From Eubacteriales bacterium (GTDB lineage: Bacteria; Bacillota; Clostridia; Oscillospirales; CAG-272): a stretch of DNA of 64,000 bases. Below the pieces are notes generated by a model. It was not told the DNA's origin. It worked only from the letters and a program-made list of their open reading frames with translations, and ran no database searches. The translations under genes were made by a program, and so were the position numbers. Location of the stretch: contig JAZOLL010000030.1 in the NCBI GenBank assembly GCA_045653105.1, forward strand, positions 536 through 64,535. The letters are read 5' to 3'. Shown in pieces: positions 1 through 64,000 of this stretch; position 1 is the first letter of the stretch, and each line of letters begins with the position of its first letter.

Positions 1-549
1 ATCCCCGGCATGACCATCATCAACCCCGCTGACGCTGTTGAGGCAAAGGCAGCTGTTGAGGCAGCTCTCAAGATAGACGGCCCCGTATATCTCAGATTTG
101 GACGTATGGCTGTTCCGGTGATCAACGATGCAGACGCAAAGTTTGAGCTTGGCAAGGGCGTTAAGATGGCTGACGGTAAGGACGTTACCATCGTTGCTAC
201 AGGTATCATGGTAAATATGGCTCTCGAGGCTGCAAAACAGCTCGAGGCTGATGGTATCTCCGCTAGAGTTATCAACATACACACTATCAAGCCTCTCGAT
301 AAGGATATCATCGTCGAGGCGGCTCGTGAGACGGGCGCTATCGTTACCGCAGAGGAGCACAACATCATCGGCGGTCTCGGCTCTGCTGTTGCAGAGGCTG
401 TATGCGAGGCATGCCCTGTTCCCGTCCTCAGAGTTGGTACAAACGACGTTTTCGGTCACTCCGGCAAGGTTCCGCCTCTGCTTGAGATGTACGGTCTTAC
501 ACCCGCAAATCTCGTTGCTAAGGCTAAGGAAGCTATCGCTCTTAAGTAA
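1..549 (+). CDS. tkt: Transketolase, C-terminal subunit (5' end cut by the window edge)
   Basis: Frame 1 is open from nt 1 (IPGMTIINPADAVEAK...). This is typical of the C-terminal pyrimidine-binding/C-terminal domain of split clostridial transketolase (GPVYLRFGR, TAEEH, GGLGSAV). Stop at 547-549. Confidence 0.9.
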   Translation: MPGMTIINPADAVEAKAAVEAALKIDGPVYLRFGRMAVPVINDADAKFELGKGVKMADGKDVTIVATGIMVNMALEAAKQLEADGISARVINIHTIKPLDKDIIVEAARETGAIVTAEEHNIIGGLGSAVAEAVCEACPVPVLRVGTNDVFGHSGKVPPLLEMYGLTPANLVAKAKEAIALK

Positions 550-571
550 GGCTGAATAATTATTAGAAAAA

Positions 572-606
572 GGCTCTCCGCGAGTTTTGCGGAGAGCCTT
601 TTGTTT
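572..606 (+). terminator. Rho-independent terminator after tkt
   Basis: GGCTCTCCGC (572-581) / GCGGAGAGCC (589-598) stem, 7 nt loop, then TTTTGTTT. Confidence 0.85.
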
Positions 607-619
607 CGGGCTTTTTTCG

Positions 620-983
620 AGTTTTCCACAGGCATTTTCGGCATTTGTGGAAAACTTTAAAGCGCGGCAAAAACAAAGCTTTGGGAATAAAAATCCGAAA
701 AAACGGATTTTTACCCAAAAGTGTTCATTTCCACCACTTTGAACAAAAAAGTGCCCATTTTTTGGCAAAATGAATTATTTTTTTGATGATTTTATGCAAA
801 ATAGACATCTTCGGGATTTTTCGACAGGCCTGTGCAAAACTGTGGAAAAAGCTGTGGAAACTGTGGAAAACTCAAAAAAGCTTGTGTTTGCAAGGGTTTG
901 CGCAAAGTGGGGCTGTGGAAAACTTTTCATAAAAATCTGTCAAGTGGAAAAACGCAAAAAGGCGATTTTCTACCTTATGCACA
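620..983. promoter_or_regulatory. Cluster of DnaA-box-like 9-mers and an iterated 11-mer TGTGGAAAACT in a non-coding region
   Basis: Matches to TTATNCACA or its complement with 0-1 mismatch at 622-630, 646-654, 792-800, 831-839, 841-849, 862-870, 914-922 and 975-983 (TTATGCACA, exact). Two-mismatch copies at 853-861 and 943-951. The 11-mer TGTGGAAAACT occurs at 646, 862 and 914, and inverted at 620-630. Confidence 0.6.
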
Positions 984-1116
984 AAGGCGGAAAAATTGCA
1001 AAAATTTCAGTTCTTTTTTGGAATTAAAATCGCCGTTTCGGCATAAACTTTTAACAGCGAAAAAATCGGAAAAAGATACCGCCTCAAAAAACTTTTAAAG
1101 AAAAACAAAAAAATGC

Positions 1117-1145
1117 TTGACATAAAAAAACAGGTGTGGTATAAT
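1117..1145 (+). promoter_or_regulatory. SigA-type promoter of the tRNA pair
   Basis: TTGACA (1117-1122), 17 nt spacer, TGG-TATAAT (-10 at 1140-1145), about 40 nt upstream of tRNA-Leu. Confidence 0.85.
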
Positions 1146-1186
1146 GAATAATGCTAACGGAAGAAACAGTCCTTGGCAAACTATTT

Positions 1187-1275
1187 GCCGGTGTGGCGGA
1201 ATAGGCAGACGCCCGGGACTTAAAATCCCGTGATACGAGAGTATCGTACCGGTTCGACCCCGGTCACCGGCACCA
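1187..1275 (+). tRNA. tRNA-Leu (anticodon UAA), CCA encoded
   Basis: Hand-folded. Acceptor GCCGGTG/CACCGGC, anticodon stem CGGGA/TCCCG with loop CTTAAAA, long variable arm (class II), T arm ACCGG-TTCGACC-CCGGT, discriminator A plus CCA. Confidence 0.9.
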
Positions 1276-1300
1276 CAACGGTAACCGAAAAAATCAATAT

Positions 1301-1378
<78 letters not shown>

Positions 1379-1383
1379 AAAAG

Positions 1384-1414
1384 AAAACCACCCTAATGGG
1401 TGGTTTTTCTTTTT
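1384..1414 (+). terminator. Rho-independent terminator after the tRNA pair
   Basis: AAAACCACCC / GGGTGGTTTT stem with TAAT loop, followed by a T-run. Confidence 0.85.
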
Positions 1415-1442
1415 GCTTGTGGTGTTTGTATCTCACGGCGCA

Positions 1443-1593
1443 GGGTTATGAGCCCGACGGGCGAATGACTCGGAGGTAGCGAGCTAAGTGAGCGGCCGAG
1501 CGGTGGTGAATGACAGTCCGGTGGACTGTCAGAGTCGCGAGGTGACCGAAGCTAAATTTTCCGCAGAAAATTTAGCAAGACCGTGAGGTTCAA
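1443..1593. other. Structured non-coding segment containing scrambled fragments of the adjacent tRNA-fMet
   Basis: Nt 1443-1459 is the exact reverse complement of tRNA nt 1326-1342 (anticodon arm). Nt 1582-1593 (CGTGAGGTTCAA) is a direct copy of tRNA nt 1349-1360. Two perfect hairpins are at 1511-1531 and 1551-1576. Confidence 0.5.
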
Positions 1594-1667
1594 GCATACC
1601 GTCGCCGTCCTCACCGCGGCTAGGACACGCCGCTTCGCCACCCCGCCCCACAAGTTTTATTTTCCCC

Positions 1668-1696
1668 TTGCAACTCCTTCGCGTTTGTGCTATAAT
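1668..1696 (+). promoter_or_regulatory. SigA-type promoter of the aldo/keto reductase gene
   Basis: TTGCAA (1668-1673), 17 nt spacer, TGC-TATAAT (1691-1696). Confidence 0.75.
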
Positions 1697-1737
1697 TACC
1701 TCATACAGAAACAAAATCCACTCAAAGGAGCAAGACT

Positions 1738-2745
1738 TTGGAATACAGACTTTTAGGAAAAACAAACCTCAACATCTCTCGCCTCGGTCTTGGCGGCATT
1801 CCGATACAAAAGATCGACGCTGAGGGCACGAAGGCCCTTATCGGCGAGCTTATCGAGGCAGGCGTTAATTTCATAGACACCGCTCGCGGATACACCGTAA
1901 GCGAGGAGTATCTCGGCTATGCGCTCGATGGTGTCAGAGACCGATTTGTGCTTGCCACAAAAAGTATGTCCCGCACAAAAGAGACTATGGCAAAGGACAT
2001 AGACATAAGCCTTAAAAACCTTCGCACAAGCTATATCGACCTCTATCAGATACATAACCCCGGTGCAAAGGATCTTGAGACGGTAACAGCAAAGGGTGGC
2101 GCACTTGAAGCGCTCCTTGAGGCAAAAGCCTCCGGCAAGATCGGGCATATCGGCATCACGCTCCACTCTGTAGACCTCTTTAAGGTTGCGGTAGAGCTTC
2201 CGTGGGTAGAAACTATAATGTTCCCCTACAACATCGTGGAAACTCAGGGCGAGGCGCTTATCGCAAAGTGCCAAGAAAAGAATATCGGATTTATCTGTAT
2301 GAAGCCTTTGGCGGGCGGTGCTATTGAGAATGCCTCACTTGCCCTGCGCTTTATCCTCTCTAACCCCGCGGTGAGCGTGGTGATTCCCGGCATGGCAGAC
2401 ACTTCTGAGATCGCGCAGAACGTGGCGGCAGCCGCCGATACAACCGCACTGACCGACGATGAGCAGAAAAAGATAGCCAAGATCAAAGAGGATCTCGGCA
2501 CTAACTTCTGCCGCCGCTGTAATTACTGTGCGCCCTGCACCGTAGGTATCAATATCCCCGCGGTATTTCTGTTTGAGGGATATTTCAGCCGCTATGACCT
2601 CAAGGACTGGGCAGTAGCGCGTTATTCAAGTCTTCCCCAAACCGCATCTGACTGTATCGGCTGCGGAGCGTGTGAGGATCGCTGCCCCTACGATCTTCCT
2701 ATCCGCGCGATGCTCAAAAAGGCCGCTGAAATTATGGGGAAATAA
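1738..2745 (+). CDS. Aldo/keto reductase with C-terminal 4Fe-4S ferredoxin-type domain
   Basis: TTG start preceded by AAAGGAG (1724-1730). AKR N-terminus MEYRLLGKTNLNISRLGLGG. C-terminal Cys clusters CRRCNYCAPC and CIGCGACEDRCP. Confidence 0.9.
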   Translation: MEYRLLGKTNLNISRLGLGGIPIQKIDAEGTKALIGELIEAGVNFIDTARGYTVSEEYLGYALDGVRDRFVLATKSMSRTKETMAKDIDISLKNLRTSYIDLYQIHNPGAKDLETVTAKGGALEALLEAKASGKIGHIGITLHSVDLFKVAVELPWVETIMFPYNIVETQGEALIAKCQEKNIGFICMKPLAGGAIENASLALRFILSNPAVSVVIPGMADTSEIAQNVAAAADTTALTDDEQKKIAKIKEDLGTNFCRRCNYCAPCTVGINIPAVFLFEGYFSRYDLKDWAVARYSSLPQTASDCIGCGACEDRCPYDLPIRAMLKKAAEIMGK

Positions 2746-2787
2746 CCCCAAGCGAATCAAAGCTGATCTATAAGGAGGCGTAAAGGT

Positions 2788-3759
2788 ATGAAAAAATCAA
2801 TATTGTCCTTGGCGCTCCTATTGGTACTTGCATTGTTGCTCACGGCCTGCAAGCCAGACGTTGACAGCGCTCCCGAAGACGAGCCCGTCTGGCTTAATAT
2901 GAACACAGAATACCCCCTGCCCACCTCTCTGCCCGACGGCGGCGGTCAACGTGTAAAGGTTATTTTGCTCTTAGGACAAAGCAACGCAACAGGCTGCGGA
3001 ATAACAAGCTATCTTGAGAAAAACTTGGGAACAGAGAGATACTCAGCGTATGCCGAGGGCTTTCCGTCGGTGCTGATAAATTATTGCCTTGACGATCACA
3101 AGACCACATCAGGCGGTGAATTTCTCAAGGTGTCATCTACTTGTGGCACGTCGGAGGGATATTTCGGCGCAGAGGTCGGTATGGCAGAGACCTTGAGCAA
3201 GGAATACCCCGGTGAGACGATAGTGATCTTAAAATATTCAATGTCGGGATACTCTCTGCATCACCATTGGCTCTCGGAAGGTAATCGCGGCTCGATCTAC
3301 GAGGCTTGCTTAAAATTCACCGAAACATATATGAATGTCCTGCGAGATAGCAACTATGACGCAAGGATAGGTGCTATCTGCTGGATGCAGGGTGAGTCTG
3401 ATACAACAGAGTTCAAGGCAGAGCACTATTATGACAATCAGACCCGATTCGTCTCCTATTTGAGAGAGGATCTTTCCCCATATGCCGAAAACGGCGGCAT
3501 TTATTTCATAGACGCGGGCATCTCAAACAGTCCGTACTGCGAGCCCGCTTACCCGACAGTCAATGCTGCCAAGGCTGAATTTGCAAAAGCCTCTCCGCTC
3601 AATCTATACTTTTCTACGATCGATGAGGGCTTGACGGTCCACCTTGAGCCCGAGGGAGATCCCGACTGGGGCCACTATGATTCAATGAGCACACTAAAGC
3701 TCGGACATCTTTTTGGTGAGCATGTCATCCGCTCTTACCAAATGCGCGAGCCTTCATAA
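2788..3759 (+). CDS. Secreted lipoprotein, SGNH/DUF303-type carbohydrate (sialate-like) O-acetylesterase
   Basis: Signal peptide with lipobox LLTAC. GQSNATG motif (the GQSNMxG hallmark of the SASA/DUF303 family). RBS AAGGAGG upstream. Confidence 0.75.
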   Translation: MKKSILSLALLLVLALLLTACKPDVDSAPEDEPVWLNMNTEYPLPTSLPDGGGQRVKVILLLGQSNATGCGITSYLEKNLGTERYSAYAEGFPSVLINYCLDDHKTTSGGEFLKVSSTCGTSEGYFGAEVGMAETLSKEYPGETIVILKYSMSGYSLHHHWLSEGNRGSIYEACLKFTETYMNVLRDSNYDARIGAICWMQGESDTTEFKAEHYYDNQTRFVSYLREDLSPYAENGGIYFIDAGISNSPYCEPAYPTVNAAKAEFAKASPLNLYFSTIDEGLTVHLEPEGDPDWGHYDSMSTLKLGHLFGEHVIRSYQMREPS

Positions 3760-3787
3760 CTTAAATATTATAAAAAGCACCTGTGCC

Positions 3788-5197
3788 TTACCGCGCAGGT
3801 GCTTTTTCTCTATCTTTTTTTGCTTTTTTCAAAGGGTTAAAGCGTCCGCTTGCGTAATAAAAGGCGAACATACAAAACAGCGCAAGGTTGTGCGCGATCA
3901 TACACGCCCACGCACCGACAAGTCCGAAATCAAATATCTGCGTAAAGATAAACGTACCGATGATTCGAATGCCCCACATTCCCGAAATGTTGCAGATGAG
4001 AGGCATCACCGTCTTTCCCATTCCCTGCATCATTCCCTCTATCACGATAGACACGCCGTAAAATGGCTCGGACACCGCGACCATACGGAGCACTATCGCA
4101 CCAAGAAGTATTACCTCTGCATCCGCCGAAAAAATAGACATCATTTGCGGAGCAAAGAGGAAAAGAAGCGATCCCGATACAAGCATAAGTCCTACCTCTA
4201 TCGCAAGAATCAGCCTCGACAGATCTTTCAACCGCTTTTCATCTCTAGCTCCCAAAGCATTTCCCGCCAGAGTTGCGGCGGCTGTCTGCATACCGTATCC
4301 GGGGATATAAAATGCGGATTCCACCGTGTTCGCAATCGTATGAGCCGCTGTAGCAACACCTCCGAGAGAGTTCACCATAGCCGCAAAAACGACGTAACCA
4401 AGAGACGTGCCGAATCTCTGCATAGCGTTAGGCACGGCAACACGCAAGCAGGAGAGAAGGATAGGCTTATTCGGGCGAAGCCTATATCCGCGCGGTGAGA
4501 TAAGTGAATGGCGGTAAAGTGCCACCGTGATACAGATGCCGCCAACGGCAAAGGCTATAGCGCTGGCTATCGCCGCGCCGACAACACCCATACCCGCGCC
4601 GGGTATCCAAAAGTTCATCGAGAAGAGCGACACTTGTCTTGTCGGGTATATCAAGAAGAAATTAAGAACAACGTTTACTATATTTACAAAAACTCCAACG
4701 CGCATAGGCGTTTTGCTATCTCCCGAGGCGCGAAGAACAGTGCCGAAAATAGTAGTTGCCGCGCGTGCGAGCATTGGCATATAGAGAATAAAGAAATATT
4801 TTGAGGCGAGCGGACGGATATCCTCCTCCACCTGCATCCACACGGGGATCACAGGACTGAGCGAGAGCGTAAGCACTGTAAAAAACGTACCGATAACAAG
4901 GGCTGTCAGCACCGACTGGGCGGCGGCAAGCCTTGCTTTTTCATACTCCCCCGCTCCGTGCGCCTTTGAGATAAAAGCGAGAAATCCGATGCCCAGAGCC
5001 GATATCGTGCTGCCTATGAGCCAGTTGAGTGTCATCGTCGAGCCTACAGCCGCCGTTGCCGCCGTACCGAGCGAACCGACCATGGCGGTGTCTATGTACT
5101 GTACCGCGGTCTGCAAAAGCTGTTCAAGCATCGTCGGCCACGCGAGCGCGACAATGGTAAGGAGCAGCCCTTTTGATTCTTTTTTAGTTAAATTCAT
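3788..5197 (-). CDS. MATE family efflux transporter
   Basis: 12-TM profile with MATE N-terminus (LLLTIVALAWPTMLEQLLQTAVQYIDTAMVG). Start moved to the ATG at 5197 (MNLTKKES), which has a GGAAAGGAGAG RBS. The longer track ORF to 5482 runs through the divergent promoter region. Confidence 0.9.
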   Translation of the reverse strand: MNLTKKESKGLLLTIVALAWPTMLEQLLQTAVQYIDTAMVGSLGTAATAAVGSTMTLNWLIGSTISALGIGFLAFISKAHGAGEYEKARLAAAQSVLTALVIGTFFTVLTLSLSPVIPVWMQVEEDIRPLASKYFFILYMPMLARAATTIFGTVLRASGDSKTPMRVGVFVNIVNVVLNFFLIYPTRQVSLFSMNFWIPGAGMGVVGAAIASAIAFAVGGICITVALYRHSLISPRGYRLRPNKPILLSCLRVAVPNAMQRFGTSLGYVVFAAMVNSLGGVATAAHTIANTVESAFYIPGYGMQTAAATLAGNALGARDEKRLKDLSRLILAIEVGLMLVSGSLLFLFAPQMMSIFSADAEVILLGAIVLRMVAVSEPFYGVSIVIEGMMQGMGKTVMPLICNISGMWGIRIIGTFIFTQIFDFGLVGAWACMIAHNLALFCMFAFYYASGRFNPLKKAKKDREKAPAR

Positions 5198-5417
5198 AAA
5201 TTCAGGCTCTCCTTTCCAAAGCTTTTCCACATCTTTTTTATTATAACATAAAACCAAGTGCTCTTCAATAGAGAGATAAAAAATAACGCAAAGCGTATCT
5301 TCCATACCCCTAGGTCTCAAAATTTCAAAAAAATCATATAGGGTATTGAAATATATAGTAATATGTTGTATAATTAAAGGTGTGATTGAAAAAGTACTAA
5401 AAATTTGGAGGGAAATT

Positions 5418-6377
5418 ATGAAAAAAATCATCTCTTTAGCATTGCTCGTTATGATGCTTTTGACATTTGTTGCTTGTGGCAATAAAGGAGCAGGAACTAT
5501 GACAATGGGTACCGGCGGTACAGCAGGTACATATTACGGATACGGCGGAATTCTCGGCTCTCAGATCAAGAATGCCTCAGGCATCACCGTAAACGTTGTT
5601 TCTACAGACGGCTCTAAGGCTAATATTCTCGGTATAGATGCCGGCAACTATCAGCTCGCAACCGTTCAGTCTGACGTTATGGCTTACGCTTGGGCAGGCT
5701 CTCGCTCCTTCGAGGCTGAGGGCGCACTCAAGTCCTTCCGCGTTATAGGCGGTCTCTATGCTGAGGCTGTTCAGCTTGTAACTACAGATCCTTCTATCAA
5801 ATCCGTAGCTGATCTCAGAGGCAAGAAGGTATCTATCGGTGCTCCCGGCTCGGGTGTTTACTTCAACGCTATGGACGTGCTCACCGCGGCTGGTCTTACC
5901 GCTGACGATATCAATCCTCAGTACCAGTCCTTCGCTGACTCCGCAGACGCGCTCAAGAACGGCACTATCGCTGCGGCATTCATCGTTGCAGGACCGCCCA
6001 CACCCGCTATAACAGAGCTCTTTACAACCAACACTGCATACCTCGTTCCGATCGACGGTGCAGTTGCAGATACACTTATGGCTAGCTGCCCCTACTACAC
6101 AGTTCACTCTATCCCCGCAGGCACATACAAGGGACAGACCGAAGAGGTAAAGACTGTTACCGTTAAGGCAACTCTTATCGTAAGCGCATCCGCATCCGAA
6201 GAAAACGTTTACAACATCACAAAGGCAATATTCGATAACATTCCCGCCATCAAAGAGGCTCACGCTAAGGGCGCAGAGCTCTCCCTTGAAAACGCTACCA
6301 GCGGTATGACAGCTCCCTTCCACAAAGGCGCGGCTAAGTACTTTGCTGAAAAAGGTATCACGGTAGTAAGCGAGTAA
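5418..6377 (+). CDS. TRAP transporter solute receptor, TAXI family (lipoprotein)
   Basis: Start ATG 5418 after GGAGGG. Lipobox FVACG. TAXI signature GTGGTAGTYYGYGG. Confidence 0.9.
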   Translation: MKKIISLALLVMMLLTFVACGNKGAGTMTMGTGGTAGTYYGYGGILGSQIKNASGITVNVVSTDGSKANILGIDAGNYQLATVQSDVMAYAWAGSRSFEAEGALKSFRVIGGLYAEAVQLVTTDPSIKSVADLRGKKVSIGAPGSGVYFNAMDVLTAAGLTADDINPQYQSFADSADALKNGTIAAAFIVAGPPTPAITELFTTNTAYLVPIDGAVADTLMASCPYYTVHSIPAGTYKGQTEEVKTVTVKATLIVSASASEENVYNITKAIFDNIPAIKEAHAKGAELSLENATSGMTAPFHKGAAKYFAEKGITVVSE

Positions 6378-6469
6378 TTTAAATAACAAAATGAAATGCG
6401 GACGCAGCGAGCGATCGCCGCGTCCGTATTCTTATCCCCGCATTTAAATACTTCAGAAAGGAATTTGAT

Positions 6470-8425
6470 ATGGCTCTTTTTAAGAAAAAAAAGACTGTGG
6501 TAGAAAACGAACCTATGGATCTTGATTCGATAATGAAAAAGTACGATAAAGAATCCACAACCCGTATCTGGGAAGGCGTACCAAAAATTGTCGTCACCTC
6601 TATCCTTGCTCTCTTCTCTTTGATGTGCATATACGTTACTTTCTTTGCAACCTGGCTTGACGAGCTCCGCCTCACCACCTTCATGGCGTATATCGTCTTT
6701 ATCGGATACATAGTTTTCCCCGCAAAGAAAGGTCCGCAAAAGAAAAACCATATGCCCTGGTACGATATCGTACTTATGGTGCTTGGTACCGGCGCATTTT
6801 TATATTTTGCATTCAACGCGACAGATATTGTCGCTCGCTATAAGATCACAACTCTTGAGGTAATTATCGGTATTGTCGGTATTATCTGCCTTGCAGAGCT
6901 CTGCCGCCGAAGCGTTGGTCTCCCCATTCTCTGCGTTGCAGGCGCGCTTTTGATCTACGCGCTCGTCTGGGGTCTCAACAACCCAAGCTTCTTTAAGCGT
7001 ATAGTTGAAAGTGTAAGAATCCTCTTCTACTCCAAGGAGGGTATGCTCTCAACACCTGTTAACGTTTGCTCAAAGTTTATCGTTATGTTTATCATATTCG
7101 GTGCTTTCCTTGAGCGAACGGGTATCGCTGATTTCTTTATAAATATCGCAAACGCGCTCGTCGGCCGCTTTTCTGGTGGTCCCGCAAAGGTTGCCGTAGT
7201 CGCTTCCGCACTTGAAGGAATGGTATCCGGCTCATCGGTTGCGAACACCGTAGGCTCGGGTGCTGTAACCATCCCGCTTATGAAAAAGACGGGCTATAAG
7301 CCCGAATTTGCAGCAGCTGCGGAGGCATCCGCTTCTACAGGCGGTCAGATAATGCCTCCTATCATGGGCGCTGCCGCATTCCTTATGGCAGAGACCATCG
7401 GAGTTCCCTATTCAAACCTCGTAGTAAGAGCAATTCTCCCCGCCATTCTTTACTTTGCAGGCGTGTTTATCACAGTTCACCTTGAGGCAAAGAAAGAGGG
7501 TCTTCGCGGTCTCACAAAAGAGGAGCTTCCTCGCATAGTTCCGCTCCTTAAAAAGACCTATCTGCTCCTTCCCCTTATGGTACTGATATATCTCGTGGGT
7601 ACAAACACAAAGTCTATCGCATACGCGGCGGCTATCGCTATTGTCGTTGCGATCGTGGTAAGCCTCTTTAACAAAGAGAACAGAATTACCCCCAAGAAGA
7701 TCTGGGAGGCTCTCGCGGCAGGTGCTCAGGGTATGATAACCGTTGCGGTTGCCTGCGGTATCGCTGGTATCGTCGCAGGACTTATCAGCGTTACAGGTCT
7801 CGCATATATGCTCTTTAACGGTATCGTTGCTTTCGCGGGAGATCACCTCATAATCGCGCTCTTCCTCACGATGCTCTGCTGTATCGTCCTTGGAATGGGC
7901 GTTCCCACCACGGCTAACTACTGTATTATGGCGGCGACCTGCGCTCCTATCCTCGTTCAGATGGGCGTACCGATGATCGCGGCTCACTTCTTCGTATTCT
8001 ACTTCGGAATCGTTGCCGATCTAACGCCTCCCGTTGCCCTTGCGGCTTACGCGGGCGCGGCAATAGCTCAGGCAAACCCGATGAAGACCGCGGTCACCGC
8101 AACAAAGCTTGCAATTGGCGCGTTTATCGTTCCTTACGTGTTCGCACTCAACCCCGCAATGCTCTTTATCGGAACGAACGGTGTATTTGAGATCGCACTT
8201 ATCGTTGTATCCTCACTCGTTGGAATCTTTGCGGTCTCCGCGGCTCTTGAGGGATACGTTATAACGCATATGCGCTGGTACACGAGGATCGTCAGCATTT
8301 GCGGCGGACTTCTCCTTATCTACCCCGGCCTTGTGACCGACCTTATCGGTCTCTCGCTGGTGGCACTTGTGATAGCGTTCCAGTTCATCACAAAGAAGAA
8401 AAGCGCAAAAGCACTTGCGGCATAA
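6470..8425 (+). CDS. TRAP transporter permease, fused 4TM/12TM (TAXI-associated)
   Basis: 651 aa polytopic protein directly downstream of the TAXI receptor. A nested hairpin in the 92 nt intercistronic gap (about 6395-6450) may act as an attenuator or stabiliser. Confidence 0.9.
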   Translation: MALFKKKKTVVENEPMDLDSIMKKYDKESTTRIWEGVPKIVVTSILALFSLMCIYVTFFATWLDELRLTTFMAYIVFIGYIVFPAKKGPQKKNHMPWYDIVLMVLGTGAFLYFAFNATDIVARYKITTLEVIIGIVGIICLAELCRRSVGLPILCVAGALLIYALVWGLNNPSFFKRIVESVRILFYSKEGMLSTPVNVCSKFIVMFIIFGAFLERTGIADFFINIANALVGRFSGGPAKVAVVASALEGMVSGSSVANTVGSGAVTIPLMKKTGYKPEFAAAAEASASTGGQIMPPIMGAAAFLMAETIGVPYSNLVVRAILPAILYFAGVFITVHLEAKKEGLRGLTKEELPRIVPLLKKTYLLLPLMVLIYLVGTNTKSIAYAAAIAIVVAIVVSLFNKENRITPKKIWEALAAGAQGMITVAVACGIAGIVAGLISVTGLAYMLFNGIVAFAGDHLIIALFLTMLCCIVLGMGVPTTANYCIMAATCAPILVQMGVPMIAAHFFVFYFGIVADLTPPVALAAYAGAAIAQANPMKTAVTATKLAIGAFIVPYVFALNPAMLFIGTNGVFEIALIVVSSLVGIFAVSAALEGYVITHMRWYTRIVSICGGLLLIYPGLVTDLIGLSLVALVIAFQFITKKKSAKALAA

Positions 8426-8440
8426 GTTAAGTTAAAACAC

Positions 8441-8474
8441 AAAAGGCAGAGAACTTTGTTCTCTGCCTTTTTTC
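8441..8474. terminator. Bidirectional terminator between convergent TRAP and ABC-2 genes
   Basis: GGCAGAGAAC / GTTCTCTGCC stem (8445-8467) flanked by an A-run and a T-run. Confidence 0.85.
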
Positions 8475-8475
8475 T

Positions 8476-9261
8476 TTATGCTATATCCTTTTTTCTGTAT
8501 TTCAAATAAGCCGCGGCAACGCCTGCCACAGTGAGCGCAATACCGACCGCAAGATATTTTATCTCTATAGATTCCTCGGGAATTATATGCGCGCCGTCGG
8601 CATAGCCGAAGGGCGTTATGTACTTGAATATCTTAAGATCCTCTGTGAGATTTGCTAGTATATTGATAAAATACGTACCGAACACAAGTCCGAGTCCAAG
8701 ACCGAGCGCACCGCGTTTCATAAATGCTGAAACACCAAAGGTGATCGCCGCTATCTCAAGCTGAAGTAAAAGGTACGCGAGAAATACGAGTGCCAAAATT
8801 CCCACATCCGCCTCCACGCCTACGATAAGTATCGCGAGGCAGGTAACAGCAACAACGGATATATTCAGTATAATCACCTGTGCGAATACCGCCAAAAGCT
8901 TTTCTGTGATTATCCTCTCACGGGAGATCGGGTGAGTGAGAAGGAACTCCGCGGTCTTATCCTTTTCCTCCTTTGCAAGAGCCGATGCGCCAAGTATCGC
9001 GGCAAATATAGCACCTCCAAGACCGAGCACGTTTCCGCATTCGATACCGAAATACCCCATAAACTCACCGAAATTAAGCTGATCCATACCAAACGCGCTC
9101 GTAAACGCGCCCATATCCGCAAACATCGTGCTGATATCCCCCATTTGCGAGGACATCTCGGGATAAATTAAAACGCATACTGCCAGCATAAAGGATATTG
9201 CCGCACTCCAGATCATAAGAGAGAGCCTGTTTTGACGTATCTCATGAAAAAGAAGAGTCAT
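8476..9261 (-). CDS. ABC-2 type transporter permease
   Basis: Six-TM ABC-2 profile (MTLLFHEIRQNRLSLMIWS...). The start overlaps the stop of the upstream ATPase gene by 4 nt. Confidence 0.8.
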   Translation of the reverse strand: MTLLFHEIRQNRLSLMIWSAAISFMLAVCVLIYPEMSSQMGDISTMFADMGAFTSAFGMDQLNFGEFMGYFGIECGNVLGLGGAIFAAILGASALAKEEKDKTAEFLLTHPISRERIITEKLLAVFAQVIILNISVVAVTCLAILIVGVEADVGILALVFLAYLLLQLEIAAITFGVSAFMKRGALGLGLGLVFGTYFINILANLTEDLKIFKYITPFGYADGAHIIPEESIEIKYLAVGIALTVAGVAAAYLKYRKKDIA

Positions 9262-10139
9262 TTTGCGCTGTCCTCCTTTACGTAGTAGTGCATAAATATC
9301 TCATCAAGCTCGGGATTTGTGATATTCACATCCTCAAACTCAAGTGCTTCGAGCTGTCCGAGAAGCTCTTTGGGCTTACCGCTATAAAGAAAGCTAAGTG
9401 TATCTCCCTCAGCTCTCATATCCTCTGCAAATCTTATCTCGGGCGCTCCCTGTACACCTCGGAGTGTCACGCGCTTAACTCCCGTATGAACTAGATTCTC
9501 CACCTTGTCAGCGGCGAGAATACGCCCCTCGCGGATCACCGCCGCACTCTTGCAATAACGTCCTATCTCGGAGAGTATATGCGAGGAAAGGAACACCGTC
9601 GCGCCCTCCTCGTTTCGCTCGGAGAGTATGCTGTAAAACTCCTTTTGCATCAGAGGATCGAGGCCGCTCGTGGGCTCGTCGAGTATATAAAGCGCGGGTC
9701 TATGCTGAAGAGCCGCTACGATACCCACCTTTTTTCGGTTTCCGAAAGAGAGCTCCTCTACCTTTTTGCCTGTGTCGAGCTCAAGCCTCTCACAGAGCTT
9801 TTTTGCCTCTTCTCTGCAGTCAACACCCCTCAGCTTTGCCGAAAGCGTGAGTATCTCAGATACCCTCATACCGCTATAAAATGCGGCTTCTGAGGGAAGA
9901 TATCCAATGCTTTTCAGTATTTCTACCTTATCCGCTATTATGTCCTTGCCGAGCACGGAGGCACCGCCCTCAGTGGGAGAAATAAGTCCTAAAAGAGTAC
10001 GGATAAGCGTGCTCTTACCTGCCCCGTTAGGACCGATAAAGCCGAAAAAATCCCCCGCTTTAACGCTGAGCGTCACGTCGATTATTCCACGCGAGCTACC
10101 GTAATATTTTGTAAGTCCATAAGTTTCAATCGCGTTCAT
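9258..10139 (-). CDS. ABC transporter ATP-binding protein
   Basis: Walker A GPNGAGKST, signature LSFGNRKK, Walker B LYILDEP. Confidence 0.92.
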   Translation of the reverse strand: MNAIETYGLTKYYGSSRGIIDVTLSVKAGDFFGFIGPNGAGKSTLIRTLLGLISPTEGGASVLGKDIIADKVEILKSIGYLPSEAAFYSGMRVSEILTLSAKLRGVDCREEAKKLCERLELDTGKKVEELSFGNRKKVGIVAALQHRPALYILDEPTSGLDPLMQKEFYSILSERNEEGATVFLSSHILSEIGRYCKSAAVIREGRILAADKVENLVHTGVKRVTLRGVQGAPEIRFAEDMRAEGDTLSFLYSGKPKELLGQLEALEFEDVNITNPELDEIFMHYYVKEDSAK

Positions 10140-10145
10140 ACTGCC

Positions 10146-11249
10146 TCACTTTGCTATTTTCGCAGAAAGCTCTTCATACAGCGCTCTCGTTGTCTCGTCT
10201 GTCTTCTCGCCAATTACTATCACTCGCTCGTCAACTCTCAAAACTATAGATGTTTGGCTCTTTGTGTACGTGTATCGCGTGAACACGCCAAACTCCTCGT
10301 TCTGGAAAGTGCCGAGGAGCAATTTTGCCGAATTGAATCCGCCAACCTTTATTCCTCCGACCTTCTCCCCGCGGAGCTCTATAGAGTCGATATCCTCATA
10401 ATTTATCGTCGTCTCCTGCCAGAAGGTCGCGTCAAGCGTGAGAGAATCATCACCAACCGTAGTCTCCACCTCACCCACGAACATCAAGAAGAAAAGCAAA
10501 ATTGCGAGCAAAACAGAAATAACTATAATAACCGCTCTTGCCTGCTTGGGATTTTTAACTATCTCTTTGTATCCCGCCTCGTAATCCTCCTTTGTCACCT
10601 TTCCTTCTGCAAGCTGACGCTTATAAAATCTGTAGGAATATACCGTAGGAAGAATAGCAATACAAAGTATTATTGCAATAAAGAGGAAGGGCAATATCTT
10701 TTCGGGGAGCGGCATTGCCAAAAGACAAGCAAAGCCTGCCGCCACCATAATCTTTCCGCCAAAGCGGTGAGTAGCCTGCCAGTTCTCGTCATTCGCCTGC
10801 GCCCACTTTATCTTTATGCCCATAGTGAGATTTCTCGTGGTTTTGGGCATATAGTTACCGACTATAATAAACGCCGCGCCAATTATCGCAAGCACCATAA
10901 AGCCGATCTTCGAGGCGTATCCAAGCGCGGTAGCAAACACCATACCGCAGCTGGAGAGCGAGATCACGGGAATTATCCAAAATACAAGTCCCATAACCTT
11001 GTCATTCTGCTCATTTCCCTTATCCATGACCGAGGTGAGTATCACGCAAAGCCAATGTACTGCCAAAAGAATAAGAGGAATCAGAATAAATATAAGCTTT
11101 GGGCTTCCAAATCCGTCAGCCTCACCGCTCAGATTCCAATGTACAGCTATATTTTCGGGAAGTATTTTATCCGCAAAAAATCCGATCAACATAGGAATAA
11201 GAGTTACTACAGAGGATATTATCAACTTTATCTTATTTCTTTTTATCAT
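10146..11249 (-). CDS. SdpI/DUF1648-family membrane protein with C-terminal bacterial PH-like domain
   Basis: Start ATG 11249 overlaps the ArsR stop (ATGA). DUF1648-like N-terminus (LPENIAVHWNLSGEADGFGS). Multiple TM segments, then a soluble C-terminal domain of about 110 aa. Confidence 0.75.
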   Translation of the reverse strand: MIKRNKIKLIISSVVTLIPMLIGFFADKILPENIAVHWNLSGEADGFGSPKLIFILIPLILLAVHWLCVILTSVMDKGNEQNDKVMGLVFWIIPVISLSSCGMVFATALGYASKIGFMVLAIIGAAFIIVGNYMPKTTRNLTMGIKIKWAQANDENWQATHRFGGKIMVAAGFACLLAMPLPEKILPFLFIAIILCIAILPTVYSYRFYKRQLAEGKVTKEDYEAGYKEIVKNPKQARAVIIVISVLLAILLFFLMFVGEVETTVGDDSLTLDATFWQETTINYEDIDSIELRGEKVGGIKVGGFNSAKLLLGTFQNEEFGVFTRYTYTKSQTSIVLRVDERVIVIGEKTDETTRALYEELSAKIAK

Positions 11250-11533
11250 TTCTTCTCTTCTCCTTTCAAATCTGCAATCCAAAGCATTATTTCTTCAAGA
11301 ACCGACGCGTTGAGCTCATAATAAATATATTTTCCCTCGCGCCTGTCTCTTATCAGATCCGCCTCCTTCAAGACTGACAAATGTCTCGAAATAGATGCGC
11401 CCGTGACATCAAAGTGCTCAACTATATCCCCCGCGGACTTTCTGCCCTCCTTTAAAAGATTCAATATCTCGCGGCGTATAGGATCAGAGAGCGCTTTCAT
11501 GGTGTTTTGAAGTCCCATCTTCGTCCTCCTCAT
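11246..11533 (-). CDS. ArsR/SdpR-family transcriptional regulator
   Basis: 95 aa winged-HTH protein (ALSDPIRREILNLLKEGRKSAGDIVEHFDVTGASISRHLSVLKEADLI). RBS GAGGAGG upstream. Confidence 0.9.
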   Translation of the reverse strand: MRRTKMGLQNTMKALSDPIRREILNLLKEGRKSAGDIVEHFDVTGASISRHLSVLKEADLIRDRREGKYIYYELNASVLEEIMLWIADLKGEEKK

Positions 11534-11536
11534 TTA

Positions 11537-11589
11537 ACATTTAACCTAATTGTTAAATGTATTATAGCACATAAAAAGCATATTGTCAA
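11537..11589 (-). promoter_or_regulatory. Promoter plus palindromic operator of the arsR-sdpI-ABC operon
   Basis: On the minus strand: TTGACA (11584-11589), 17 nt spacer, TGC-TATAAT (11561-11566). A perfect 9 bp inverted repeat ACATTTAAC-N6-GTTAAATGT (11537-11560) follows directly. Confidence 0.8.
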
Positions 11590-11613
11590 GGATTTTGAGA
11601 TATTCTTAAAAGG

Positions 11614-11654
11614 AAAAATAAAAAGGCCCCACCAAAAGCCAGGGCTTTTGATGG
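11614..11654 (-). terminator. Rho-independent terminator downstream of oppA
   Basis: Minus strand CCATCAAAAGCC / GGCTTTTGGTGG stem followed by GGCCTTTTTATTTTT. Confidence 0.75.
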
Positions 11655-11759
11655 CGCGCTTTAAACTTCAGTTAAAAAGCATACACTTATGTGTTAAAAC
11701 AAAGTTAAAGTGCAATGTAAGTTTCAACGCTGTATAAGCAGCTCTTTCTTTAACTTCAA

Positions 11760-13586
11760 TTATTTGTAGTACTTCTTGAGGATCTCAAGAGCCTTCTCAA
11801 CGTTAGCCTCGAAAGCTTCCTCGCTTACATCATAGTAACCGTCGAAGTTGTCTGTTGTGCTACCTGCGTTCTTGTAGAACTCCTTGCCGTCTGCATCAGT
11901 CATACCCATAGCAACGAAGGAGGAAGCGGGAAGCTGTCCGCCCTGAGCTACGTCGTTAACGATGTAGTTACGGTCGAAGAGGAGAGAGATTGCGTTACGG
12001 ATCTCAGCCTGAGCCTTTTCAGCCTCAACGCCTGTGAGTGTAGATCCCTCGGGAAGAATGTTCTCGTTGATGTTCCAGCATACATAGTATGTACCGATCT
12101 GACCAGCGATTACGAACTCACCCTTGTAGTCCTTCTTGAGGTTAGCGATCTCGTTTGTGGGAACGTCATCAATGAGGAGCCATGTGCCGTTCTTGAAGTT
12201 TGCAAGCATGTTGTTTGCATCATCAGAAAGGTGGCACTTGATCTCGGGCATTGTAACTTCAGCAGCACCGTGGAAGTTAGCGTTCTTTGTGAGTGTGATT
12301 ACAGAGTTGTGTGTCCAAGCAGAGATTGTGTATGCACCGTTGCAAACATATGTCTCAGGCTCAGCTGCCCATTCAATAGGCTCACCATCTTCGTCAACTG
12401 CCTCTACAGCAGGAGCGTATACAGGGTAGTATGTCGGGAATGCGAGAAGCTCGTTCCAGTAGGATACCTCGTTAGCAAGTGTAACCTGAAGAGTTGTAGC
12501 GTCAAGAGCCTCAACTGCGAGGCCGTCCTTGTCATCTGTGCCGTAGCCCTTAACTACTTCGAACATGTAGCCGTAGTCAGCACCGAGTTCTGCAGAAGCA
12601 GCTCTCTTCCAAGCATACTCAAAGTCCTCAGCGGTAACGTCAGCGCCGTTGCTCCACTTCATACCAGACTTGAGTGTGTATGTGTATGTAACTGTTCCAT
12701 CAGCGTTCTTTACACCCTCAACGAGCTCTGTAGCAGCGTCAGCAACGATAACGAGGTTACCATTGGAATCCTGTGCCCACTTTGCGAGACCGGAGAAGAG
12801 GTGTGCGAGCATTGTAGCACCGTCAACTGCGCTGTTGAGAGCGGGGTCGATAGTGTCAGGCTCAGAGGAGAGACATACGTCGAGAGTTGTCTTGCCCTCT
12901 ACTGTTGTGTACATGAAGTACTTGTAGCCGAGAGGGTTAGAGAAGAATCCCTTAACGCTGTCGTCAACCATGTAAAGGTCTGTGTAGTAGTAGAGAGGAA
13001 CGATACAACCTGTAGCCATAAGCATATCCTCAGCGATGTGCATAAGGGCATAACGTGTGTCCTTGTCTGTGCAACCCTTGATTGTGGAGATAAGAACGTC
13101 GTATGTCTCTGCCCATGTGCCGTTTGTTACCTTAACAGCCTTATCTCCGAGAACGGAAGCGTAAGCTGTGAGGTCGAGGTTGTACATCTTAAGAGTTGCG
13201 TGAGCACCCTTACCGAACTGAACGTCGTTGTTACCGGATCCACTTGTCCACATATCGAGGAAGCATATCGGATCGTTGTAGTCAGCGAGCCAGCCGTTAC
13301 GTGCGATGGAGTAGTTACCATCTTTACGTGTGTTAAGGAATGTGTTCCACTCCTGGTTCTCAAGGTTCATTGTGATACCGAAGTTTGCGAGAGCAGACTG
13401 GAGGTACTCACCGATTACCTTGTGACCTTCAGATGTGTTGTAAAGGTATGTAAGTGTGGGGAAGTTGCTGAACTTTACAGCTTCCTCTGTCTGAGGACCC
13501 TTATCATCGGTGTTCTTCTTACCGCAGGATACCATCATAGTGAGAAGCATAAGTACAGCAAGTACGATTGCCAAAAACTTTTTCAT
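11760..13586 (-). CDS. oppA: Oligopeptide ABC transporter substrate-binding lipoprotein (family 5), with circularly permuted segment order
   Basis: Start ATG 13586 (MKKFLAIV..., lipobox MVSCG). Family-5 SBP blocks are present, but the canonical C-terminal block (NQEWN...GWLADYNDPICFLDMW...PLYYYTD) comes before the canonical N-terminal block (TLDVCLSSEPDTIDPA...KWSNGADVTAEDFEYAWKR). Confidence 0.88.
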   Translation of the reverse strand: MKKFLAIVLAVLMLLTMMVSCGKKNTDDKGPQTEEAVKFSNFPTLTYLYNTSEGHKVIGEYLQSALANFGITMNLENQEWNTFLNTRKDGNYSIARNGWLADYNDPICFLDMWTSGSGNNDVQFGKGAHATLKMYNLDLTAYASVLGDKAVKVTNGTWAETYDVLISTIKGCTDKDTRYALMHIAEDMLMATGCIVPLYYYTDLYMVDDSVKGFFSNPLGYKYFMYTTVEGKTTLDVCLSSEPDTIDPALNSAVDGATMLAHLFSGLAKWAQDSNGNLVIVADAATELVEGVKNADGTVTYTYTLKSGMKWSNGADVTAEDFEYAWKRAASAELGADYGYMFEVVKGYGTDDKDGLAVEALDATTLQVTLANEVSYWNELLAFPTYYPVYAPAVEAVDEDGEPIEWAAEPETYVCNGAYTISAWTHNSVITLTKNANFHGAAEVTMPEIKCHLSDDANNMLANFKNGTWLLIDDVPTNEIANLKKDYKGEFVIAGQIGTYYVCWNINENILPEGSTLTGVEAEKAQAEIRNAISLLFDRNYIVNDVAQGGQLPASSFVAMGMTDADGKEFYKNAGSTTDNFDGYYDVSEEAFEANVEKALEILKKYYK

Positions 13587-13688
13587 AGTAAAAAATCCTT
13601 TCGTTTTTTTTATGTTTTTTTGGGCCTTATATTTTCTGTACGTTGGAGAAAGCATTGCACCTCTATCTCCGAACAGTAGAGAACTGAA

Positions 13689-14684
13689 TTAGTTTATTTC
13701 TGCCACACGGTGGCAAGCGACAAAGTGTCCCTTAGACACTTCCTTGAATTCGGGCATCGCCTCTGCGCACTGAGCTGTCGCATAAGGACAACGTGTGCGG
13801 AAAGGACAACCCGAGGGAGCGTTGAGCGGACTGGGGATATCACCCTCGAGAGGTATTCTCACGTTTGCGCGGGCGATCTTGGGGTCCGGCACGGGAACTG
13901 CGGACATAAGTGCCTTGGAATAGGGGTGGAGCGGATGATCGTAGATCTCGGCAGCGTCTGCCATCTCAACCATCTTACCGAGGTACATGACCGCGATTCT
14001 GTCACTTATATGACGAACGACGAGAAGGTCGTGCGCGATAAACAAATAGGAAAGTCCGAGCTTCTCCTGGAGCTCACCGAACATATTGATGACCTGTGCC
14101 TGAATAGACACGTCGAGTGCGGATACAGGCTCGTCACAAACGATAAACTCGGGGTTTATCGCAAGCGCTCTCGCGATACCGATTCTCTGTCTCTGTCCTC
14201 CGGAGAACTCGTGAGCGTATCTTGATGCGTGCTCACTGTTAAGTCCAACGCTGTTCATAAGCTCAAGAACCTTTTCCTGACGCTCTTCCTTTGAGGAGTA
14301 GAGTTTATGGATATCAAGAGGCTCTGCAATGATATCAGCAACTGTCATACGGGGGTTAAGAGAGGAATACGGATCCTGGAAAACCATAGCGGCTTTCTTT
14401 CTGAACTCAAGGATATCCTCCTTTGTCTCGATCTTCTTTCCTTTATAGTATATCTCACCCGCCGTAGGCTTGTAAAGATGCAAAAGTGTTCTACCTGCTG
14501 TAGTCTTTCCACATCCGGACTCACCGACAAGACCGAGAGTCTCACCCTTGTTGATGCTGAAGGAAACGCCGTCAACAGCCTTGAGGGGCTTTGTGCGGAA
14601 CATTCCGACATTGATGTTAAAGTGCTGCTTTAGATCCTTGACTTCTACGAGGGGAGCATCATTCTGGAATTCAAAATCATTCAT
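13689..14684 (-). CDS. oppF: Oligopeptide ABC transporter ATP-binding protein OppF
   Basis: Walker A GESGCGKTT, signature FSGGQRQR, Walker B FIVCDEP, and the C-terminal oligopeptide-type extension with Cys motif (CPFRTRCPYA). Confidence 0.92.
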   Translation of the reverse strand: MNDFEFQNDAPLVEVKDLKQHFNINVGMFRTKPLKAVDGVSFSINKGETLGLVGESGCGKTTAGRTLLHLYKPTAGEIYYKGKKIETKEDILEFRKKAAMVFQDPYSSLNPRMTVADIIAEPLDIHKLYSSKEERQEKVLELMNSVGLNSEHASRYAHEFSGGQRQRIGIARALAINPEFIVCDEPVSALDVSIQAQVINMFGELQEKLGLSYLFIAHDLLVVRHISDRIAVMYLGKMVEMADAAEIYDHPLHPYSKALMSAVPVPDPKIARANVRIPLEGDIPSPLNAPSGCPFRTRCPYATAQCAEAMPEFKEVSKGHFVACHRVAEIN

Positions 14685-15723
14685 TTTCTGTTTCCTCCTC
14701 TGTCAAAGCTTCTTTTTCTTCCTTTTCGTCAAGAGAGATCTTTCCCTCTTCAACCGCAAGCTTTACGTTCATCCAGCAAGTAGCGTGGTGATCGCAGTTT
14801 ATCTCCATACGCTCTGCAGGATGAGAGAGGCATATCTTCATAGCCGCATCACATCTGGGAGCAAAAGGACAGCCCGCAGGCATATTCAAAAGGTCGATAG
14901 GAGTACCCGTAATAGGCTGGAGGGGTTCTCCGTCGTTAGTTGTTGTAGGAATAGATCTTATAAGTCCCTTTGTGTACTCATGGCGGGGGTTGTAGAATAT
15001 CTCGTCAGCAGTTCCCTGCTCACAGATAGATCCCGCGTACATAACGATGACCTCATCACACATCTGGGCAACGACACGAAGGACGTGAGTGATGATAATG
15101 ATCGCCATTCCAAGCTCGCGCTGGAGAGAGCCCATAAGCTCGAGTATCTGTGCCTGAATGGTAACGTCAAGAGCGGTCGTAGGCTCGTCGGCGATAAGGA
15201 TATCAGGCTCGCAAGCAAGCGCCATCGCGATAACTATACGCTGACGCATACCGCCCGAGAACTCGTAGGGGTACTGATTCATTCTCTTTTCAGGCTCATT
15301 GATATTAACGAGACGAAGCATCTCTATTGCTCGCTCTTTAGCCTGCTTTCTGTTTCTGGGGGTGTGGAGCATTATAGCTTCCATAAGCTGATGACCTATA
15401 GTATAAGTCGGGTTGAGAGAGGTCATAGGGTCCTGGAAGATTATAGAGACCTTATTTCCGCGAACGGTCTTCATAACCTTCTCACCCGCGCCGACGAGCT
15501 CCTGTCCGTCAAGCTTTATAGAAGAACCTTCTTTGATCTTTGCTGTAGATGCAAGGATCTGCATTATAGAGTAAGCGGTTACGGATTTTCCCGAGCCCGA
15601 CTCACCCACGATTCCAAGTACTTTACCGTGATCGAGGTTGAAGGAGATACCGTTTACGGCACGAACCTCACCTGCGTCGGTAAAGAAAGACGTCTGTAAA
15701 TTTCTAACTTCAAGTAAAGCCAT
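14677..15723 (-). CDS. oppD: Oligopeptide ABC transporter ATP-binding protein OppD
   Basis: Walker A GESGSGKSV, signature FSGGMRQR, Walker B ILIADEPTT. Overlaps oppF by 8 nt. Confidence 0.92.
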   Translation of the reverse strand: MALLEVRNLQTSFFTDAGEVRAVNGISFNLDHGKVLGIVGESGSGKSVTAYSIMQILASTAKIKEGSSIKLDGQELVGAGEKVMKTVRGNKVSIIFQDPMTSLNPTYTIGHQLMEAIMLHTPRNRKQAKERAIEMLRLVNINEPEKRMNQYPYEFSGGMRQRIVIAMALACEPDILIADEPTTALDVTIQAQILELMGSLQRELGMAIIIITHVLRVVAQMCDEVIVMYAGSICEQGTADEIFYNPRHEYTKGLIRSIPTTTNDGEPLQPITGTPIDLLNMPAGCPFAPRCDAAMKICLSHPAERMEINCDHHATCWMNVKLAVEEGKISLDEKEEKEALTEEETENE

Positions 15724-15742
15724 TTTTTCTTACCGTCCTTTC

Positions 15743-17149
15743 TTAACCGTTGAGCTTGGGGTCGAACGCATCGCGGAGACCGTCGCCAAAGAGATTGAGC
15801 GAAAGTACTATCAGCGAGATAACGATCGCGGGAATTATCAGACGGTAGGGATACGAGGAGATACCGTTGAGCGCGTCGGATGCGAGAGATCCGAGAGAAG
15901 GCATCGGAGCGTTTACGCCGAGACCGAGGAAGGAGAGATAGCTCTCTGTAAAAATCGCGCTGGGTATCTGAAGTGCTGTGGAAATGATAATAACACTGAT
16001 ACAGTTGGGAACGAGGTGCTTGCGGATTATCCAGCCGCTCTTAGCACCGGATGCGCGAGCGGAGAGTACGTACTCCTGCTCACGAAGTGAGAGTATCTGT
16101 CCGCGGATAAGACGGGACATAGATACCCAGTAAAGAAGTCCGAATACTATAAACAAGCTTATAATATTGCTTCCTATCTTTTCAAGAACAGTTCCTTCGA
16201 TGACGTCCCCGAGAAGCAGCTTCATAACAGAAGCAAGCAAGATGACCATAAGCATATCCGGAAGCGCGTAAATGATATCAACGATACGCATGATGACAAG
16301 GTCAACAACACCGCCGCAGTAACCTGCGATAGCGCCGATAAGCATACCGAGAATAAGAACTATGATACTTGCAAAAAGACCGACAGCGAGAGATACTCTC
16401 ATACCGTAAACGACACGGATGAGGTAATCACGACCGTGCGAATCTGTTCCGAAAACATGGGGGAATACCTTTTCTGTCTCTCCCTCATAACCGCGGAAGA
16501 AAACAAGGTGATATCCGTCATCACCCTCTATAAGGGCAACGTCTCCTGCGTTACGTACGGATTTTGAACCATCCATTTCCCAAAGCCAAGAAGCCACAGC
16601 CTTTGCCTTTGAGTAGCTTATGTTCTTTACGCCGTCTCGCTTTTTGTAATCTATGGTCAGTTCCTCAGAAGTCTCATTTGAGAGAGCTATAAAATCAGCC
16701 TCTGTTTTTCCGCTTCCCTCATATTTATTATAAAGAGATTCTGCGAACACCTTTGCCTTAGCATTATACTCTTCATCTGTAAGTTCTTTGGATACTAATA
16801 TCTCGTGGATATTTGCTGTACCAAACATCTTAACACCCTCGGCATCCGAATACTCAAAGGGCGCGAGGTTGTTATAGGAAGAGTCCATCTTTCCCGTCTT
16901 GGGGTTCATTCCAAGCATCTGGTCATAGCCGTAGGGCCATACCATAGGAAGGATTATGCAGGAAAGTGTAAGGATGACAATAACGAAAAAGCTTACTGTT
17001 GCGACCTTGTTTTTGAGAAGTCGCTTAACTCCGTCCTTGAAGAATGTGGAGGGCGGACGCATCTGAACCATATATTCTTTATCTGCTTCTGTTGCAGGCA
17101 GAAAAGAATCTACGTCAACGTGAAAGGAAAAAGGGTTTTTCTTCTTCAT
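15743..17149 (-). CDS. oppC: Oligopeptide ABC transporter permease OppC with a roughly 130 aa extracytoplasmic insertion
   Basis: The C-terminal 240 aa is canonical OppC/DppC (EAA-like loop QEYVLSARASGAKSGWIIRKHLVPN). Between TM1 and the FGTDxxGRD motif there is an extra domain (aa ~98-228) not present in 300 aa OppC proteins. Confidence 0.88.
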   Translation of the reverse strand: MKKKNPFSFHVDVDSFLPATEADKEYMVQMRPPSTFFKDGVKRLLKNKVATVSFFVIVILTLSCIILPMVWPYGYDQMLGMNPKTGKMDSSYNNLAPFEYSDAEGVKMFGTANIHEILVSKELTDEEYNAKAKVFAESLYNKYEGSGKTEADFIALSNETSEELTIDYKKRDGVKNISYSKAKAVASWLWEMDGSKSVRNAGDVALIEGDDGYHLVFFRGYEGETEKVFPHVFGTDSHGRDYLIRVVYGMRVSLAVGLFASIIVLILGMLIGAIAGYCGGVVDLVIMRIVDIIYALPDMLMVILLASVMKLLLGDVIEGTVLEKIGSNIISLFIVFGLLYWVSMSRLIRGQILSLREQEYVLSARASGAKSGWIIRKHLVPNCISVIIISTALQIPSAIFTESYLSFLGLGVNAPMPSLGSLASDALNGISSYPYRLIIPAIVISLIVLSLNLFGDGLRDAFDPKLNG

Positions 17150-17167
17150 TTTACTTACTGCTCTCCT

Positions 17168-18097
17168 TTACTCAAGATTTATACGAGGATCGACTACCTT
17201 ATAGAGTATGTCACCGATAAGGTTCATGATAACGATCAACGCGGACAGAATTATAGTTGTACCCATGATAAGCGGATAGTCACGGTTTGTTATGCTGCTG
17301 ACGAAGGCGCGTCCGATTCCGGGGACGGCAAAGATCTGCTCAACAACAAGAGAGCCTGTAACGATGTACGCAAGCATAGGACCAAAGTATGTGATAACGG
17401 GGATAAGGGAGTTCTTCAGCGCGTGACCGAAGATGATCTTGGGAGCGGACACACCTTTCGCCTTTGCGGTTCTGATGTAGTCCTGTCCGAGAACGTCAAG
17501 CATAGAAGAACGGGTAAGACGCGTGATATACGCGGTCGGATAAAGCGCGAGTGTTATAATAGGAAGGACAAGTCCCGCCGCGGTCTCTCCATTTGCGGGT
17601 AGTACTTGTAGCTTTACCGCAAACACAAGCAGTAATATCGATCCCATAATAAAGGAAGGCATCGAAACAAACGCCGTGGTGATGACCATGATAACACGGT
17701 CGATAAACTTGTTACGGCGGAGCGCCGCAACAGAACCGAGAACCACGCCGATAACAAGAGCCGAGCTTGCCGCAATAACACCGAGCTTTGCGGAAGTCTT
17801 CATACCGTCAGCGATTATATCGATAACCTCTCTACCTCTCTGCTTGAGGGAGGGACCGAAATCAAAATCGGTTACGATATCCTTCAAATATGTAGTGTAC
17901 TGCTCGAACAAGGGCTTGTCGAGACCGTATTTTTCATTGAGTGCTGCCATAGCCTGCTCTGTGAGAGCTTTTTCACCGAGGAAGGGGCCTCCGGGCACAG
18001 CGTGCATAACGAAGAAGGTTACCGTGATAACCACCCATACCGTCAGTATAGCAAGTAATATTCGCTTGACTATGTAGAGCATAGTTTTGGAATTCAT
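17168..18097 (-). CDS. oppB: Oligopeptide ABC transporter permease OppB
   Basis: Canonical OppB/DppB start (LYIVKRILLAILTVWVVITVTFFVMHAVPGGPF). Start taken at ATG 18097; ATG 18082 is an alternative. Confidence 0.88.
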   Translation of the reverse strand: MNSKTMLYIVKRILLAILTVWVVITVTFFVMHAVPGGPFLGEKALTEQAMAALNEKYGLDKPLFEQYTTYLKDIVTDFDFGPSLKQRGREVIDIIADGMKTSAKLGVIAASSALVIGVVLGSVAALRRNKFIDRVIMVITTAFVSMPSFIMGSILLLVFAVKLQVLPANGETAAGLVLPIITLALYPTAYITRLTRSSMLDVLGQDYIRTAKAKGVSAPKIIFGHALKNSLIPVITYFGPMLAYIVTGSLVVEQIFAVPGIGRAFVSSITNRDYPLIMGTTIILSALIVIMNLIGDILYKVVDPRINLE

Positions 18098-18192
18098 AAT
18101 AAAGAGAACAGTCCTTTCTTGAGTGGCAAAAAGTGCAAAAAAGCACCAAAAAACCACTTTTATTTCATTTTAACAATAGAATTATACATTGT

Positions 18193-18221
18193 AGTATATC
18201 ACATCTTTTTTCTTTTGTCAA
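18193..18221 (-). promoter_or_regulatory. SigA-type promoter of the opp operon
   Basis: Minus strand TTGACA (18216-18221), 17 nt spacer, TGA-TATACT (18193-18198). Confidence 0.75.
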
Positions 18222-18324
18222 CACATTTCGCTTTATTTAACTAAATTCTTGTTGTGTTTTATTTCTGTAAATGCTGCTATATCCCTCCATTTTTTAAAAA
18301 ATTTTAATTTTTTTCAAAAATCCA

Positions 18325-18353
18325 TTGACAAAAGCAATACCTCGTGATATGAT
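18325..18353 (+). promoter_or_regulatory. SigA-type promoter of the padR module
   Basis: TTGACA (18325-18330), 17 nt spacer, TGA-TATGAT (18348-18353). A short palindrome TGATAT-N5-ATATCA overlaps the -10 and could be the PadR operator. Confidence 0.8.
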
Positions 18354-18378
18354 GTATATCAGAAAGAGAGGTATTGTT

Positions 18379-18693
18379 ATGGACGCTCAGTTAAAAAGAG
18401 GAATTTTAGACGTTTGCGTTCTCTCCGCCATAAAAGACGAAGAATCCTACGGCTATAAGATAATAAAGGACCTTGAGCCCTACACCCCCCTATCCGAATC
18501 CACGCTGTACACCATACTCAAGCGACTTGAGAGTGCAAATATGCTCACGGTGCGCAGCGCAGAACACAACGGGAGGCTCAGAAAATACTATCACATTACA
18601 GACGCGGGGCACTCGCGCATCGAAGAATTCAAGGAAGAATGGAAAGAAGTAATGACGATATATCAATTTGTAACGAGGGAGGACAGAAAATGA
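18379..18693 (+). CDS. PadR family transcriptional regulator
   Basis: Start ATG 18379 after AGAGAGG. PadR signature (LKRGILDVCVLSAIKDEESYGYKIIKDL...STLYTILKRLE). The track ORF start at 18325 is the -35 hexamer. Confidence 0.9.
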   Translation: MDAQLKRGILDVCVLSAIKDEESYGYKIIKDLEPYTPLSESTLYTILKRLESANMLTVRSAEHNGRLRKYYHITDAGHSRIEEFKEEWKEVMTIYQFVTREDRK

Positions 18694-19298
18694 ACAAACG
18701 GGAATTTCTCGATAGGCTTGCTATAAAGCTGTGTGGACTTCCGGAAAAAGATCTGGAGGAGCGCATTGCCTTTTACAGCGAAACGATAGATGACAGAATA
18801 GAATCGGGCCTCTCCGAGGAGGAAGCGGTTGCGGATCTCGGCAGCATCGACGAGATAGTTGCCTCAATACTCGCGGACACTCCCCTTACAAAGCTCGTAA
18901 AGGAGCGAATGAAACCGAAAAGAAGCATGACTTGGTGGGAGATAACGCTCATCGCAGTCGGTTCTCCGATATGGATAGTCCTCTTCGTATCACTCTTTGC
19001 CGTTGTTATATCGGTATACGCGGTGCTTTGGAGCTTGATAGCCGCTTTGTGGGCGATATTTGTATCCTTTGCCGTCTGTACACCCGCAGGAATAGCTCTC
19101 TCTGTTCTCTGCTTCTGTGACGGAGCGATAGCTCTCGGCATCGCTACTATAGGTATCTCACTCTTCCTTGCAGGTGCGGCGCTACTTTTGTTCTTTGCAA
19201 GCAAGGCCGCAACAGTTGGAACAGCGATGCTCACAAAGAACATCGCGCTTTGGATAAAGAGACTCTTTATTAGAAAAAAGAAGGAGGAGAAAAAATGA
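18690..19298 (+). CDS. DUF1700/HAAS-type membrane protein (PadR partner)
   Basis: ATGA overlap with padR. N-terminal MNKREFLDRLAIKLCGLPEKDLEERIAFYSETIDD is typical of DUF1700. C-terminal TM bundle. Confidence 0.8.
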   Translation: MNKREFLDRLAIKLCGLPEKDLEERIAFYSETIDDRIESGLSEEEAVADLGSIDEIVASILADTPLTKLVKERMKPKRSMTWWEITLIAVGSPIWIVLFVSLFAVVISVYAVLWSLIAALWAIFVSFAVCTPAGIALSVLCFCDGAIALGIATIGISLFLAGAALLLFFASKAATVGTAMLTKNIALWIKRLFIRKKKEEKK

Positions 19299-20248
19299 AA
19301 ACGACTTGGATAGTGATAATAATAGCTGTGTCTCTTATGGTCGTAGGAACACTTCTTTTCGTTGGTGCGATGCTTACAACGGGTTTTGAGTTTTCTGAGA
19401 AATACGAGACTAATGAGTACGATATAACAGACGAGATAAACAGCATTTTGATAGACACAAAAGAAGCGGATATCAATATCCTGCCCTCTGAGGATGGCAA
19501 ATGCCGTGTAGTATGTAACGATAAAGAAAGAACAAAGCATTTGGTCGGTAGCTCTAACGGAAAGCTTACGATAGAGCTTGATGACGAGCGTAAATGGTAT
19601 AATTATATATCATTTTTCAACTCTAAATCGCCTACTATAACCGTATATCTTCCTACAGACTGCTCTGCGTCGCTAAAGATCGACTCAAACACGTCTGATA
19701 TAGATATATCAAAGGATTTCACCTTTAAGTCGATCGATGTTTCGCTTTCTACAGGAGATGTAATCTGTCGTGCTTCCTCGGAAACTATTGTAAAAATCAA
19801 CACGACAACAGGAAATATAACTCTCGATAATATAACTGCAGAGTCCGCCGATCTCAATGTCTCCACCGGTACAATAAGTCTCTTTTGTGTGGATCTCTCG
19901 GGAGACCTTTCCTTTAATGTGAGCACAGGAAAATCCAAGCTCAACACAGTAAGATGCAAAAATCTTACCTCGACAGGAAACACAGGCAAAGTAGACCTTT
20001 CGCAGGTTTTGGCAGAAAAGGATATGTATATCGAGAGAACTACTGGAGATATTGAATTCGCGCACTCTGACGCAAAAAATATAACCTTTAAAACAGACAC
20101 GGGCGACGTTGAAGGCACGCTCACCTCGGAAAAAATATTCAACTATCGCACAAGCACGGGGGATGTTGACATCCCAAGAAGCGGAAGCGGTGGATTTTGC
20201 GACATAACGACCTCCACCGGTGATATTGAAATAAAAATAGTAAAATAA
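19295..20248 (+). CDS. DUF4097 (toastrack-type beta-solenoid) protein with N-terminal TM anchor
   Basis: ATGA overlap with the upstream gene. Repeated S/T-G-D/N-I/V motifs (STGDV, TTGNI, STGTI, STGKS, TTGDI, DTGDV, STGDV, STGDI) are typical of DUF4097. Confidence 0.8.
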   Translation: MKTTWIVIIIAVSLMVVGTLLFVGAMLTTGFEFSEKYETNEYDITDEINSILIDTKEADINILPSEDGKCRVVCNDKERTKHLVGSSNGKLTIELDDERKWYNYISFFNSKSPTITVYLPTDCSASLKIDSNTSDIDISKDFTFKSIDVSLSTGDVICRASSETIVKINTTTGNITLDNITAESADLNVSTGTISLFCVDLSGDLSFNVSTGKSKLNTVRCKNLTSTGNTGKVDLSQVLAEKDMYIERTTGDIEFAHSDAKNITFKTDTGDVEGTLTSEKIFNYRTSTGDVDIPRSGSGGFCDITTSTGDIEIKIVK

Positions 20249-20253
20249 TCCTA

Positions 20254-20287
20254 CCCCCTCAAGGCGTGCCTTGAGGGGGGGATTTTC
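20254..20287 (+). terminator. Rho-independent terminator of the padR module
   Basis: CCCCCTCAAGGC / GCCTTGAGGGGG stem followed by GGATTTT. Confidence 0.8.
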
Positions 20288-20334
20288 ATAATTTCTCCAC
20301 CGCTTGCAAATACTATCAAAAAAACGGAGGATTT

Positions 20335-21315
20335 ATGTGTACAGCTGTTTTTGATAATTCGGACTTTCCCCTTTTTGGGCGCACGCTCGATCTTGAATAC
20401 TCAAACTGCGAGAGCGTTATCCTGACGCCCCGTCGCTTTTCTCTTGATTTTCTTCACGCACCCCCTGAAAAAGAGCACTCCGCGATACTCGGCATCGGCA
20501 TAATAAAAGACGGCACTCCCCTTTACTACGACGCGACAAACGAGTCGGGAGTTGCCGTTGCCGCTTTGAATTTTCCGCACAGTTGTATCTACAGAAAAGC
20601 AAAAGAGGGATCGCTAAATCTCGCCTCGTTTGAGGTTATTCCTTTTATCCTGTCACACTGCGGCTCCACCGATGAAGCAAAGGATATTTTGAGCGATCTA
20701 AACATCACAAATGAGCCCCACTCAAAAGAATTCCCTCCCTCGCCCCTCCACTGGATGATATCGGACAAGCGCTCTGCCATAGTAGTTGAAGCTACCGAAA
20801 GCGGAGTAAATATCTATGAAAATTCTCTCGGTGTGCTCGCCAATGAGCCGCCCTTTCCCTACCATTTGGCTCACCTTGGGAGCTTTGTCTCGCTTGATTC
20901 TGCGCCCCCTGAAAACACACTTTGCAAGGGCGTCGATGTACCCGTGCTTTCAAGAGGAGCAGGAGGTTTTGGGCTCCCGGGTGACTTTTCATCCACCTCT
21001 CGTTTTGTCCGCGCAGTGTTTGTAAAAAACCACACAAAAACCGAAGACTGTTTCACCTCCTCGGTGAGTAGATTTTTTCATATACTCGCATCGGTATCCG
21101 TGCCGTTTGGCTGTGTTAAGACCCACGAAGGGCGCGAAGTCGCAACTCACTACACCTCTTGCGCCTCGCTTTGTGAGTTCTCGTATCATTTCACGACCTA
21201 TGCCTCTCGTCGCATCCGCAAGGTATCGCCAAGCGAGGCTCAAACGTGGGGAGATCGGCTATTCTCTGTCCCACTTGACGAGCGTGAGGAGTTCTTCACT
21301 CTACCTCTCAAATAA
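20335..21315 (+). CDS. Choloylglycine hydrolase family protein (bile-salt hydrolase / linear amide C-N hydrolase, Ntn type)
   Basis: The N-terminus MCTAV gives Cys2 as the Ntn nucleophile. Family-typical FGRTLDLEY and NEPPFPYHL blocks. RBS GGAGG upstream. Confidence 0.85.
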   Translation: MCTAVFDNSDFPLFGRTLDLEYSNCESVILTPRRFSLDFLHAPPEKEHSAILGIGIIKDGTPLYYDATNESGVAVAALNFPHSCIYRKAKEGSLNLASFEVIPFILSHCGSTDEAKDILSDLNITNEPHSKEFPPSPLHWMISDKRSAIVVEATESGVNIYENSLGVLANEPPFPYHLAHLGSFVSLDSAPPENTLCKGVDVPVLSRGAGGFGLPGDFSSTSRFVRAVFVKNHTKTEDCFTSSVSRFFHILASVSVPFGCVKTHEGREVATHYTSCASLCEFSYHFTTYASRRIRKVSPSEAQTWGDRLFSVPLDEREEFFTLPLK

Positions 21316-21326
21316 GATTTCTTTTC

Positions 21327-21355
21327 TTGACACAGTAAAAAAACAGTGTTATAAT
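21327..21355 (+). promoter_or_regulatory. SigA-type promoter of metallophosphoesterase paralog 1
   Basis: TTGACA, 17 nt spacer, TGT-TATAAT. Confidence 0.8.
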
Positions 21356-21396
21356 TATCTTGGACTCACACCTTTTATTTTATAAAGGAGATAACT

Positions 21397-22644
21397 ATGA
21401 AAAGAATTATAGCCACTATATGCATTTTAGCGCTGATTTTATCTGTGGGTGCGATCGGCACGCTCTCCGCGTCAGCCTCAAGCGATTGGTTTGACTATGA
21501 GCTCGGCAAGGATCCCGACTATTCCTTTGCGGTCATCGGAGACATACAGACCCTCGCTTGGTTTGACCAGAGAGAAAGCACAACCTACACCAAAAAGCTC
21601 GTCGATTGGATACTCAACAACAAGGACGATAGAAAGATCGAGTACGTTTTCGGTCTTGGCGACACGATAGAAACTCTCAGCTCATGGGACGAGAGCGGAT
21701 ATAACACAAGCGTAACAAATCCCGGCGAGTGGAGCATCACCTCCACACAGATCAAGCGCATGAACGGCGTTGTGCCCTATATGATAGTCCGTGGAAACCA
21801 CGACGACGAGGCGGGATACCACAAGTACATCTGCACTAACGACTATCAAAGCCAGATGGACGGATTCTTCTACGATCCATCAGAGCCCGCGCTTCACGGC
21901 AACTCAATGTCCAACTCCTACAAAAAGATAACCGCAGGCGGTCAGAAATATCTTATGATGGCGCTTGACTTTGATGTAAATGACGAGGTTATCGACTGGG
22001 CAAACAACGTGATCGAAGCAAATCCAGACCACAGAGTTATCGTTGCGGTACACGCCTATAATAGCGGCGCCTCCGGAGGCTTCCTCAAGACAGAGATCGG
22101 TCAGCCCGGAATCGACGACGAAACAGACGGAGATGAAAACCACGACTGGTTCTATTTTGACGGTGAAAAACTTTGGAGTGAGATATTCTCAAAGCACGAA
22201 AACATGTTTATGGTGCTCTCAGGTCACGTTTCCGTGACAAACCCGGTCGTTAAAGAAAGAAAGGGCGCGGGAGACAACTATGTTTTCGAGGTGCTCGTTG
22301 ATCCCCAAGCTCACGATGAAAATCTGCACGAATACAGCGATGGCGCCGGTGCTTTCGTTATGATGATAAACTTTTCAGTGAATGGAAACAGACTTGAGTT
22401 TGAATATATCTCTACTACAAGAGATAAGCACTATAAGGCCTCTAACCAGTATGTAAAAAAGGTTCATGGCACGTCGCTCCTTGAACTCAAAACCACCACA
22501 ACAACCGAAAATGATGACGATGACGACCGCAAAGACAAAAAGGATGGCGGTTGCTCCTCCTCTCTTACCTCTACTGTCGCCGTAGCGACCACTCTAGGCA
22601 CCGCGCTCTCCGCGTTTGCCCTGAGACGGAAAAAAGAAGATTAA
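21397..22644 (+). CDS. Secreted calcineurin-like metallophosphoesterase, paralog 1, with Thr/Asp linker and Gly-Cys/TM/basic C-terminal signal
   Basis: Signal peptide (ends SASASS). MPE motifs GDIQ, GLGD, RGNHDDE, VHAY, SGHV. C-terminus TTTTTENDDDDDRKDKKDGGCSSSLTSTVAVATTLGTALSAFALRRKKED. Confidence 0.85.
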   Translation: MKRIIATICILALILSVGAIGTLSASASSDWFDYELGKDPDYSFAVIGDIQTLAWFDQRESTTYTKKLVDWILNNKDDRKIEYVFGLGDTIETLSSWDESGYNTSVTNPGEWSITSTQIKRMNGVVPYMIVRGNHDDEAGYHKYICTNDYQSQMDGFFYDPSEPALHGNSMSNSYKKITAGGQKYLMMALDFDVNDEVIDWANNVIEANPDHRVIVAVHAYNSGASGGFLKTEIGQPGIDDETDGDENHDWFYFDGEKLWSEIFSKHENMFMVLSGHVSVTNPVVKERKGAGDNYVFEVLVDPQAHDENLHEYSDGAGAFVMMINFSVNGNRLEFEYISTTRDKHYKASNQYVKKVHGTSLLELKTTTTTENDDDDDRKDKKDGGCSSSLTSTVAVATTLGTALSAFALRRKKED

Positions 22645-22650
22645 ATGATC

Positions 22651-22698
22651 ATCGCGTATGCGAGCTGTTTATCAGGTTCGCATACGCGATGTTTTTTG
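22651..22698 (+). terminator. Rho-independent terminator after paralog 1
   Basis: 13 bp stem ATCGCGTATGCGA / TCGCATACGCGAT followed by GTTTTTT. Confidence 0.85.
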
Positions 22699-22713
22699 CA
22701 ATAAACTTTTTGA

Positions 22714-22742
22714 TTGACAAAAGAAAAATAAAATGGTATAAT
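22714..22742 (+). promoter_or_regulatory. SigA-type promoter of metallophosphoesterase paralog 2
   Basis: TTGACA, 17 nt spacer, TGG-TATAAT. Confidence 0.8.
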
Positions 22743-22787
22743 TTACTTGCCTAATAATATCATTACATTTATTTAAAGGAGTTAGCT

Positions 22788-24158
22788 ATGAAAAAAAGAC
22801 TTGTGGCAATAGTTTGCCTTATCGCGCTCATGCTTTCCATGTCAACCCTCGGCTCTCTCTCTGTTTTTGCAGAAGGTGAAGACGGCGAAGAAAACCCCTG
22901 GCTCGAATTCTATGATCTCTCTGATATTCCCGACTATTCCTTCGCAGTAATCGGCGACATACAGAGCCTTACTTATCTTGATACCGACGCACAGGTAAGA
23001 GCACAGGTTGGTCTTCCTGAAGTAAGAAGCACATCTTACTTGTCTACTCTCTTCGATTGGATCATCGAAAACAAAGATGAGAGAAAGATCGAATACGTAT
23101 TCGGACTTGGAGACAGCGTAGAAACTCTCAGCACATTCCCCAACTCCTCCGAAACAACCGACCCCGATTATCCCTATTATTCAGACATCAGAAACCCCAT
23201 AGAATGGGCTTACGCAGGATCACAGTTTGCACGTCTTGACGGTGTTATTCCCTACTCTGTAGTTCGCGGAAACCACGACGACGAGGCAGGATACCACCAG
23301 TACATCTGCACAGATGATTATAAAAATCAGATGGACGGCTTTTTCTATGACGAAACAAAGCCCGCGCTTGATGGCAACTCTATGTCCAACTCCTACCGCA
23401 AAATAGAGTTTAGTGGACAGAAGTACCTCATGATGACACTTGATTTCGACACTAACGAGGATGTTATCGCTTGGGCAAATAATGTTATTGCGGCAAACCC
23501 CGACTACAGAGTAATCGTTTCTCTCCACGCATATCTTGACAAGGACAAGGGCACAGGTAAGAACTACTTCCTCAAAGAAGAGATTGCTCAGCCCGGCGCT
23601 GACAGCCAGGAAGACAACGATACCAACCACGACTGGTTCGACTTTGACGCAGAGATATTCTGGACAGAGATCTTCTCAAAGCACGAGAATATGTTTATGG
23701 TTCTCTCCGGTCACGTAAGAGAGGTTGAAGACCCGATCATCCGTAACAGAAAAGGTACAAAGGGCAACCACGTATTTGAAGTTCTTGTAAACCCCCAGAC
23801 ATATGACAGAACTCACGGGACAGATGTGACCGACGAAGAAACAGGAGTTACCACTCCCGGTCAGGCCGGTGGATTTGTAATGATCCTCAACTTCTCCCAC
23901 GACGGCAACAAGGTCGAATTTGAGTACATCTCCACAGTAACAGGTAAGCACTTCAAGGCAAAGAACCAGACAGTAAAAACTCTTCCCGGAACAAGTATGA
24001 TGACTCTCAAGACCACAACAACTACAACAACACCTGCATCATCCGATGAAAATAAGGGCGGTTGTAAGGGTGCAGTTCTCTCCACGGCGGCAGTAACCTC
24101 TGTGATCGGAACATCTCTCGCAGCATTTGCTATGAGAAAGAGAAAAGAAAATAACTAA
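22788..24158 (+). CDS. Secreted calcineurin-like metallophosphoesterase, paralog 2, with the same C-terminal signal
   Basis: Same motif set as paralog 1 (GDIQ, GLGD, RGNHDDE, LHAY, SGHV). C-terminus TTTTTTTPASSDENKGGCKGAVLSTAAVTSVIGTSLAAFAMRKRKENN. Confidence 0.85.
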   Translation: MKKRLVAIVCLIALMLSMSTLGSLSVFAEGEDGEENPWLEFYDLSDIPDYSFAVIGDIQSLTYLDTDAQVRAQVGLPEVRSTSYLSTLFDWIIENKDERKIEYVFGLGDSVETLSTFPNSSETTDPDYPYYSDIRNPIEWAYAGSQFARLDGVIPYSVVRGNHDDEAGYHQYICTDDYKNQMDGFFYDETKPALDGNSMSNSYRKIEFSGQKYLMMTLDFDTNEDVIAWANNVIAANPDYRVIVSLHAYLDKDKGTGKNYFLKEEIAQPGADSQEDNDTNHDWFDFDAEIFWTEIFSKHENMFMVLSGHVREVEDPIIRNRKGTKGNHVFEVLVNPQTYDRTHGTDVTDEETGVTTPGQAGGFVMILNFSHDGNKVEFEYISTVTGKHFKAKNQTVKTLPGTSMMTLKTTTTTTTPASSDENKGGCKGAVLSTAAVTSVIGTSLAAFAMRKRKENN

Positions 24159-24172
24159 AACCCGATAAACAA

Positions 24173-24206
24173 GGGGGACTGTTAAAATAACAGTCCCCCG
24201 TTTTCT
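24173..24206. terminator. Bidirectional terminator between paralog 2 and the GT4-CsaB gene
   Basis: GGGGGACTGTT / AACAGTCCCCC stem followed by GTTTTC. The stop codon of the minus-strand gene lies inside the hairpin. Confidence 0.75.
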
Positions 24207-26167
24207 TTGCAAAAAGCGATTATTTTTGGGTCGTCACCCACTCCCACAAACTCACACCCGGCAAGCTTTGAAAAAATAAGCGCGTGAAGTCGCTCGGAAA
24301 TGCAAAGATTTATATTTTTACAAAGGTATATTATCTCTCCTCCACTAAGTCCTGATAGCAGCTCGCACTCACACTCCTCTGAAAGCTTTGATGACTTTTT
24401 TCTATCCTCTTCGGGATACATCTCAAGAATCATCACCTCTCTGCCCTCTCGTTTTCTTCTTTTTATATCCTCGCGTATATGCAAAAGATCCGCCTTACTG
24501 CCGCCACCCGCGACCGAGACCAGCACGAGCGGTCCCTTTTTATCTCTTATGATATCCCTCACACGTGGGCTTTCAGTCGGAGAGGTGAGATACGCAAGAT
24601 CCTCCTCAATAGATAGCTTATCCGGAGGAATCCCGAGTTTTCTCGCGAATTCAAAGGAACGCTTGTCCCGAAGTCCTAGATGCTCCGCCCGTAAAAGCAC
24701 ACGGCGGAGCATCTTTTTGCCTCGCTTACCCTCCACGTCAAGACCACACCCCCAAAGCTCGACCGAAACGCCGAGCTTATAGGCTATTTTAGCGAGAGCA
24801 ATATAATAAAGGAGCGAGCGAGTGCTTGTCCTGTCCTGAAAAAGCGTACCGCCTCCAAATATAAGTCTTTTGGAATGACGTATCTCACGAATGAGAGAAA
24901 AAATATTTTTCCTGTTTACACACCGCACTCCAAAGGCGTATCTGTCTTTTTGGGGACAGCGCGTAAGTGCCGATATTTGCGTTTCTCCCTCTCTTCTGCA
25001 TCTGCTTATCGCGGCAGAGAGTAGAGTGTCATCACCTACGTTTCCAAACCCATAATAGCCGCAAATACAACTTTCTCCCCCTCTGAAGCTCAATGAATTT
25101 ATAGCGTGCTCGTAAAACTCAAGTGTTTTTCCGGCAGAGCCTATCGCCGAATGATATTTTATTATATATTCTCTTATGCTTTCGGTATTATTTTCCGCGC
25201 CGAGAAGTTGGGATACCGCTTCAAAAAGCTTGTCCTCGTTTATAGAACTACCCGACCTACCGCAAAAATTATCTTTTTCCGCATCTGAAATATTATCCGG
25301 AGTGACAATTCCGAAAAATCCCTCATTCCCCGCAATGACCGTAGGTATGCCACAGGACATAGCCTCAAGCGCGGCACGTGAAACTCCCACAAAAGCATCA
25401 GAGCCTTTTAGTTCCTCGCTCACGTCTTCAAGTCTGCCTACCGTCTCTATACACTCGTACCCTATCCTATGATTCATATGCGCAGCAAGACGAGTAATGG
25501 AGGCATATTCGCTTCCCCCTCCCACTATCCTTATCTTTAATTTCCCGTGTCGAGAGATAAGACGATCGGCTATCCTGCAAAGAGAGTAAGCCGCCGCAGA
25601 GGAATCCGCATCAAGGCGACTCACAAAGCATATCCGTCTCTCATCTCCTCCCACTCTGCCCTCCTTGGGCGCAAGGCGCTCGGTATCAACACCGTTCGGT
25701 ATAATACGTATCCGCTCTGGCAGAACTCCGTACTCCTTAGTTAGATATTTTGCGAGATCCTCACTAACCGCGCTTACTAAATACCCCCAACGCGACATAT
25801 ACTTTTTTATCGGAGATGTTGAAAATTTCGCGTGAACCGAGGTAACAAACGGAACACCCAGTCCCCTTGATGCCATATCCGCTATATATGCTGCTCTGCG
25901 AGAGTGAGCATGTATTATGTCAAACTTTTCTCTCTTTATAATCCTTCTGAGTTTAGAATAGCATCTTGCCGCACCCAAGCTCTCACGAAACAAAAAATTT
26001 ATCTTTATATGACGTATCCCCTCGGAGGCTACCCTTTCGCTTATCTCCCCACCCGAGGATACGACGGTGACATCCGCGCCGCACACCATCAGTCCTCTCG
26101 CAAGCTCGAACACATGTGTCTCCGCACCACCTATACCAAGTGAATCAATAAGCAAAAGCACCTTCAT
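24182..26167 (-). CDS. Fusion protein: N-terminal GT4 glycosyltransferase plus C-terminal CsaB-type polysaccharide pyruvyl transferase
   Basis: The N-terminus MKVLLLIDSLGIGGAETHV is GT4-like. From about aa 365, ICGYYGFGNVGDDTLLSAAI and a C-terminal ERLHALIF...GVGDDPKI block are typical of CsaB/PS_pyruv_trans. It is a single uninterrupted 661-codon ORF. Confidence 0.8.
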   Translation of the reverse strand: MKVLLLIDSLGIGGAETHVFELARGLMVCGADVTVVSSGGEISERVASEGIRHIKINFLFRESLGAARCYSKLRRIIKREKFDIIHAHSRRAAYIADMASRGLGVPFVTSVHAKFSTSPIKKYMSRWGYLVSAVSEDLAKYLTKEYGVLPERIRIIPNGVDTERLAPKEGRVGGDERRICFVSRLDADSSAAAYSLCRIADRLISRHGKLKIRIVGGGSEYASITRLAAHMNHRIGYECIETVGRLEDVSEELKGSDAFVGVSRAALEAMSCGIPTVIAGNEGFFGIVTPDNISDAEKDNFCGRSGSSINEDKLFEAVSQLLGAENNTESIREYIIKYHSAIGSAGKTLEFYEHAINSLSFRGGESCICGYYGFGNVGDDTLLSAAISRCRREGETQISALTRCPQKDRYAFGVRCVNRKNIFSLIREIRHSKRLIFGGGTLFQDRTSTRSLLYYIALAKIAYKLGVSVELWGCGLDVEGKRGKKMLRRVLLRAEHLGLRDKRSFEFARKLGIPPDKLSIEEDLAYLTSPTESPRVRDIIRDKKGPLVLVSVAGGGSKADLLHIREDIKRRKREGREVMILEMYPEEDRKKSSKLSEECECELLSGLSGGEIIYLCKNINLCISERLHALIFSKLAGCEFVGVGDDPKIIAFCKENGGLLF

Positions 26168-26691
26168 TTTCTCTCCCCCAGTATTTTTCCTTTAAAGCGA
26201 ATTATCTTTATCTCGCACTCCTCGCCAAAAAGCTCGCCTCGAATCGCAATCGGCACCCCTCCGTCAACCAATAGCAAAAACTCCTCACCCGTGACGCGTC
26301 TAACGGTCATTTTTTCGGATTCTTCACCGTGCTTTTCGCTCTCCTTTATCACACTGTCATACTCAAAGAACTTTTCTACCGCAAGCATTTCCAAAAAGAT
26401 ATCCCTCTCGATATAAACTCCCTCGAAGCGGGCACTGACTATACCCCCCTCTCGCTTTATCTCAAGCCCCGCAATGCTCTGCGGCTCACAAAAGCGGATA
26501 CTCACATCATTGCCTTTCAACTCGCTCTTATGTACTATCCCTCTTATTGTCCTGCCGTTTTTCTCAAAGCTTATCTCACACACTATATCTCCCGAAATGT
26601 AGCTAAAATCCCGCACTTTTGCCGTGCACCCAGAAAAGCAAAATAAAATCATCAAAATAAAAGCTAAAAGTGATATACAATATCTCTTCAT
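26164..26691 (-). CDS. Hypothetical lipoprotein, translationally coupled to the GT4-CsaB gene
   Basis: Start ATG 26691 after AAGGGGG. Lipobox FSGC. ATGA overlap with the downstream gene. I recognise no family. Confidence 0.7.
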   Translation of the reverse strand: MKRYCISLLAFILMILFCFSGCTAKVRDFSYISGDIVCEISFEKNGRTIRGIVHKSELKGNDVSIRFCEPQSIAGLEIKREGGIVSARFEGVYIERDIFLEMLAVEKFFEYDSVIKESEKHGEESEKMTVRRVTGEEFLLLVDGGVPIAIRGELFGEECEIKIIRFKGKILGERK

Positions 26692-26816
26692 ATTATTCCC
26701 CCTTTTCAAAAACAGAATATGAAAAACATTATTATTTAATACGTAAATAAGCCTTGAAAAGAGGTGGTTTATGTGTTAAAATATATCTATTAGGTTAGAA
26801 AGGTGTAATGTCTATT

Positions 26817-28031
26817 ATGCGTAAAAAATACCATCTTTATTCCTCTATGCCCATGTTGGGGAATCATAAAGCATACGCTGAAATAGATTCCTCGGCGTTG
26901 AAGCATAACTATAAAACTATGCTCGACCATATACATAAAGAAAGCCCGAACACAACTGCCATCTGCGTCCTCAAGGCAGACGCTTACGGTCACGGTGCAA
27001 AGAACTGTTGCCGCGCCTTGCTTGAAGAAGGTTGTCGCCACTTTGCCGTATCCTCAATCGAGGAAGCTATCGATATAAAAAGCGTGTGCGACGAGATGAG
27101 GATTCGTGCCGACGTGCTTATCCTCGGCTATACCCTCCCCTCACAGGCATCTCTGCTTGCAAAGTACGACATCATCACATCGATCGTCGATGCCGACTAC
27201 GCCAAGGAGCTCTCGCGTGAGGCTCGTGCGGCGGGTGTTACGGTCAGATGTCACGTAAAGCTTGATACGGGAATGAACCGCATCGGCTTTTCCGCAAAGT
27301 CCGACGAGGAGATAGAAAGCGCAGCAAAGGCTATCGCCGAAATATTCGAGTATCCCAAGCTCAAGATATGCGGAATGTTCACCCACTTCGCAAAGGCTGA
27401 CGAGGCTCTTGAGCCCGACAGCACTGACGAGATGACAAAGCTCCAGTTCGAGAGATTCAAAAAAGTGGATGAGGCGCTTCTCACACTCGGTGTTGACGTA
27501 AAATTCAGACACGTGTGCAATAGCGCGGCGGCTATGAGATTCCCCGAATATCACCTTGACGCCTGCCGTCTCGGGATTACTCTCTACGGAACTCACTCAT
27601 CGAGATACGTCGATCGCTACGCGCTTTTACCCGTAATGAAGCTCTGCACGGTAATATCTCATATACACACCCTCTCCGCGGGAGAATCGGTCAGCTACGG
27701 CGGAACGTATACCGCAGAGGACGACCGCTTGATCGCAACGCTTCCTATCGGCTATGCTGACGGATTTGTCAGAGCCTACAGCGGCGCGATAGTTACAGTA
27801 CTCACAGACGACGGCCCGAGGAAAGCGCCTATCCGCGGTAGGATCTGTATGGACCAGTGTATGATAGACGTGAGCGGAACCTCCGCAAAGGTGGGAGACA
27901 AGGTCATCCTTTTCGGTAACACTCCCGCAGAACTCACAGAGCTTGCGAAGATGGCAAACACGATAGAATACGAATCCCTCTGTCTCGTCACCTCAAGAGT
28001 GCCGAGAATCGAGATAGATTCGAAAACGTAA
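26817..28031 (+). CDS. alr: Alanine racemase
   Basis: AYAEIDSSALKHNY start region, PLP-Lys motif VLKADAYGHGA, and C-terminal MDQCMIDV block. Start is at 26817 (11 nt after AGAAAGGTG) or at 26808. Confidence 0.9.
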   Translation: MRKKYHLYSSMPMLGNHKAYAEIDSSALKHNYKTMLDHIHKESPNTTAICVLKADAYGHGAKNCCRALLEEGCRHFAVSSIEEAIDIKSVCDEMRIRADVLILGYTLPSQASLLAKYDIITSIVDADYAKELSREARAAGVTVRCHVKLDTGMNRIGFSAKSDEEIESAAKAIAEIFEYPKLKICGMFTHFAKADEALEPDSTDEMTKLQFERFKKVDEALLTLGVDVKFRHVCNSAAAMRFPEYHLDACRLGITLYGTHSSRYVDRYALLPVMKLCTVISHIHTLSAGESVSYGGTYTAEDDRLIATLPIGYADGFVRAYSGAIVTVLTDDGPRKAPIRGRICMDQCMIDVSGTSAKVGDKVILFGNTPAELTELAKMANTIEYESLCLVTSRVPRIEIDSKT

Positions 28032-28033
28032 AT

Positions 28034-28075
28034 AAAAAAAGACAGAGAATTTTCATTCTCTGTCTTTTGTTTTTA
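28034..28075. terminator. Bidirectional terminator between alr and paralog 3
   Basis: AGACAGAGAAT / ATTCTCTGTCT stem flanked by an A-run and TTTTGTTTTT. Confidence 0.85.
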
Positions 28076-28084
28076 TATTTTATA

Positions 28085-29362
28085 TCAGTCGTTTTCCTTG
28101 CGTCTCATTGCGAATACCGCAAGAGAAGTACCTACCCAACAAGCTATTGCCGTGGTGGATATAGCCGCCTTACAACCCTTCTTAGATCCATCTTCTACTG
28201 TAGTTGTAGTAGTGGTTGTCGTAGTTGTGGTTGAAGTATCAACGGGAGGAATAAATGTGGGAAGTGTTCCTTCATCGAGCTCCATAACTCTCTGATTTCC
28301 CGCGCCATAAAACTTGCCATAAGCAGTTGAATAGTACTCTATCTCAAGCTTTTCTCCACCGTTTGTAAAGTTGAGCATCAGTACAAAGGCGCCGGCCTTA
28401 CCGGGAGTGATAGCTCCTGTTTCTTCATCAACCACATCTTTTCCGTGATCCCAGTCGTAAGCCTGAGGGTCAACGAGTATCTCTATTACCTCATTTCCGT
28501 TAACACCAGTTCTTGTGCTTACAACGGGGCTGTTTACAGAAACGTGTCCGCTAAGTACCATAAACATATTCTCGTGCTTTCTGAATATACTTGTCCAGAG
28601 CTTCATTCCGTTGAAAGGAATTTCTTCAAGCACTGTATTATCTACGTTAGAGGAACCGATGTCACCTGCAAAGGTCTGTCCGGTGCTGCTAAGATATGCG
28701 TGGACAGAAACTATAACCTTGTGGTCAGGATGAGCCTCTATCACCTGGTTTGCCCAAGCAATAGCAGCCTGGTCTGCGTTATAGTCAAGACCAAGCATAA
28801 GGTACTTGTGGTTGCCTATCTCTATCTTGCGATAAGAGTTAGACATTGAGTTGCCCAATGTGAGAGGTCTGTTGGGATCATATCCGAATCCGTCCATCTG
28901 TGCCTGATACTTCTCGTTGCAGATGTACTTGTGATATCCACCCTCATCATCGTGGTTTCCACGTACTACCATATAAGGAATGATCACGTTGCCTGCTTTA
29001 TCGTGAAGACGACGGAACTGTGTGCGCGCGATTACCCACTCAAGCGGGTTTCTGTTCTTGTTGGGATATGTGGTGAGTGTCTCAACAGTATCTCCAAGAC
29101 CAAAGATATATTCTATCTTTCGCTCATCTTTGTTGTCAAGTATCCAGTCAAACATATCCTCAAGATATGTTGTCCTGTTGTGCGAGTCAAAATACGTAAT
29201 ACTCTGTATGTCGCCGAGAACGGCAAACGAATAGTCGAGATTTTCGGGCATATCCTTATCTACCCATATACTAGCTTCAGCCGCACTGTGAAGCGCGCCC
29301 ATAGTAGTCATTGAAACGAGCATAGCAACAAGGCATATTGCCGCGATAATTCTTTTTTTCAT
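28085..29362 (-). CDS. Secreted calcineurin-like metallophosphoesterase, paralog 3, with the same C-terminal signal
   Basis: GDIQ, GLGD, RGNHDDE, VHAY and SGHV motifs. C-terminus TSTTTTTTTTTTTVEDGSKKGCKAAISTTAIACWVGTSLAVFAMRRKEND. Confidence 0.85.
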   Translation of the reverse strand: MKKRIIAAICLVAMLVSMTTMGALHSAAEASIWVDKDMPENLDYSFAVLGDIQSITYFDSHNRTTYLEDMFDWILDNKDERKIEYIFGLGDTVETLTTYPNKNRNPLEWVIARTQFRRLHDKAGNVIIPYMVVRGNHDDEGGYHKYICNEKYQAQMDGFGYDPNRPLTLGNSMSNSYRKIEIGNHKYLMLGLDYNADQAAIAWANQVIEAHPDHKVIVSVHAYLSSTGQTFAGDIGSSNVDNTVLEEIPFNGMKLWTSIFRKHENMFMVLSGHVSVNSPVVSTRTGVNGNEVIEILVDPQAYDWDHGKDVVDEETGAITPGKAGAFVLMLNFTNGGEKLEIEYYSTAYGKFYGAGNQRVMELDEGTLPTFIPPVDTSTTTTTTTTTTTVEDGSKKGCKAAISTTAIACWVGTSLAVFAMRRKEND

Positions 29363-29407
29363 ACCTATCTCTCCTTGGGTTTTAATATTTTTAGTGCGTC
29401 CACAATC

Positions 29408-29436
29408 ATTTTACCATTTTTAAAGGCTGTTGTCAA
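29408..29436 (-). promoter_or_regulatory. SigA-type promoter of paralog 3
   Basis: Minus strand TTGACA (29431-29436), 17 nt spacer, TGG-TAAAAT (29408-29413). Confidence 0.75.
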
Positions 29437-29495
29437 GGAAATTTTCACAGAATCAGCGCCATCTTTAAGACGGCGCTGATTCTGTATTTCCTTTA

Positions 29496-32400
29496 TTACT
29501 TGAAATACTCTACTGCGGACTCAAACATCTTCATATCGAATTCGCCGTAAACATTCTTGTAAAGACCACGTCCGATACGCTCGGAGTGACCCATCTTTCC
29601 GATTACGTGACCGTCGGGAGATGTGATACCCTCGATAGCCGCGCAGGAGTTGTTGGGATTATAGCGTATATCGGATGTAGGCTTTCCGTCAAGATCAACG
29701 TACTGTGTTGCGATCTGACCGTTTGCCGCAAGGCTTGCGATAAGCTCATCGGATGCGAGGAATCTTCCCTCACCGTGAGATATCGGAACAGTGTAGATAT
29801 CGTCAACGCTTGTCTTTGCAAGCCAAGGAGACTTGTTAGACGCGATGCGTGTACGAACGAGACGGGACTGGTGACGTCCGATAGTGTTGAATGTAAGTGT
29901 AGGACAGCTCTCATCTGTGTCGATTATCTCTCCGTAAGGAACGAGACCGAGCTTGATGAGCGCCTGGAATCCGTTACAGATACCGCACATAAGTCCGCCG
30001 CGAGTCTTAAGAAGCTCATTTACCTGCTCCTTGATAGCGCCGTTTCTGAAGAACGCTGTGATGAACTTACCCGATCCGTCGGGCTCATCACCGCCGGAGA
30101 ATCCACCGGGAACGAAGATTATCTGAGACTCTCCGATCTTCTTAGCGAAGCTCTCTACAGAATCAGCGATGCCCTGAGAGGAGAGGTTGTTAACAACGAA
30201 TATCTCGGGCTCAGCACCTGCGCGTCTGAATACCTTTGCGGAATCGAACTCACAGTTAGTGCCGGGGAATACGGGGATAAGAACCTTCGGCTTTGCGCAC
30301 TTGATGATAGCCGCGCTTCTCTCTGTTGCGCTGTAGGAGTAAGCGGGGATCTCACCCTCTGCCTCTGCCGCGTTTACGGGAAATACGCTCTCAAGCTTTG
30401 ACTCGTAAATGCTGTAAAGCTCGTCGAGTGTGAGCTTATCCTCACCGTAGCTTATAGCTTTGTCATCAGTCGTTACACCGACAAGCTCAAATCCACAGGG
30501 TACGTCACCCTCGATCTCGAGGAGGAACGCGCCGTAAGCGTAACCGAATATCTTGTCAAGAGCAAGAGCTTCATATGCAAAGCCTACGTCATTACCGTAA
30601 GCCATCTTCATAACAGCCTCTGCTATACCGCCGTATGTGGGGGTGTAAGCCGCATAGACCTTGCCCTCGCGCATAAGAGCGGTAACCTTATCGTAAACAG
30701 CCATAAGAGACTCTGCCGAGGGTAGCTTCTCCTCAGTGTACTCAGGAGTAATGAGGACTACCTTGTGTCCTGCACCCTTGAACTCGGGGGTTACGATATT
30801 ATCGATCTTATCTGTTGTTACAGCGAAGGAAACGAGCGTGGGAGGAACGTCTATCTTCTCAAAGCTTCCGCTCATAGAGTCCTTACCGCCGATAGATCCA
30901 ACGCCGAGGTCCTTCTGCGCCATAAACGCGCCAAGGAGTGCGGAGAGGGGCTTGCCCCATCTCTTGGGATCCTTCATAGGCTTCTCAAAGTACTCCTGGA
31001 AGGTGAGGTATACATCCTCAAAGGATGCGCCTGTCGCGATGAGCTTGGATATAGACTCAACGACTGCGAGATATGCACCGTGGTAGGGGCTCTTCTCGGA
31101 TATAAAGGGGTTGAATCCCCAGGACATAAGCGAGCAAGTGTCTGTGTCAGCCTTCTCTACCGATACCTTGTGTACCATCGCCTGAATAGGTGTGCTCTGG
31201 TTCTTACCGCCGAAGGGCATAAGAACGCTTCCCGCACCGATGGTAGAGTCAAATCTCTCAGAAAGTCCGCGCTTGGAGCAGACGTTAAGGTCGCCTGCAA
31301 GCGCCTTCATATTCTCTGCAAAGCCGCCCTCGACTACCTTGTCGTAAGCCTCGGGAGCTGCTGTTTTAACGTTTATGTGCTGCTCTGCACCGTTGGAGTT
31401 AAGGAACTCACGGGAGAGGTCAACGATCATCTTGCCGTTCCATGTCATTCTGAGTCTGGGCTCAGCCTTAACTGTAGCAACGATAGTAGCCTCAAGGTTC
31501 TCGGATGCCGCAAGCTCGCAGAAGCGTGCAACGTCGCCTGCCTCTACGACAACCGCCATTCTCTCCTGAGACTCACTTATAGCAAGCTCTGTACCGTCAA
31601 GACCCTCGTACTTCTTGGGAACTGCATTGAGGTCGATATCAAGACCGCCAGCAAGCTCACCGATAGCAACCGATACACCGCCTGCGCCGAAGTCGTTACA
31701 GCGCTTGATAAGGAGAGATGCCTCTTTGTTGCGGAAGAGTCTCTGAAGCTTACGCTCTTCGGGAGCGTTACCCTTCTGTACCTCAGCGCCGCAGCTCTCA
31801 AGAGATGCAACTGTGAGAGACTTGGAAGAGCCTGTAGCTCCGCCGCATCCGTCGCGTCCTGTTCTACCGCCGAGGAGGATTATCTTATCTCCGGGCGCAG
31901 GCACCTCACGTCTTACGTTCTCGGCGGGAGCCGCCGCGATAACCGCACCGATCTCCATTCTCTTTGCAACGTATCCTGCGTGGTAGATCTCATCGACCTG
32001 ACCTGTAGCAAGACCGATCTGGTTACCGTAGGAGGAATATCCTGCGGCAGCAGTTGTGACGATCTTTCTCTGGGGGAGCTTTCCGGACATAGTCTTGGAA
32101 ACAGGGAGAAGCGGGTCAGCCGCGCCTGTAACTCTCATTGCCGCGTAAACGTAGGAACGGCCGGAAAGCGGGTCTCTTATAGCACCACCGATACAGGTAG
32201 CAGCGCCACCAAAGGGCTCTATCTCTGTGGGGTGATTGTGTGTTTCGTTCTTGAAGAGCAAGAGCCAATCCTGCTCCTCGCCCTCAACGTTGACCTTTAT
32301 CTTAACTGTACAAGCGTTGATCTCCTCGGACTCGTCGAGCTTTGGAAGCTTGCCGTTAGCCTTGAGGTATCTTACAGCAATAGTTGCAACGTCCATGAGG

Positions 32401-33197
32401 TTTATCGGCTTTGTACGTCCGAGCTCGGCTCTAGTCTCAACGTACTCGCGATATGCCGCCTCGATCATCTTATCCTCAAACTCAACGCTGTCAATTGTTG
32501 TGAGGAAGGTTGTATGACGGCAGTGGTCAGACCAGTATGTATCTATCATTCTGATCTCTGTTATAGTGGGATCTCTATCTTCTGTTCGGAAATAGTCACG
32601 GCAGAAGCGGATATCGTCAAGGTCCATAGCAAGGCCGTACTTAGCGATGAAATCAGCAAGTCCTGCCTCGTCGAGATCGATAAATCCTTCAAGTGTTGCA
32701 ACGCTCTCGGGTACTGTGTAGTCCATAGCGAGTGTCTCGTAGGTCTCAAAGGAAGCCTCTCTTGACTCAACAGGGTTGATCACGTAGCCCTTGATGGCCG
32801 CGTGCTCACCTTCTGTGATATCGCCGTAAAGCTTATAGATCTTTGCGGTCTTAACTCTGGGTCTCTCACCCTGCGAGATTATCTGGATACACTGTGCCGC
32901 GGAGTCTGCTCTCTGGTCGAACTGACCGGGGAGAAATTCTACGGCAAAATCTGTGCTTCCGTCACACTCGTAGTCATAAGTAACTATGTCGAGCTGAGGC
33001 TCTGAAAATACGGTGGTTACCGCATAGTCAAAGAGCTTCTTGTCAATGTTTCCAACGTCGTATCTGTTGAGCACGCGAACGCCTGTAACACCCTTTATCT
33101 GCAACAGATTCTTGATCTCTCCAGCGAGGGACGCAGCCTCGTGCGCGAGCTCGCTCTTTTTTTCAACATAAACTCTGTAAACCATTAAATTCTCCAA
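29496..33197 (-). CDS. purL: Phosphoribosylformylglycinamidine synthase (single-chain, clostridial type)
   Basis: 1233 aa with the FGAM synthase ATP-grasp-like/AIRS domains and a C-terminal glutamine amidotransferase (GICNGFQ catalytic Cys, HGEGRF). Confidence 0.93.
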   Translation of the reverse strand: MENLMVYRVYVEKKSELAHEAASLAGEIKNLLQIKGVTGVRVLNRYDVGNIDKKLFDYAVTTVFSEPQLDIVTYDYECDGSTDFAVEFLPGQFDQRADSAAQCIQIISQGERPRVKTAKIYKLYGDITEGEHAAIKGYVINPVESREASFETYETLAMDYTVPESVATLEGFIDLDEAGLADFIAKYGLAMDLDDIRFCRDYFRTEDRDPTITEIRMIDTYWSDHCRHTTFLTTIDSVEFEDKMIEAAYREYVETRAELGRTKPINLMDVATIAVRYLKANGKLPKLDESEEINACTVKIKVNVEGEEQDWLLLFKNETHNHPTEIEPFGGAATCIGGAIRDPLSGRSYVYAAMRVTGAADPLLPVSKTMSGKLPQRKIVTTAAAGYSSYGNQIGLATGQVDEIYHAGYVAKRMEIGAVIAAAPAENVRREVPAPGDKIILLGGRTGRDGCGGATGSSKSLTVASLESCGAEVQKGNAPEERKLQRLFRNKEASLLIKRCNDFGAGGVSVAIGELAGGLDIDLNAVPKKYEGLDGTELAISESQERMAVVVEAGDVARFCELAASENLEATIVATVKAEPRLRMTWNGKMIVDLSREFLNSNGAEQHINVKTAAPEAYDKVVEGGFAENMKALAGDLNVCSKRGLSERFDSTIGAGSVLMPFGGKNQSTPIQAMVHKVSVEKADTDTCSLMSWGFNPFISEKSPYHGAYLAVVESISKLIATGASFEDVYLTFQEYFEKPMKDPKRWGKPLSALLGAFMAQKDLGVGSIGGKDSMSGSFEKIDVPPTLVSFAVTTDKIDNIVTPEFKGAGHKVVLITPEYTEEKLPSAESLMAVYDKVTALMREGKVYAAYTPTYGGIAEAVMKMAYGNDVGFAYEALALDKIFGYAYGAFLLEIEGDVPCGFELVGVTTDDKAISYGEDKLTLDELYSIYESKLESVFPVNAAEAEGEIPAYSYSATERSAAIIKCAKPKVLIPVFPGTNCEFDSAKVFRRAGAEPEIFVVNNLSSQGIADSVESFAKKIGESQIIFVPGGFSGGDEPDGSGKFITAFFRNGAIKEQVNELLKTRGGLMCGICNGFQALIKLGLVPYGEIIDTDESCPTLTFNTIGRHQSRLVRTRIASNKSPWLAKTSVDDIYTVPISHGEGRFLASDELIASLAANGQIATQYVDLDGKPTSDIRYNPNNSCAAIEGITSPDGHVIGKMGHSERIGRGLYKNVYGEFDMKMFESAVEYFK

Positions 33198-33208
33198 TCA
33201 GCTTCAGT

Positions 33209-34480
33209 TTATTTTTCGGAATTTGCGGCAAGCGCTCTCTTGCCTATGTCACGTCTGAAATACGCATTCTCAAAGCTTACCTTTGTAACGCCCTTATATG
33301 CCGCGTCAACCGCCTCTTTAAGAGTAGGTGCTGTAGCGGTAACACCGAGAACTCTGCCTCCCGCGCTGAGAAGCTTACCGTCTGCGAGCTTTGCGCCCGC
33401 AACGTAAACATTCTTTTCAATTCCGTCCTCGAACTTTATCTCAAAGCCGGAAGCATATTTCTGCGGATATCCGTCAGACGCCATAATAACACAGCAAGCC
33501 GCACCGTCAGAGAATTTCACCTCTGTGTCGGCAAGCGTACCGTCAGCGCAAGCGCGCATAATGTCAAAGAGATCGCTCTCAAGGAGAGGAAGCACTACCT
33601 GTGTCTCGGGATCGCCGAAACGGCAGTTGTACTCTATTACCTTAGGACCGTTCGGTGTGAGCATAAGTCCAAAGTAAAGGCAACCGCGGAAAGTTCTTCC
33701 CTCTGCGTTCATCGCGTTGATGGTGGGGAGGAAGATATCCTTCATACATATCTCTGCAACATCAGCTGTGTAATAGGGGTTGGGAGCAACTGTTCCCATA
33801 CCACCGGTATTAAGTCCCTCGTCGTTGTCTCTTGCTCTCTTATGGTCCATGGAAGAAACCATAGGAACTACCACGTTTCCGTCGGTAAATGCGAGAACAG
33901 ACACCTCAGGACCTGTGAGGAACTCCTCGATAACTATTCTGCTGCCGCTCTCTCCGAACATCTTGTCATCCATCATAGAGTGAACAGCGTCTACGGCCTC
34001 GTCTCTTGTCATCGCGATAACAACGCCCTTGCCGAGTGCAAGTCCGTCAGCCTTGATAACCGTGGGAATAGGAGCATCCTTCAAATACTCGATAGCCGCG
34101 CCCGCCTCTGTAAACACCTCGTAAGCGGCGGTGGGGATACCGTATTTCTTCATAAGATTCTTCGAGAATATCTTACTACCCTCGATTATCGCCGCATTCG
34201 CTCTCGGGCCAAAGCAAGGAACTCCTACCTCTTCGAGTCTGTCCACCGCGCCAAGCACGAGCGGATCGTCGGGAGCGACTACTGCGAAGTCTATTTTGTT
34301 GTCAACTGCAAATTTTGTAATGCCGTCAAGATCCTTAGCTCCGATAGCCACACACTCCGCGTCAGCGGCGATACCGCCGTTTCCGGGAAGCGCGTATATC
34401 TTATCGACCTTAGGACTTTCCTTGAGCTTTTTGATGATAGCGTGTTCTCTTCCGCCACCGCCAACAACCATTATCTTCAT
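33209..34480 (-). CDS. purD: Phosphoribosylamine-glycine ligase
   Basis: MKIMVVGGGGREHAI N-terminus with collinear PurD blocks throughout. Confidence 0.93.
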   Translation of the reverse strand: MKIMVVGGGGREHAIIKKLKESPKVDKIYALPGNGGIAADAECVAIGAKDLDGITKFAVDNKIDFAVVAPDDPLVLGAVDRLEEVGVPCFGPRANAAIIEGSKIFSKNLMKKYGIPTAAYEVFTEAGAAIEYLKDAPIPTVIKADGLALGKGVVIAMTRDEAVDAVHSMMDDKMFGESGSRIVIEEFLTGPEVSVLAFTDGNVVVPMVSSMDHKRARDNDEGLNTGGMGTVAPNPYYTADVAEICMKDIFLPTINAMNAEGRTFRGCLYFGLMLTPNGPKVIEYNCRFGDPETQVVLPLLESDLFDIMRACADGTLADTEVKFSDGAACCVIMASDGYPQKYASGFEIKFEDGIEKNVYVAGAKLADGKLLSAGGRVLGVTATAPTLKEAVDAAYKGVTKVSFENAYFRRDIGKRALAANSEK

Positions 34481-34502
34481 TTTGTAATCTCCTCTTCTGT
34501 TA

Positions 34503-35687
34503 TCAGTGGTGGAAAAGTCTCATTCCTGTAAACGCCATCGCAATTCCGCGTTTGTTGCACTCCTCAATCACGAGATCGTCACGGATAGATCCGCCGGGCT
34601 CTGCAATATAGCGAACACCGGATGCGTGAGCGCGCTTTACGTTGTCTGCAAACGGGAAGAACGCGTCGGATGCGAGAGCAATCTTGTCAAAGCCTGCGAG
34701 CCACTCTGCTCTCTCCTGTGCTGTGATAGGAGCGGGCTGCTCTGTAAAGTAGTTCTGCCAGATACCCTCAGCGCATACGTCCTCTTCATTGCCGTTGATA
34801 TAGCCGTCGATAACGTTGTCACGCTCGGGACGACCCATTGTGGGAAGGAAAGGAAGTGCGAGCACCTTGGGATGCTGGCGCATAAGCCATGTGTCAGCCT
34901 TAGTTCCTGCAAGTCTTGTGCAGTGGATACGAGACTGCTGTCCCGCGCCAACACCGATAGCCTGTCCGTCTGTTGCATAGCATACAGAGTTGGACTGTGT
35001 ATATTTAAGTGTGATAAGAGCAACGATAAGGTCGCGCTTTGCGCTCTCGGGGAGTTCTTTGTTCTCGGTTACAACGTTTTCGAGGAGATGCTCACCGATT
35101 TTGAACTCGTTTCTTCCCTGCTCGAATGTGATGCCGAACACGTCCTTTGTCTCAATGGGCGCGGGCTTGTACTCGGGATCGATCTCAACAACGTTGTAGT
35201 TGCCCTTTCTCTTACCCTTCAGTATCTCAAGTGCCTGGGGCTCGTAGCCGGGAGCAATGATACCGTCGGATACCTCGCGTGCGAGGAGCTTTGCTGTGGT
35301 AACGTCGCAAACGTCGGAAAGAGCTACCCAGTCACCAAAGGAGCAAAGGCGGTCAGTACCTCTTGCTCTTACGTAAGCGCAAGCGAGAGGGGACTCGTCA
35401 AGTCCCTCAATGTCCTCAACGAAGCAAGCCTTCTTGAGAGCCGCGTCGAGAGGAAGTCCGATAGCCGCGGATGTAGGAGAAACGTGCTTGAAGGATGTTG
35501 CCGCAGGCATACCGAGTGCCTCCTTAAGCTCCTTTACAAGCTGCCACGCGTTGAACGCGTCAAGGAAGTTGATATATCCGGGACGGCCGTTGAGGACCTT
35601 TATGGGAAGGTCAGATCCGTCCTTCATAAAGATTCTGGAGGGTTTCTGGTTGGGGTTGCAACCGTATTTCAATTCAAATTCGTTCAT
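34503..35687 (-). CDS. purH: AICAR formyltransferase (stand-alone PurH transformylase domain)
   Basis: Start ATG 35687 (MNEFELKYGCNPNQ). AICARFT-type blocks. It lacks the MGS-like IMP cyclohydrolase domain, which is replaced by the upstream PurO-like gene. Confidence 0.88.
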   Translation of the reverse strand: MNEFELKYGCNPNQKPSRIFMKDGSDLPIKVLNGRPGYINFLDAFNAWQLVKELKEALGMPAATSFKHVSPTSAAIGLPLDAALKKACFVEDIEGLDESPLACAYVRARGTDRLCSFGDWVALSDVCDVTTAKLLAREVSDGIIAPGYEPQALEILKGKRKGNYNVVEIDPEYKPAPIETKDVFGITFEQGRNEFKIGEHLLENVVTENKELPESAKRDLIVALITLKYTQSNSVCYATDGQAIGVGAGQQSRIHCTRLAGTKADTWLMRQHPKVLALPFLPTMGRPERDNVIDGYINGNEEDVCAEGIWQNYFTEQPAPITAQERAEWLAGFDKIALASDAFFPFADNVKRAHASGVRYIAEPGGSIRDDLVIEECNKRGIAMAFTGMRLFHH

Positions 35688-35709
35688 CTTTTTTCCCTTT
35701 CTGTGCAAA

Positions 35710-36426
35710 TCAAGAATTTTTATTAACTATTCTGGTCTCTGCCTCGCCGGTAGCTATATCTATATATCTCACGAAGAGGGATACCTTGTTATCCTCATTG
35801 AGATTCTTCCAGATAAGCTCTGTGAGTGCGTCTATCTCCACGTCGGGAAGCTCAAGTGTCTTGGGCTCACCCTCAAAGGAAGGAAGCGGATCGCCATCGC
35901 AGTTATAGGTGTGTATGAACTTTGCTCTTCCCGCGATAGGATTTGAATAAGCGTATGTAAATCTCTCGCAGCTTGAATCATCACCCTCTGCACTCTTGAG
36001 TATCGACATAGCGTAGTTCATATCGCCGCCCTCAAGGTGTATGATACCCGAAATACGAGGTGTGAAGTTGGGCTTGTCATCCTCAAACTCACGGGTTCTG
36101 AGCGCCTGCTCAAATGTCATCTGCTTGTCCATGAGATCGTATATCGTATCGGTCTGGTCACCGTTTGTAACTATAGTCTTGTTTCCAAGAACTCTTACGG
36201 GATAATAGATGATGAGATGTGGGTCTACCATCTTGGATTCGTCAAACGCCTTTGTACGCATTGCATCGCCCTCGGCAACGAATACGCGGTTGCGGCTGTT
36301 AACGCTTCTGCCCATAATAAAGTATGCTGTTACTGCCTTTTTTCCGTCGGCACTCTTGCCGATAATAATACCTCTGCCGTGATAAGCGAGAGAATTGAGC
36401 TCGTTTGCAATAGTTGAAACCTTCAT
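35710..36426 (-). CDS. IMP cyclohydrolase, PurO-like (archaeal-type family)
   Basis: YHGRGIIIGKSADGKKAVTAYFIMGRSVNSRNRVF matches the IMP_cyclohyd family signature. It sits in the pur operon beside AICARFT. Confidence 0.85.
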   Translation of the reverse strand: MKVSTIANELNSLAYHGRGIIIGKSADGKKAVTAYFIMGRSVNSRNRVFVAEGDAMRTKAFDESKMVDPHLIIYYPVRVLGNKTIVTNGDQTDTIYDLMDKQMTFEQALRTREFEDDKPNFTPRISGIIHLEGGDMNYAMSILKSAEGDDSSCERFTYAYSNPIAGRAKFIHTYNCDGDPLPSFEGEPKTLELPDVEIDALTELIWKNLNEDNKVSLFVRYIDIATGEAETRIVNKNS

Positions 36427-36444
36427 CGTTTTATCTCCTTCGTA

Positions 36445-37074
36445 TCAGTCAATATATACCTTGTTATCCTTAACCGTTATCCTGTCAAGGCAGAAAAGAC
36501 GTACCGCCTCGGGAAGTATCTCCCATTCCGCCTCAACCATTATTCTCTTCTGGAGCTCCTCGGGTGTGTCTCCCTGCTTTACCTCAACTGCTCTTTGCAG
36601 TATTATAGGTCCTGCATCGCACTCGGGGGTTACGATATGTACTGTCGCGCCCGAAACGCGAACGCCCTTCTCAAGCGCTGCCTCGTGAACACGAAGTCCG
36701 TAGTATCCCTTTCCGCAGAAGGAGGGAATGAGTGCGGGGTGAACGTTTATTATTCTGTTTGGGAAAGCCTCGTACATCTGCTCGTCTATGATAGTCAGAA
36801 ATCCTGCGAGCACCACGAGATCGATCTCCTCTCTAAGAAGTCTGTCTCTGAGTGCGCGCGAGTACTCGGCAACGTCCGCGAAATCACGGCGTGATATCAC
36901 CGCAGAGGGTATTCCCGCATTCTTTGCTCTCTCAAGCGCGTAAACATCGGGCTTTGAGGAAAGAACCAAAGCTATACGGCTCTCGCCAAAGCTTCCCTTG
37001 TTCTGCGCGTCTATCAGCGCCTGAAGGTTAGTTCCGCCTCCCGACACCAAGACCGCTATTTTCTTAACTCCCAT
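36445..37074 (-). CDS. purN: Phosphoribosylglycinamide formyltransferase
   Basis: IAVLVSGGGTNLQALID, NVHPALIP and HIVTPECDAGPII motifs. The start overlaps the purM stop (TAATG). Confidence 0.92.
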   Translation of the reverse strand: MGVKKIAVLVSGGGTNLQALIDAQNKGSFGESRIALVLSSKPDVYALERAKNAGIPSAVISRRDFADVAEYSRALRDRLLREEIDLVVLAGFLTIIDEQMYEAFPNRIINVHPALIPSFCGKGYYGLRVHEAALEKGVRVSGATVHIVTPECDAGPIILQRAVEVKQGDTPEELQKRIMVEAEWEILPEAVRLFCLDRITVKDNKVYID

Positions 37075-38114
37075 TAGCAGAACACCACGCCTTCGTCGCC
37101 CTTTACGATCTCGCCGATAACGTAAGCATTCTCTCCGTTTGCTCTGAGGATCTCAAGTGCTGTGTCGACATCCTTTGCCGCAACTGTGATGCTCATACCA
37201 ACGCCCATGTTGTAGGTGTTGAACATATCTCTCTCCGGAATGTTGCCGCGCTTTGCGATAAGATCAAAGATCGGAAGCACCTTAACCGCGTCTCTCTTGA
37301 TCTTTGCGGTATATCCCTTAGGAAGCGCTCTCGGAATGTTCTCGTAGAAACCGCCGCCTGTGATGTGGCTGATTCCCTTTACGTTTACCTTTTCAAGGAG
37401 AGCGAGCACGCTCTTAACGTAAATTCTGGTAGGTGTAAGAAGCGTCTCAGCAACGCTTGCTCCACCGAGCTCCTCGCAGGGTACGTAGAGATCTGCGGGG
37501 TTGTTGTCTATATCAAAGACCTTTCTGCAAAGAGAGAATCCGTTAGAGTGGATCCCGCTGGAAGCGAGCGCAATAACAACGTCGCCCTCCTCGGTCTTTT
37601 CATTGTCGAGTATCTTTTTCTTGTCAACGATACCAACAGCAAAGCCTGCGAGGTCATACTCCTCCACGGGCATCATGCCGGGATGCTCTGCTGTCTCACC
37701 GCCGATAAGCGCCGCGCCGGACTGAACGCAACCCTCGGCAACACCGCCAACGATAGCAGCGATCTTTTCGGGAATGTTCTTTCCGCAAGCGATGTAATCA
37801 AGGAAGAAGAGGGGCTTTGCGCCGCAGCAGATGATGTCGTTTACACACATTGCGACCGCGTCGATTCCTATTGTGTCATGCTTGTCCATGAGTATCGCCA
37901 TCTTTACCTTTGTTCCGCATCCGTCAGTACCGGATACGAGTACGGGCTCTTCATATCCTGTGGGAAGACCGAAGCATCCGCCAAATCCTCCAACGTCGTC
38001 AAGACAGCCCTCGTTCTTTGTTCTCGCGATATGAGCCTTCATAAGCTCGACCGACTTGTAGCCCGCGGTTATATCAACTCCCGCTGCCTTATAGCTCTCA
38101 CTGTAACTTTTCAT
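37074..38114 (-). CDS. purM: Phosphoribosylformylglycinamidine cyclo-ligase (AIR synthetase)
   Basis: Start ATG 38114 (MKSYSESYKAAGVDI). DGCGTK and GGETAEHPG motifs. The track extension to 38258 overlaps purE. Confidence 0.92.
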   Translation of the reverse strand: MKSYSESYKAAGVDITAGYKSVELMKAHIARTKNEGCLDDVGGFGGCFGLPTGYEEPVLVSGTDGCGTKVKMAILMDKHDTIGIDAVAMCVNDIICCGAKPLFFLDYIACGKNIPEKIAAIVGGVAEGCVQSGAALIGGETAEHPGMMPVEEYDLAGFAVGIVDKKKILDNEKTEEGDVVIALASSGIHSNGFSLCRKVFDIDNNPADLYVPCEELGGASVAETLLTPTRIYVKSVLALLEKVNVKGISHITGGGFYENIPRALPKGYTAKIKRDAVKVLPIFDLIAKRGNIPERDMFNTYNMGVGMSITVAAKDVDTALEILRANGENAYVIGEIVKGDEGVVFC

Positions 38115-38148
38115 CTTGTTCCCTGACCTTTCTATGTCGTTATATTTT

Positions 38149-38643
38149 TTATTTATTAAACTTTTCTTCGATAGCGCGGTTCTTCTCGAGCACCTTTTCC
38201 GCTCCCGCCTTGCGTGCCGCGTCAAGCTTTGCGGCAAGAGCCTCGTCGGTAACGGCAAGGATCTGAATTGCTATGAGTGCCGCGTTAGCCGCACCGTCTA
38301 TAGCAACGGTTGCAACCGGAATGCCTGTAGGCATCTGAACTGTGGAGAGAAGCGCGTCCATTCCGTCAAGATTTTTGGACTTGACCGGGATTCCTATAAC
38401 GGGAAGTGTGGTGTTAGCCGCAACAGCACCTGCAAGGTGAGCAGCCATTCCCGCTGCCGCTATGATAGCGCCAAATCCGTTCTCTCTCGCGTTTGCGGAG
38501 AACTCTTTTGCCTCTACGGGGGTTCTGTGTGCGGAGTATACGTGCACCTCGTAAGGAACACCGTATTCAACCAAAGTGTTTATCGCCTTTTCAACGATAG
38601 GGAGATCGCTGTCGCTACCCATAAGAATTCCGATTTTTTTCAT
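38149..38643 (-). CDS. purE: 5-(carboxyamino)imidazole ribonucleotide mutase
   Basis: Start ATG 38643 after GGAGG. GILMGSDSDLP and SAHRTP motifs. Confidence 0.92.
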   Translation of the reverse strand: MKKIGILMGSDSDLPIVEKAINTLVEYGVPYEVHVYSAHRTPVEAKEFSANARENGFGAIIAAAGMAAHLAGAVAANTTLPVIGIPVKSKNLDGMDALLSTVQMPTGIPVATVAIDGAANAALIAIQILAVTDEALAAKLDAARKAGAEKVLEKNRAIEEKFNK

Positions 38644-38656
38644 ATTATCCTCCAAG

Positions 38657-38697
38657 TAAAATAAAATAAGCAGTCCTATCCCATACGGAAGGACTGC
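38657..38697 (-). terminator. Riboswitch-controlled intrinsic terminator in the pur leader
   Basis: Minus strand GCAGTCCT / AGGACTGC stem followed by TTATTTTATTTT. The 5' arm overlaps the CCTGGGCAG pseudoknot element of the ZTP aptamer. Confidence 0.8.
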
Positions 38698-38768
38698 CCA
38701 GGCGGTCGGCAATATAATTCTCTGCTTCCGCGTGGTCCGTTCCACTAATCCGCCGGTTACAGAAAACC
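38692..38768 (-). promoter_or_regulatory. ZTP (pfl-motif) riboswitch
   Basis: Minus strand ACCGGCGGATTAGTGGAACGGACCACGCGGAAGC ...linker... GCCGACCGCCTGGGCAG. This matches the conserved GGCGGA / GUGG-CCAC / GGAAG core and the CCGACCGCCUGGGC 3' subdomain of ZTP riboswitches. Confidence 0.85.
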
Positions 38769-38799
38769 TGCAAGTTTTCTTGCTTTTTTCTCTCTCTAG

Positions 38800-38828
38800 A
38801 TTATATCATAAACAACAATAATTGTCAA
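38800..38828 (-). promoter_or_regulatory. SigA-type promoter of the pur operon
   Basis: Minus strand TTGACA (38823-38828), 17 nt spacer, TGA-TATAAT (38800-38805). Confidence 0.8.
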
Positions 38829-38860
38829 CAACGCTTTTCACTCTGAAAGCAAATTTTTCG

Positions 38861-38905
38861 ACAAAAAGAAGCGTGTGATTTGTGGCAAATCCACAAATCA
38901 CACGC
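38861..38905 (-). terminator. Rho-independent terminator after the 189 aa lipoprotein gene
   Basis: 15 bp stem GCGTGTGATTTGTGG / CCACAAATCACACGC followed on the minus strand by TTCTTTTTGT. Confidence 0.85.
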
Positions 38906-38920
38906 TGTATAAAATTCTTA

Positions 38921-39490
38921 TTATTTTGCAGCCTTGAGAGATGCAAAAACAGTGTCAACGACATCGTCCGCATCTACCGACTCGGTAACTGTTACAGTAT
39001 AGGTGCGATCGCCTATAGTAGTGACATACTGAGTCTGATTCATAACCGCAGAAGTGCTGGTCAGTGTAGTCTTAAAAGAAAATACTCTGACCGAAAGTCC
39101 GTTAGTCTTCTTGTTAGCGGCAGTGACGTTGGATATAGACATGCCGAGTGAAGCATACGCCTCGTTCATTGCCTCCTCAAACTCATCCGCAGAGAGTGTG
39201 TCATACACGGTGGTCTTTGCCTCGTAAACAACGTTTATGTTGTTTGTGGAGTCAGTATCCTTAAACATAACTATGCTTCCGTCCTGCTTTGTCCAGTCCT
39301 CGGGATAAGCAAAGGATATCTTACCATCGGAGTAAACTTTGTAGCCGTCCGGGAGAGATGTGGTAGTTGTTGTTTTCTTGGAATCGTCATCATCCTTCTT
39401 CGAGCCATCATCAGTATCGCAAGCGACAAAGAGAGTAGCCATTGAGAGAATAAGGATCAAGCATACAAAAATCGATAAAAATCTTTTCAT
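38921..39490 (-). CDS. Hypothetical secreted lipoprotein (possibly PsbP/DcrB-like fold)
   Basis: Lipobox FVAC, D/K/T-rich linker, and an FAYPEDW motif resembling DUF1795/PsbP-like proteins. It has its own promoter. Confidence 0.7.
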   Translation of the reverse strand: MKRFLSIFVCLILILSMATLFVACDTDDGSKKDDDDSKKTTTTTSLPDGYKVYSDGKISFAYPEDWTKQDGSIVMFKDTDSTNNINVVYEAKTTVYDTLSADEFEEAMNEAYASLGMSISNVTAANKKTNGLSVRVFSFKTTLTSTSAVMNQTQYVTTIGDRTYTVTVTESVDADDVVDTVFASLKAAK

Positions 39491-39528
39491 AATATCCTCC
39501 TTTAGTTTATAGGGTTTCCCGTAAATTC

Positions 39529-39557
39529 ATTATACACAAAACCGTCTAAGTTGTCAA
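39529..39557 (-). promoter_or_regulatory. SigA-type promoter of the lipoprotein gene
   Basis: Minus strand TTGACA (39552-39557), 17 nt spacer, TGTG-TATAAT (39529-39534). Confidence 0.75.
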
Positions 39558-39571
39558 TAGCAAAAAACTCG

Positions 39572-40120
39572 CTATATATTTTCAGTGAACCTTGAGTGCT
39601 CTTTTCCTAAAATTCTCGAGAGGGGATATATCAAAAGAATGCCGAAAATAAGGTTTCCAATACCCTGATAAATATCCGCCGTAATAAAGCCAACGCTCCA
39701 CCACATTTTGAGAAACGCAGGGTCCGAGCTGATAAATATCGCCTGTACGGGAAGATAGAGCACTCCAAACAAAAAGCCGTGAAGTGAGCATATCGCCACA
39801 TGGAAAACAAGCTTTGCCTTTTTGCCGAGATTTTGAGGCACAAGCATCGTAGCGCCCCAAAGGATCGTCCAGATATAAAGATATCCGATCCACCAAGGGC
39901 CAAATCCCGCAAAAAGCCCGTTTAAAAAAGCGTAAATGTATATCGGGATCAGCGCATACCACCTGTAAACTATCGTGTAAACCACCACGAGCGCGCCAAC
40001 CATGTGAACGTTTGGCAAAAACTCCATCATAATGTCGGATATGTACATTATCGCTCCGAGCATCGTGCAGACCAAAAGCATTATAAGGCGCAAAAGCGAG
40101 CGTCTTCTATGTACTGACAT
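39572..40120 (-). CDS. Small polytopic membrane protein, ECF-transporter S-component-like (candidate corrinoid or precursor transporter)
   Basis: 182 aa with about 6 TM segments, 4 nt downstream of the DUF4430 gene and under the cobalamin riboswitch. The family call is tentative. Confidence 0.6.
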   Translation of the reverse strand: MSVHRRRSLLRLIMLLVCTMLGAIMYISDIMMEFLPNVHMVGALVVVYTIVYRWYALIPIYIYAFLNGLFAGFGPWWIGYLYIWTILWGATMLVPQNLGKKAKLVFHVAICSLHGFLFGVLYLPVQAIFISSDPAFLKMWWSVGFITADIYQGIGNLIFGILLIYPLSRILGKEHSRFTENI

Positions 40121-40124
40121 ATTA

Positions 40125-40577
40125 TTACTCAGCCTTAAAAGCGTACACCTTACCCACCTCTATCTCGGTGGAGTCCACTCCCTTTGGGGCATATTCGCCG
40201 TCAACGTAAAAAGCCCAGTATTTGCCGTCGGTATCGTAGTCGAGTCTCTCGCCGTCAACGACCTTTACGTAAAGACCGAACGCGCCGTCCTCACCCGAGA
40301 TAAGTTCCGCGTCCTGCAAAGCCTCGCCTACTACCGTCTTGTTTGTCTTGACGGTATAGATCTTTTCCTCACCCGACCTTGTTATCACCTTGAATGTGAA
40401 CTGTGTATTACCCTCACCGCGAACATTTGAACCATCGGGATCTCCCAATGTCGTGATCTCGGGGCTTTGCGGTTCGTTTTCATTTTTGTCACAGCCAACA
40501 ACTGAAAGTGCTATCGCCGCAGAAAGCACGAGCAGAAGAAGAAGTGACAAGATTTTCATCGTTCTTGTTTTTTTCAT
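40125..40577 (-). CDS. DUF4430-domain lipoprotein (transcobalamin-like beta domain)
   Basis: Lipobox VVGC. C-terminal KYWAFYVDGEYAPKGVDSTEIEVGKVYAFKA resembles the DUF4430 W-x-Y-x-V-N-G ... GD motif. RBS AAGGAG upstream. Confidence 0.75.
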   Translation of the reverse strand: MKKTRTMKILSLLLLLVLSAAIALSVVGCDKNENEPQSPEITTLGDPDGSNVRGEGNTQFTFKVITRSGEEKIYTVKTNKTVVGEALQDAELISGEDGAFGLYVKVVDGERLDYDTDGKYWAFYVDGEYAPKGVDSTEIEVGKVYAFKAE

Positions 40578-40699
40578 TTTCTTTTTCTCCTTGTTTTTTG
40601 TTTTTCTGTGTCATTCTCTCGGTTTCCCGACGTCGGTGCGTGCGACAAAGACATGACGGTGTGGGCAGGTATTTCGACTACACGGCAAAAGCAAAAATG

Positions 40700-40845
40700 C
40701 AACGTGAGGTGCCGTCTTCTCAGGGTTTTCCCCAATGACAAACGGTACTTGCGGCAGTACCGCGGCCCCTCGCTCACCGCTCACGGCGACACGCTCGTAC
40801 AGGAATCTCACCTGTTTCCGGTTTAAGCTCAATTGAGCACCCACA
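40700..40845 (-). promoter_or_regulatory. Cobalamin (B12) riboswitch
   Basis: Minus strand TTAAACCGGAAACAGGTGAGATTCCTGTACGAGCGTGTCGCCGTGAGCGG (core) ... GTCATTGGGGAAAACCCTGAGAAGACGGCACC (B12-box-like CCCUGAGAAGACGGC). Located between the promoter and the DUF4430 gene. Confidence 0.8.
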
Positions 40846-40851
40846 AAAGAG

Positions 40852-40881
40852 ATTATAGCATATTTTCGCCCGAATTGTCAA
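40852..40881 (-). promoter_or_regulatory. SigA-type promoter of the B12-riboswitch operon
   Basis: Minus strand TTGACA (40876-40881), 18 nt spacer, TGC-TATAAT (40852-40857). Confidence 0.75.
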
Positions 40882-40960
40882 TTCAAATCGACATATTATC
40901 TTGGATATTCCTCTCATATCTGCAAATAATAATTTTAAAACATACCGAAAGGAGTCTTTT

Positions 40961-42268
40961 ATGACAAAACCGCAGATAGTCAAATGCTGCGCGAGGGAGA
41001 TCCTCGACTCGCGCGGAACACCGACGCTTGAAGCATCGGTATTTCTAAACGACGGCACGGTAGGGGTAGCAAGCGTTCCGTCGGGGGCATCAACAGGAAT
41101 ATACGAAGCACACGAAAAACGCGACGGAGATCCCGCCCGCTTTGGCGGCCGTGGTGTGACCGAGGCGGTGACGGGAGTATGCCGCACTATATCCCCCGCC
41201 CTCTCGGGAGTGAGCGCCGCAGAGCAGTACGAGGTAGATAAGCTGCTCATTCGTCTTGACGGAACAGCCGACAAATCAAAGCTTGGCGCCAACGCGATAC
41301 TCGCGGTCTCCTTGGCAACGGCACGCGCCGCGGCAAACTGGTATCACGTTCCCCTCTACAAATATCTGGGCGGCACAGACACCCACCGTCTCCCCGTCCC
41401 TATGATGAATATCATAAACGGAGGCGCGCACGCGGCAAACAACATCGAGATTCAGGAATTTATGATAGTCCCCGTGGGATGCCGCAGCTTCTCCGAGGCT
41501 ATGAGAGCAGGCTCTGAGATATACTCCGCCCTAGGCAAGATACTGAAGAGCCGAGGATACGCGACGACAGTCGGTGACGAGGGAGGCTACGCACCCGATC
41601 TTCAAAGCGACGAGGAGGCTATCGAGCTGATAATCTCAGCTATCGAAAAGGCGGGGTATTCAAAGGAATCCGTGATGATCGCGCTTGATGCCGCGGCATC
41701 CGAATGGTATGCCGAGGAGGGCGCTTATCTTATGCCAAAAAGCGGGAAAAAGCGTACTCGCGAAGAGCTTATCGAGTACTGGTGCTCCCTATGTGAAAAG
41801 TACCCGATAATGTCTATCGAGGACGCGCTTGACCAGCGAGATTTTGATGGCTGGCACACGCTCACCGAAAAGCTCGGCAAAAAGATAATGCTCGTCGGTG
41901 ACGATCTTTTCGTCACTAACACAGAGCGTCTCAGACGCGGCATTGAGCGAGGCGCGGCAAACTCTATCCTTATAAAGCCGAACCAGATCGGCACGCTCAG
42001 CGAGACCCTTGAAGTGATACACACCGCAAAGGAGGCGGGCTACAGATTTATAATCTCGCACCGAAGCGGTGAGACCGAGGACACCACAATCGCCGACATC
42101 GCGGTGGCGACCTGTGCCCCATTTATAAAGTCGGGCGCGCCCTGCCGAAGCGAGCGAGTTGCGAAATACAACCGTCTGCTCCGCATTGAATCCGCGCTCA
42201 ACAGCGGCGCTCGCTTTGGCTTTGCGGACATGCCAAAGGCTGTGGCAAAAGATATATTTAAAGCATAA
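40961..42268 (+). CDS. eno: Enolase (phosphopyruvate hydratase)
   Basis: Start ATG 40961 after [31 protein letters not shown] and [12 protein letters not shown] motifs. Confidence 0.95.
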
Positions 42269-42306
42269 AAAAGCACTCCGTCGGGGTATCCCGACGGAGT
42301 GCTTTT
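42267..42306. terminator. Bidirectional terminator between eno and deoC
   Basis: 13 bp stem GCACTCCGTCGGG / CCCGACGGAGTGC flanked by an A-run and a T-run. Confidence 0.85.
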
Positions 42307-42313
42307 ATCGTTA

Positions 42314-42964
42314 TCAATTATTTTTCATCAGCTTTACAAGTGCGCTCGTTCCGAGACGGTCAGCACCGAGGGATACAAATTTCTCAGCATCCTCAAAGGA
42401 ACGAATTCCTCCTGCCGCCTTGATCTTCTTGGACTTGTCGGTATATTTCGCGAAAAGCTCAATATCCTCAAAGGTCGCGCCACCTCCCGCAAAGCCCGTG
42501 GAGGTCTTTATATAGTCCGCGTCGGACTTCGACACGATCTCGCACATCTTGATCTTCTCCTCCTCGGTGAGCACGCAGGTCTCGATTATGACCTTGAGGA
42601 GCTTGCCCGAGCAGGCTTCCTTGATAGCGTTTATCTCGGAGAGTATCTCATCGTATTTCTTATCCTTGAGCCAACCGATATTTATCACCATATCTATCTC
42701 GTCAGCGCCATTTGCCACCGCCTCGCGGGTCTCCGCGCACTTGACGGCAGTGGTGTTATATCCGTTTGGAAAGCCTATTACCGTGCAAACGGGAAGTCTG
42801 CCCGCAAGGTATTCTGCCGCGTCCTTAACGTAGTTCGGGGGTATGCAGACAGATGCGGTCTTATATGTGAGAGCATCGTCGCAAAGTGCCTTTATCCCAT
42901 CCCAAGTAGCATCACGGGAAAGGAGCGTATGGTCGACAAGCGCAAGTATCTTTTCCTTGTTCAT
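42314..42964 (-). CDS. deoC: Deoxyribose-phosphate aldolase
   Basis: LVDHTLL and the Schiff-base region DYIKTSTGF. 216 aa. Confidence 0.92.
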   Translation of the reverse strand: MNKEKILALVDHTLLSRDATWDGIKALCDDALTYKTASVCIPPNYVKDAAEYLAGRLPVCTVIGFPNGYNTTAVKCAETREAVANGADEIDMVINIGWLKDKKYDEILSEINAIKEACSGKLLKVIIETCVLTEEEKIKMCEIVSKSDADYIKTSTGFAGGGATFEDIELFAKYTDKSKKIKAAGGIRSFEDAEKFVSLGADRLGTSALVKLMKNN

Positions 42965-42975
42965 ACCGCCCTCCG

Positions 42976-44631
42976 TTACTGATTTGTGTACACGAAGCTG
43001 ACTATCTGCTTTATGCCCGCGATCTCTGTCTCAAGATAATTTACCGTGAGCTGATCGCCGACAGATACGAGAACCATCTGCTCGTTTGCCGCAACGCTCT
43101 GCTTATATACGACACCTGTCGCGTCGGTGATATATACCCAGGAGTTTCCGTCAATAACGAAGGTGTTTATAGCGGCAACCGTGATCTCTGCGGTCTCATA
43201 TTCATCGGACTCGTCTGCGGGCTTGTCAGGGATATTTTCAATGATTCCGTTCTCACGGAGAAGCTTCAGATATGCCTCCTTAGCCTCCGTCTGGTTGTTG
43301 CCCGTAGCCACGATGCTATAATTTTCAACGTTTACGAGCGCGCAAAGCTTGACGATTCCGCCGCTATCCTTGAGCACCATGATATAGGTAGCTTCACCCG
43401 ATACGTTGATGAGCGACGGGAAGGAAGCGGTGTATCCCTTTTCCTGGACCTCACCCTGCGCCGCCTGCATAGCGGAATACTCCTCAGCACCGATTACGGG
43501 ATAGAACTTGTATTCACCCGTTCTCGCGTTACTGATAATAAATCCGATATTACTCTCGTCAGCGGTTATAGAGGTAACGCCCGTGAAGTACCAAACGTCA
43601 TCGCCGCGAACGATATAACCGAAGTCATCTGTTGTGACCTTGCAGTCCTTATTTCCTATGATACTGTTCCAGTATCCGTTCTTGTACATACCGTACCAGT
43701 TGTACTTCTCTGTCGCGAGATATCCGTTGAACACGTTGTCGACCCAAGAGGGTGTGCTGTCAACAGAGTAGAGCTCGGACGAGCCGTCAACAGGGTTAAA
43801 TATTATGACCTCATTTACGTCCATAGCACCGAAAAGTCCGATCTTCGGCATCATACAGGACACGATATAGTAGGGGTTTCCCGCATCGTCTATCTCAAAG
43901 GTTATCTCGTCGAATATCTTTGTGGGATAGTCAAAGCGGAGCTTTCGGAGCAGATTGTCGCCAAAGTACGCGCTCTTTACGTACTTCATAGGCTTCTCAA
44001 ACTTGACGTATTCAGCGTCGCTGTTTACAGGATCTACCTTGATATATCCGGGAACACCGGACGCTCTGTTATTTATCCACTTAAAGAAGTCGGCATACTC
44101 AAGGTTTGTCACCTTTGCGGGTACACCCTTGTAGTTTATCTGTGAGTAATAATCGCCTGCCTGATACTGTGACACAACATCAGAGAGCGCGCCGAGAGTT
44201 CTGTTACCGATTATGGTTGCGGAGCTTGAGTCCATAAGCGCGATGTTGGTGACTGTATCCGTTTCGGGCATATCCTCCTCAAACACAGCCTCGGGAACCT
44301 CAATAATGTTTGAGTAAGCGTGCGCGTTGAAAAGAGTTGAGGATGCGAGCGAGCCGATTATAAGAACCGCTATCGGAATAGCCGCAACTATTATAAATGC
44401 CTTGGCATTTCTAAAAAATCCTCTGTCTATTTTTCCTGCCCTAACTCCGCCTACAGCCCCCTTGAGGCCAAAAAGCGCGTAAGCACCGCCCCAAACGAAT
44501 ATCATCGAGAGCACAAAAGTCCAAAATCCCTTGGAATATACGTTGAGTGCGGGAAGTGAAAAATAAAATGTTGCAAGCGCTATCACAAGCGTCGCAACAG
44601 ACGCAAGGACTATTCTTGTTGTTTTTTTCAT
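42976..44631 (-). CDS. Hypothetical membrane protein with large extracytoplasmic domain
   Basis: Three N-terminal TM segments, then about 450 aa of Y/W/N/G-rich soluble domain. I recognise no family. Good coding statistics, and 11 nt upstream of deoC. Confidence 0.7.
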   Translation of the reverse strand: MKKTTRIVLASVATLVIALATFYFSLPALNVYSKGFWTFVLSMIFVWGGAYALFGLKGAVGGVRAGKIDRGFFRNAKAFIIVAAIPIAVLIIGSLASSTLFNAHAYSNIIEVPEAVFEEDMPETDTVTNIALMDSSSATIIGNRTLGALSDVVSQYQAGDYYSQINYKGVPAKVTNLEYADFFKWINNRASGVPGYIKVDPVNSDAEYVKFEKPMKYVKSAYFGDNLLRKLRFDYPTKIFDEITFEIDDAGNPYYIVSCMMPKIGLFGAMDVNEVIIFNPVDGSSELYSVDSTPSWVDNVFNGYLATEKYNWYGMYKNGYWNSIIGNKDCKVTTDDFGYIVRGDDVWYFTGVTSITADESNIGFIISNARTGEYKFYPVIGAEEYSAMQAAQGEVQEKGYTASFPSLINVSGEATYIMVLKDSGGIVKLCALVNVENYSIVATGNNQTEAKEAYLKLLRENGIIENIPDKPADESDEYETAEITVAAINTFVIDGNSWVYITDATGVVYKQSVAANEQMVLVSVGDQLTVNYLETEIAGIKQIVSFVYTNQ

Positions 44632-44652
44632 GATCTTTCTCCCTTTAGTTAG

Positions 44653-46773
44653 TTATGTATTTGCGGGCGCGTCGTTAAAATCGAAGACGCATCTTCCGTC
44701 TTCGAGCTTAAGGGCGGCATCAAAGCTCGTACCCTTTTTCGAAACGAAGCCCTTTATTTTAGCGGTATGGCCCTCACTCAGCAAAAGCTTTGCGTTTGCC
44801 ACAGAGACCGCTCTTTTACAGATATAAGCATTTATCGAGAACTTACAGCCGCTCTTATACGCGCTGCATCCGTAGGAATATCTCGTTCTGACCACGTCAG
44901 CTCCGCAAAGCGGACACTTGCCCACCACGTCACCGAAAAATCCCGTATCGGTATCCTCGTCGGGTGCTACCGAGCGCACCTCAAAGCACCTAGCTATCTC
45001 GACCTTTGCAAGATCCACCGCATCTCCTATCGCACTCTCTCCGCGGTAGACTTTTTTGAGAGCCTTGCCCATCTCAGAGGTCTTGAACTTGTCCATCACG
45101 ATCTGCATCCTCTCGAGAGATTCTATTAAAAACTCTCCGTCGGGGAGTATCGTGTAAACGTCCTTTTTGAGATTTATATAGTTGCTCTTTCTGGCGTTAT
45201 CGATAATTCCCGTTCTCGTCGCCTCGGTGCCGAGCTCGACACCCTCGAACATCGCGCGGTATTCCGCCGCGTCGTCAGCGCCGACGCTGTCGTCTATCGC
45301 TGCCTTTTCGTCTCTGAACGGATTTTTCAGATAGTTATTCAGCGTTTCTATCGTGTAGTGCTTTGGCGGTGTGGTCTCCTTTTCCGTCGGCTTGAAAAGA
45401 ATGTTGACCTTATCCCCCTTTGCAAGCTGCGGGAGTATCTTGTCCTTTTGCGTGCTGTCATCATATTTTGTCCAGCCGCGCTCAAGTATAGTCAGTCCCT
45501 TGAGGGTAAAGTCCTCAAGCTCGCCCACACTCACCGTCATCTCAACTCGCCTTGCCACACAGTCCTCCGCACAAAAGACCGCAACAAAGCGTCTGATAAC
45601 GGTGGAATACACCTGCATCTGCTTCTCTGTGAGCCTGTTCTTGTCGGGTATCTTGTAGGTCGGGGTGATAGCCGAGTGCGACTCTATCTTTGAGTCGTCG
45701 AATATCGTCTTTTTATCCTTAAAGACCACGGGATATCCCATATTCTTGCATATCCCGATTATCTTCTTTATCTTGTCCTTTTCCGCCGTGGCGAGATACT
45801 CCGAGTTTGTTCGGGGATAGGTCAGATATCCCTCCTCATAAAGCTTCTGGATTATCTCAAGGCTCTCTGCCATCGACATCTTGTATTTCTTTCCGAGCAC
45901 GTTCTGAAGTTTGGAGAGCGAATAGAGCTTGCCGGGGGATATAACGTCCTTTTTGCTCTTTACGTCCTTGACGTAAGCCTGGCACGCGTTATACTCCGCG
46001 CAGGTCTTTTGCGCCTTTGAAAGCTCGTTTGCGGAAAACTTTTGCTTTGAATTAAGCTCTACCTTGTAGCCATTCGTCATCTCCGCGCTGCCGATAGAAT
46101 AATATTTCTCAGGTACAAAATTCCTTATCGCCATATCTCTGTCGTATATCGCCTTGACGATAGGCACGATAACTCTTCCCACTCTGAGAAGCGTTCCCGT
46201 CTTGAGGGTGGCAAATCTCGTAAGATTCACCCCGTAAAGCCAGTCTATATATGTCCTCGCAAATCCCTCGTTTGCGAGATTGTCATACTCTCTGTCCTCC
46301 TTCATGTCAAGGAGTGCCGCCGCCACCGTTTGCGGTGTCTGGTCGGGAAGCCAGAGCCTTTTTATCGTTTTTTCGGAATGAAGCGCGTTGGCGATACATA
46401 GACGGACTATGATCTCTCCCTCTCTGTCAGCATCCCCCGCGTTTACTATCGTATCAACGTCCTCGCGGTTACAAAGGGTTTCAAGCGTTTTGAACTGCTT
46501 GTATACTCCGCTGTCCACACCCTTTGAGGAGTCGCGTCTGAGCTCAAACTTGAACTCTTCGGGAAAGCAAGGAAGATCCTCCATAGACCACCTCACCCTC
46601 TCTCGCTTTACCGCACTGTACGCCTCTACATCGGCAAGAGAAAAAAGGTGACCGAACGCCCAGGAAATTATATAGCCCGAGCCCTCAAGATAGCCATCAC
46701 GACGAGTCATCGGTCCGATTCCTGCCGCAATGTTTCTGCCAAGGCTTGGCTTTTCCGCTATTATAAGAATCAT
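44653..46773 (-). CDS. topB: DNA topoisomerase III
   Basis: Start ATG 46773 after GGAGG (MILIIAEKPS, TOPRIM). Catalytic region GYLTYPRTNSEY. C-terminal Cys4 zinc ribbons (CPLCG...CSAYKSGC). Confidence 0.92.
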   Translation of the reverse strand: MILIIAEKPSLGRNIAAGIGPMTRRDGYLEGSGYIISWAFGHLFSLADVEAYSAVKRERVRWSMEDLPCFPEEFKFELRRDSSKGVDSGVYKQFKTLETLCNREDVDTIVNAGDADREGEIIVRLCIANALHSEKTIKRLWLPDQTPQTVAAALLDMKEDREYDNLANEGFARTYIDWLYGVNLTRFATLKTGTLLRVGRVIVPIVKAIYDRDMAIRNFVPEKYYSIGSAEMTNGYKVELNSKQKFSANELSKAQKTCAEYNACQAYVKDVKSKKDVISPGKLYSLSKLQNVLGKKYKMSMAESLEIIQKLYEEGYLTYPRTNSEYLATAEKDKIKKIIGICKNMGYPVVFKDKKTIFDDSKIESHSAITPTYKIPDKNRLTEKQMQVYSTVIRRFVAVFCAEDCVARRVEMTVSVGELEDFTLKGLTILERGWTKYDDSTQKDKILPQLAKGDKVNILFKPTEKETTPPKHYTIETLNNYLKNPFRDEKAAIDDSVGADDAAEYRAMFEGVELGTEATRTGIIDNARKSNYINLKKDVYTILPDGEFLIESLERMQIVMDKFKTSEMGKALKKVYRGESAIGDAVDLAKVEIARCFEVRSVAPDEDTDTGFFGDVVGKCPLCGADVVRTRYSYGCSAYKSGCKFSINAYICKRAVSVANAKLLLSEGHTAKIKGFVSKKGTSFDAALKLEDGRCVFDFNDAPANT

Positions 46774-46853
46774 TTTTCCTCCTGTCAAATAAAATAAGCA
46801 AAATAAAATTAAACGGGCAGCTTCCAAAGAAACTGCCCGTTAGTTATTTTAGA

Positions 46854-47261
46854 TCAAAGATATTTCTTTACTGTGTCTGACGCTTTCTCTGTGGGCATAG
46901 AAGCGGTTGTCACTATGTTTACACCGATCTTTTCGGAGATGCTTGCAACCTCGTCAAGGAACTTGTCGAACTCAGCGTAGTTATCATTGCAGATCTTGAG
47001 AGAAGAATCTATAAAGAGATCTGTAACGTCGTGATTGCTCGCAAGGATTCCTGCTACGAAGCCGTAGAGGGACTGTGCGTCGTCAACAAAATATTCATTT
47101 GTATCGATGAGTCTTGCTGTGTACTTTATGTCGTAACGAAGCTTAACTCCCTTTTCTATACAAACAACATCGCCCTGAGACTTCTCAGACGCCTCGTTTA
47201 CGAGAGCGATGAGTGCTTTGGTTTTACCTGTTCCTTTAACACCGATAATTACTTTTAACAT
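46854..47261 (-). CDS. Small P-loop NTPase of unknown function (135 aa)
   Basis: Walker A GVKGTGKT at residues 7-14. Candidate Walker B hhhhD (DLFID). RBS GGAGG upstream. No other domain. Confidence 0.7.
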   Translation of the reverse strand: MLKVIIGVKGTGKTKALIALVNEASEKSQGDVVCIEKGVKLRYDIKYTARLIDTNEYFVDDAQSLYGFVAGILASNHDVTDLFIDSSLKICNDNYAEFDKFLDEVASISEKIGVNIVTTASMPTEKASDTVKKYL

Positions 47262-47369
47262 TCGGAACCTCCAACAATATTTTTAGAACAAATAATATGT
47301 TCATTTCCATTATAACCTATATGGAAACTTTTTTCAATAGTAAATTTTACTTTTTTCAAATTATTTTTA

Positions 47370-48710
47370 TCAGCCGAGTCTTGCCTCAAGCTCTGCCTTC
47401 TGATCCTCATATCCGGGCTTACCGAGGAGAGCGAACATATTCTTCTTATAACCCTCAACACCGGGCTGATTGAAGGGATTTACACCGAGAACATATCCGG
47501 AAACACCGCAAGCGAACTCGAAGAAGTAGAGGAGATATCCAAGGCAGTACTCGTCACGTCTGTCTATCTCAAGGAGAAGGTTGGGCGTGCCGCCGTCGAT
47601 GTGCGCGAGGATAGTTCCCTTCATCGCGGTCTTGTTTACCTCATCAAGCTCAACACCGGAGAGGAAGTTGAGTCCGTCAACGTTTGCCTCGTCATAGGGG
47701 ATCGGGAACTTGCTCTCGTTTGCCTTTACGGATATAACTGTCTCAAAGAGATTTCTTGTTCCGTCCTGAATGAACTGACCGAGGGAGTGGAGGTCTGTGG
47801 AGAAGATAACCGAAGCTGTAAAGATTCCCTTCTTATCCTTACCCTCACTCTCACCGTAGAGCTGCTTCCACCACTCGTTGAGCATTGCGGAATAGGGCTC
47901 GTAACCAACGAGGATCTCTGTGCCCTTGCCTGCTCTGTACATAAGGTTTCTGTATGCAACGTATCTCATACAGTCGCTCTCTTCGATCTTATCTGTTGCC
48001 TTGTAAGCCGCAGCCGCGTCAGATGCGCCCTTCATAAGCTGGTCTATGTCTATTCCGGCAACCGCGATAGGAAGGAGTCCTACTGCAGTGAGAACCGAGA
48101 AACGTCCGCCAACGTTGTCCGGAACGACGAATGTCTCATAGCCCGCGTCGTCGGAGAACTTCTTGAGAGTGCCTCTTGCCTTGTCAGTGGTAACGAAGAT
48201 TCTCTCCCTTGCACCCTCAACTCCGTATTTCTCCTCAAGGAGAGCTCTGAATACTCTGAACGCGATAGCGGGCTCTGTTGTAGTACCCGACTTGGAAATA
48301 ACGTTGATACAAACGTCACGTCCCTCGCATATCTGCTGAAGCTCGTTAAGATAGCTGGGGCTTATGTTACAACCCGCGAAATAGATGTCGGGTGTATCCT
48401 TCTTGAGATTATTGTACATAGGGGACTTGAGGAACTCAACGACCGCGCGAGCTCCGAGATAGGATCCGCCTATACCGATAACTATAAATACGTCGCAGCT
48501 CTTTTTAACCTTTTCTGCCGCAACCTTTATTCTGGCAAATTCTTCTTTGTCGTAATTGTTCGGGAGATCGACCCAACCCAAAAAATCACTACCCTCACCG
48601 CTACCCTCAAGGAGAGTCTTGTGAGCCTTTGAAACCTCATTCTGAATAGCAGAAAGCTCTGCTTCGGATACGAACTGCTTAATGTACTTGTCGTTAAGTG
48701 TCAATGCCAT
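47370..48710 (-). CDS. pgi: Glucose-6-phosphate isomerase
   Basis: 446 aa Gram-positive-type PGI ([31 protein letters not shown]). Confidence 0.95.
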
Positions 48711-48840
48711 TTTTTCTACCGCCTTTTTGTTTTATTACTCTCACGCCTAAAATTTGCGAGCGAGCATTCGATCTAATTTGATTATACACTATGCTCTGTT
48801 AAAAATCAAGAGCCGCAAAAGATTTTCTATCGTTTTTATA

Positions 48841-50004
48841 TCATTTAAGACACACTTTTGCGATCATTCGCGCAAAAATCCCCCAAAAGTTTATCTTCTC
48901 CACACCTTGCGAGGCAAAAATATCTACCGATCCTACCTCTCGCTCGCCTATCTTATACACCACGCGACCTATCTTATCCCCCGCTCTGACAGGTGCTTTG
49001 AGCGTGTTTTGGTACTCGCTTGTGGCGGATACCCCTTTCATCTCGGATTTTTTGAGCACGCAGGAAAACGCACCGAACTGCGCGGGGCAATTCCGCTCTA
49101 CGCCTCCCTTTACCGATATGTCGGAGAGAGTTCCCCCCTCTGCCCTGTAAACACCGTAATTTGCAAATCCAAAATCGAGCAGTGCCGTTGCCGCCGCGTT
49201 TCGTATATCCCTCGTGGGTGCCGCCATTATCACCGCGATAAGAGTCATGCCATCTCGCTCAGCGGTAGCCGTTATACAGAATTTCGCCTTTGCGGTAGAG
49301 CCTGTTTTAAGTCCCGTCGCACCTCTGTAAAATCTGACGAGTCTGTTTGTGTTGGTAAGACCGAAAGCACCGTCTCTTATCGTGTCCATCCAAATCGATG
49401 AATACTCGGTTATCTTTTTGTGTTTTATCAGCTCGCGCGACATTATGGCGATATCTCTCGCCGAGGTCACGTGATTCTGTACTGTGTCATCAAGACCGTT
49501 TGTGTTCTCAAAGTGGGTGGCGGTAAGACCGAGAGAGGCGGCTTTTTCGTTCATCATAGCCACAAAGCTCTCCTCACTACCCGCGATATGCTCCGCAAGG
49601 GCGAGAGCCGCGTCGTTTGCGGAGGCTATCACAACGCTCTTGATAAGATCCTCCACGCACATCTCTTCTCCAACCTCAAGGAATATCTGTGAGCCGCCCA
49701 TAGATGCGGCGCGCTCGCTGGTGCTTACTCTGTCGGTGTAGGATATACGTCCGTCCTCTATCGCCTCCATCACGAGAAGAAGCGTCATCACCTTGGTAAC
49801 GGACGCGGGCGGGAGCGACTCGTCCGCATTCATCTCATAAAGCACCTCTCCTGTAGATGCCTCCATAAGTATTGCCGAGCGACAGTCAAGCGTGCCTGAA
49901 AACTCCCCCTTTATCACGGGCTCGGCGCTGACACCGACAGCACAGAGAGAAAAAACAAGCGCAAAACTCAAAAATATCGCCGAAAGCTTTTTTATTATCT
50001 TCAT
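48841..50004 (-). CDS. D-alanyl-D-alanine carboxypeptidase (serine-type, PBP5 family)
   Basis: Signal peptide, SVTK (SxxK) motif and KTGST (KTG) motif, plus the C-terminal beta-sandwich domain. Confidence 0.9.
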   Translation of the reverse strand: MKIIKKLSAIFLSFALVFSLCAVGVSAEPVIKGEFSGTLDCRSAILMEASTGEVLYEMNADESLPPASVTKVMTLLLVMEAIEDGRISYTDRVSTSERAASMGGSQIFLEVGEEMCVEDLIKSVVIASANDAALALAEHIAGSEESFVAMMNEKAASLGLTATHFENTNGLDDTVQNHVTSARDIAIMSRELIKHKKITEYSSIWMDTIRDGAFGLTNTNRLVRFYRGATGLKTGSTAKAKFCITATAERDGMTLIAVIMAAPTRDIRNAAATALLDFGFANYGVYRAEGGTLSDISVKGGVERNCPAQFGAFSCVLKKSEMKGVSATSEYQNTLKAPVRAGDKIGRVVYKIGEREVGSVDIFASQGVEKINFWGIFARMIAKVCLK

Positions 50005-50079
50005 AATTCATCACCTCGACACATTATATGAAAAAAGCGAGCAAAATATAACGCCCGACCGCGTGGGTCGGGCGTTAAG

Positions 50080-50640
50080 TCACACAAATATTTTTTGGTA
50101 TTGCTTACCCTTCAGCGCGCAGTCGAGCGTCGGTGTGAGCAGGGTAAAATCCGCGATAAGTGAGTGCGGCTTGCGCTCGGGATCGTCCTGAAACAGCGGC
50201 ACGAAATAGACGAACTTGCGTGAGAGCAAAGTTGCTATATTTTTCAGATTTGCCGAGAGCGCGTCGTTTGAGGCAAGCGCGATGACCAACGGACGGTTTC
50301 CGCGAAGATGCGCCTTTGCCGCCATACAGACTGCGGTGTCTGTTATTCCCGCCGCCATCTTTGCCAGAGTATTTCCCGTGCAGGGCGCAATGATAAGTGC
50401 CTCAAGCTCGATCTTAGGACCGAGCGGCTCGGCATCAACTATGCTGTGAACGACTCGCCGACCGCACAAAAGCTCAAGCTTTTGGCAAAGATCAGTCGCT
50501 CTTCCGAATCTCGTGTCGGTGCTATATACGTTCTCACTCACTATCGGGAGTATCTGGTGCCCTGACCTGAGCAGCTTTTCAAGCTCTGATAGTGATGCCG
50601 CGTGAGTACAGTAAGAGCCACAAAACGCATATCCTATCAT
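50080..50640 (-). CDS. dpaB: Dipicolinate synthase subunit B
   Basis: Start ATG 50640 (MIGYAFCGSYCTH) with ATGA overlap onto dpaA. Flavoprotein-like SpoVFB family. Confidence 0.88.
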   Translation of the reverse strand: MIGYAFCGSYCTHAASLSELEKLLRSGHQILPIVSENVYSTDTRFGRATDLCQKLELLCGRRVVHSIVDAEPLGPKIELEALIIAPCTGNTLAKMAAGITDTAVCMAAKAHLRGNRPLVIALASNDALSANLKNIATLLSRKFVYFVPLFQDDPERKPHSLIADFTLLTPTLDCALKGKQYQKIFV

Positions 50641-51530
50641 GACCGCACCTCCGAGATCATCCGCACAACGCACTCTGCGATTATCTCGCCCGCACTCTGC
50701 GGCGCGTATTTTCCGGGGAGCGAGGTCGCCCAGCTCACGTTAGATCCAAGCTCCTTTGCCGCCCTTATATCAACCCCTCCGGGCGCTGATGCGAGATCCA
50801 CTATAAATGTCTTTTTATCGACAGACGAGAGAAAATCCCTGCCGAATATCCAGTGCGGCACCGTATTGTAGATAACGTCATATCCACTCGCGAGCGCGCG
50901 CCACCACTCCTCGCCCTCACTTATACGTACCGTGTGACACCCAAAGCTCTCGGCAAAGGATAGGTCGCTCTCGCGTCTTGCCGCGATGCACACAGAAGCC
51001 CCCACCGACAAGAGAAGCGAGGCGAGGTGCTTTGATATCCTTCCGAATCCCGTGATAGCTATACGAGATCCGCGTATGTTTTTGGTGAGTGCATTCATCG
51101 CTATGCTGAGGGCCGCCTCAGCAGTGGTGTAAGCGTTCTTCATCTGAAAATCTTCAGAGCAGAAATAGTCACGCACTACCGCACCACGCTCACTAAGTGC
51201 GCGAGAAAAACTCTCGGGAAGCTTTCCGCCAATGACTACAGCACCCTCTCGAATAAGTACCGCCATACCCGAAAGTCTCACCCTCTCACCCGTCTCCGAA
51301 AGAGGAGCGTTCAGCGTCACACCGTCTGCAGATACGGGGAGCGGCAGGATAACCACATCCGACTCCCTGAGTGTCTCGGAAAGATCACTCATCTCGGATA
51401 TCCCCGCAACAGCCTCGGCAGTAGAAAGTCCCCACAATTTTATATTTTCATAGCTCGCGGCAAGCCTACGTGCCACCGCAAGCTGTCTCAGATCTCCTCC
51501 GAGCATAGATATTTTTATATTGTTATTCAT
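50637..51530 (-). CDS. dpaA: Dipicolinate synthase subunit A
   Basis: Start ATG 51530 (MNNNIKISMLGGDLRQ). Rossmann motif ITGFGRISK. SpoVFA family. Confidence 0.88.
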   Translation of the reverse strand: MNNNIKISMLGGDLRQLAVARRLAASYENIKLWGLSTAEAVAGISEMSDLSETLRESDVVILPLPVSADGVTLNAPLSETGERVRLSGMAVLIREGAVVIGGKLPESFSRALSERGAVVRDYFCSEDFQMKNAYTTAEAALSIAMNALTKNIRGSRIAITGFGRISKHLASLLLSVGASVCIAARRESDLSFAESFGCHTVRISEGEEWWRALASGYDVIYNTVPHWIFGRDFLSSVDKKTFIVDLASAPGGVDIRAAKELGSNVSWATSLPGKYAPQSAGEIIAECVVRMISEVRS

Positions 51531-51625
51531 ATAAGGTATCCTTCCTTTACTAAGAGGGAGTCCTTTGCGGACTCCCCCACACAATACCATAATATGAATA
51601 GCTCTATGCTTTTGACAAATGCTCT

Positions 51626-53884
51626 CTACTTAAGAATTATATCTATCCTTGCCTCTCCCCGCTCGTTTGGATAGCACTCCGCATACTCGCCCTCGGCTAT
51701 CCTTACAAAGCGCTTTGCCTCGCGCTCGGCATAAAATACTGATTTCAGCTTTTCTCTGTCCACCGAGAAATGCACAAGCTTTTCCTCTCTATTTCCAAGA
51801 GTGCCGAAGATTATGTAGTCCGAGTGTGAGCAAAACCCATCCGCGCCAAGGCTCTCGTCGACACCTGCACCGATATAGGAAAGCGCCTCCCCCTTTCCCG
51901 CGACAAATACCGCGGTCTTCTCTTTCCCCGAACCGCCGATAAGCACACGCGTGTCAAAGAGAAGCTCCCTTTCGTCACCTTTTTCGTAGATCTGCACCTC
52001 GCAGCCGTGCTCGGCGGCAATGTATGCTAGCTCATACGCTATAGCGTGATCCTCAAGGCTTTGAGGTTTGGGAAGCCAAAGCGTTCTGACGTAAGCTTTT
52101 CCAAAAAAGACATCAAGCGAGGCAATTCCCGCCTCGTGATATTCGGTCATGATGTAGTCACTTATCTCGGTAGCATGTCGCCCTGCAACGATCTTACCCG
52201 CACTCTTTAAAGAAGAATAAGATTCCGAGCTCATATCTATAACCGCCGCGCGATATCTGTCGGTGAGAATTATCATCTCCCCCTCATCGCGAAGCGTATA
52301 AGTCACGGGAAGCTTGTCGGAATAGGTCGCGTTGTGAATTGAAAGACAGATCGCGAATGCCGCCACCGCCACAAACGGCGGCAAAAGAATTAGCTGTTTT
52401 CTCCTCAGATGTATCACAAGCATAACGAAGAGCGCTATGCTCATCAGAGTTATAATTATCCCCGCAAATCGATATCCGAGAGATATGACCGCGCCGTCAA
52501 ATGATGCGAAATAAGAGGATATCCGCTCTGTTACCTCGCAGACAAGATTTAAAAATCCAACCGCTATTTTGCCGAGCAAACCAAGCTTTGCAAATATCAT
52601 ACCCACAAAGACACTCACCAAAAGCACGAGCGAGAGAGGTGTGAGTATCGGGTTCGCGATAAGGCTGATAAGCGACATCTCGCCAAAGGCGAGCCATACG
52701 ACAATAGAGGTAAAGATGCTACACAGGAAATTGAGAAGCAGCGCCAGAGCCGTCGCCTTGAGGCATCTTTTGAGCATCGCCATAGCTCCGCTTTCCTTTT
52801 CTTTTTTGAAATATCTTGATATGGGAGCGTAAACACTTATTATTCCCAGCGTTGCCAAGAACGAGAGCCAAAGTCCTATGTCAGCGACAGATCTCGGTGA
52901 GAAGAGGAGCATCACCGCCACCGCGGAAAAGAGAGCGGTCACAGAGTCGCTCTCCTTTGCGAAAAGGTAGTGCAGATATACAAAAAGTATCATCAGCACG
53001 CTTCGGCAGGCGGACGGTGCAAAGCCTGTCATTCCCAAAAAGACGAGCGCAGAAAGAGAAAGGATAATAGCTCTCGGCTTTTTCCCTATATAAAACGCGC
53101 GAAGTAAAAGCTCGATCATCGTCATAAGCATAGAAATATGAAGTCCGCTCACCGCAAGCAGGTGCGAAACACCCGCGCGCCTGAAATCTCTGATAGTATC
53201 CGCCCTTATTCCCTCGGTATCCCCGAGAAGCACTCCGCGCGCAAGCGCGCCGCTCCTCTCTCCAAAGTTATCCTCAAAATACCTTGCCACACCGAGACGT
53301 ATCTTGGAAAAGAAGCCGTCGATCGAAAAATTTCCCCTTGATATAGCCACACACTCCGCGCCCTCGTAAACAAACAGATCAAGCCCCACTGTGTCGCTAC
53401 TCTCGGATGCATAGAATCTATCACTCTTAAGAACCGATGCGCGAACCGAAAGCATATCTCCGCTTTTGAGGTTGGTTTCGGCATTGAGATAGAGCGTACC
53501 GTCAAAGGAAACTCTGTCATCACCGAGTCTCTTTATCTTCACACGAAACTGCTCGCCCGACGATGCCCTGTCCTCCTCTTCGAGGATAAGCACACGGCAG
53601 GTGTACTCTCCCTCATAAGAGCGAAGCCTCTGCTCTCGCATATCTATCCCGATAAATTGAGTAATAATCCCAAGCATTACAGCAGTTGTACAAAGAGAGA
53701 AAAATATAGCCTTTATTTTTAATCTTTTTGATCTTGCGGCTATGATAAGCGCGCAGATCAAAAGCGGGACAAGCAGAAAGATCAAAAGAAGCTTTACCGA
53801 AGCGGATACTCTGTATAAAATCGTGGCAGAAATTATCAGCGACAAACATATTCCCGCAAGCGGTCTGTTTTTAAAGAGATCCAT
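51626..53884 (-). CDS. comEC: ComEC/Rec2 family DNA internalisation protein (degenerate C-terminal metallo-beta-lactamase-like domain)
   Basis: DUF4131-like N-terminus and competence domain (FRRAGVSHLLAVSGLHISML). The C-terminal domain is present, but the GQGD and HxHxDH positions read DEGE and TEYHEA. Confidence 0.88.
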   Translation of the reverse strand: MDLFKNRPLAGICLSLIISATILYRVSASVKLLLIFLLVPLLICALIIAARSKRLKIKAIFFSLCTTAVMLGIITQFIGIDMREQRLRSYEGEYTCRVLILEEEDRASSGEQFRVKIKRLGDDRVSFDGTLYLNAETNLKSGDMLSVRASVLKSDRFYASESSDTVGLDLFVYEGAECVAISRGNFSIDGFFSKIRLGVARYFEDNFGERSGALARGVLLGDTEGIRADTIRDFRRAGVSHLLAVSGLHISMLMTMIELLLRAFYIGKKPRAIILSLSALVFLGMTGFAPSACRSVLMILFVYLHYLFAKESDSVTALFSAVAVMLLFSPRSVADIGLWLSFLATLGIISVYAPISRYFKKEKESGAMAMLKRCLKATALALLLNFLCSIFTSIVVWLAFGEMSLISLIANPILTPLSLVLLVSVFVGMIFAKLGLLGKIAVGFLNLVCEVTERISSYFASFDGAVISLGYRFAGIIITLMSIALFVMLVIHLRRKQLILLPPFVAVAAFAICLSIHNATYSDKLPVTYTLRDEGEMIILTDRYRAAVIDMSSESYSSLKSAGKIVAGRHATEISDYIMTEYHEAGIASLDVFFGKAYVRTLWLPKPQSLEDHAIAYELAYIAAEHGCEVQIYEKGDERELLFDTRVLIGGSGKEKTAVFVAGKGEALSYIGAGVDESLGADGFCSHSDYIIFGTLGNREEKLVHFSVDREKLKSVFYAEREAKRFVRIAEGEYAECYPNERGEARIDIILK

Positions 53885-54014
53885 TCCTCAAAAGCTCCTT
53901 TCTTCGTTGTTTTTGAATTGGGAAATCATTTTAGCATATCTGTGAAAATATGTCAATATAAGTAGAAATATTACGAAGAAAAGTACCCTAAAAATGCTCT
54001 TTGCAAAAAAATTC

Positions 54015-54043
54015 TTGACAACTCAACAAATATATGTTATAAT
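54015..54043 (+). promoter_or_regulatory. SigA-type promoter of the acyl-ligase/ACP pair
   Basis: TTGACA, 17 nt spacer, TGT-TATAAT. Confidence 0.8.
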
Positions 54044-54100
54044 TGCTTGGTATGCTAAGAAGTTTTCAAAACATCTTCAATAAAAAAGAGGTATGTATTT

Positions 54101-55810
54101 ATGAGAATGATCAATAACCTCAAGGGCGCAAAGGATCCTAAGGTCATCACAGACCTTCGCCATCTCGTTAAAACAGGCGCTGAATATTTCGGCGACAAGG
54201 CGCTCTATCTCTACAAGGATGCTGCAGGCGAATACGTCGAGTATTCCTACAACCGTCTCTACGACGACGTTTGCTATATCGGAACAGCTCTCTCAAAGCT
54301 CGATATGGCAGATAAGCACATCGCAGTCAGCGGTGACACACATCCCCACTATATCGCAACCTACATTGCAACCGTTGCAGGTAACGGCTGTATCGTTCCG
54401 ATCGACAAGGAGCTCTCTCTTGAGGCAACTGTAGACTTCCTTCGCCTCGCGGAGTGCACAGCTTTCGCTTACACAAACGCACAGAAGGACAAGGCGATCG
54501 CAATTTCCGAGGCTATGCCCGAGATCAAGTATTTCATTCCTCTACAGCCTAATGCCGACTCAGTATTCTCGGAAAAGGTCATCACCATAGACTCCCTTAT
54601 CGAAATGGGTAAGGAAGCTCTTGAGGGTGGATACCGTGATTACGTTGAGACCGAGCTTGAGATGGAAAAGATGTCTGCTCTTCTCTTCACATCGGGTACA
54701 ACAGGCACGAGTAAGGGAGTTATGCTCTCTCACAAGAACCTCGCTGCCGCAACAAACGCGTCGGTGCTTTCCATGTCCTACGACGACAGAAACACCTTCG
54801 TTTCCGTGCTTCCTCCTCACCACTCTTACGAGTTGACCTGCGGTCACCTCGCAATAATGGATATCGGCGGCACGATCCTTATCAACGACTCTCTCAAGCA
54901 CGTTATGAAGAACTTCCAGAACTTCAAGCCCAACGCTCTTATGCTCGTTCCGCTCTTCGTTGAGACTATGCACAAGAGAATCTGGGAAGAGGTCAAAAAG
55001 AAGGGTCTTGAAAAGCAGCTCCGCGCTCTTATCAAGGTCAACAGCGCAGCTCTCGCGTGCAGAATAGATATGAGAAAGAAGCTCTTTAGCAAGGTTACAG
55101 GAGCTTTCGGTGGAAATCTCAAGAGTATCGTTTGCGGAGGAGCTCCCCTCTCTCCCGAACTCATCAAGGACTTTTACGCATTTGGTATCACAGTTCTTGA
55201 GGGATACGGAATCACAGAGTGTGCGCCTCTCGTTGCGGTCAACTCTCCCGGAAAGGTCAAGTTCCACTCCGTTGGTACTCCCGTTTACGGCTGCCGCGTC
55301 AAGATAGACAAGACATCCAACGAGGAGACAGGCGAGATCCTCGTCAAGGGAGACAACGTTATGCTCGGCTACTACAAGGATCCCGAGGCTACCGCCGCAG
55401 TATTCACTTATGACGGCTGGTTCAGAACAGGCGACATCGGATATATGGATAAGGACGGATACATCTTCATTACAGGCCGTAAGAAGAACGTCATAATCCT
55501 CAGCAACGGAAAGAACGTATTCCCCGAGGAGCTTGAGGAGCACCTCTCCTACGTTCCCTGCATTCTCGAGTCTGTAGTCCTCACCAGAGAGAACGATAAC
55601 AAGGATCAGATAATCACTGCTATCGTTGTTCCCAACCTTGATCTCTTTGAGGATAAGTCCAAGGAAAACGTTTACGCGGAGATAAAGGCCGCTGTAAATA
55701 ATATAAACAAATCTCTGCCCTCCTTTAAGCAGATACGCAAGATCGAGGTTCGTTACGAGCCGTTCGAGCGTACAACTTCTAAGAAGATACAGAGATTCAA
55801 AGTACAGTAA
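54101..55810 (+). CDS. AMP-dependent synthetase/ligase (long-chain fatty acid-CoA or acyl-ACP ligase type)
   Basis: AMP-binding motif LFTSGTTGTSKGVMLSH and the later GYGITE and TGDIGYMDKDGYIFITGRKK blocks. Confidence 0.88.
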   Translation: MRMINNLKGAKDPKVITDLRHLVKTGAEYFGDKALYLYKDAAGEYVEYSYNRLYDDVCYIGTALSKLDMADKHIAVSGDTHPHYIATYIATVAGNGCIVPIDKELSLEATVDFLRLAECTAFAYTNAQKDKAIAISEAMPEIKYFIPLQPNADSVFSEKVITIDSLIEMGKEALEGGYRDYVETELEMEKMSALLFTSGTTGTSKGVMLSHKNLAAATNASVLSMSYDDRNTFVSVLPPHHSYELTCGHLAIMDIGGTILINDSLKHVMKNFQNFKPNALMLVPLFVETMHKRIWEEVKKKGLEKQLRALIKVNSAALACRIDMRKKLFSKVTGAFGGNLKSIVCGGAPLSPELIKDFYAFGITVLEGYGITECAPLVAVNSPGKVKFHSVGTPVYGCRVKIDKTSNEETGEILVKGDNVMLGYYKDPEATAAVFTYDGWFRTGDIGYMDKDGYIFITGRKKNVIILSNGKNVFPEELEEHLSYVPCILESVVLTRENDNKDQIITAIVVPNLDLFEDKSKENVYAEIKAAVNNINKSLPSFKQIRKIEVRYEPFERTTSKKIQRFKVQ

Positions 55811-55832
55811 ATTATTTTTGGAGGAATATATT

Positions 55833-56063
55833 ATGAACATGTACGAAAAGTTTGCTCAGATCCTCGTTGAGGAGCTTCAGGTTGACAAGGACGACATTAA
55901 GATGGAGGCTGAGCTCGCAAACGACCTCGGTATCAACTCTATCGAGCTTGCAGACCTCGTTATGCTCTGCGAGGACAAATTCGGAATCGAGATCAACGAT
56001 GAGGACATTCGCAAGTTCACAACAGTTGCTGATGTTGTTGCATACCTCGAGACACTCGAATAA
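55833..56063 (+). CDS. Acyl carrier protein-like (76 aa)
   Basis: Start ATG 55833, 9 nt after GGAGG. Four-helix ACP pattern with the putative phosphopantetheine Ser in LGINSIELADLVM (N-S-I instead of the usual D-S-L). Confidence 0.8.
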   Translation: MNMYEKFAQILVEELQVDKDDIKMEAELANDLGINSIELADLVMLCEDKFGIEINDEDIRKFTTVADVVAYLETLE

Positions 56064-56075
56064 TTAAGACAGCTG

Positions 56076-56111
56076 ATCTCAGCGCAGAACAAAAACACAG
56101 AACATATCAAA
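56076..56111 (+). repeat. 36 nt direct repeat, copy 1
   Basis: ATCTCAGCGCAGAACAAAAACACAGAACATATCAAA, identical to 56288-56323. Both copies are preceded by CAGCTG (copy 2 has a 9 nt insert). Confidence 0.9.
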
Positions 56112-56118
56112 CAAAATA

Positions 56119-56161
56119 CCGCTTTTGCCTTTGATTCTACCTCGGGCAAAGGCGGTTTTTT
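56119..56161 (+). terminator. Rho-independent terminator after ACP and repeat copy 1
   Basis: CCGCTTTTGCC / GGCAAAGGCGG stem (one G:U pair), 15 nt loop, TTTTTT. Confidence 0.8.
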
Positions 56162-56287
56162 GGTAGAAATCCTTGCGGATTTCATTTTTTATGTGTTTTT
56201 TAGCCGCGATTTGTCTCTCTGCAGTACAAAGTACAGCGACGAGCCACAAATCACGTCTTCTGCATCCGAGCTCAGCTGTCTCCACCC

Positions 56288-56323
56288 ATCTCAGCGCAGA
56301 ACAAAAACACAGAACATATCAAA
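56288..56323 (+). repeat. 36 nt direct repeat, copy 2
   Basis: Exact copy of 56076-56111, 212 nt downstream. Confidence 0.9.
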
Positions 56324-56324
56324 T

Positions 56325-56364
56325 AAAAAGCACCGCAGATTTAAAATCTGCGGTGCTTTTTGTT
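56325..56364. terminator. Bidirectional terminator (repeat copy 2 side / pepD)
   Basis: GCACCGCAGATT / AATCTGCGGTGC stem flanked by AAAAA and TTTTTGTTT. Confidence 0.85.
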
Positions 56365-56366
56365 TA

Positions 56367-57806
56367 TCACTTCTCTATCATCGTTTTAACAATAGCGAAA
56401 ACTCTGCCGAAGGAGTCAAGACCAAGTCTCTCCTTGGGAGAATGAAGGTCTGCTATATCCGCTCCGATAGAAATTATCTCGATATCGGGTATCGCCTGCT
56501 TCACGATTCCACACTCAAGTCCCGCGTGAAGCGCGGTCTTTATTACCTTTGTGCCGAAAAGCTTATCCGCAAGCGCGATATAGTCCTCTGCGAGCTCAGA
56601 GTAGCCGCTGACATCCCAACCGGGATATCTGCTGTGGTGCACAGCAGTACCGCCGATGAGCTTTGCTGCGCTCTCTATCTCGTTCATAGAGCACTCAAGC
56701 TGCGAATCTATCGCCGAGCGAGAGGAGAAATAAAATCCTATCTTGCCACCCTCAGTCTTAACGATTCCAAGGTTTCTCGAAAACTCAACGAGCCCCTCTA
56801 TCTTCTCGCTCATAGCGAGAACTCCGTTATCTATAGAGGCTGAAAAATCAAGGATCTTTTGTGTAAACTCATCAGAGAACACCTGCTCGTATCCCGACGC
56901 GCCTATATTCTCAACGCGTATGAAGAAATCGAAATCCTCAGGGCAAAGTGTCGCTTTGACACCCGATGCGTATTTTCTCGCTATCATCTCTGCGCCCATA
57001 ACGTCATCTACCGCAACCACAAGCACTGCCTCACGAGGTATAGCATTGTCCTTAGAGCCTCCGTCAAAAGAGATGAGCTCTACTCCCACAAACTCAGAGA
57101 GTGCTCTCAAAAGAGCCGCCGCCAGCTTGTTAGCATTTGCTCTGCCATCGTGGATATTCTCGCCCGAATGTCCACCCATAAGACCGCCAAGCGTAACCTT
57201 GAGGATATTTTTTCGGGTTCTGTCCTTGTATTCGATGTCAAACAATGCGTCAGAGCGAACACCGCCTGCGCAGCCTACGACAAGCGTGTCTTCCTCAGCG
57301 CCGTCCATATTTATCATGCGCTTTGCGTATATTTTGCTATAATCAAAGCCTCTCGCGCCATCAAGACCGACCTCCTCGGATGCGGTGAAAAGGCACTGGA
57401 TAGGTCCGTGCTGCTCACACGCGCCATCGAGGATAGCGAGCATAATAGCCACCGCAACTCCGTCGTCAGCGCCGAGTGTCGTACCCCTCGCTCCTACAAG
57501 GCCATCCTCAAGGAAAAGGTCAAGCGGATCCGATGTAAAATCGTGATCGCAGCCGATGTTACACTCACAAACCATATCGGTATGACCCTGAAGAAGGATC
57601 GCGGGGCGATCCTCGCAGCCGACAGTTGCGGGCATATTTATAAGTACGTTTCTGTGTTCGTCGGTGTAAGCCTCAAAGCCTCTCTCCTTTGCGAAATCCA
57701 AAAGATAAGCGACTATTTTTTCCTCCTGATAGGATGCTCTCGGTATTGCGGATATCCTCTCAAAAAACTCCAAAAGCTTTGGATATTTAAAATCTTTGCA
57801 AATCAT
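56367..57806 (-). CDS. pepD: Aminoacyl-histidine dipeptidase (Xaa-His dipeptidase, M20 family)
   Basis: Start ATG 57806 after GGGAGAG. PepD N-terminus (FERISAIPRASYQEEKI). HTDMV and GADDG metal-binding motifs. Confidence 0.9.
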   Translation of the reverse strand: MICKDFKYPKLLEFFERISAIPRASYQEEKIVAYLLDFAKERGFEAYTDEHRNVLINMPATVGCEDRPAILLQGHTDMVCECNIGCDHDFTSDPLDLFLEDGLVGARGTTLGADDGVAVAIMLAILDGACEQHGPIQCLFTASEEVGLDGARGFDYSKIYAKRMINMDGAEEDTLVVGCAGGVRSDALFDIEYKDRTRKNILKVTLGGLMGGHSGENIHDGRANANKLAAALLRALSEFVGVELISFDGGSKDNAIPREAVLVVAVDDVMGAEMIARKYASGVKATLCPEDFDFFIRVENIGASGYEQVFSDEFTQKILDFSASIDNGVLAMSEKIEGLVEFSRNLGIVKTEGGKIGFYFSSRSAIDSQLECSMNEIESAAKLIGGTAVHHSRYPGWDVSGYSELAEDYIALADKLFGTKVIKTALHAGLECGIVKQAIPDIEIISIGADIADLHSPKERLGLDSFGRVFAIVKTMIEK

Positions 57807-57831
57807 AAAATCTCTCCCGATAAAGCAGGAC

Positions 57832-58905
57832 TTATCTTGATGTTCCGCCTGCCTGTGTTCTGTTTTTTCGTCTGACCTTTGAAAGATCAACTATTCCCTC
57901 GGGCATATCGTCAAGGTATTCAAGCGCCTTGCCCGTTCCCTTTACCACGCAGAGTTCAGGCTCTTGCGCGACCTTTGTCTTGATGCCCGTGAGCTCGGCT
58001 ATCAGCTTGTCAAGTCCGTAGAGCTGACTGCCTCCTCCCGTAAGCAGAATACCCGTTTTAAGTATGTCACCGATAAGCTCGGGGGGAGTGCGCTCGATGA
58101 CCGAATATATGCCGTCGAGCACGTCGGTTATAGGCTCCATCATCGCCTCAAGCATCTCCTTTGAGGAGACCGTGACCACCTTGGGAAGTCCCTGAAGCAA
58201 GCATCTGCCCTTCACCTCGTATTCCTTGGGATTCGGATGCTCATACACCGCGCCGATCTTTATCTTGACCTGCTCCGCGGTACGCTCACCGATAACGAGG
58301 TTATATTTACGCCTCATATATTTCATTATTGCCGCGTCAAACTTGTTGCCCGCGCTGTCCACACTCTTTGACACCACCACGCCACCGAGCGATATGACCG
58401 CGATATCCGTTGTTCCGCCGCCGATGTCCACTATCATATGTCCTGTCGGACTGAATATATCGATACCCGCGCCAAGCGCTGCCGCAACGGGCTCTTCTAT
58501 AAGATACGTCTTGCGAGCGCCCGCCTGCATTCCCGCGCCGATCACCGCGCGCTCCTCGACCTCGGTGATACCTGTGGGGATACAGATCATTACCTTGGGC
58601 TGTATGACAGATCCGCCACAAGCCCTGCGAATGAAGTACTGTATCATCTTCTGCGTCACGTCGTACTGGCTGATAACTCCGTTCTCAAGAGGACGGACCA
58701 CCCTTATATTCTCGGGGTTTCTGCCGAGCATTACCTGCGCGTCCTTACCAACCTTGGTTATCATATCGGTATCCGTGTTGACCGCCACAACAGAGGGCTC
58801 GTTGAGGACTATTCCGCGCCCTCTCACGTAAACGAGCACCGTCGCCGTGCCAAGATCTATTCCTATTTCTTTGGAAAACATCTCTTTTGGTTTAAATTTA
58901 AACAT
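57832..58905 (-). CDS. mreB: Rod shape-determining protein MreB/Mbl
   Basis: IGIDLGTATVLVY, DIGGGTTD and LTGGGSQL actin-fold motifs. ATG 58881 is an alternative start. Confidence 0.92.
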   Translation of the reverse strand: MFKFKPKEMFSKEIGIDLGTATVLVYVRGRGIVLNEPSVVAVNTDTDMITKVGKDAQVMLGRNPENIRVVRPLENGVISQYDVTQKMIQYFIRRACGGSVIQPKVMICIPTGITEVEERAVIGAGMQAGARKTYLIEEPVAAALGAGIDIFSPTGHMIVDIGGGTTDIAVISLGGVVVSKSVDSAGNKFDAAIMKYMRRKYNLVIGERTAEQVKIKIGAVYEHPNPKEYEVKGRCLLQGLPKVVTVSSKEMLEAMMEPITDVLDGIYSVIERTPPELIGDILKTGILLTGGGSQLYGLDKLIAELTGIKTKVAQEPELCVVKGTGKALEYLDDMPEGIVDLSKVRRKNRTQAGGTSR

Positions 58906-58995
58906 CCGACCGTTCCTTACCTGAAATTCGGTTTCCCGTATTTATAATTATATTATACACAATCATTCACCCTTTTTCAAGGGTGTATTTTATCA

Positions 58996-59733
58996 TTATT
59001 TGTTCTCCGGTGTCGAAGCGACAGAAAGGCATATCACAGCCCCCGCTCTCGCTCTTATGAGATGATGCACCGCGGCAGACATACTAGCTCCCGTCGTGAC
59101 AACGTCGTCGATAAGTATCACTGTCTTGCCGCTCACAAGCGTCTCTGTATCCTCGCATGGGGCAAAGAGCTTTTTGACGTTCTTTTTGCGTTCTGCGGCG
59201 GTGAGCTTTTTCTGCTCCTTTCCGCCCTTTACACGCTCAACGGTCTTGGCAAAAGGTATTCCGCTCTTGAGCGAGAGTGCCTTTGCGAGCTCCGCTGACT
59301 GATCTACTCCGTATTTGAGAACCGAACCTACACCTCTCGGTACAAATGTGATAAGCGACGAATCCGCGTCAAGCCTTGGTAGCTCGGTATCCGCCCGCAG
59401 AACAAGGTATAACTGCTCTGCGAGAAATCCGCTTATCCTCTCGTTTTCATTTCTTTTGATAAAGCTCACCGTGTTATGCACCACGCTATCCGTGGTATAT
59501 GCCACGAGCTTGTGATGACAAAGCGCTCCCGAATCCGAGAGAGTCTTCGTCATACAGATACACTCGCACATCGCCCTGCCACAGATCTTACATTCACGGG
59601 TCTTCAGCACGTCCCAACGCATTCTGCATTCGGGACAAAAAGCCTCTGCCCTTTCATCATAAGAGAGCAGCTCACCGCACGCGGGACACTTTCTGGTGAG
59701 TATAAATCTCTCTAAAAACTCACGCGCTCTCAT
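58996..59733 (-). CDS. comFC: ComF family protein (ComFC, phosphoribosyltransferase-like)
   Basis: N-terminal Cys4 zinc finger (CPACG...CPEC) and C-terminal PRTase motif VILIDDVVTTGAS. ATGA overlap with recD2. Confidence 0.88.
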   Translation of the reverse strand: MRAREFLERFILTRKCPACGELLSYDERAEAFCPECRMRWDVLKTRECKICGRAMCECICMTKTLSDSGALCHHKLVAYTTDSVVHNTVSFIKRNENERISGFLAEQLYLVLRADTELPRLDADSSLITFVPRGVGSVLKYGVDQSAELAKALSLKSGIPFAKTVERVKGGKEQKKLTAAERKKNVKKLFAPCEDTETLVSGKTVILIDDVVTTGASMSAAVHHLIRARAGAVICLSVASTPENK

Positions 59734-61970
59734 TTGTCATCCCTTGCAAGTCGCCTAGCAAGTCCCGTATATCGCATCGACTGATGGTCGTTATTCACCA
59801 TTACCCTTATTATCTCCTCGCGACCGACGAGAATAACCATTCTCTGCGCTCTCGTAACCGCGGTGTAAAGCAGATTTCGCGTGTGGAGCATATGCGCCGC
59901 CGAACACATCGGGATAATCACAACGGGGTATTCACTTCCCTGACTCTTATGCACAGTTATAGCATATGCGTGCTCTATGTCGTCGAGAAGCGTGAGATCG
60001 TAATTGACCACCTTGTCGTCAAAAAGTATCTCCATATAGCTATTCGTAATATCTATGCGCTGAATAACTCCGATATCTCCGTTGAATATTCCGTATCCGT
60101 CCTTGCCGTCCGAGTCTCTCCACCAATTTATATCGTAATTGTTTCTCGTCTGCATGACTCTGTCGCCCTCTCTGAAGAGGATCTCGCGGAACTTGTATTC
60201 AAGACGGTGAGGATCCTTGGGGTTGAGCGCGTTCTGAAGTATCACATTGAGGTTTTCAGAGCCCGCCTCGCCTTTTCTTGAGGGACAGATGACCTGAATC
60301 CCCTGACGAATGCTCTCGCCATAAGATCTTGGAAGTCTGTTTTTGTAAAGATCCGCAATGGTTGCGGCAATATCCCTGTCAAGTCCTCTCGGCAAAAAGA
60401 AAAAGTCGTTGTCCTTTGCATCTATCCTTGGCATCTCGCCCGAATTTATAAGGTGCGCGTTGGTGACGATAAGGCTCTGACTTGCCTGACGGAATATCTC
60501 GTTTAGCTGAACGACGGAAAATCTATCGCTCTCGATTATATCCCGCAAAACGTTGCCCGCGCCTACCGAAGGTAGCTGATCTGCGTCACCTATGATTATA
60601 AGTCTCGCACCCGGCTTTATCGCCTTGAGAAGCGCCATCATAAGATAAGAATCTATCATCGATGCTTCATCGACGATTATAACGTCCTCACCGAGCTGAT
60701 CGAACTCATTTCTGTTAAAGGTAGGAGTGGAAGATCCTCCCTCATAGCCCATCTCAAGAAGTCTGTGGACAGTTTTCGCCTCTCTTGAAGTAGACTCGGA
60801 AAGTCTCTTTGCCGCTCTTCCCGTAGGCGCGGCAAGGGCAATATCAAAGCCCATACTGTCAAAAATGTGTATCAGCGCCTTGACTACCGTGGTCTTTCCC
60901 GTACCGGGTCCTCCCGTGAGCACCATAACGCCGTACCTGAGCGCGTCAGATATCGCCTGCTTCTGCTGTGCGGCATAACGAATTCCGTTTTGCGATTCCT
61001 CTCGCTCTATAAATCTGTCTATGTCGGGGAGAGAGACCTCAACACTCATTTTGTCAAGCTGCATAAGCTTTGCCGCAATATATTTCTCCGCCTCGTAGGA
61101 CGCGACGTCGTATATCATACGGCTCTCACCGTCAAGAGTGTATCTGAGCTCGCCCATCTTCAAAAGTCGGGATATCGCCTCCTCGGCACTCTCCTTTGTA
61201 ACTCCAAGGAGCTCTGCGGTGTCCTCTATAAGCTTTTCCTCGGGCAGACAAGTGTGTCCGTTCTGCATCGCATTCTGAAGCAAAACGTACTTTATGCCGC
61301 TCATTATCCTGTCAAAATTGTCCTTTGTAACACCGAGCTCGGATGCCATAGAGTCGGCTCTCTCAAAGCCTATTCCCTCTATCTCGTTACAAAGTCTGTA
61401 GGGGTTTTTCTTCGCGATATCAACAGACGCGCTACCCCATCTCTTGTATATTCTAATAGTGAGCGCCGCGCCGAAGTAGTTTCTGAAAAACATCATCACC
61501 GAGCGCATTCCCGCCTGCTCCTTGAATCTATCCGAGATCTCCTTTGCGGATTTTCTCGATATTCCCTTGATCTCCGCGAGCCATTCGGGGTGATTTTCTA
61601 TAACGTCAAAGGTGTCCTCGCCGAACTCCTCAACTATTCTCATCGCGGTCTTAGGGCCTACTCCCTTTATCGCACCCGACGCTAGATAGCGCAAAATAGA
61701 CGCAGTGTCCGCAGGCATCACTCTCTCATAGTGAGAGACAGAAAACTGCCTGCCGTATTTGGGGTTGTGTATCCACTTTCCGTAAACCGAAAGGTTATCC
61801 CCCACCGCAATCATAGGAAGCGTACCGACGATAGTGACTATCTCGTCGTCAGCCACTGCCATATCGCATATCGCGTATCCGTTATCCTCGTTTGAGTAGA
61901 TAACGTGCTCTATGCTTCCCTCGAGCTTCTGCAAGCCGGAGGTGTCTTTTATATTTTCTATGTCCTGCAT
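59730..61970 (-). CDS. recD2: ATP-dependent RecD-like DNA helicase (RecD2 / RecD-TraA family)
   Basis: Start ATG 61970 after AAGGAGAG. Walker A GGPGTGKTT, DEASM, and the C-terminal SH3-like and YAITVHKSQGSE motifs. Confidence 0.9.
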   Translation of the reverse strand: MQDIENIKDTSGLQKLEGSIEHVIYSNEDNGYAICDMAVADDEIVTIVGTLPMIAVGDNLSVYGKWIHNPKYGRQFSVSHYERVMPADTASILRYLASGAIKGVGPKTAMRIVEEFGEDTFDVIENHPEWLAEIKGISRKSAKEISDRFKEQAGMRSVMMFFRNYFGAALTIRIYKRWGSASVDIAKKNPYRLCNEIEGIGFERADSMASELGVTKDNFDRIMSGIKYVLLQNAMQNGHTCLPEEKLIEDTAELLGVTKESAEEAISRLLKMGELRYTLDGESRMIYDVASYEAEKYIAAKLMQLDKMSVEVSLPDIDRFIEREESQNGIRYAAQQKQAISDALRYGVMVLTGGPGTGKTTVVKALIHIFDSMGFDIALAAPTGRAAKRLSESTSREAKTVHRLLEMGYEGGSSTPTFNRNEFDQLGEDVIIVDEASMIDSYLMMALLKAIKPGARLIIIGDADQLPSVGAGNVLRDIIESDRFSVVQLNEIFRQASQSLIVTNAHLINSGEMPRIDAKDNDFFFLPRGLDRDIAATIADLYKNRLPRSYGESIRQGIQVICPSRKGEAGSENLNVILQNALNPKDPHRLEYKFREILFREGDRVMQTRNNYDINWWRDSDGKDGYGIFNGDIGVIQRIDITNSYMEILFDDKVVNYDLTLLDDIEHAYAITVHKSQGSEYPVVIIPMCSAAHMLHTRNLLYTAVTRAQRMVILVGREEIIRVMVNNDHQSMRYTGLARRLARDDK

Positions 61971-62049
61971 AAGCTCTCTCCTTTGCTCTATTTTAGAATA
62001 AGCATATGCCATCCTGACATATGCTTATCCATTATTTTACGAGATTAAA

Positions 62050-63234
62050 TTAACCGAGCACCTCGGCGCGAAGCGCGTCAGCGAGGTCGCACTTTTCCCA
62101 CGGAACGTCTATATCCTCTCTGCCCATGTGACCGTAAGCCGCAAGCTGACAGTAGATAGGTCTGCGAAGATCAAAACGCTTGATTATTGCCGCAGGTCTG
62201 AAATCGAAAAGCTTTTCCGCAGCCGCCGCGATCTTCGCCTCGTCCGCAACAGCTGTGCCGAATGTATCTATCATTACGGATACGGGTCTTGCCACGCCGA
62301 TAGCGTAAGCAACCTGAACCTCACACTTCTTTGCAAGACCTGCCGCAACTATGTTCTTTGCAACGTATCTTGCCGCGTAGGAAGCGCTTCTGTCAACCTT
62401 TGTCGGGTCCTTACCCGAGAAAGCTCCGCCGCCGTGACGGGAGTATCCGCCGTAGGTATCAACTATTATCTTTCTGCCTGTAAGTCCTGTATCGCCCGCA
62501 GGTCCACCGATCACAAAGCGTCCTGTGGGGTTAACGTAGATCTTGGTCGCCTCGTCCATAAGCTCCGCGGGGATAGTGGGGTTTATAACCTCTCTGATTA
62601 TATCCTCTCTAATCTGCGCAAGCTCAACTGTGTCGCTGTGCTGAGAGGAGATAACGACAGTGTCAACTCTTACGGGCTTGTCGTCGTGATACTCTATTGT
62701 AACCTGAGTCTTTCCGTCGGGACGGAGATATGCGAGTGTTCCGTCCTTTCTCACCTTTGTAAGTCTCTGCGCGAGCTTGTGGGAGAGAGAGATCGGGAGA
62801 GGCATGAGCTCCTCTGTTTCATCGCAAGCGTAACCGAACATAAGTCCCTGGTCACCCGCACCCGTATCGAAGTCCTCACCGTCAGCTCCCTCTTTAGCCT
62901 CAAGGGATTTGTCAACTCCCATAGCAATATCGGGAGACTGCTCGTGAATAGAGCTGATAACAGCACAGCTATCACAGTCAAAGCCGTACTTTGCGCGTGT
63001 GTAGCCTATCTCTCTTACGGTGTCTCTTACGACCTTCTGAATATCAACGTAAGCGCTTGTTGTTATCTCACCCATTACCGCAACGAGACCCGTGGTACAG
63101 AAAGTCTCACAAGCAACGCGGGACATGGGGTCCTGACGAAGCATCTCGTCGAGTATCGCATCGGATATTTTGTCACTTATTTTGTCGGGATGTCCTTCTG
63201 TTACAGATTCGGACGTGAAAAGAATTTTTTTCAT
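62050..63234 (-). CDS. metK: S-adenosylmethionine synthetase
   Basis: [19 protein letters not shown] and GGGAFSGKD motifs. 394 aa. Confidence 0.96.
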
Positions 63235-63494
63235 TTTTAGTTCCTCTTTTTTGTATATCGTTTATTATTTATTTACAAAACAAAAACAGGGCTCGTCGGA
63301 TTTGGGACGAGAATTGTTGCAAGCGGTGGCGAAAGGCGTACAAAGGTACGTCGAGCCGACGCTTCGACAATAGAAAAAGCCATAAAAACCGAAAACCGCA
63401 AGGTTTTCCACCTCAGCCATAAGCAGCTATCTGCTCACTGCCACCTTTTTCTTTACTTGGCTTTTTTGTTCTCGCCCTAAGGCGACAGCCCCAG

Positions 63495-63590
63495 GGACTC
63501 TCATCTGCTCGGAATTAGCACCTTACGTTGCCGCAGGTTGCCGTGGTTTCACAGAGCCTGTCTCTCCACCACTCTTGATAAGAAATATTC
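63495..63590 (-). promoter_or_regulatory. SAM-I (S-box) riboswitch
   Basis: Minus strand TTCTTATCAAGAGTGGTGGAGAGACAGGCTCTGTGAAACCACGGCAACC...GGTGCTAATTCCGAGCAGATGAGAG, a near-consensus S-box core. Confidence 0.88.
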
Positions 63591-63599
63591 ACTTGGTAC

Positions 63600-63628
63600 A
63601 TTATATCATAAGATCCGACCGATTTCAA
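63600..63628 (-). promoter_or_regulatory. SigA-type promoter of metK
   Basis: Minus strand TTGAAA (63623-63628), 17 nt spacer, TGA-TATAAT (63600-63605). Confidence 0.75.
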
Positions 63629-63665
63629 GAGTTTTTTGATAATCGGTCGGATTTTAGTTTCCGTT

Positions 63666-64000
63666 TCAGCTAAAGAATATCGCAAGTGCTCCGTAGGAGA
63701 TAAGCGTCACCACAACTCCCGCGATAAGCACCCCGATGAAGCAGGAAAGAAGTGCTTTCCAGAACTTCATATCAAGCGCCGCCGCAACAAGCGCTCCCGT
63801 CCAAGCCCCCGTCATAGGGAGCGGAATAGCAACGAAAAGGCAAACACCCCAGAAAGAATATTTTTCTATCTTTTCGCGATTTTTTTCGATCTTTCTGTTG
63901 AGAAATTCCGCAAACTTGTTGCATATCGATATCTTCGACTTGGATGCCCAAGCTATAATTCCCCTGATAAAGAGCAATATGAAAGGCACGGGAAGTATAT
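63666..64000 (-). CDS. Small multidrug-export-like membrane protein (COG2426 / Sm_multidrug_ex family), 5' end outside the window
   Basis: PLPMTGAWTGALVAAALDM motif. The frame stays open to nt 64000 and the track start is GTG, so the true start is probably upstream of the window. Confidence 0.7.
   Translation of the reverse strand, partial: ILPVPFILLFIRGIIAWASKSKISICNKFAEFLNRKIEKNREKIEKYSFWGVCLFVAIPLPMTGAWTGALVAAALDMKFWKALLSCFIGVLIAGVVVTLISYGALAIFFS

Follow-up and report, generated by a model that had tools for sequence, protein, structure and literature searches.

What is the purpose of a stretch of DNA that is crowded with motifs resembling DnaA boxes and lies between a transketolase gene and a tRNA operon? 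The question arose from an earlier note on a window of 64,000 nucleotides (contig C30:536-64535, numbered here from its first letter) in the metagenome-assembled genome (MAG) of an uncultured member of the Oscillospirales, an assembly of 1.43 Mb in 69 contigs with 47 % GC that is about 80 % complete. To our knowledge, there has been hardly any study of how strictly anaerobic gut Clostridia control the start of replication; as far as we know, these bacteria do not possess the SeqA, Hda, and datA systems of E. coli. We propose that positions 620-985 probably represent a DnaA-box cluster (DBC) outside the replication origin, which would buffer or tune DnaA. We infer both the binding of DnaA and the effect of this binding from sequence comparisons.

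Box content of the non-coding region

The gene for the C-terminal subunit of transketolase (tkt; Pfam Transketolase_C, ORF 1-549) ends at 549 and is followed on the plus strand by an intrinsic terminator (569-603), composed of a 14-nt perfect inverted repeat (568-581/589-602) and a T-run, which forms the left edge of the non-coding region. On the right, an A-rich UP-like tract and a sigma-70 promoter (1085-1145, plus strand) belong to the neighboring tRNA operon and lie outside the conserved module described below. The promoter, already recognized in the earlier note behind an A/T-rich tract, spans 1117-1145 and reads TTGACA-17-TATAAT with a TG extension, matching at 12/12 positions. It precedes genes for tRNA-Leu(UAA) (1187-1275) and tRNA-Met(CAU) (1301-1378) and a terminator (1383-1408), all on the plus strand. 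C1:A72 and GGG/CCC in the anticodon stem, read from the sequence, mark the tRNA-Met as an initiator. Downstream of the operon, scrambled tRNA-fMet fragments are found at about 1430-1620. The A/T-rich tract at 1085-1116 is most readily interpreted as an A-tract of the UP type that belongs to a strong promoter for stable RNA, and not as an unwinding element; it is missing from relatives without the tRNAs, and stretches similar to the tRNA promoter are present elsewhere in the genome and in relatives.

There is no credible gene between the tkt terminator and the tRNA promoter. The ORFs at 770-1027 and 832-1098, suspected from the outset of being repeat artefacts, and a further one at 775-930 on the minus strand gave no match in Pfam, and relatives differ from each other by indels across 770-1098. 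We therefore rejected 770-1027 and 832-1098 as coding sequences, with neither family match nor conserved frame. A structured RNA or riboswitch was likewise rejected, since Rfam matched only the tRNAs in this region and the consensus folding energy was about 0 on both strands (z = -1.35 and 0.14), with no conserved RNA fold.

What this region does contain is 14 predicted boxes in 362 bp (622-983). Seven match TT(A/T)TNCACA, the Schaper-Messer form of the DnaA-box consensus, perfectly (622, 646, 831, 841, 862, 914, and 975) and seven with one mismatch (682, 709, 792, 793, 818, 853, and 943). All eight boxes listed in the earlier note (622, 646, 792, 831, 841, 862, 914, and 975) are among them, and so are its two weaker copies, 853 (GTTTCCACA) and 943 (TTTTCCACT), which carry two mismatches relative to TTATNCACA but one relative to TT(A/T)TNCACA. 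The most frequent form, TTTTCCACA, occurs at 622 on the plus strand and at 646, 841, 862, and 914 on the minus strand, with TTTTGCACA at 831, TTATGCAAA at 792, and TTATGCACA at 975.

The arrangement of these boxes is ordered. At 620-656, two perfect boxes converge as AGTTTTCCACA - 15 nt - TGTGGAAAACT; the inverted pair seen initially at 620-630/646-656 is indeed perfect, and in the relatives G041, G004, G003, and G049 a counterpart with a spacer of 15-16 nt is found some 200 bp upstream of the triple introduced below. Two weak one-mismatch boxes follow (682-717; TTATTCCCA at 682 on the minus strand and TTTTACCCA at 709 on the plus strand), which are not kept in relatives, and then the one-mismatch box TTATGCAAA (792-800, plus strand), kept in the closest relatives G003, G004, and G049. 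A facing pair, TTTTCGACA-ggcc-TGTGCAAAA, occupies 818-839, and TGTCGAA at 820-826 makes more sense as a portion of its box TTTTCGACA. The second box of this pair heads a head-to-tail run with spacings of 10, 12, and 9 from 831, in agreement with the packing first noticed at 831-872. The remainder of the run is the core triple TGTGGAAAA-agc-TGTGGAAA-c-TGTGGAAAAC (841-871, minus strand), whose boxes start at 0, +12, and +21. To its right lie a single extended box, gcTGTGGAAAACTTTT (912-927, minus strand), and the invariant 7-mer TGTCAAG (938-944), which is not a DnaA box. The one-mismatch box TTTTCCACT (943-951, minus strand), present in this genome only, stands in place of a T6-G-A6 tract of most relatives. 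An opposed right-hand pair, the degenerate TTTTCTACC and then the perfect TTATGCACA (genus consensus ATTTTCCACgTTTTGCACA), forms the right module boundary (965-983, plus strand).

Such a density is far above chance, as a rough hand estimate had already indicated. Perfect TT(A/T)TNCACA boxes number 134 in the 1.43 Mb, and 400-bp windows hold at most two of them anywhere else in the assembly versus seven here, a count that a Poisson model would produce in about 3e-8 windows per genome. Allowing up to one mismatch, 0.94 boxes are expected per 400 bp versus the 14 found in 362 bp, and TTATNCACA with at most one mismatch occurs genome-wide at only 0.95 per kb. A scan with the clade motif ranked this cluster (8) and the dnaA-dnaN spacer (5) as the two densest in the genome. 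The second-densest one-mismatch cluster, C42:1-450, was discarded as AT-rich DNA with a different repeat, TTTTGTACA. Four boxes of the cluster are embedded in the identical 11-mer TGTGGAAAACT, as originally described. Since this 11-mer has only six copies in the assembly, four of them here, and the module is single-copy per genome, a dispersed REP-like repeat was rejected. We also calculated the Ishikawa A-value, in which the affinities of four consecutive boxes are added up and divided by the mean distance between them, and for which the B. subtilis threshold is 0.3. At 0.171 the cluster has the genome maximum, yet it falls below this threshold, and the genome's own oriC reaches only 0.047. 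The index transfers poorly, because it weights TTATCCACA fourfold and is calibrated on B. subtilis; TTTTCCACA receives its lowest weight.

Relation to the chromosomal origin

The earlier note had argued against oriC on the ground that dnaA and dnaN are not nearby. Both genes were found on another contig, C60, separated by a 500-bp spacer with two copies of TTTTCCACA, one of TTGTCCACA, and several TTATCAACA/TTGTCAACA boxes. Directly before dnaN, this spacer closes with a box pair, then a short stretch of GC, TAx triplets, and finally a long AT-rich segment, a layout shared by five other genomes of the genus or family. The GC skew on C60 changes at dnaA from about -0.1 to about 0, which is compatible with an origin but weak, so that the placement of the origin rests mainly on these sequence features; gene orientation beyond dnaA gives no help. 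The module, for its part, contains no unwinding element, no DnaA-trios, and no AT-rich unit adjoining the boxes. In the relative G003, where it lies in the middle of a 114-kb contig and is flanked by 50-60 kb to the left and right, the GC skew shows no reversal at the module. With dnaA, dnaN, and the unwinding unit on C60 and no skew flip in G003, we rejected the cluster as oriC.

The origin and the cluster nevertheless use the same boxes, as the comparison proposed in the earlier note brought out. When six dnaA-dnaN spacers from the genus and from a sister genus were compared, the TGT(G/T)-words found most often were TGTGGAAAA (12), TGTTGAAAA (9), and TGTTGATAA (6), and the same three words substitute for one another inside the module between species. 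Because these words are the commonest in the spacers, we conclude that the origin uses the cluster's box variants; an origin with a clearly different box, which would have spoken against DnaA, was not what we found. Head-to-tail triples also occur at the origin (in this genome, G000, for example TGTTGATAAacTGTTGATATccTGTGG), but with 11/11 spacing and next to an unwinding unit, whereas the module has 12/9 spacing and no such unit. Of the six base-contact residues listed for DnaA (PMC2533591), three appear to be substituted in the DnaA of this genome relative to the E. coli and B. subtilis proteins, according to an alignment mapped to E. coli numbering (R399K, T435S, and H439S), so that its exact specificity is not certain.

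These results bear on the other option offered at the outset, an iteron array for a different protein, and on its extension to the origin of a mobile replicon integrated by a tRNA gene. tRNA genes are common integration sites, and the scrambled tRNA-fMet fragments at about 1430-1620 could be taken as a trace of such an event. The repeats, however, equal the boxes of the chromosomal origin, the element is single-copy, genus-wide, and mostly away from tRNAs, and no Rep, integrase, or transposase gene adjoins it at the loci examined. We consider this explanation extremely improbable. A non-DnaA protein is thus unlikely for the boxes but possible for TGTCAAG, the element outside the boxes.

An independent module conserved in the genus

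The constant part of the locus is a core of about 200 bp with the triple (0, +12, +21), the extended box CCTGTGGAAAACTTTT, TGTCAAG, and two opposed boxes. An alignment of 20 species gives the order cTGTGGAAAActCTGTgGAAAcTGTGGAAAACc, about 45 nt, gcCTGTGGAAAACTTTT, about 8 nt, cTTGTCAAGt, T6-G-A6, and ATTTTCcACgTTTTGCACAA. BLAST with 600-1000 recovered the core in 18 of the 71 other species of the genus, and the diagnostic right-half pattern GAAAACT-N7-22-GTCAAG-N28-48-KCACA was present once per genome in 46/72 species, with two matches of the reversed control. The MAGs searched are 55-98 % complete, and the module is therefore probably near-universal in the genus. Across the 20 species, the majority base reaches a frequency of 0.91 in boxes and TGTCAAG, as opposed to 0.64 for the spacers between them and 0.49 for sequence beyond the module; the values are 0.93 for the triple, 0.98 for the single extended box, and 0.97 for TGTCAAG. 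Box position 4 alternates between G and T (TGTGG or TGTTG) from species to species, exactly as at the origin. This pattern points to selection on the boxes, with the spacers apparently free to vary.

TGTCAAG, present in 19/20 aligned species, is not accounted for by DnaA, and its invariance outside a box hints at a second factor. Its reverse complement holds TTGACA, but a promoter within the module was rejected, as neither strand of the aligned species offers a usable -10 at a distance of 16-18 nt. TGTCAAG, T6-G-A6, or AAAATCAAG resemble sites for Spo0A, Rex, CodY, or IHF only in part, and we do not claim any of these. The T6-G-A6 tract is absent from the genome studied here.

The genes next to the module vary among species and include tkt, the tRNAs, rluA, flavin reductase, rpe, gatC, shikimate kinase, cysE, and others. 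The order tkt, module, tRNA-Leu-tRNA-fMet is limited to this genome and G041; G003 retains tkt only and G004 the tRNAs only. Among the loci examined, the commonest context is flavin reductase, module, and rluA-X-murA (rluA in 7/20). Here, rluA-X-murA lies on contig C4, and because the spacer upstream of it is short and box-free, we conclude that the module has changed place in this lineage. Its tkt-tRNA position is derived and not the commonest in the genus. The architecture stays constant beside unrelated genes and in either orientation. The module is independent of neighboring genes, and rigid architecture, single-copy conservation in the genus, and lack of a fixed neighbor gene together point to a function of the DNA element itself.

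This independence weighs on the suggestion in the earlier note that the cluster might link transcription of the initiator tRNA to DnaA. More broadly, DnaA-dependent transcriptional control of the tRNA-Leu/initiator-tRNA operon or another neighbor would tie the synthesis of stable RNA to replication status. Several B. subtilis DBCs, e.g., those at sda, ywlC, and yydA, are sites where DnaA serves as a transcription factor (PMC2533591), and in G000, G041, and G004 it is the same tRNA operon that lies downstream of the module. These are, however, only 3 of the 20 species examined, and the distance varies: from the end of the last box to the -35 element it amounts to 133 bp in this genome and about 220 bp in G004. 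No box thus overlaps the tRNA promoter or lies downstream of it. With an architecture retained beside unrelated genes in both orientations, we regard such control as quite unlikely, and the proposed link to initiator-tRNA transcription found no support.

The position relative to the origin is less constant than the architecture. In four congeners with better assemblies, the module is on the same contig as dnaA and on its upstream side, at 7.4 kb (G023), 12.6 kb (G011), 14 kb (G042), and 23 kb (G019); by this measure it is usually near the origin in the genus. In contig C30, the GC skew is negative from 2 kb to the far end and 30/48 genes are on the minus strand, which suggests that forks approach the cluster from an oriC at least 65 kb distant. 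Judged by skew in a 69-contig assembly, the module here is probably at that distance or farther.

Origin-proximal positions on the dnaA-upstream side raise the possibility that the module is the displaced half of a bipartite origin, i.e., a dnaA-upstream cluster of the oriC1 type that was parted from dnaA and still aids initiation. Firmicutes usually carry a box cluster upstream of dnaA, and in the genomes compared here the 500 bp upstream of dnaA have no perfect box in 5/6 cases, with one box in G084. The distances of 7-23 kb in four species would suit this possibility, and in G023 a single giant gene and a small ORF are all that lies in between. In G011 and G042, however, about ten housekeeping genes (rluA, murA, thrS, and others) separate module and dnaA, and in this genome and G041 the two are on separate contigs, tens of kb apart. 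As far as the cited source describes them, known bipartite origins have halves within about 1-2 kb of each other (PMC3479198), and the distances seen here exceed this range. A displaced origin half is therefore very unlikely in our view.

Recurrence in the order and relation to known DnaA loci

In a public genome collection, the exact triple pattern was found in at least 119 species, nearly all of them Oscillospiraceae, Ruminococcaceae, Acutalibacteraceae, or unnamed Clostridia, including Gemmiger, Subdoligranulum, Faecousia, Intestinimonas, and Oscillibacter. In high-quality genomes of the order it was present in 34 of 401 (23/184 genera), usually once per genome, and the reversed control gave 0. 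The search preset the 12/9 spacing, so that these counts describe the recurrence of this arrangement and make no statement on others. dnaA lay within 8 kb at 3/80 loci. The triple follows an acyl-ACP thioesterase gene at 19 loci, precedes sigG at 15, adjoins tsaD at 10 (after tsaD in 9/10, with rex next in 5), and precedes mnmE at 6 loci in other families of the order.

The tsaD sites deserve attention. There are three genomes in this family (G209, G332, and G356) whose tsaD-rex interval holds the array. Its sequence in G209 and G332 is TGTGCAAAAcTGTGGAAAAnnnTGTGGAAAcTGTGGAAAActc, which has the four boxes arranged as in the window, with TGTGCAAAAC likewise preceding the triple; in G356 the triple is without the leading TGTGCAAAA box. 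The site of G209 is 58 kb from dnaA. Within the window's genus, the 450 bp preceding rex contained at most one box in 30/30 species, the tsaD-rex spacer being mostly shorter than 100 bp, and we rejected the module as a tsaD-rex DBC of this genus. As tsaD is gcp and mnmE is thdF, the tsaD and mnmE sites match two B. subtilis cluster positions, gcp-ydiF and thdF-jag. DnaA-binding clusters are located at both positions in B. subtilis, and the one after gcp is conserved among bacilli (PMC2533591).

In that species, six extra-origin DBCs with 4-12 sites each are known, namely DBC[gcp-ydiF], [thdF-jag], [yydA-yycS], [ywlC-ywlB], [ywcI-vpr], and [yqeG-sda], and deletion of all six results in early initiation (PMC3245932, PMC2533591, PMC4447404). 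One origin-proximal copy restores initiation control (PMC3245932), and DnaA binds cooperatively at eight regions with 4-12 sites (PMC4447404). The cluster described here resembles these DBCs as a gene-free cluster of about 4-12 boxes in a Firmicute, separate from oriC, kept among relatives, and usually origin-proximal (7-23 kb from dnaA in four congeners). The array of sister genera directly after tsaD (gcp) and the triple of other families upstream of mnmE (thdF) add to the likeness. Unlike the B. subtilis DBCs, it consists of predicted sites in an uncultured lineage of Clostridia, its boxes are TTTTCCACA/TTTTCAACA instead of TTATCCACA, and it does not reach the A-value threshold. Its rigid architecture with an invariant non-box 7-mer, its shifting neighborhood, and its probably not origin-proximal location in this genome also set it apart. 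Origin-distal copies of B. subtilis DBCs are less effective than origin-proximal ones.

The simplest reading is that the cluster is a new case of an already known kind, an extra-origin DBC of the B. subtilis type, and the earlier note's preference for a DnaA titration or regulatory site over oriC is supported by the boxes shared with oriC, the box density, and the conservation in the genus. Rigid architecture, single-copy conservation in the genus, and a free neighborhood in combination make it more than a routine homologue. We envisage that DnaA, probably DnaA-ATP, would bind cooperatively both to the closely spaced head-to-tail boxes and to those facing each other at either end, and that a stable multimer of about 8-12 protomers would form on gene-free DNA. 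The locus might in this way capture DnaA, or reduce by some other means how much of it is available or active, which could restrain untimely re-initiation at oriC, as proposed for the origin-proximal DBCs of B. subtilis.

Alternatively, the module might be no passive sink but a dedicated locus for the nucleotide state of DnaA, acting by ATP hydrolysis like datA or by ADP release like DARS, with a second protein at TGTCAAG or T6-G-A6. The E. coli loci datA, DARS1, and DARS2 are also non-coding, with few precisely arranged boxes and a site for an accessory DNA-binding protein, and act on DnaA itself, not on a neighbor gene. Sites for IHF or Fis accompany their boxes, and DARS function requires boxes that oppose each other (PMC6868365). 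The rigid geometry of the module (0/+12/+21 triple, fixed single box, and opposed terminal pair), its invariant non-box element, and the occurrence of the same triple in at least 119 species across families would be in line with such a role. On the other hand, the module has no recognizable IHF or Fis sites and no sequence homology to the E. coli loci. The DARS core comprises three boxes, I and II opposed with a 5-bp gap and II and III in the same direction; this genome has TTTTCGACA-4 bp-TGTGCAAAA followed by same-direction boxes, but an opposed box within 40 bp of the triple was found at only 14/109 loci, and we rejected a DARS-like opposed box as a general feature. The T6-G-A6 tract is, moreover, lacking in G000. 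We know of no nucleotide-state mechanism in Firmicutes. Firmicutes DnaA is thought to be regulated mainly by cooperativity factors and not by nucleotide-state loci (PMC4447404). Overall, a dedicated nucleotide-state locus appears unlikely, even if a datA/DARS-like mechanism may be compatible with the invariant TGTCAAG (PMC6868365).

It is tempting to go further and to speculate that the module is a self-contained, relocatable DnaA control locus in which a DnaA platform of fixed geometry acts with a protein partner at TGTCAAG or T6-G-A6, a functional clostridial counterpart of datA-IHF or DARS2-IHF/Fis. The 0/+12/+21 triple would then be a core common to the order and employed again downstream of tsaD, upstream of mnmE and sigG, and at further sites. 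We offer this as a rather doubtful extension of the preferred reading as an extra-origin DBC.

For that preferred reading, the locus provides a defined, conserved element of 200-360 bp that is amenable to direct assay with purified DnaA, and the 12/9-spaced triple box is a simple order-wide signature for finding such loci in genomes and MAGs. Extra-origin clusters can also mislead origin predictors based on box density in MAGs; here, the cluster is denser than the true origin. Finally, because the tsaD-rex site of the sister genus matches B. subtilis DBC[gcp-ydiF], our comparison suggests that some extra-origin DnaA sites are older than the split between Bacilli and Clostridia. Single DBC deletions in B. 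subtilis have little phenotype. If such an age is true, it would argue that extra-origin sites matter despite these slight effects.

DnaA and the region upstream of its gene

In G000, the genome that contains the window, DnaA is encoded on the minus strand (967-2421 of the extracted locus L001). By our own mapping, three of the six residues that contact bases in E. coli are apparently substituted in its DNA-binding domain (R399K, T435S, and H439S). The recognition helix of DnaA from G023, a member of the same genus, reads RDYAT in place of RDHTT. Nonetheless, the boxes remain TGTGGAAAA throughout the genus.

In the promoter region of dnaA, taken as the 500 bp 5' of the gene (contig C60:31003-31500, L001, in G000), no perfect DnaA box was found in five of six genomes (G000, G003, G041, G004, and G209), and the sixth, G084, carries a single one. 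In none of the six is rpmH the upstream neighbor of dnaA. Lack of the box cluster that characterizes the classical Firmicute rpmH-dnaA region suggests that these genomes may have no autoregulation or bipartite origin, or may have them in a different arrangement.

The second-densest cluster of one-mismatch "DnaA boxes" in G000, at contig C42:1-450, owes its score to chance. The repeat in this AT-rich stretch upstream of a secreted-protein gene is TTTTGTACA, present in at least five copies, and the array possibly serves as operator of a different regulator.

Module position and copy number

In G023 (contig C20, locus L234), only one small ORF and the gene of a repeat-rich, membrane-anchored surface protein of 1897 residues (3198-8888 of L234) lie between the module, the DnaA-box cluster outside oriC, and dnaA. 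In a handful of genomes, the module or its triple-box cassette is present twice, at separate loci, namely in G242 (contigs C13 and C16), G086 (C94 and C228), and G356 from a sister genus (C22:12247 and C153:2148), with one of the G356 copies at tsaD-rex and the other elsewhere. These genomes may represent relocation intermediates or mixed bins.

At 1430-1620 of the window, 3' of the tRNA-fMet terminator, an inverted copy of the tRNA-fMet anticodon arm, gggttatgagcccgacg, and a direct T-arm fragment, gtgaggttcaa, look like leftovers of tRNA-targeted integration or recombination.

Box arrays near helicase-loader and sporulation genes

In the sister genera, a DnaA-box array occupies the tsaD-rex spacer immediately 5' of rex and thus also lies upstream of helicase-loader genes. 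The G000 operon (contig C33:12600-16300; L002, L204) comprises tsaD, rex, a DnaB_2/DnaD-like gene, and a DnaI-like gene of the IstB/DnaC-type AAA+ class; its tsaD-rex spacer of just a few tens of base pairs contains no DnaA boxes.

In 15 Oscillospiraceae species, the triple cassette and extra boxes such as gagTTATCAACAgg were found 90-370 bp 5' of sigG (L056, L058, L067, L078, L117-L119, L121, L123, L128, L155, L165, L170, and L171), which encodes a sporulation sigma factor. This placement may link DnaA to sporulation, comparable to the connection provided by sda in B. subtilis.

Follow-up and report, generated by a model that had tools for sequence, protein, structure and literature searches.

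A circularly permuted OppA-type substrate-binding lipoprotein in an opp operon of Oscillospirales

The window analysed here is a 64,000-nucleotide stretch of a contig from a bacterium of the Oscillospirales. It carries a single gene of the SBP_bac_5 family (PF00496), which encodes an OppA-type substrate-binding protein (SBP). The first-pass annotation claimed that the two halves of this protein are joined in reverse order. The question raised by the locus is whether such a circular permutation is real, whether the product still serves its transporter, and how the rearrangement came about.

The gene lies within a larger open reading frame (ORF) of the minus strand (11760..13655). Its start is assigned to Met 13586 (MKKFLAIVLAVLMLLTMMVSC, lipobox), which is backed by a GAAAGGA sequence 9 nt upstream and by the same start in all homologs. 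The signal peptide is followed by a tether whose length and sequence differ between orthologs. This tether links the lipid anchor to domain III, not to domain I. The parts of the gene and its surroundings are listed in table 1.

Table 1. Features of the permuted SBP gene, its operon and the adjoining region (coordinates in the window).
Feature	Position	Strand	Basis or remark
Permuted OppA-type substrate-binding lipoprotein gene, 'type A' topology	11760..13586	minus	608 aa plus stop; ORF, PF00496, full-length homologs
Shine-Dalgarno-like GAAAGGA	13596..13602	minus	direct sequence reading; precedes ATG 13586
Lipoprotein signal peptide and lipobox, aa 1-21, MKKFLAIVLAVLMLLTMMVS-C21	13524..13586	minus	sequence; C21 invariant in alignment A1
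Flexible tether, aa 22-40	13467..13523	minus	low-complexity; AF2 pLDDT <50 for aa 15-34
Relocated canonical C-terminal block, aa 41-230	12897..13466	minus	DppE and PF00496 matches, 2z23 residue mapping
Junction of old termini, aa 226-236, MYTTVEGKTTL	12879..12911	minus	comparison with canonical C- and N-termini
Canonical N-terminal block, lobe 1, aa 231-512: domain I(a), II, I(b)	12051..12896	minus	DppE, PF00496 matches
Domain III first half, aa 513-608, new C-terminus	11763..12050	minus	ends in '...EKALEILKKYYK' helix
oppF, ABC ATPase with oligo_HPY C-terminal region	13689..14684	minus	Pfam
oppD, ABC ATPase with oligo_HPY	14677..15723	minus	Pfam; orthologs in related loci
oppC permease, OppC_N and BPD_transp_1	15743..17149	minus	Pfam
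oppB permease	17168..18097	minus	likely start Met 18097; ORF extends to 18157
Intrinsic-terminator-like hairpin and T-run	11629..11654	minus	~105 nt past SBP stop codon
Perfect sigma-70-type promoter for next gene (ArsR family)	11561-11589		beyond terminator

Order of the blocks in the chain

The whole protein matches PF00496 with 201 bits against a cutoff of 32.4 (E 4e-59). The match falls into two stretches in swapped order: aa 42-120 correspond to HMM positions 288-367, and aa 287-605 to positions 5-275. A canonical-order ortholog (P0313) gives a single collinear stretch, HMM 11-367. Comparison with PDB sequences (phmmer) leads to the same picture. In Bacillus subtilis DppE (8ay0), chain 22-339 is matched by query 233-575 (i-E 6e-32), chain 361-444 by query 38-120 (9e-12) and chain 448-513 by query 158-222 (3e-9). 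The order is likewise swapped against B. subtilis OppA (8are), Yersinia pestis OppA (2z23) and all other PDB matches, none of which is collinear. Two displaced partial matches, as predicted by the first-pass annotation, were therefore obtained in place of one collinear full-length alignment. NCBIfam models for OppA and DppA fare poorly: none comes near its own cutoff, the best reaching 197 bits against 947.

Between them, the blocks cover the parent fold. Residues 34-230 represent canonical ~360-517 and residues 231-608 canonical ~1-350, and self-BLAST finds no leftover internal repeat within the protein. When the sequence is rotated, it is 71.9% identical to P0313 over 558 aa, and predicted secondary structure agrees at 85.7%. 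A truncated OppA N-block preceded by an unrelated extra domain, suggested by the unusual layout and nothing more, is scarcely conceivable, as aa 38-222 correspond to canonical 361-513 of DppE and OppA with the GWxADYxDP motif in place, and the rotated sequence is collinear with the canonical ortholog. Sequence comparison confirms that the chain is a cleanly permuted, circularly rearranged version of the usual OppA order, without an unrelated extra domain.

The junction of the old termini reads ...YKYFMYTTV-EGKTT-LDVCLSSEP, with a linker of ~5 residues, and its placement agrees with the claimed position near nt 12890. On the left side, ...GYKYFMYTTV resembles canonical C-termini (...GYKYFMYCTVG-stop). 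The right side is the canonical mature N-terminus EGKTTLxVCLSSEPDT, as in the canonical protein P0315 (...AEEGKTTLSVCLSSEPDT). At the other end of the rearrangement, the protein now stops with ...LKKYYK, and its mature chain now begins with ...KFSNFPTLTYLYNTS; the two map to one canonical site, which reads ...LKKYYxFDExTGMFTNFPTLTYLYNTS. Both new ends sit in the linker behind the 'KKYY' helix of domain III (canonical ~350/~360). The path of the chain was established by alignment and runs as follows. (i) Beyond the lipobox, the ~20-aa tether leads into the second half of domain III (canonical ~360-486; to aa ~201 of the SBP) and then the C-terminal segment of domain I. (ii) The ~5-residue junction connects this segment to the canonical N-terminus, and domain I(a), domain II and domain I(b) follow. 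(iii) The chain returns to domain III, forms its first half and stops past the 'KKYY' helix (canonical ~350).

The AlphaFold2 (AF2) model of the SBP reaches a pLDDT of 76.9 and a pTM of 0.71. Confidence is only moderate because the alignment is shallow (39 sequences, mostly >73% identical). The model matches OppA-family structures only (Foldseek), over 389-408 columns with TMt 0.48-0.51, E 7e-18 and ~25-28% identity. Foldseek aligns sequentially and cannot display a permuted superposition directly, so canonical P0313 was used as a control. For its equally confident model, the alignments span 566-579 columns (TMt 0.69-0.71, E 2e-41). Partial coverage next to the wider coverage of the control is the pattern that a permutation would be expected to produce in such models, and we infer that the three-domain OppA architecture is retained.

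Conservation, operon context and predicted function

The SBP belongs to a large family in Oscillospirales, termed type A. Its topology is found full-length in 119 of the 120 best clusters at 90% identity (71-96% identity to the SBP). Additional searches yielded 49 further clusters at the same threshold, which brings the total to at least 168. Homolog searches gave 566 hits in genomes and 934 representatives with E below 1e-30. Among the 80 best loci of GTDB species representatives, 56 are type A, and these are Oscillospirales gut MAGs. In these, each ORF not cut by a contig end has a lipoprotein signal, and oppBCDF lies upstream wherever the contig reaches. A signal of the same type is present in every complete ORF of the related loci (in L021 and L054 the contig breaks off inside the 5' part). 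Several type A members are labelled 'hypothetical protein' by NCBI, since the permutation defeats the models that give names.

These data bear on the suspicion that a misassembly, frameshift or gene-calling error merged parts of two adjacent canonical oppA genes. The sequence is metagenome-style, and one related contig (L001, discussed below) does look chimeric. Such an artefact is nevertheless refuted by how widely the order recurs in independent assemblies, which come from many studies and hosts. Type A ORFs, at 59-96% identity, are intact and have a signal peptide, a natural stop and a terminator of their own, and a second SBP fragment is absent from the window. The probability of an artefact is negligible.

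The operon has the order oppB-oppC-oppD-oppF-SBP. In related loci, oppF orthologs at 74-89% identity immediately precede the SBP gene, and oppBCDF synteny holds in all loci with enough upstream sequence. The gene had been described as the last of an otherwise ordinary oppBCDFA operon. Its last position is borne out by Pfam assignments and the terminator, but the operon is not wholly ordinary, because OppC bears an extracytoplasmic insert of ~120 aa (aa ~105-225) whose presence varies among orthologs. This insert shows weak similarity to PF13616 (E = 0.056) and has no usable match among PDB sequences.

The residues that anchor the peptide have moved with the C-terminal block. In Salmonella typhimurium OppA numbering, we take Asp419 to form the salt bridge to the alpha-amino group and Arg413 and His371 to serve the C-terminal carboxylates, with Trp397 and Trp416 as further anchoring residues. 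In the alignment with 2z23, H55, R96, W99 and D102 of the SBP correspond to OppA H371, R413, W416 and D419, and W80 likewise falls on a peptide-anchoring position. All five lie in the relocated block, whose GWxADYxDP motif includes the D419 equivalent, and all are invariant among 39 family members (alignment A1). Judged from sequence, the SBP is under purifying selection. Both inter-lobe crossovers, which form the hinge, are retained along with the anchoring residues. The protein would therefore be expected to take peptides whose N-terminus is free and to close like a Venus flytrap. Docking on OppBC would be that of an ordinary OppA, with a single physical difference: the lipid tether leaves from domain III.

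The gene product thus very probably works as the lipid-anchored receptor that supplies peptides to an Opp-type ABC importer, and is built on a circularly permuted OppA fold. A permuted protein that is real but decaying, or re-purposed as, for example, a sensor or adhesin, is improbable. Close relatives of the fold do serve as sensor domains (modules of a further permuted type, C, on Ser/Thr kinases), and the 'hypothetical protein' labels of several members would fit such a departure. Against this, the SBP occupies the receptor position in a complete oppBCDF operon that has no other SBP. Genes for the permeases and ATPases keep ~80% identity across lineages of all three topologies found at this locus, the ligand-anchoring residues do not vary, and no frameshift or truncation is seen in any related locus that lies clear of the contig ends.

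Topologies at the orthologous locus and their origin

Orthologous operons of related gut Clostridia, with OppBCDF 72-88% identical, carry SBPs of three topologies: canonical, type A and type B. Such a set of orthologous opp operons is new here. The canonical-order orthologs, from Oscillospirales opp operons, include P0313 (locus L082) and P0317 of 'Faecousia sp.' (L086). They share the operon position of the SBP, and their OppB, OppC, OppD and OppF are 77-83% identical to those of the window. Identity to the SBP is 65-71% in the N-block and 70-78% in the C-block, or 72% overall after rotation. They differ in their normal N-to-C order, and in some of them a signal of the signal peptidase I type replaces the lipobox. 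Type B orthologs occur in Faecousia and Oscillospiraceae (L057, L059, L062-L081, P0337). Operon position, lipoprotein signal and a homologous C-to-N junction are common to types A and B, with 70-74% identity over aa 34-512. Type B differs in its break at aa 512/513, in the hinge between domains I and III, and type B proteins end exactly at aa 512. The 95-aa segment 513-607 is therefore N-terminal in type B, which leaves a single inter-lobe crossover.

Type A also arose independently in more distant subfamilies, as did a third type, C (bootstrap 100); each of these origins has a canonical sister at 57-68% identity. The 150 nearest clusters at 50% identity contain at least five break points, at aa 608/34, 512/513, ~126-157, ~349 and ~395. 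Type C modules are fused to Ser/Thr kinases, and Pfam is blind to them. The wider family also includes tandem N-C-N-C double SBPs (P0202 and P0260, from the HSP map); in P0202, Pfam confirms two complete PF00496 modules.

The first-pass annotation proposed an origin by tandem duplication and end trimming. The likely steps would be the following. (i) Two canonical copies fused head-to-tail, with loss of the second signal peptide. (ii) The first N-block and the last C-block were deleted. This model of duplication, fusion and trimming, which we infer from sequence features, fits because the junction joins a canonical C-terminus to a mature N-terminus and because a double N-C-N-C SBP such as P0202 exists. 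A clean tandem-fused form was not found in the close clade (>60% identity). The one candidate for a half-trimmed intermediate, P0002 (879 aa, N-C-N', contig L001), has a natural stop and terminator and sits behind an oppF ortholog. The contig is Ga0318466_10329923 of JGI sample 3300031555, and the middle segment of the gene meets the C-block at L001 ~1600-1700. Type B proteins match its C+N2 part at 92-95% identity, whereas signal, N1 and middle part reach 75-80% with anything at best, with a sharp identity break between them. The contig is a singleton, and no second such protein was found among 5.8 billion. P0002 is probably a recombinant or an assembly chimera and is for this reason not used as evidence. 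A seeming N-block remnant downstream of the canonical genes in L085 and L086 (a tblastn HSP past the stop) proved on translation to be a spurious extension.

The same functional permuted protein may have acquired or spread its topology otherwise than by duplication and trimming in place. Recombination between canonical and permuted alleles, horizontal SBP replacement, and fission and fusion are the conceivable routes. Change within the operon family may have run from canonical order to type A or the other way. In a midpoint-rooted neighbour-joining tree of OppB+D+F, type A is basal and canonical order is nested inside type B. The tree of rotated SBPs mixes the canonical, A and B topologies and groups canonical P0313 with P0317 (bootstrap 86), whereas their operons, L082 and L086, fall into separate type B operon clades of the OppBDF tree (bootstrap 71 and 77-95). 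This conflict suggests allele replacement, and P0002 resembles a canonical-by-type-B recombinant. Segment trees of aa 233-512 and 513-607, for the copy kept by A versus B, are poorly resolved. Recombination can move topologies but cannot make the first permuted allele. The junction keeps the signature of a head-to-tail fusion, and the independent origins of types A and C each have a canonical sister. An origin or spread by such other routes is a real possibility, though not a probable one, and duplication with trimming is retained as the preferred model.

On balance, the OppA-type SBPs of gut Clostridia would seem to form a natural hot-spot of reversible topological evolution. This reading is favoured because three topologies share one orthologous opp locus at ~70% identity, because the 150 nearest clusters show at least five break points, because tandem double SBPs coexist with the permuted types, and because canonical sisters gave rise to types A and C on several independent occasions.

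Known systems and significance

The canonical cluster-C proteins compared here are OppA (8are) and DppE (8ay0) of B. subtilis and the OppA proteins of S. typhimurium and Y. pestis (1b05, 2z23). The SBP shares with them the PF00496 family, the H371, R413, W416 and D419 positions, the oppBCDF operon and a Gram-positive-style lipoprotein signal. Unlike them, it has canonical ~360-517 first and ~1-350 second; its old termini are fused, and the new ends lie within a loop of domain III. Periplasmic binding proteins have also been circularly permuted by design, for use in biosensors, and these permutants demonstrate that a bilobal SBP can accept new termini while the old ones are closed. Those constructs differ in being artificial, in belonging to other SBP clusters and in standing outside any transporter.

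A natural parallel is TpMglB-2 (Tp0684) of Treponema pallidum, a circularly permuted glucose-binding lipoprotein designated 'Type Ic / Cluster Bc' (PMC4990184). It is lipid-tethered, retains ligand binding and has homologs in Gram-positive gut bacteria, and its authors proposed a link between permutation and tethering (PMC4990184). Both proteins are naturally permuted, lipid-tethered binding proteins of ABC transporters. TpMglB-2 differs in being a sugar-binding cluster B protein of the type I fold, and that work describes one topology, not several among orthologs (PMC4990184). The SBP matches the PF00496/OppA family only and has no sequence relationship to MglB or cluster B, so that TpMglB-2 is an analogy and not a case of shared membership. 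It is the only documented natural SBP permutation found in the open-access literature searched; for permuted OppA, SBP_bac_5 or cluster C proteins, nothing specific was found there, and most of what came back was on engineered permutants or unrelated subjects.

The permuted OppA-type SBP is of moderate to high interest for protein evolution. It extends the best-studied class of proteins that bind peptides by a chain order that is circularly permuted in nature. Near-identical permeases are served by the normal and by two permuted orders, which makes the family a controlled natural experiment on how permutations originate and on whether the dynamics and docking of SBPs depend on connectivity, hinge strand number or tether position. 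The natural break points are also permissive sites at which OppA-based sensors could be engineered. If these SBPs do form a hot-spot, they would offer a dense natural series for a stepwise test of the duplication-and-trimming model. The mechanics of features such as the single-strand hinge of type B and the relocated lipid tether could then be measured with one cognate permease.

Segment order and chain anatomy

The match of the window protein, a 608-aa OppA-type lipoprotein, to the Pfam model PF00496 (SBP_bac_5; 201 bits) is split into two stretches. Separate scans place aa 42–120 on HMM positions 288–367 and aa 287–605 on positions 5–275; P0313, an orthologue of canonical order, gives a single collinear stretch (HMM 11–367). 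Comparison with all PDB sequences by phmmer reveals the same exchange. On B. subtilis DppE (8ay0), query residues 233–575 align with chain residues 22–339, 38–120 with 361–444 and 158–222 with 448–513 (domain i-E-values of the segments, 6e-32, 9e-12 and 3e-9). The swapped order recurs against OppA 8are, Y. pestis OppA 2z23 and about 40 more family-5 structures, and no PDB structure among the phmmer matches is collinear with the window protein. Self-BLAST detects no leftover internal repeat. The permuted order, with these boundaries, is confirmed far beyond chance. The first-pass annotation had read the protein as a circular permutant of OppA and had predicted two partial PF00496 matches in swapped HMM order and off-order segments in pairwise alignment; both were obtained. 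The pattern is the opposite of the collinear PF00496 alignment named beforehand as refuting, and the interpretation as a whole is supported.

Domain limits were transferred through the 2z23 alignment from those of S. typhimurium OppA. In the 1994 description by Tame et al., domain I is said to comprise residues 1–44, 169–270 and 487–517, domain II residues 45–168 and domain III residues 271–486. The resulting chain path keeps both lobe-to-lobe crossovers; the permutation alters terminus positions only. The new ends fall in what is an internal linker of the canonical chain, with the consensus ...LKKYYxFDExTGMFTNFPTLTYLYNTS among orthologues of that order. At the junction, the canonical C-terminus (...GYKYFMYCTVG, then stop) is joined directly to the canonical mature N-terminus (in the homologue P0315, signal...AEEGKTTLSVCLSSEPDT).

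Features of the substrate-binding protein (SBP) gene and its product
Feature	Position	Strand	Remark
SBP ORF	11760..13655	(-)	best start Met 13586
Shine-Dalgarno GAAAGGA	9 nt upstream of Met 13586	(-)	from sequence
Hairpin and T-run	11629–11654	(-)	3' of SBP gene
Sigma-70-type promoter, perfect (TTGACA-17-TATAAT, upstream TG)	11561–11589	(-)	starts next gene
Cys21 and ~20-aa tether			AF2 pLDDT <50 for aa 15–34
Domain III, second half	aa ~41–201		
Domain I, C-terminal piece	aa ~202–226		
Junction MYTTV-EGKTT-LDVCLSSEPDT			joins domain I C-terminal piece to domain I(a)
Domain I(a), domain II, domain I(b)	aa ~236–512		
Domain III, first half	aa 513–608		ends in helix ...EKALEILKKYYK

Predicted fold and function

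When rotated to canonical layout (aa 231–608, then 34–230), the window protein aligns end to end with P0313 (71.9% identity, 558 positions), and the secondary structures of the two AF2 models coincide at 85.7% of positions. The model of the unrotated protein (pLDDT 76.9, pTM 0.71) matches OppA-family structures only in Foldseek, with 389–408 columns, TMt 0.48–0.51 and E about 1e-17, versus 566–579 columns, TMt 0.69–0.71 and E about 1e-41 for the P0313 model (pLDDT 77.8). As Foldseek aligns sequentially, this contrast between predicted structures is what a permutation would produce.

Peptides in OppA are anchored by Asp419 (alpha-amino group), Arg413 and His371 (carboxylates), Trp397 and Trp416. 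The residues aligned with these, D102, R96, H55, W80 and W99 respectively, are invariant in a 39-sequence family alignment. From this conservation we infer that the window protein would bind peptides with a free N-terminus and act as a normal receptor for OppBCDF. Its sequence, key residues, operon and export are those of the OppA family, and it probably works in an OppA-like manner. The practical difference is that the lipid tether exits domain III, not domain I.

The N-terminus, MKKFLAIVLAVLMLLTMMVS-C, is a lipoprotein signal, and the same kind of start is present in all complete homologues examined. Placement of the gene at the end of an opp operon holds: by Pfam, the four upstream genes encode OppB, OppC, OppD and OppF, and the hairpin and T-run follow the SBP gene. 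No other family-5 SBP is encoded within the 64 kb window. Immediately downstream, the next unit (10146–11589, (-)) comprises the promoter followed by genes for a regulator of the ArsR family and a membrane protein of the SdpI/YfhL family that also has a bacterial PH domain; the two look like an SdpR/SdpI-like immunity pair. OppC (15743–17149, (-)) carries a ~120-aa, presumably extracytoplasmic insert (aa ~105–225) separating OppC_N from the BPD_transp_1 core. Among orthologous operons the insert is variable, present for example at loci L002, L011, L012, L014 and L015 and missing in others; its similarity to PPIC-type rotamase PF13616 is weak and sub-threshold (E = 0.056), and it has no match among PDB sequences. 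Elsewhere in the window, a putative TAXI-family TRAP solute receptor (5346–6377, (+)) and a putative fused TRAP permease (6470–8425, (+)) were judged by eye.

Topologies in the operon and the wider family

The order of the window protein (type A) is widely shared. All but one of the best 120 clusters at the 90% identity level are 583–627 aa long and 71–96% identical to it, and in 119 of these 120 the best local alignment covers 93–100% of the query. An additional protein search yielded 49 further type A clusters. Of the 80 best loci in GTDB contigs (one genome per species), 56 carry the gene for a collinear type A protein (59–76% identity). The source MAGs, recovered from the guts of ruminants, horses and humans, are assigned to Acutalibacteraceae, Ca. 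Flemingiibacterium, 'Ruminococcaceae' and unclassified Clostridia. The ORFs are intact with a lipobox signal, save two cut at a 5' contig end, and oppB-oppC-oppD-oppF precede the gene wherever the contig reaches upstream (products 72–88% identical to those of the window). The permuted order is no artefact. The OppA/DppA models of NCBIfam all score the window protein far below cutoff (197 vs 947 bits for the best), and HMM-based naming appears to be defeated by the permutation. Several type A members are named 'hypothetical protein' at NCBI, others 'peptide ABC transporter substrate-binding protein'.

The remaining 24 of the 80 loci (Faecousia and other Oscillospiraceae) carry a type B gene downstream of oppF, its product 70–74% identical to the window protein over aa 34–512. 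In type B orthologues (L057, L059, L062–L081), aa 513–607 come first and the chain stops precisely at aa 512, at the domain I/III hinge; a cut there would leave one chain crossover between the lobes, not two, and hinge mechanics could differ. Canonical-order proteins follow oppF in 26 clusters (65–78% identity), and at L082 and L086, for example, OppB/C/D/F are 77–83% identical to those of the window. One orthologous operon thus carries different topologies in sister lineages, a variety new relative to the first-pass annotation.

A HMMER search of 1.84 billion 50%-identity representatives returned 934 proteins with E < 1e-30, the best 150 of which were assigned architectures by mapping HSPs onto the query. 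Among these 150, 59 clusters are canonical (including P0002, mis-scored by the HSP rule), 31 are type C (break near aa 126–157, last ~70 canonical residues at the front), 10 are type B (break aa 512/513), five are type A, and two, with one representative each, break at aa ~349 and ~395. No PDB entry collinear with type C was found. Five Ser/Thr kinases (P0216, P0221, P0200, P0203, P0267) combine an N-terminal Pkinase with a C-terminal type C OppA-like module, which suggests peptide-sensing kinases with an SBP_bac_5 sensor domain. Because Pfam reports PF00496 as intact in these kinases, it does not reveal the type C permutation. Five other proteins (P0215, P0242, P0247, P0268 and P0269, the last with a dockerin-like N-terminal sequence by eye) hold only query aa ~451/495–607 plus aa 34–201, ending exactly at the equivalent of OppA residue 486, and would correspond to isolated domain III. 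Giant proteins of 2.7–3.4 thousand aa also occur (P0194, P0128, P0130), the latter two ending in a type B module.

Origin and significance

Permuted topologies arose independently, as seen in a neighbour-joining (NJ) tree built from rotated sequences. With bootstrap 100, type A P0154 is sister to canonical P0151 (57.5% identity), type A P0209 to canonical P0228 (62%) and type C P0140 to canonical P0148 (68%); P0154 and P0209 are only 36–43% identical to the window protein. Canonical, A and B orders interleave within a bootstrap-100 clade. The SBP tree conflicts in places with the OppB+D+F tree, which suggests that alleles of differing topology were also swapped by recombination.

Two observations favour a three-step origin: the signature at the junction and the occurrence of complete tandem fusions among family members. 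(i) A canonical SBP gene would have been duplicated. (ii) The two copies would have fused in frame, the second signal peptide being lost. (iii) Both ends of the fused gene would then have been trimmed. The tandem duplication and trimming first proposed thus gains ground, while staying a reconstruction. Tandem double-SBP lipoproteins of N-C-N-C layout are P0202, with two complete PF00496 modules (634 bits), and P0260, by HSP map only. P0002 (L001, 409–3048), the one apparent duplication intermediate within the close clade, was not used as evidence. This 879-aa lipoprotein (signal-N-C-N', one and a half SBPs) ends at aa 512 like type B; its gene follows an oppF ortholog and has a natural stop codon and terminator. 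It is a singleton with a sharp contrast between its halves in their similarity to known proteins (75–80% vs 92–95%), and could have arisen by recombination of a canonical with a type B allele or as an assembly chimera.

Every described OppA member has linear segment order as a defining feature, which the window protein lacks. Searches of open-access full texts turned up no description of a permuted OppA, family-5 or cluster C protein. The closest precedent, conceptual only, is TpMglB-2 of Treponema pallidum, a lipid-tethered glucose-binding protein of cluster B that is circularly permuted in nature; the authors who described it placed it in a proposed 'Cluster Bc' subclass and speculated on a link to tethering (PMC4990184). 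The window protein would be the cluster-C counterpart of TpMglB-2, with several topologies among orthologues as an added feature. What it offers is not a new biological mechanism but a natural case of circular permutation, unusually clean and with rich sampling, within a textbook protein family.

Follow-up and report, generated by a model that had tools for sequence, protein, structure and literature searches.

A portable Gly-Cys tail at the C-terminus of unrelated surface proteins of uncultured gut Clostridia: a candidate Cys-containing tripartite sorting signal

The Cys-containing MYXO-CTERM signal is cleaved by the myxosortase MrtX, a CPBP; the enzyme that lipidates the signal's Cys is unknown, with Lgt named as the leading candidate (PMC11980579; Haft preprint, 10.1101/2023.06.07.544157). 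All Cys-containing tripartite signals with a known or predicted protease use a CPBP (PMC11980579; 10.1101/2023.06.07.544157), and no Bacillota class is mentioned by Haft 2023 (10.1101/2023.06.07.544157). In S. aureus, the CPBP-like LnsB, which is without the CPBP catalytic motifs, is needed for lipoprotein N-acylation, part of N-terminal lipoprotein tailoring (PMC7387801). Lgt itself is a housekeeping gene. Here, we analyzed a 64-kb stretch of DNA (the window) encoding three secreted phosphoesterases, whose tails we interpret as a subfamily form of a portable signal that occurs in uncultured, spore-forming (monoderm) Clostridia of the gut. Its three elements are a signature, [E/K]-K-x-G-C-[G/S/K]-[S/G/A]-[S/A]-[I/L/V], a transmembrane (TM) helix, and a cytoplasmic [R/K]3-4-E-[D/N] end.

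Three phosphoesterase paralogs and their tails

All three paralogs passed the Pfam PF00149 (Metallophos) threshold: paralog 1 (21397..22644, + strand, 415 aa, E=9e-7), paralog 2 (22788..24158, + strand, 456 aa, E=9e-6), and paralog 3 (28085..29362, - strand, 425 aa, E=3e-8). They shared 52-59% pairwise identity, and each had a hydrophobic N-terminus resembling a signal peptide, a Thr-run linker, and then the tail. An AF2 model of paralog 3 (pLDDT 85) comprised a globular region (residues 30-377), a disordered linker (378-406), and a helix (407-424). The passenger domain of the trio is a calcineurin-like metallophosphoesterase, its substrate unknown. The original observation of a signal peptide, phosphoesterase core, Thr linker, and tail in each paralog held, coordinates included, in the ORF, Pfam, and re-translation analyses. 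Paralog 1 was flanked by a sigma-70-like promoter (12/12; 21327-21355) and a 17-bp terminator hairpin (22650-22691), paralog 2 by a promoter (12/12; 22714-22742) and a terminator (24173-24199), and paralog 3 by a promoter (11/12; 29436-29408) and a terminator (28068-28037). A conserved neighbor identified by Pfam, a GT4 glycosyltransferase fused to a polysaccharide pyruvyl transferase (24182..26167, - strand), likewise adjoins the three paralogs at the syntenic locus L015; it does not belong to the signal.

By translation and alignment, the tail of paralog 1, GCSSSLTSTVAVATTLGTALSAFALRRKKED (22549-22644, + strand), consists of G385-C386 (Cys codon 22552-22554, + strand), a hydrophobic helix, RRKKED, and the stop. 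Translation likewise gave GCKGAVLSTAAVTSVIGTSLAAFAMRKRKENN for paralog 2 (24060-24158, + strand), with G425-C426 (Cys codon 24063-24065, + strand), helix, RKRKENN, and stop, and GCKAAISTTAIACWVGTSLAVFAMRRKEND for paralog 3 (28085-28177, - strand), with G396-C397 (Cys codon 28172-28174, - strand), helix, RRKEND, and stop. The layout common to the trio is G-C, about 20 hydrophobic residues, and R/K-K-E-D/N; beyond these three, no further ORF with such a tail was found in the 64-kb window.

Within the trio, identity was 43-47% in the tail, 17-43% in the linker, and 53-61% in the core; across 50 orthologs, the corresponding values were 58%, 29%, and 51%. The tail is clearly better conserved than the linker, as had been claimed, and roughly equal to the catalytic core, without rising above the core within the trio. 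The further claim that conservation over the linker argues for a processing enzyme is weak evidence alone, given the common descent of the paralogs and a level of tail conservation that merely matches that of the catalytic core. Different codons encode the conserved tail residues in the three window genes, which indicates purifying selection and not recent gene conversion. Of the Gly-Cys said to be invariant, the Cys held (50/50 orthologs) and the Gly did not: the preceding residue was G in 35/50 orthologs and S, R, K, N, or T in the remainder. Helix positions G411 (49/50), L414 (49/50), and A418 (50/50) were conserved within the phosphoesterase subfamily, and the G-T-x-L-x-x-F-A-M helix motif is a trait of that subfamily lying outside the general signal, which corrects the original inclusion of G-T-[AS]-L-A-x-F-A-[LM] in it. 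Some phosphoesterase-family orthologs end instead in another C-terminal domain or in a plain TM+KKKK anchor without the Cys (P0015, P0019-22, P0030, and P0037), which makes the tail an anchoring module that can be exchanged.

The same tail on unrelated proteins

A 33-position profile built from 25 tails, run by hmmsearch against 1.84 billion (1.84e9) proteins, returned 53 matches at E<=1e-3, about 45 of which matched once and ran precisely to the C-terminal residue. Passengers included CBM9 (CBM9_1), GLUG+FIVAR, Endonuclease_1 (endonuclease I), Big_2+HL_N-beta, F5/8-C, a pilin-like prepilin N_methyl protein, and several proteins without any Pfam domain; the long ones carried N-terminal signal peptides. 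The signature, spacing, and end were found on at least 8 unrelated domain architectures and on passenger-less mini-proteins. The general consensus was E-K-K-G-C-G-S-S-[ILV], a helix, and then R-K-K-K-E-D, with the Cys 27-30 residues from the C-terminus. Among 29 general-class representatives, G-1, the Cys, and [ILV]+4 were each present in 29/29, G+1 in 23/29, and S+2 in 25/29, and the Cys lay 27-29 residues from the end in 27/29; helices of unrelated passengers were otherwise unconserved, while the signature and the end distance were kept. A DNA pattern fixing only G-C-G-S-x-[ILVFM], 19 free codons, and [KR][KR]KE[DEN]-stop matched 21 metagenome sites, 18 of which terminate long ORFs with a hydrophobic helix inside the unconstrained stretch; several sit in tandem tail-bearing genes.

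The tail is modular: because it closes a wide range of unrelated surface proteins in uncultured Clostridia of the gut, it is a portable signal. This modularity, and not conservation over the linker, is the decisive evidence for a signal, and the profile and DNA-pattern searches contradict the possibility, raised originally as a refutation, that the tail occurs on only one family. A related explanation, by which the tail is a family-specific C-terminus kept by shared paralog ancestry with no general signal function, could draw on the restriction of the G-T-x-L-x-x-F-A-M-R-K-R-K-E-D version to this phosphoesterase subfamily and on a trio tail no better conserved than its core, but it is contradicted by the recurrence of signature, spacing, and end across unrelated architectures and mini-proteins and can be virtually dismissed.

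None of the sorting-domain models in NCBIfam release 20 reached its cutoff through the tail motif; the tail is therefore not Firmicu-CTERM, MYXO-CTERM, or LPXTG, identities that we rejected on this basis, and the earlier caveat that it might be Firmicu-CTERM or another modeled class does not apply. LPXTG-type models gave weak matches confined to the helix and basic part, their alignments beginning past the motif positions. The original proposal of a non-LPXTG C-terminal sorting or anchoring signal is supported by the unrelated passengers, the extreme C-terminal position, and the fixed Cys-to-end spacing; the evidence favors a tripartite signal with a functionally important Cys, uncovered by existing models.

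Candidate machinery and competing explanations

No sortase, exosortase, rhomboid, CPBP, or Lgt gene was found in the 64-kb window, and the original statement that no sortase-, exosortase-, rhombosortase-, or CPBP-like gene is present there thus held. In related metagenomic Clostridia, an Lgt homolog lies directly downstream of a tail-bearing gene; at L029 and L042, an Lgt gene (Pfam LGT, 1e-38) comes next after the tail gene, and then a CPBP gene begins. Four Lgt homologs at 51-67% identity were looked up, and each either overlapped a PF02517 Rce1-like gene or preceded it by 29 nt; the Lgt-CPBP pair recurred in five lineages and two flanking contexts. In two of these lineages, the gene directly upstream encodes a Big_3 protein with the C-terminal end ..GGCGSFIGAGAIAVIACATAAGVVICKKKDN or ..GGCKSAIGAGAAIAIVSVIGAGVVLGKKKEN; at L047, a strong terminator hairpin separates the Big_3 tail gene from Lgt, which rules out a single operon for the three genes. 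At L055 and L056, which share the PBP5-PGI-topoisomerase gene order with the window (PGI 76-78% identical to the window's), Lgt-CPBP lies upstream of PBP5, where the window has dpaA/dpaB, and no tail gene occurs within 10 kb of the pair. The tail gene adjoins Lgt-CPBP in one syntenic clade only and so counts as one evolutionary event. The Lgt-paired CPBPs are mutual orthologs (33-60% identity) that retain intact catalytic motifs, FEExAFRG (EExxxR), FxxxH, and HxxxN. Their sub-threshold NCBIfam matches included the myxosortase models Mrt_core (30.8 versus a cutoff of 100), MrtJ (29.6 versus 75), MrtS (22.4 versus 130), MrtP, and MrtC; the top match was ABC_perm_CPBP.

We propose a portable tripartite signal whose Cys would be lipidated by Lgt and then trimmed by an Rce1-like CPBP, a reading on which the evidence is evenly poised, with both processing and lipidation inferred and neither observed. 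As follows from the sequence, the N-terminal signal peptide would drive Sec export, and the tail helix would halt translocation, leaving the basic end in the cytoplasm and the Cys on the outer surface of the membrane. By inference, the thiol of the invariant Cys would then receive a lipid, with diacylglycerol from an Lgt-type transferase as the likeliest case, and the Rce1-like CPBP glutamic intramembrane protease would cut distal to the modified Cys, removing the helix and basic end; the lipidation or covalent attachment originally suggested at the Cys likewise remains inferred. If this is true, the enzyme is held at the cell surface via a C-terminal lipid and would stand on a flexible Thr-rich stalk, probably glycosylated.

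Several points count against the Lgt/CPBP reading. Nowhere has the tail been seen to be cleaved or lipidated; neither Lgt nor a CPBP is in the window; positions -3/-2 are Lys-Lys, not the lipobox Leu-Ala/Ser; known Lgt substrates have the opposite membrane topology; and the unusually conserved G-T-x-L-x-x-F-A-M helix of the phosphoesterase subfamily is unexpected for a merely discarded segment. The single syntenic event behind the adjacency, the terminator at L047, the pair without a nearby tail gene in two of five lineages (L055 and L056), the housekeeping nature of Lgt, and the requirement for the CPBP-fold LnsB in N-terminal lipoprotein tailoring (PMC7387801) also weigh against it. These last points favor a rival in which the tail is a true sorting signal served by other machinery (a sortase-like transpeptidase, a rhomboid, or other lipid or cell wall attachment), the Lgt-CPBP pair performing ordinary, LnsB-like N-terminal lipoprotein maturation and adjoining the tail gene by chance. 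We consider this unlikely: the catalytic motifs absent from LnsB are kept here, a CPBP is used by every Cys-containing tripartite signal with a known or predicted protease, and the tail is without an LPXTG-like T-G site, LPXTG-type models matching its helix and basic part only.

Alternatively, the tail may be a C-terminal stop-transfer anchor that is never processed and whose helix itself tethers the protein, with the Gly-Cys having some other role at the membrane face, for instance S-acylation of an uncleaved protein, disulfide bonding to a partner, or chemistry involving metals or redox. In its favor, the plain TM+KKKK anchor does the same job without the Cys in sister orthologs, the high conservation of G411, L414, and A418 suggests a retained, interacting helix, and no processing enzyme was found in the window. 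Against it, a seven-residue signature containing an invariant G-C and set at a fixed distance from the C-terminus, a layout typical of processed signals, is kept across unrelated passengers with otherwise unconserved helices, and Lgt-CPBP adjoins the tail gene in one clade. On balance, we lean away from it.

Comparison with known systems

Our best reading remains a new monoderm variant of Cys-containing tripartite sorting signals of the MYXO-CTERM type, with processing inferred and not shown. LPXTG/sortase A and the Ruminococcus NPXTG variant (NF033846) also anchor Gram-positive surface proteins by a motif, helix, and basic tail, but the tails here have neither motif and no sortase gene nearby, and a Cys takes the place of the Thr-Gly scissile bond as the key feature. 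With the N-terminal lipoprotein pathway (lipobox, Lgt, and Lsp), they share a Gly-Cys followed by G-S-S, as at many Gram-positive lipoprotein mature N-termini, a Cys at the outer membrane face beside a helix, and an Lgt gene adjoining tail genes; however, the signal is C-terminal, its helix follows the Cys in inverted topology, Lys-Lys replaces Leu-Ala/Ser at -3/-2, and trimming would fall to a CPBP instead of Lsp. In eukaryotic and archaeal CAAX processing (prenyltransferase, then Rce1/MmRce1), a lipid is likewise placed on a Cys thiol before a CPBP endopeptidase cuts distal to it, yet the tail Cys lies 27-30 residues from the end instead of 4, its modification would be extracytoplasmic, and Lgt, in place of a prenyltransferase, is the candidate for donating the lipid.

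Synerg-CTERM/MrtS, JDVT-CTERM/MrtJ, and CGP-CTERM/MrtA (Haft 2023) pair an invariant-Cys signature with a cognate CPBP protease and, for JDVT-CTERM, have adjoining substrate and enzyme genes; all of their models fell below cutoff (Synerg-CTERM, 12 versus 22.5), and they belong to other phyla (Synergistota, Proteobacteria, and Thermococci). MYXO-CTERM (TIGR03382 GC_trans_RRR) of Myxococcota shares the Gly-Cys, TM helix, and basic cluster that form the very end of Sec-exported proteins, the occurrence on many unrelated passengers, and, with MrtX, a CPBP/Rce1-type protease for which prior Cys lipidation, with Lgt as leading candidate, has been proposed (PMC11980579). Its HMM scored at best 14.4 against a cutoff of 15.85 and did not match most tails, whose signature is KKGCGSS[ILV], not GCGC-like, and whose end is Lys-rich (...KKKED), not Arg-rich. 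Unlike Myxococcota, the host of the tails is a spore-forming monoderm Clostridium that lacks an outer membrane and a T2SS step, and the CPBP linked to the tail in related genomes, at 30.8 against the Mrt_core cutoff of 100, is encoded by a gene physically paired with that for Lgt.

Three phosphoesterase genes and their C-terminal tails

All three secreted metallophosphoesterase ORFs named in the original prediction were present in the window: paralog 1 (21397-22644, + strand, 415 aa), paralog 2 (22788-24158, + strand, 456 aa), and paralog 3 (28085-29362, - strand, 425 aa). They share 52-59% pairwise identity, and all pass the Pfam Metallophos (PF00149) threshold (26.6-34.6 bits versus 21.5). 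Each runs from a hydrophobic, signal-peptide-like start through a globular domain and a Thr-run linker into a tail in which G-C precedes a hydrophobic stretch of some 20 residues and R-[RK]-[KR]-K-E-[DN] closes the protein; no other ORF of the 64-kb window carries such a tail. The signal peptides are without a lipobox, the Cys motif being C-terminal instead. In the AlphaFold model of paralog 3 (mean pLDDT 85), residues 30-377 are compact, residues 378-406, comprising the linker and the Cys motif, are predicted to be disordered, and residues 407-424 form a terminal helix. The three genes are independent transcription units: a near-perfect sigma-70-type promoter with an extended -10 TG precedes each of them, and a strong terminator hairpin follows. 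For the globular domain, the best Foldseek matches were purple acid phosphatase and Mre11 (probability 1.0, TM-scores 0.4-0.56), and a PDB sequence search with the phosphoesterase family profile gave no match. All three paralogs have G-D-I-Q as motif I (residues 48-51 in paralog 1), so that Gln occupies the position where D-x-H normally supplies a metal-binding His; the motif does not vary among 26 family members. The passenger is a generic metallophosphoesterase fold whose substrate cannot be named from fold or sequence matches.

The tail was better conserved than the linker, as had been predicted: mean pairwise identity across 50 orthologs was 51% in the core, 29% in the linker, and 58% in the tail, and within the window trio the corresponding ranges were 53-61%, 17-43%, and 43-47%. 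The further claim that this difference argues for a recognized signal did not hold by itself, since the comparison does not separate recognition from shared ancestry. The conserved residues of the tail are, moreover, encoded by different codons in the three window genes, from which we conclude that selection acts on the tail peptide. Among the phosphoesterase orthologs, the tail Cys was found in 50/50 and the preceding Gly in 35/50, and the helix sequence G-T-x-L-x-x-F-A-M-R was almost invariant within the phosphoesterase subfamily. So strongly conserved a helix could mean that it is retained, a point in favor of the rival explanation that the tail is an unprocessed membrane anchor. The helix of this subfamily also contains extra cysteines, C408 in 41/50 and C407 in 21/50 (numbered by residues 407-408 of homolog P0001); of the three window paralogs, only the third carries such a Cys.

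C termini vary across the phosphoesterase family: most orthologs have the tail, some have a plain TM helix and KKKK without Cys, and other members have a different C-terminal domain in its place. In one tail-less branch (P0055, P0057, P0058, P0061, P0073, P0076, P0080, P0083, and P0084), an extra domain of ~150 aa, often ending ..KDPF(G/E)KDPF, replaces both linker and tail. Distant LamG+Metallophos relatives (~30% identity) end in a looser version, GGC[GNS][SA][ST][LIV]...KKKE[DN].

Relatives were uncultured Clostridia, Oscillospiraceae, and Acutalibacteraceae MAGs from ruminant guts. The window encodes the dipicolinate synthase genes dpaA and dpaB, from which the host is inferred to be a spore-former and presumably monoderm. 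One related locus, L015, is syntenic with the window, sharing the pur operon, three paralogs, alr, a small lipoprotein, a GT4-pyruvyltransferase fusion, and CBAH. Between window positions 21397-29362 and L015:8471-12568, the flanking purL and alr are 94% and 84% identical, the GT4-pyruvyltransferases 57%, and the phosphoesterase paralogs 43-54% without one-to-one orthology; judging from these lower identities, the surface-related genes of the locus are diverging, or being replaced, far more rapidly than those around them. The fusion (24182-26167, - strand), a GT4 glycosyltransferase joined to a CsaB-like polysaccharide pyruvyl transferase, lies beside the paralogs both here and in L015 and hints at a connection with a pyruvylated cell-wall glycopolymer or with glycosylation of the Thr-rich stalks. 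Elsewhere in the window, a 182-aa four-TM protein without a Pfam match (39572-40120, - strand) is encoded between two small lipobox-bearing lipoprotein genes (38921-39490 and 40125-40577).

The tail on unrelated passenger proteins

A profile of 33 positions, built from an alignment of 25 tails (A5) and searched exhaustively against 1.84e9 representative proteins, gave 53 matches at E<=1e-3. About 45 of these were single matches in which the alignment ran to the final residue of the protein, and the others were internal repeats. Whether the tail occurs on unrelated passengers, a check proposed with the original prediction, was answered in the affirmative: besides Metallophos, it was found on CBM9_1 (P0145, P0156), GLUG+FIVAR (P0146), Endonuclease I (Endonuclease_1; P0152), Big_2 with a hyaluronate-lyase N-domain (P0160), and F5/8 type C proteins (P0161), on a prepilin-type N-methyl protein (P0147), on a Big_3 protein whose gene lies upstream of an Lgt homolog in related loci, and on several proteins without a Pfam match. 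Occurrence on unrelated passengers with N-terminal signal peptides, a generic criterion for a sorting domain, is fulfilled, as is the generic “CTERM” layout of a short motif, a TM helix, and a basic cluster at the extreme C terminus. In this general class of tails on varied passengers (29 representatives), the signature is E-K-K-G-C-G-S-S-[ILV], with K-K at -3 and -2 relative to the Cys; the Gly at -1, the Cys, and [ILV] at +4 are each present in 29/29, Gly at +1 in 23/29, and Ser at +2 in 25/29. The Cys stands 27-29 residues from the end in 27/29 representatives, and 27-30 residues from it across the tails as a whole; the usual ending is RKKKE[DN].

An independent DNA pattern (G-C-G-S-x-[ILVFM], 19 free codons, [KR][KR]-K-E-[DEN], stop) matched 21 sites in a metagenome collection, 18 of which close long ORFs and encode a hydrophobic helix across the free codons; the remaining 3/21 were chance matches, about as many as the information content of the pattern predicts. 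When 5.8e9 sequences were searched by word index with a 42-column alignment of the tail, no more than four short fragments were recovered, because against so large a collection a signal of 33 residues is too short to become significant within a long protein; even so, the general KKGCGS...RKKKED form could be recognized in these fragments. Species-representative genomes proved a poor source of tails, as only one of the 14 loci (L014) found by scanning genome contigs with the family alignment carried one. Three copies lie in the 64-kb window, and tandem pairs, a frequent arrangement of tail genes, were seen in five loci (L022, L026, L031, L045, and L046), without a whole-genome count. The tail is a real feature. 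Its interpretation as a portable signal of the tripartite sorting and anchoring kind, one that the catalogs searched do not contain, is well supported.

Two mini-proteins, P0114 (75 aa) and P0142 (69 aa; L025:323-532), contain nothing but an N-terminal signal peptide with a lipobox (..LTAC.., ..FTSC..) and the tail, joined by a short Pro/Thr linker; if processed at both ends, each would become a short peptide lipidated at both termini. In one Logan contig (L023:5785-7246), the tail is out of frame with a 429-aa beta-helix-like passenger, most likely through an assembly frameshift in the Pro/Thr/Glu/Lys-rich linker; P0138 is an intact 486-aa version.

An Lgt-CPBP gene pair and possible processing of the tail

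The original prediction that the window lacks a gene for a processing enzyme held, in that no CPBP (Rce1-like intramembrane protease, PF02517), rhomboid, sortase, or exosortase is encoded there. Pfam searches of all multi-TM window ORFs yielded only transporters, SdpI, HAAS, and ComEC, and no processing enzyme was found near the tail-bearing phosphoesterases and other tail proteins looked up. On two short metagenome contigs (L029 and L042), a tail gene is followed directly by a homolog of prolipoprotein diacylglyceryl transferase (Lgt; Pfam LGT, 1e-38) and then by the start of a CPBP gene. With the Lgt from a tail-gene contig as the query, four homologs were looked up at 67, 61, 53, and 51% identity, and a PF02517 Rce1-like gene followed Lgt in 4/4, overlapping it in three (L047:5988-7533, L055:6605-8228, and L056:10001-11621) and beginning 29 nt later in the fourth (L051:10001-11526); the two genes also overlap in L029:194-1320. 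The pair thus occurs in all five Clostridia lineages sampled and in two flanking contexts: tsaE-tsaB-rpiB-Big_3-Lgt-CPBP, in which Big_3 has a typical tail at its C terminus, and Lgt-CPBP-PBP5-PGI beside Aminotran_4. No description of this pairing was found in the literature searched.

The Lgt-linked CPBPs are mutually orthologous (33-60% identity), match PF02517, and have intact catalytic motifs (EExxxR, FxxxH, and HxxxN, readable as FEEVAFRG, FGLFHL, and HAIYNF). No NCBIfam model reaches its threshold with them: the best match is ABC_perm_CPBP (39.5 bits versus 435), and the others include Mrt_core (30.8 versus 100) and then MrtJ, MrtS, MrtP, and MrtC. The CPBPs have no PDB sequence match, and at NCBI they are labeled simply “CPBP family intramembrane metalloprotease.” The paired Lgts score under equivalog cutoffs and carry GRxGC[LF]MxGCC[HY]G, equivalent to N146C/E151C relative to Escherichia coli (L047:5988-6755; P0162-P0281), where N146 and E151 are reportedly important. 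We rejected these substitutions as evidence of specialization for tails: every one of the 119 close Lgt homologs in which the motif is readable has them, and they mark a known divergent type, which a 2026 paper places among “more distantly related” Lgts whose activity is uncertain (PMC13251419).

By analogy, an Lgt-type enzyme would lipidate the tail Cys and the linked CPBP would trim the tail. This proposal rests on analogy plus one conserved gene neighborhood, and it puts forward Lgt and the CPBP as concrete, testable, though inferred, candidates for both processing enzymes. Several points weigh against it. A tail gene lies beside the pair in one syntenic clade only, and its neighborhood there is a single syntenic event (genome-wide co-occurrence was outside the scope of this work). 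In L047, a terminator parts the tail gene from Lgt, for which reason a three-gene tail-Lgt-CPBP operon was rejected. Two pair-bearing lineages have no tail gene nearby. The window also lacks the pair at the site it occupies in related genomes: window positions 42976-51590 share with L055:6605-15318 and L056:10001-18702 the order PBP5, PGI, 135-aa ORF, topoisomerase, and 551-aa ORF (60-78% identity), yet upstream of PBP5 stands Lgt-CPBP in L055 and L056 and dpaA/dpaB in the window. Finally, LnsB, a CPBP-fold protein, serves N-terminal lipoproteins in Staphylococcus aureus, although without the catalytic motifs (PMC7387801). On account of these weaknesses, the unprocessed membrane anchor remains the main rival. 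Under the Lgt-CPBP proposal, tail, Lgt, and CPBP would make up a compact three-component system that is testable in a heterologous host, and the outcome would show whether Lgt accepts a substrate that is inverted and C-terminal.

Relation to known sorting signals

No sorting-domain model of NCBIfam release 20 (TIGRFAM sorting domains included) matched through the signature motif when the 3 full proteins and 22 isolated tails were searched by hmmscan at E<=10. The check for Firmicu-CTERM proposed with the original prediction gave no match, and neither GlyGly-, PEP-, PGF-, Synerg-, CGP-, and Loki-CTERM nor Rumino_NPXTG gave a significant match taking in that motif. Weak matches to LPXTG_anchor, Rumino_NPXTG, Loki-CTERM, PGF-CTERM, and PEP-CTERM covered the helix and basic part only; the sole scores to reach a cutoff were PEP_CTERM (16.8 and 16.3 versus 16) and LPXTG_anchor (19 versus 15.9), with the motif positions unaligned. 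No Pfam anchor domain was found on ten tail-bearing proteins.

Cys-containing tripartite signals are known so far from Myxococcota, Synergistota, some Proteobacteria, and Thermococci, and surface display in gut Clostridia is usually attributed to sortase, to SLH or CWB2 domains, and to N-terminal lipoproteins. MYXO-, JDVT-, Synerg-, and CGP-CTERM, all with an invariant Cys, have been assigned to CPBP “myxosortases” (10.1101/2023.06.07.544157; PMC11980579), and TraA is cleaved by MrtX in a Cys-dependent manner (PMC11980579). Experimental proof of such a CPBP protease dates only from 2025. The enzyme that lipidates the MYXO-CTERM Cys is unidentified, Lgt being named the leading candidate (PMC11980579). 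Neither the Haft preprint nor the 2025 experimental paper mentions a Firmicutes or Clostridia class of Cys signal, and no link between myxosortases and Bacillota appeared in the literature searched. The tail extends the principle of a Cys-containing sorting signal to Gram-positive gut Clostridia. It is a clean motif missed by genome annotation, in which the proteins are called only “metallophosphoesterase” or “hypothetical,” and it would aid prediction of the proteins, glycan-binding proteins and nucleases among them, that Oscillospirales of the ruminant and human gut display on their surface. A bolder reading, against which we lean slightly, is that monoderm Clostridia possess a “C-terminal lipoprotein” pathway: an N146C/E151C Lgt would lipidate the Cys before the TM helix, a bicistronic CPBP of a new subfamily would remove the helix, and dozens of surface enzymes and binding proteins would be anchored by a C-terminal lipid. 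Lgt-CPBP would then be the first genomic identification of the lipidating enzyme for all Cys-containing C-terminal sorting signals, MYXO-CTERM included.

Among known systems, MYXO-CTERM (TIGR03382, GC_trans_RRR) is closest in layout, aligning from G-C, yet its cutoff of 15.85 bits was not reached by any tail: one of the 25 scored 14.4 bits, and the three window tails gave no score. Likewise, the Lgt-linked CPBPs score only 30.8 and 17.5 bits against the myxosortase core family (NF040914, cutoff 100), and, whereas MYXO-CTERM display is diderm and T2SS-dependent, the host here is (without a genome-wide secretin check) inferred to be a monoderm spore-former. Unlike substrates of LPXTG/sortase, the tail has K-K-G-C-G-S-S before its helix and no [LN]PxTG. 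In contrast to a classical lipoprotein, in which the lipobox L-[ASTVI]-[GAS]-C ends an N-terminal signal peptide, the Cys of the tail is C-terminal, with K-K at -3/-2.
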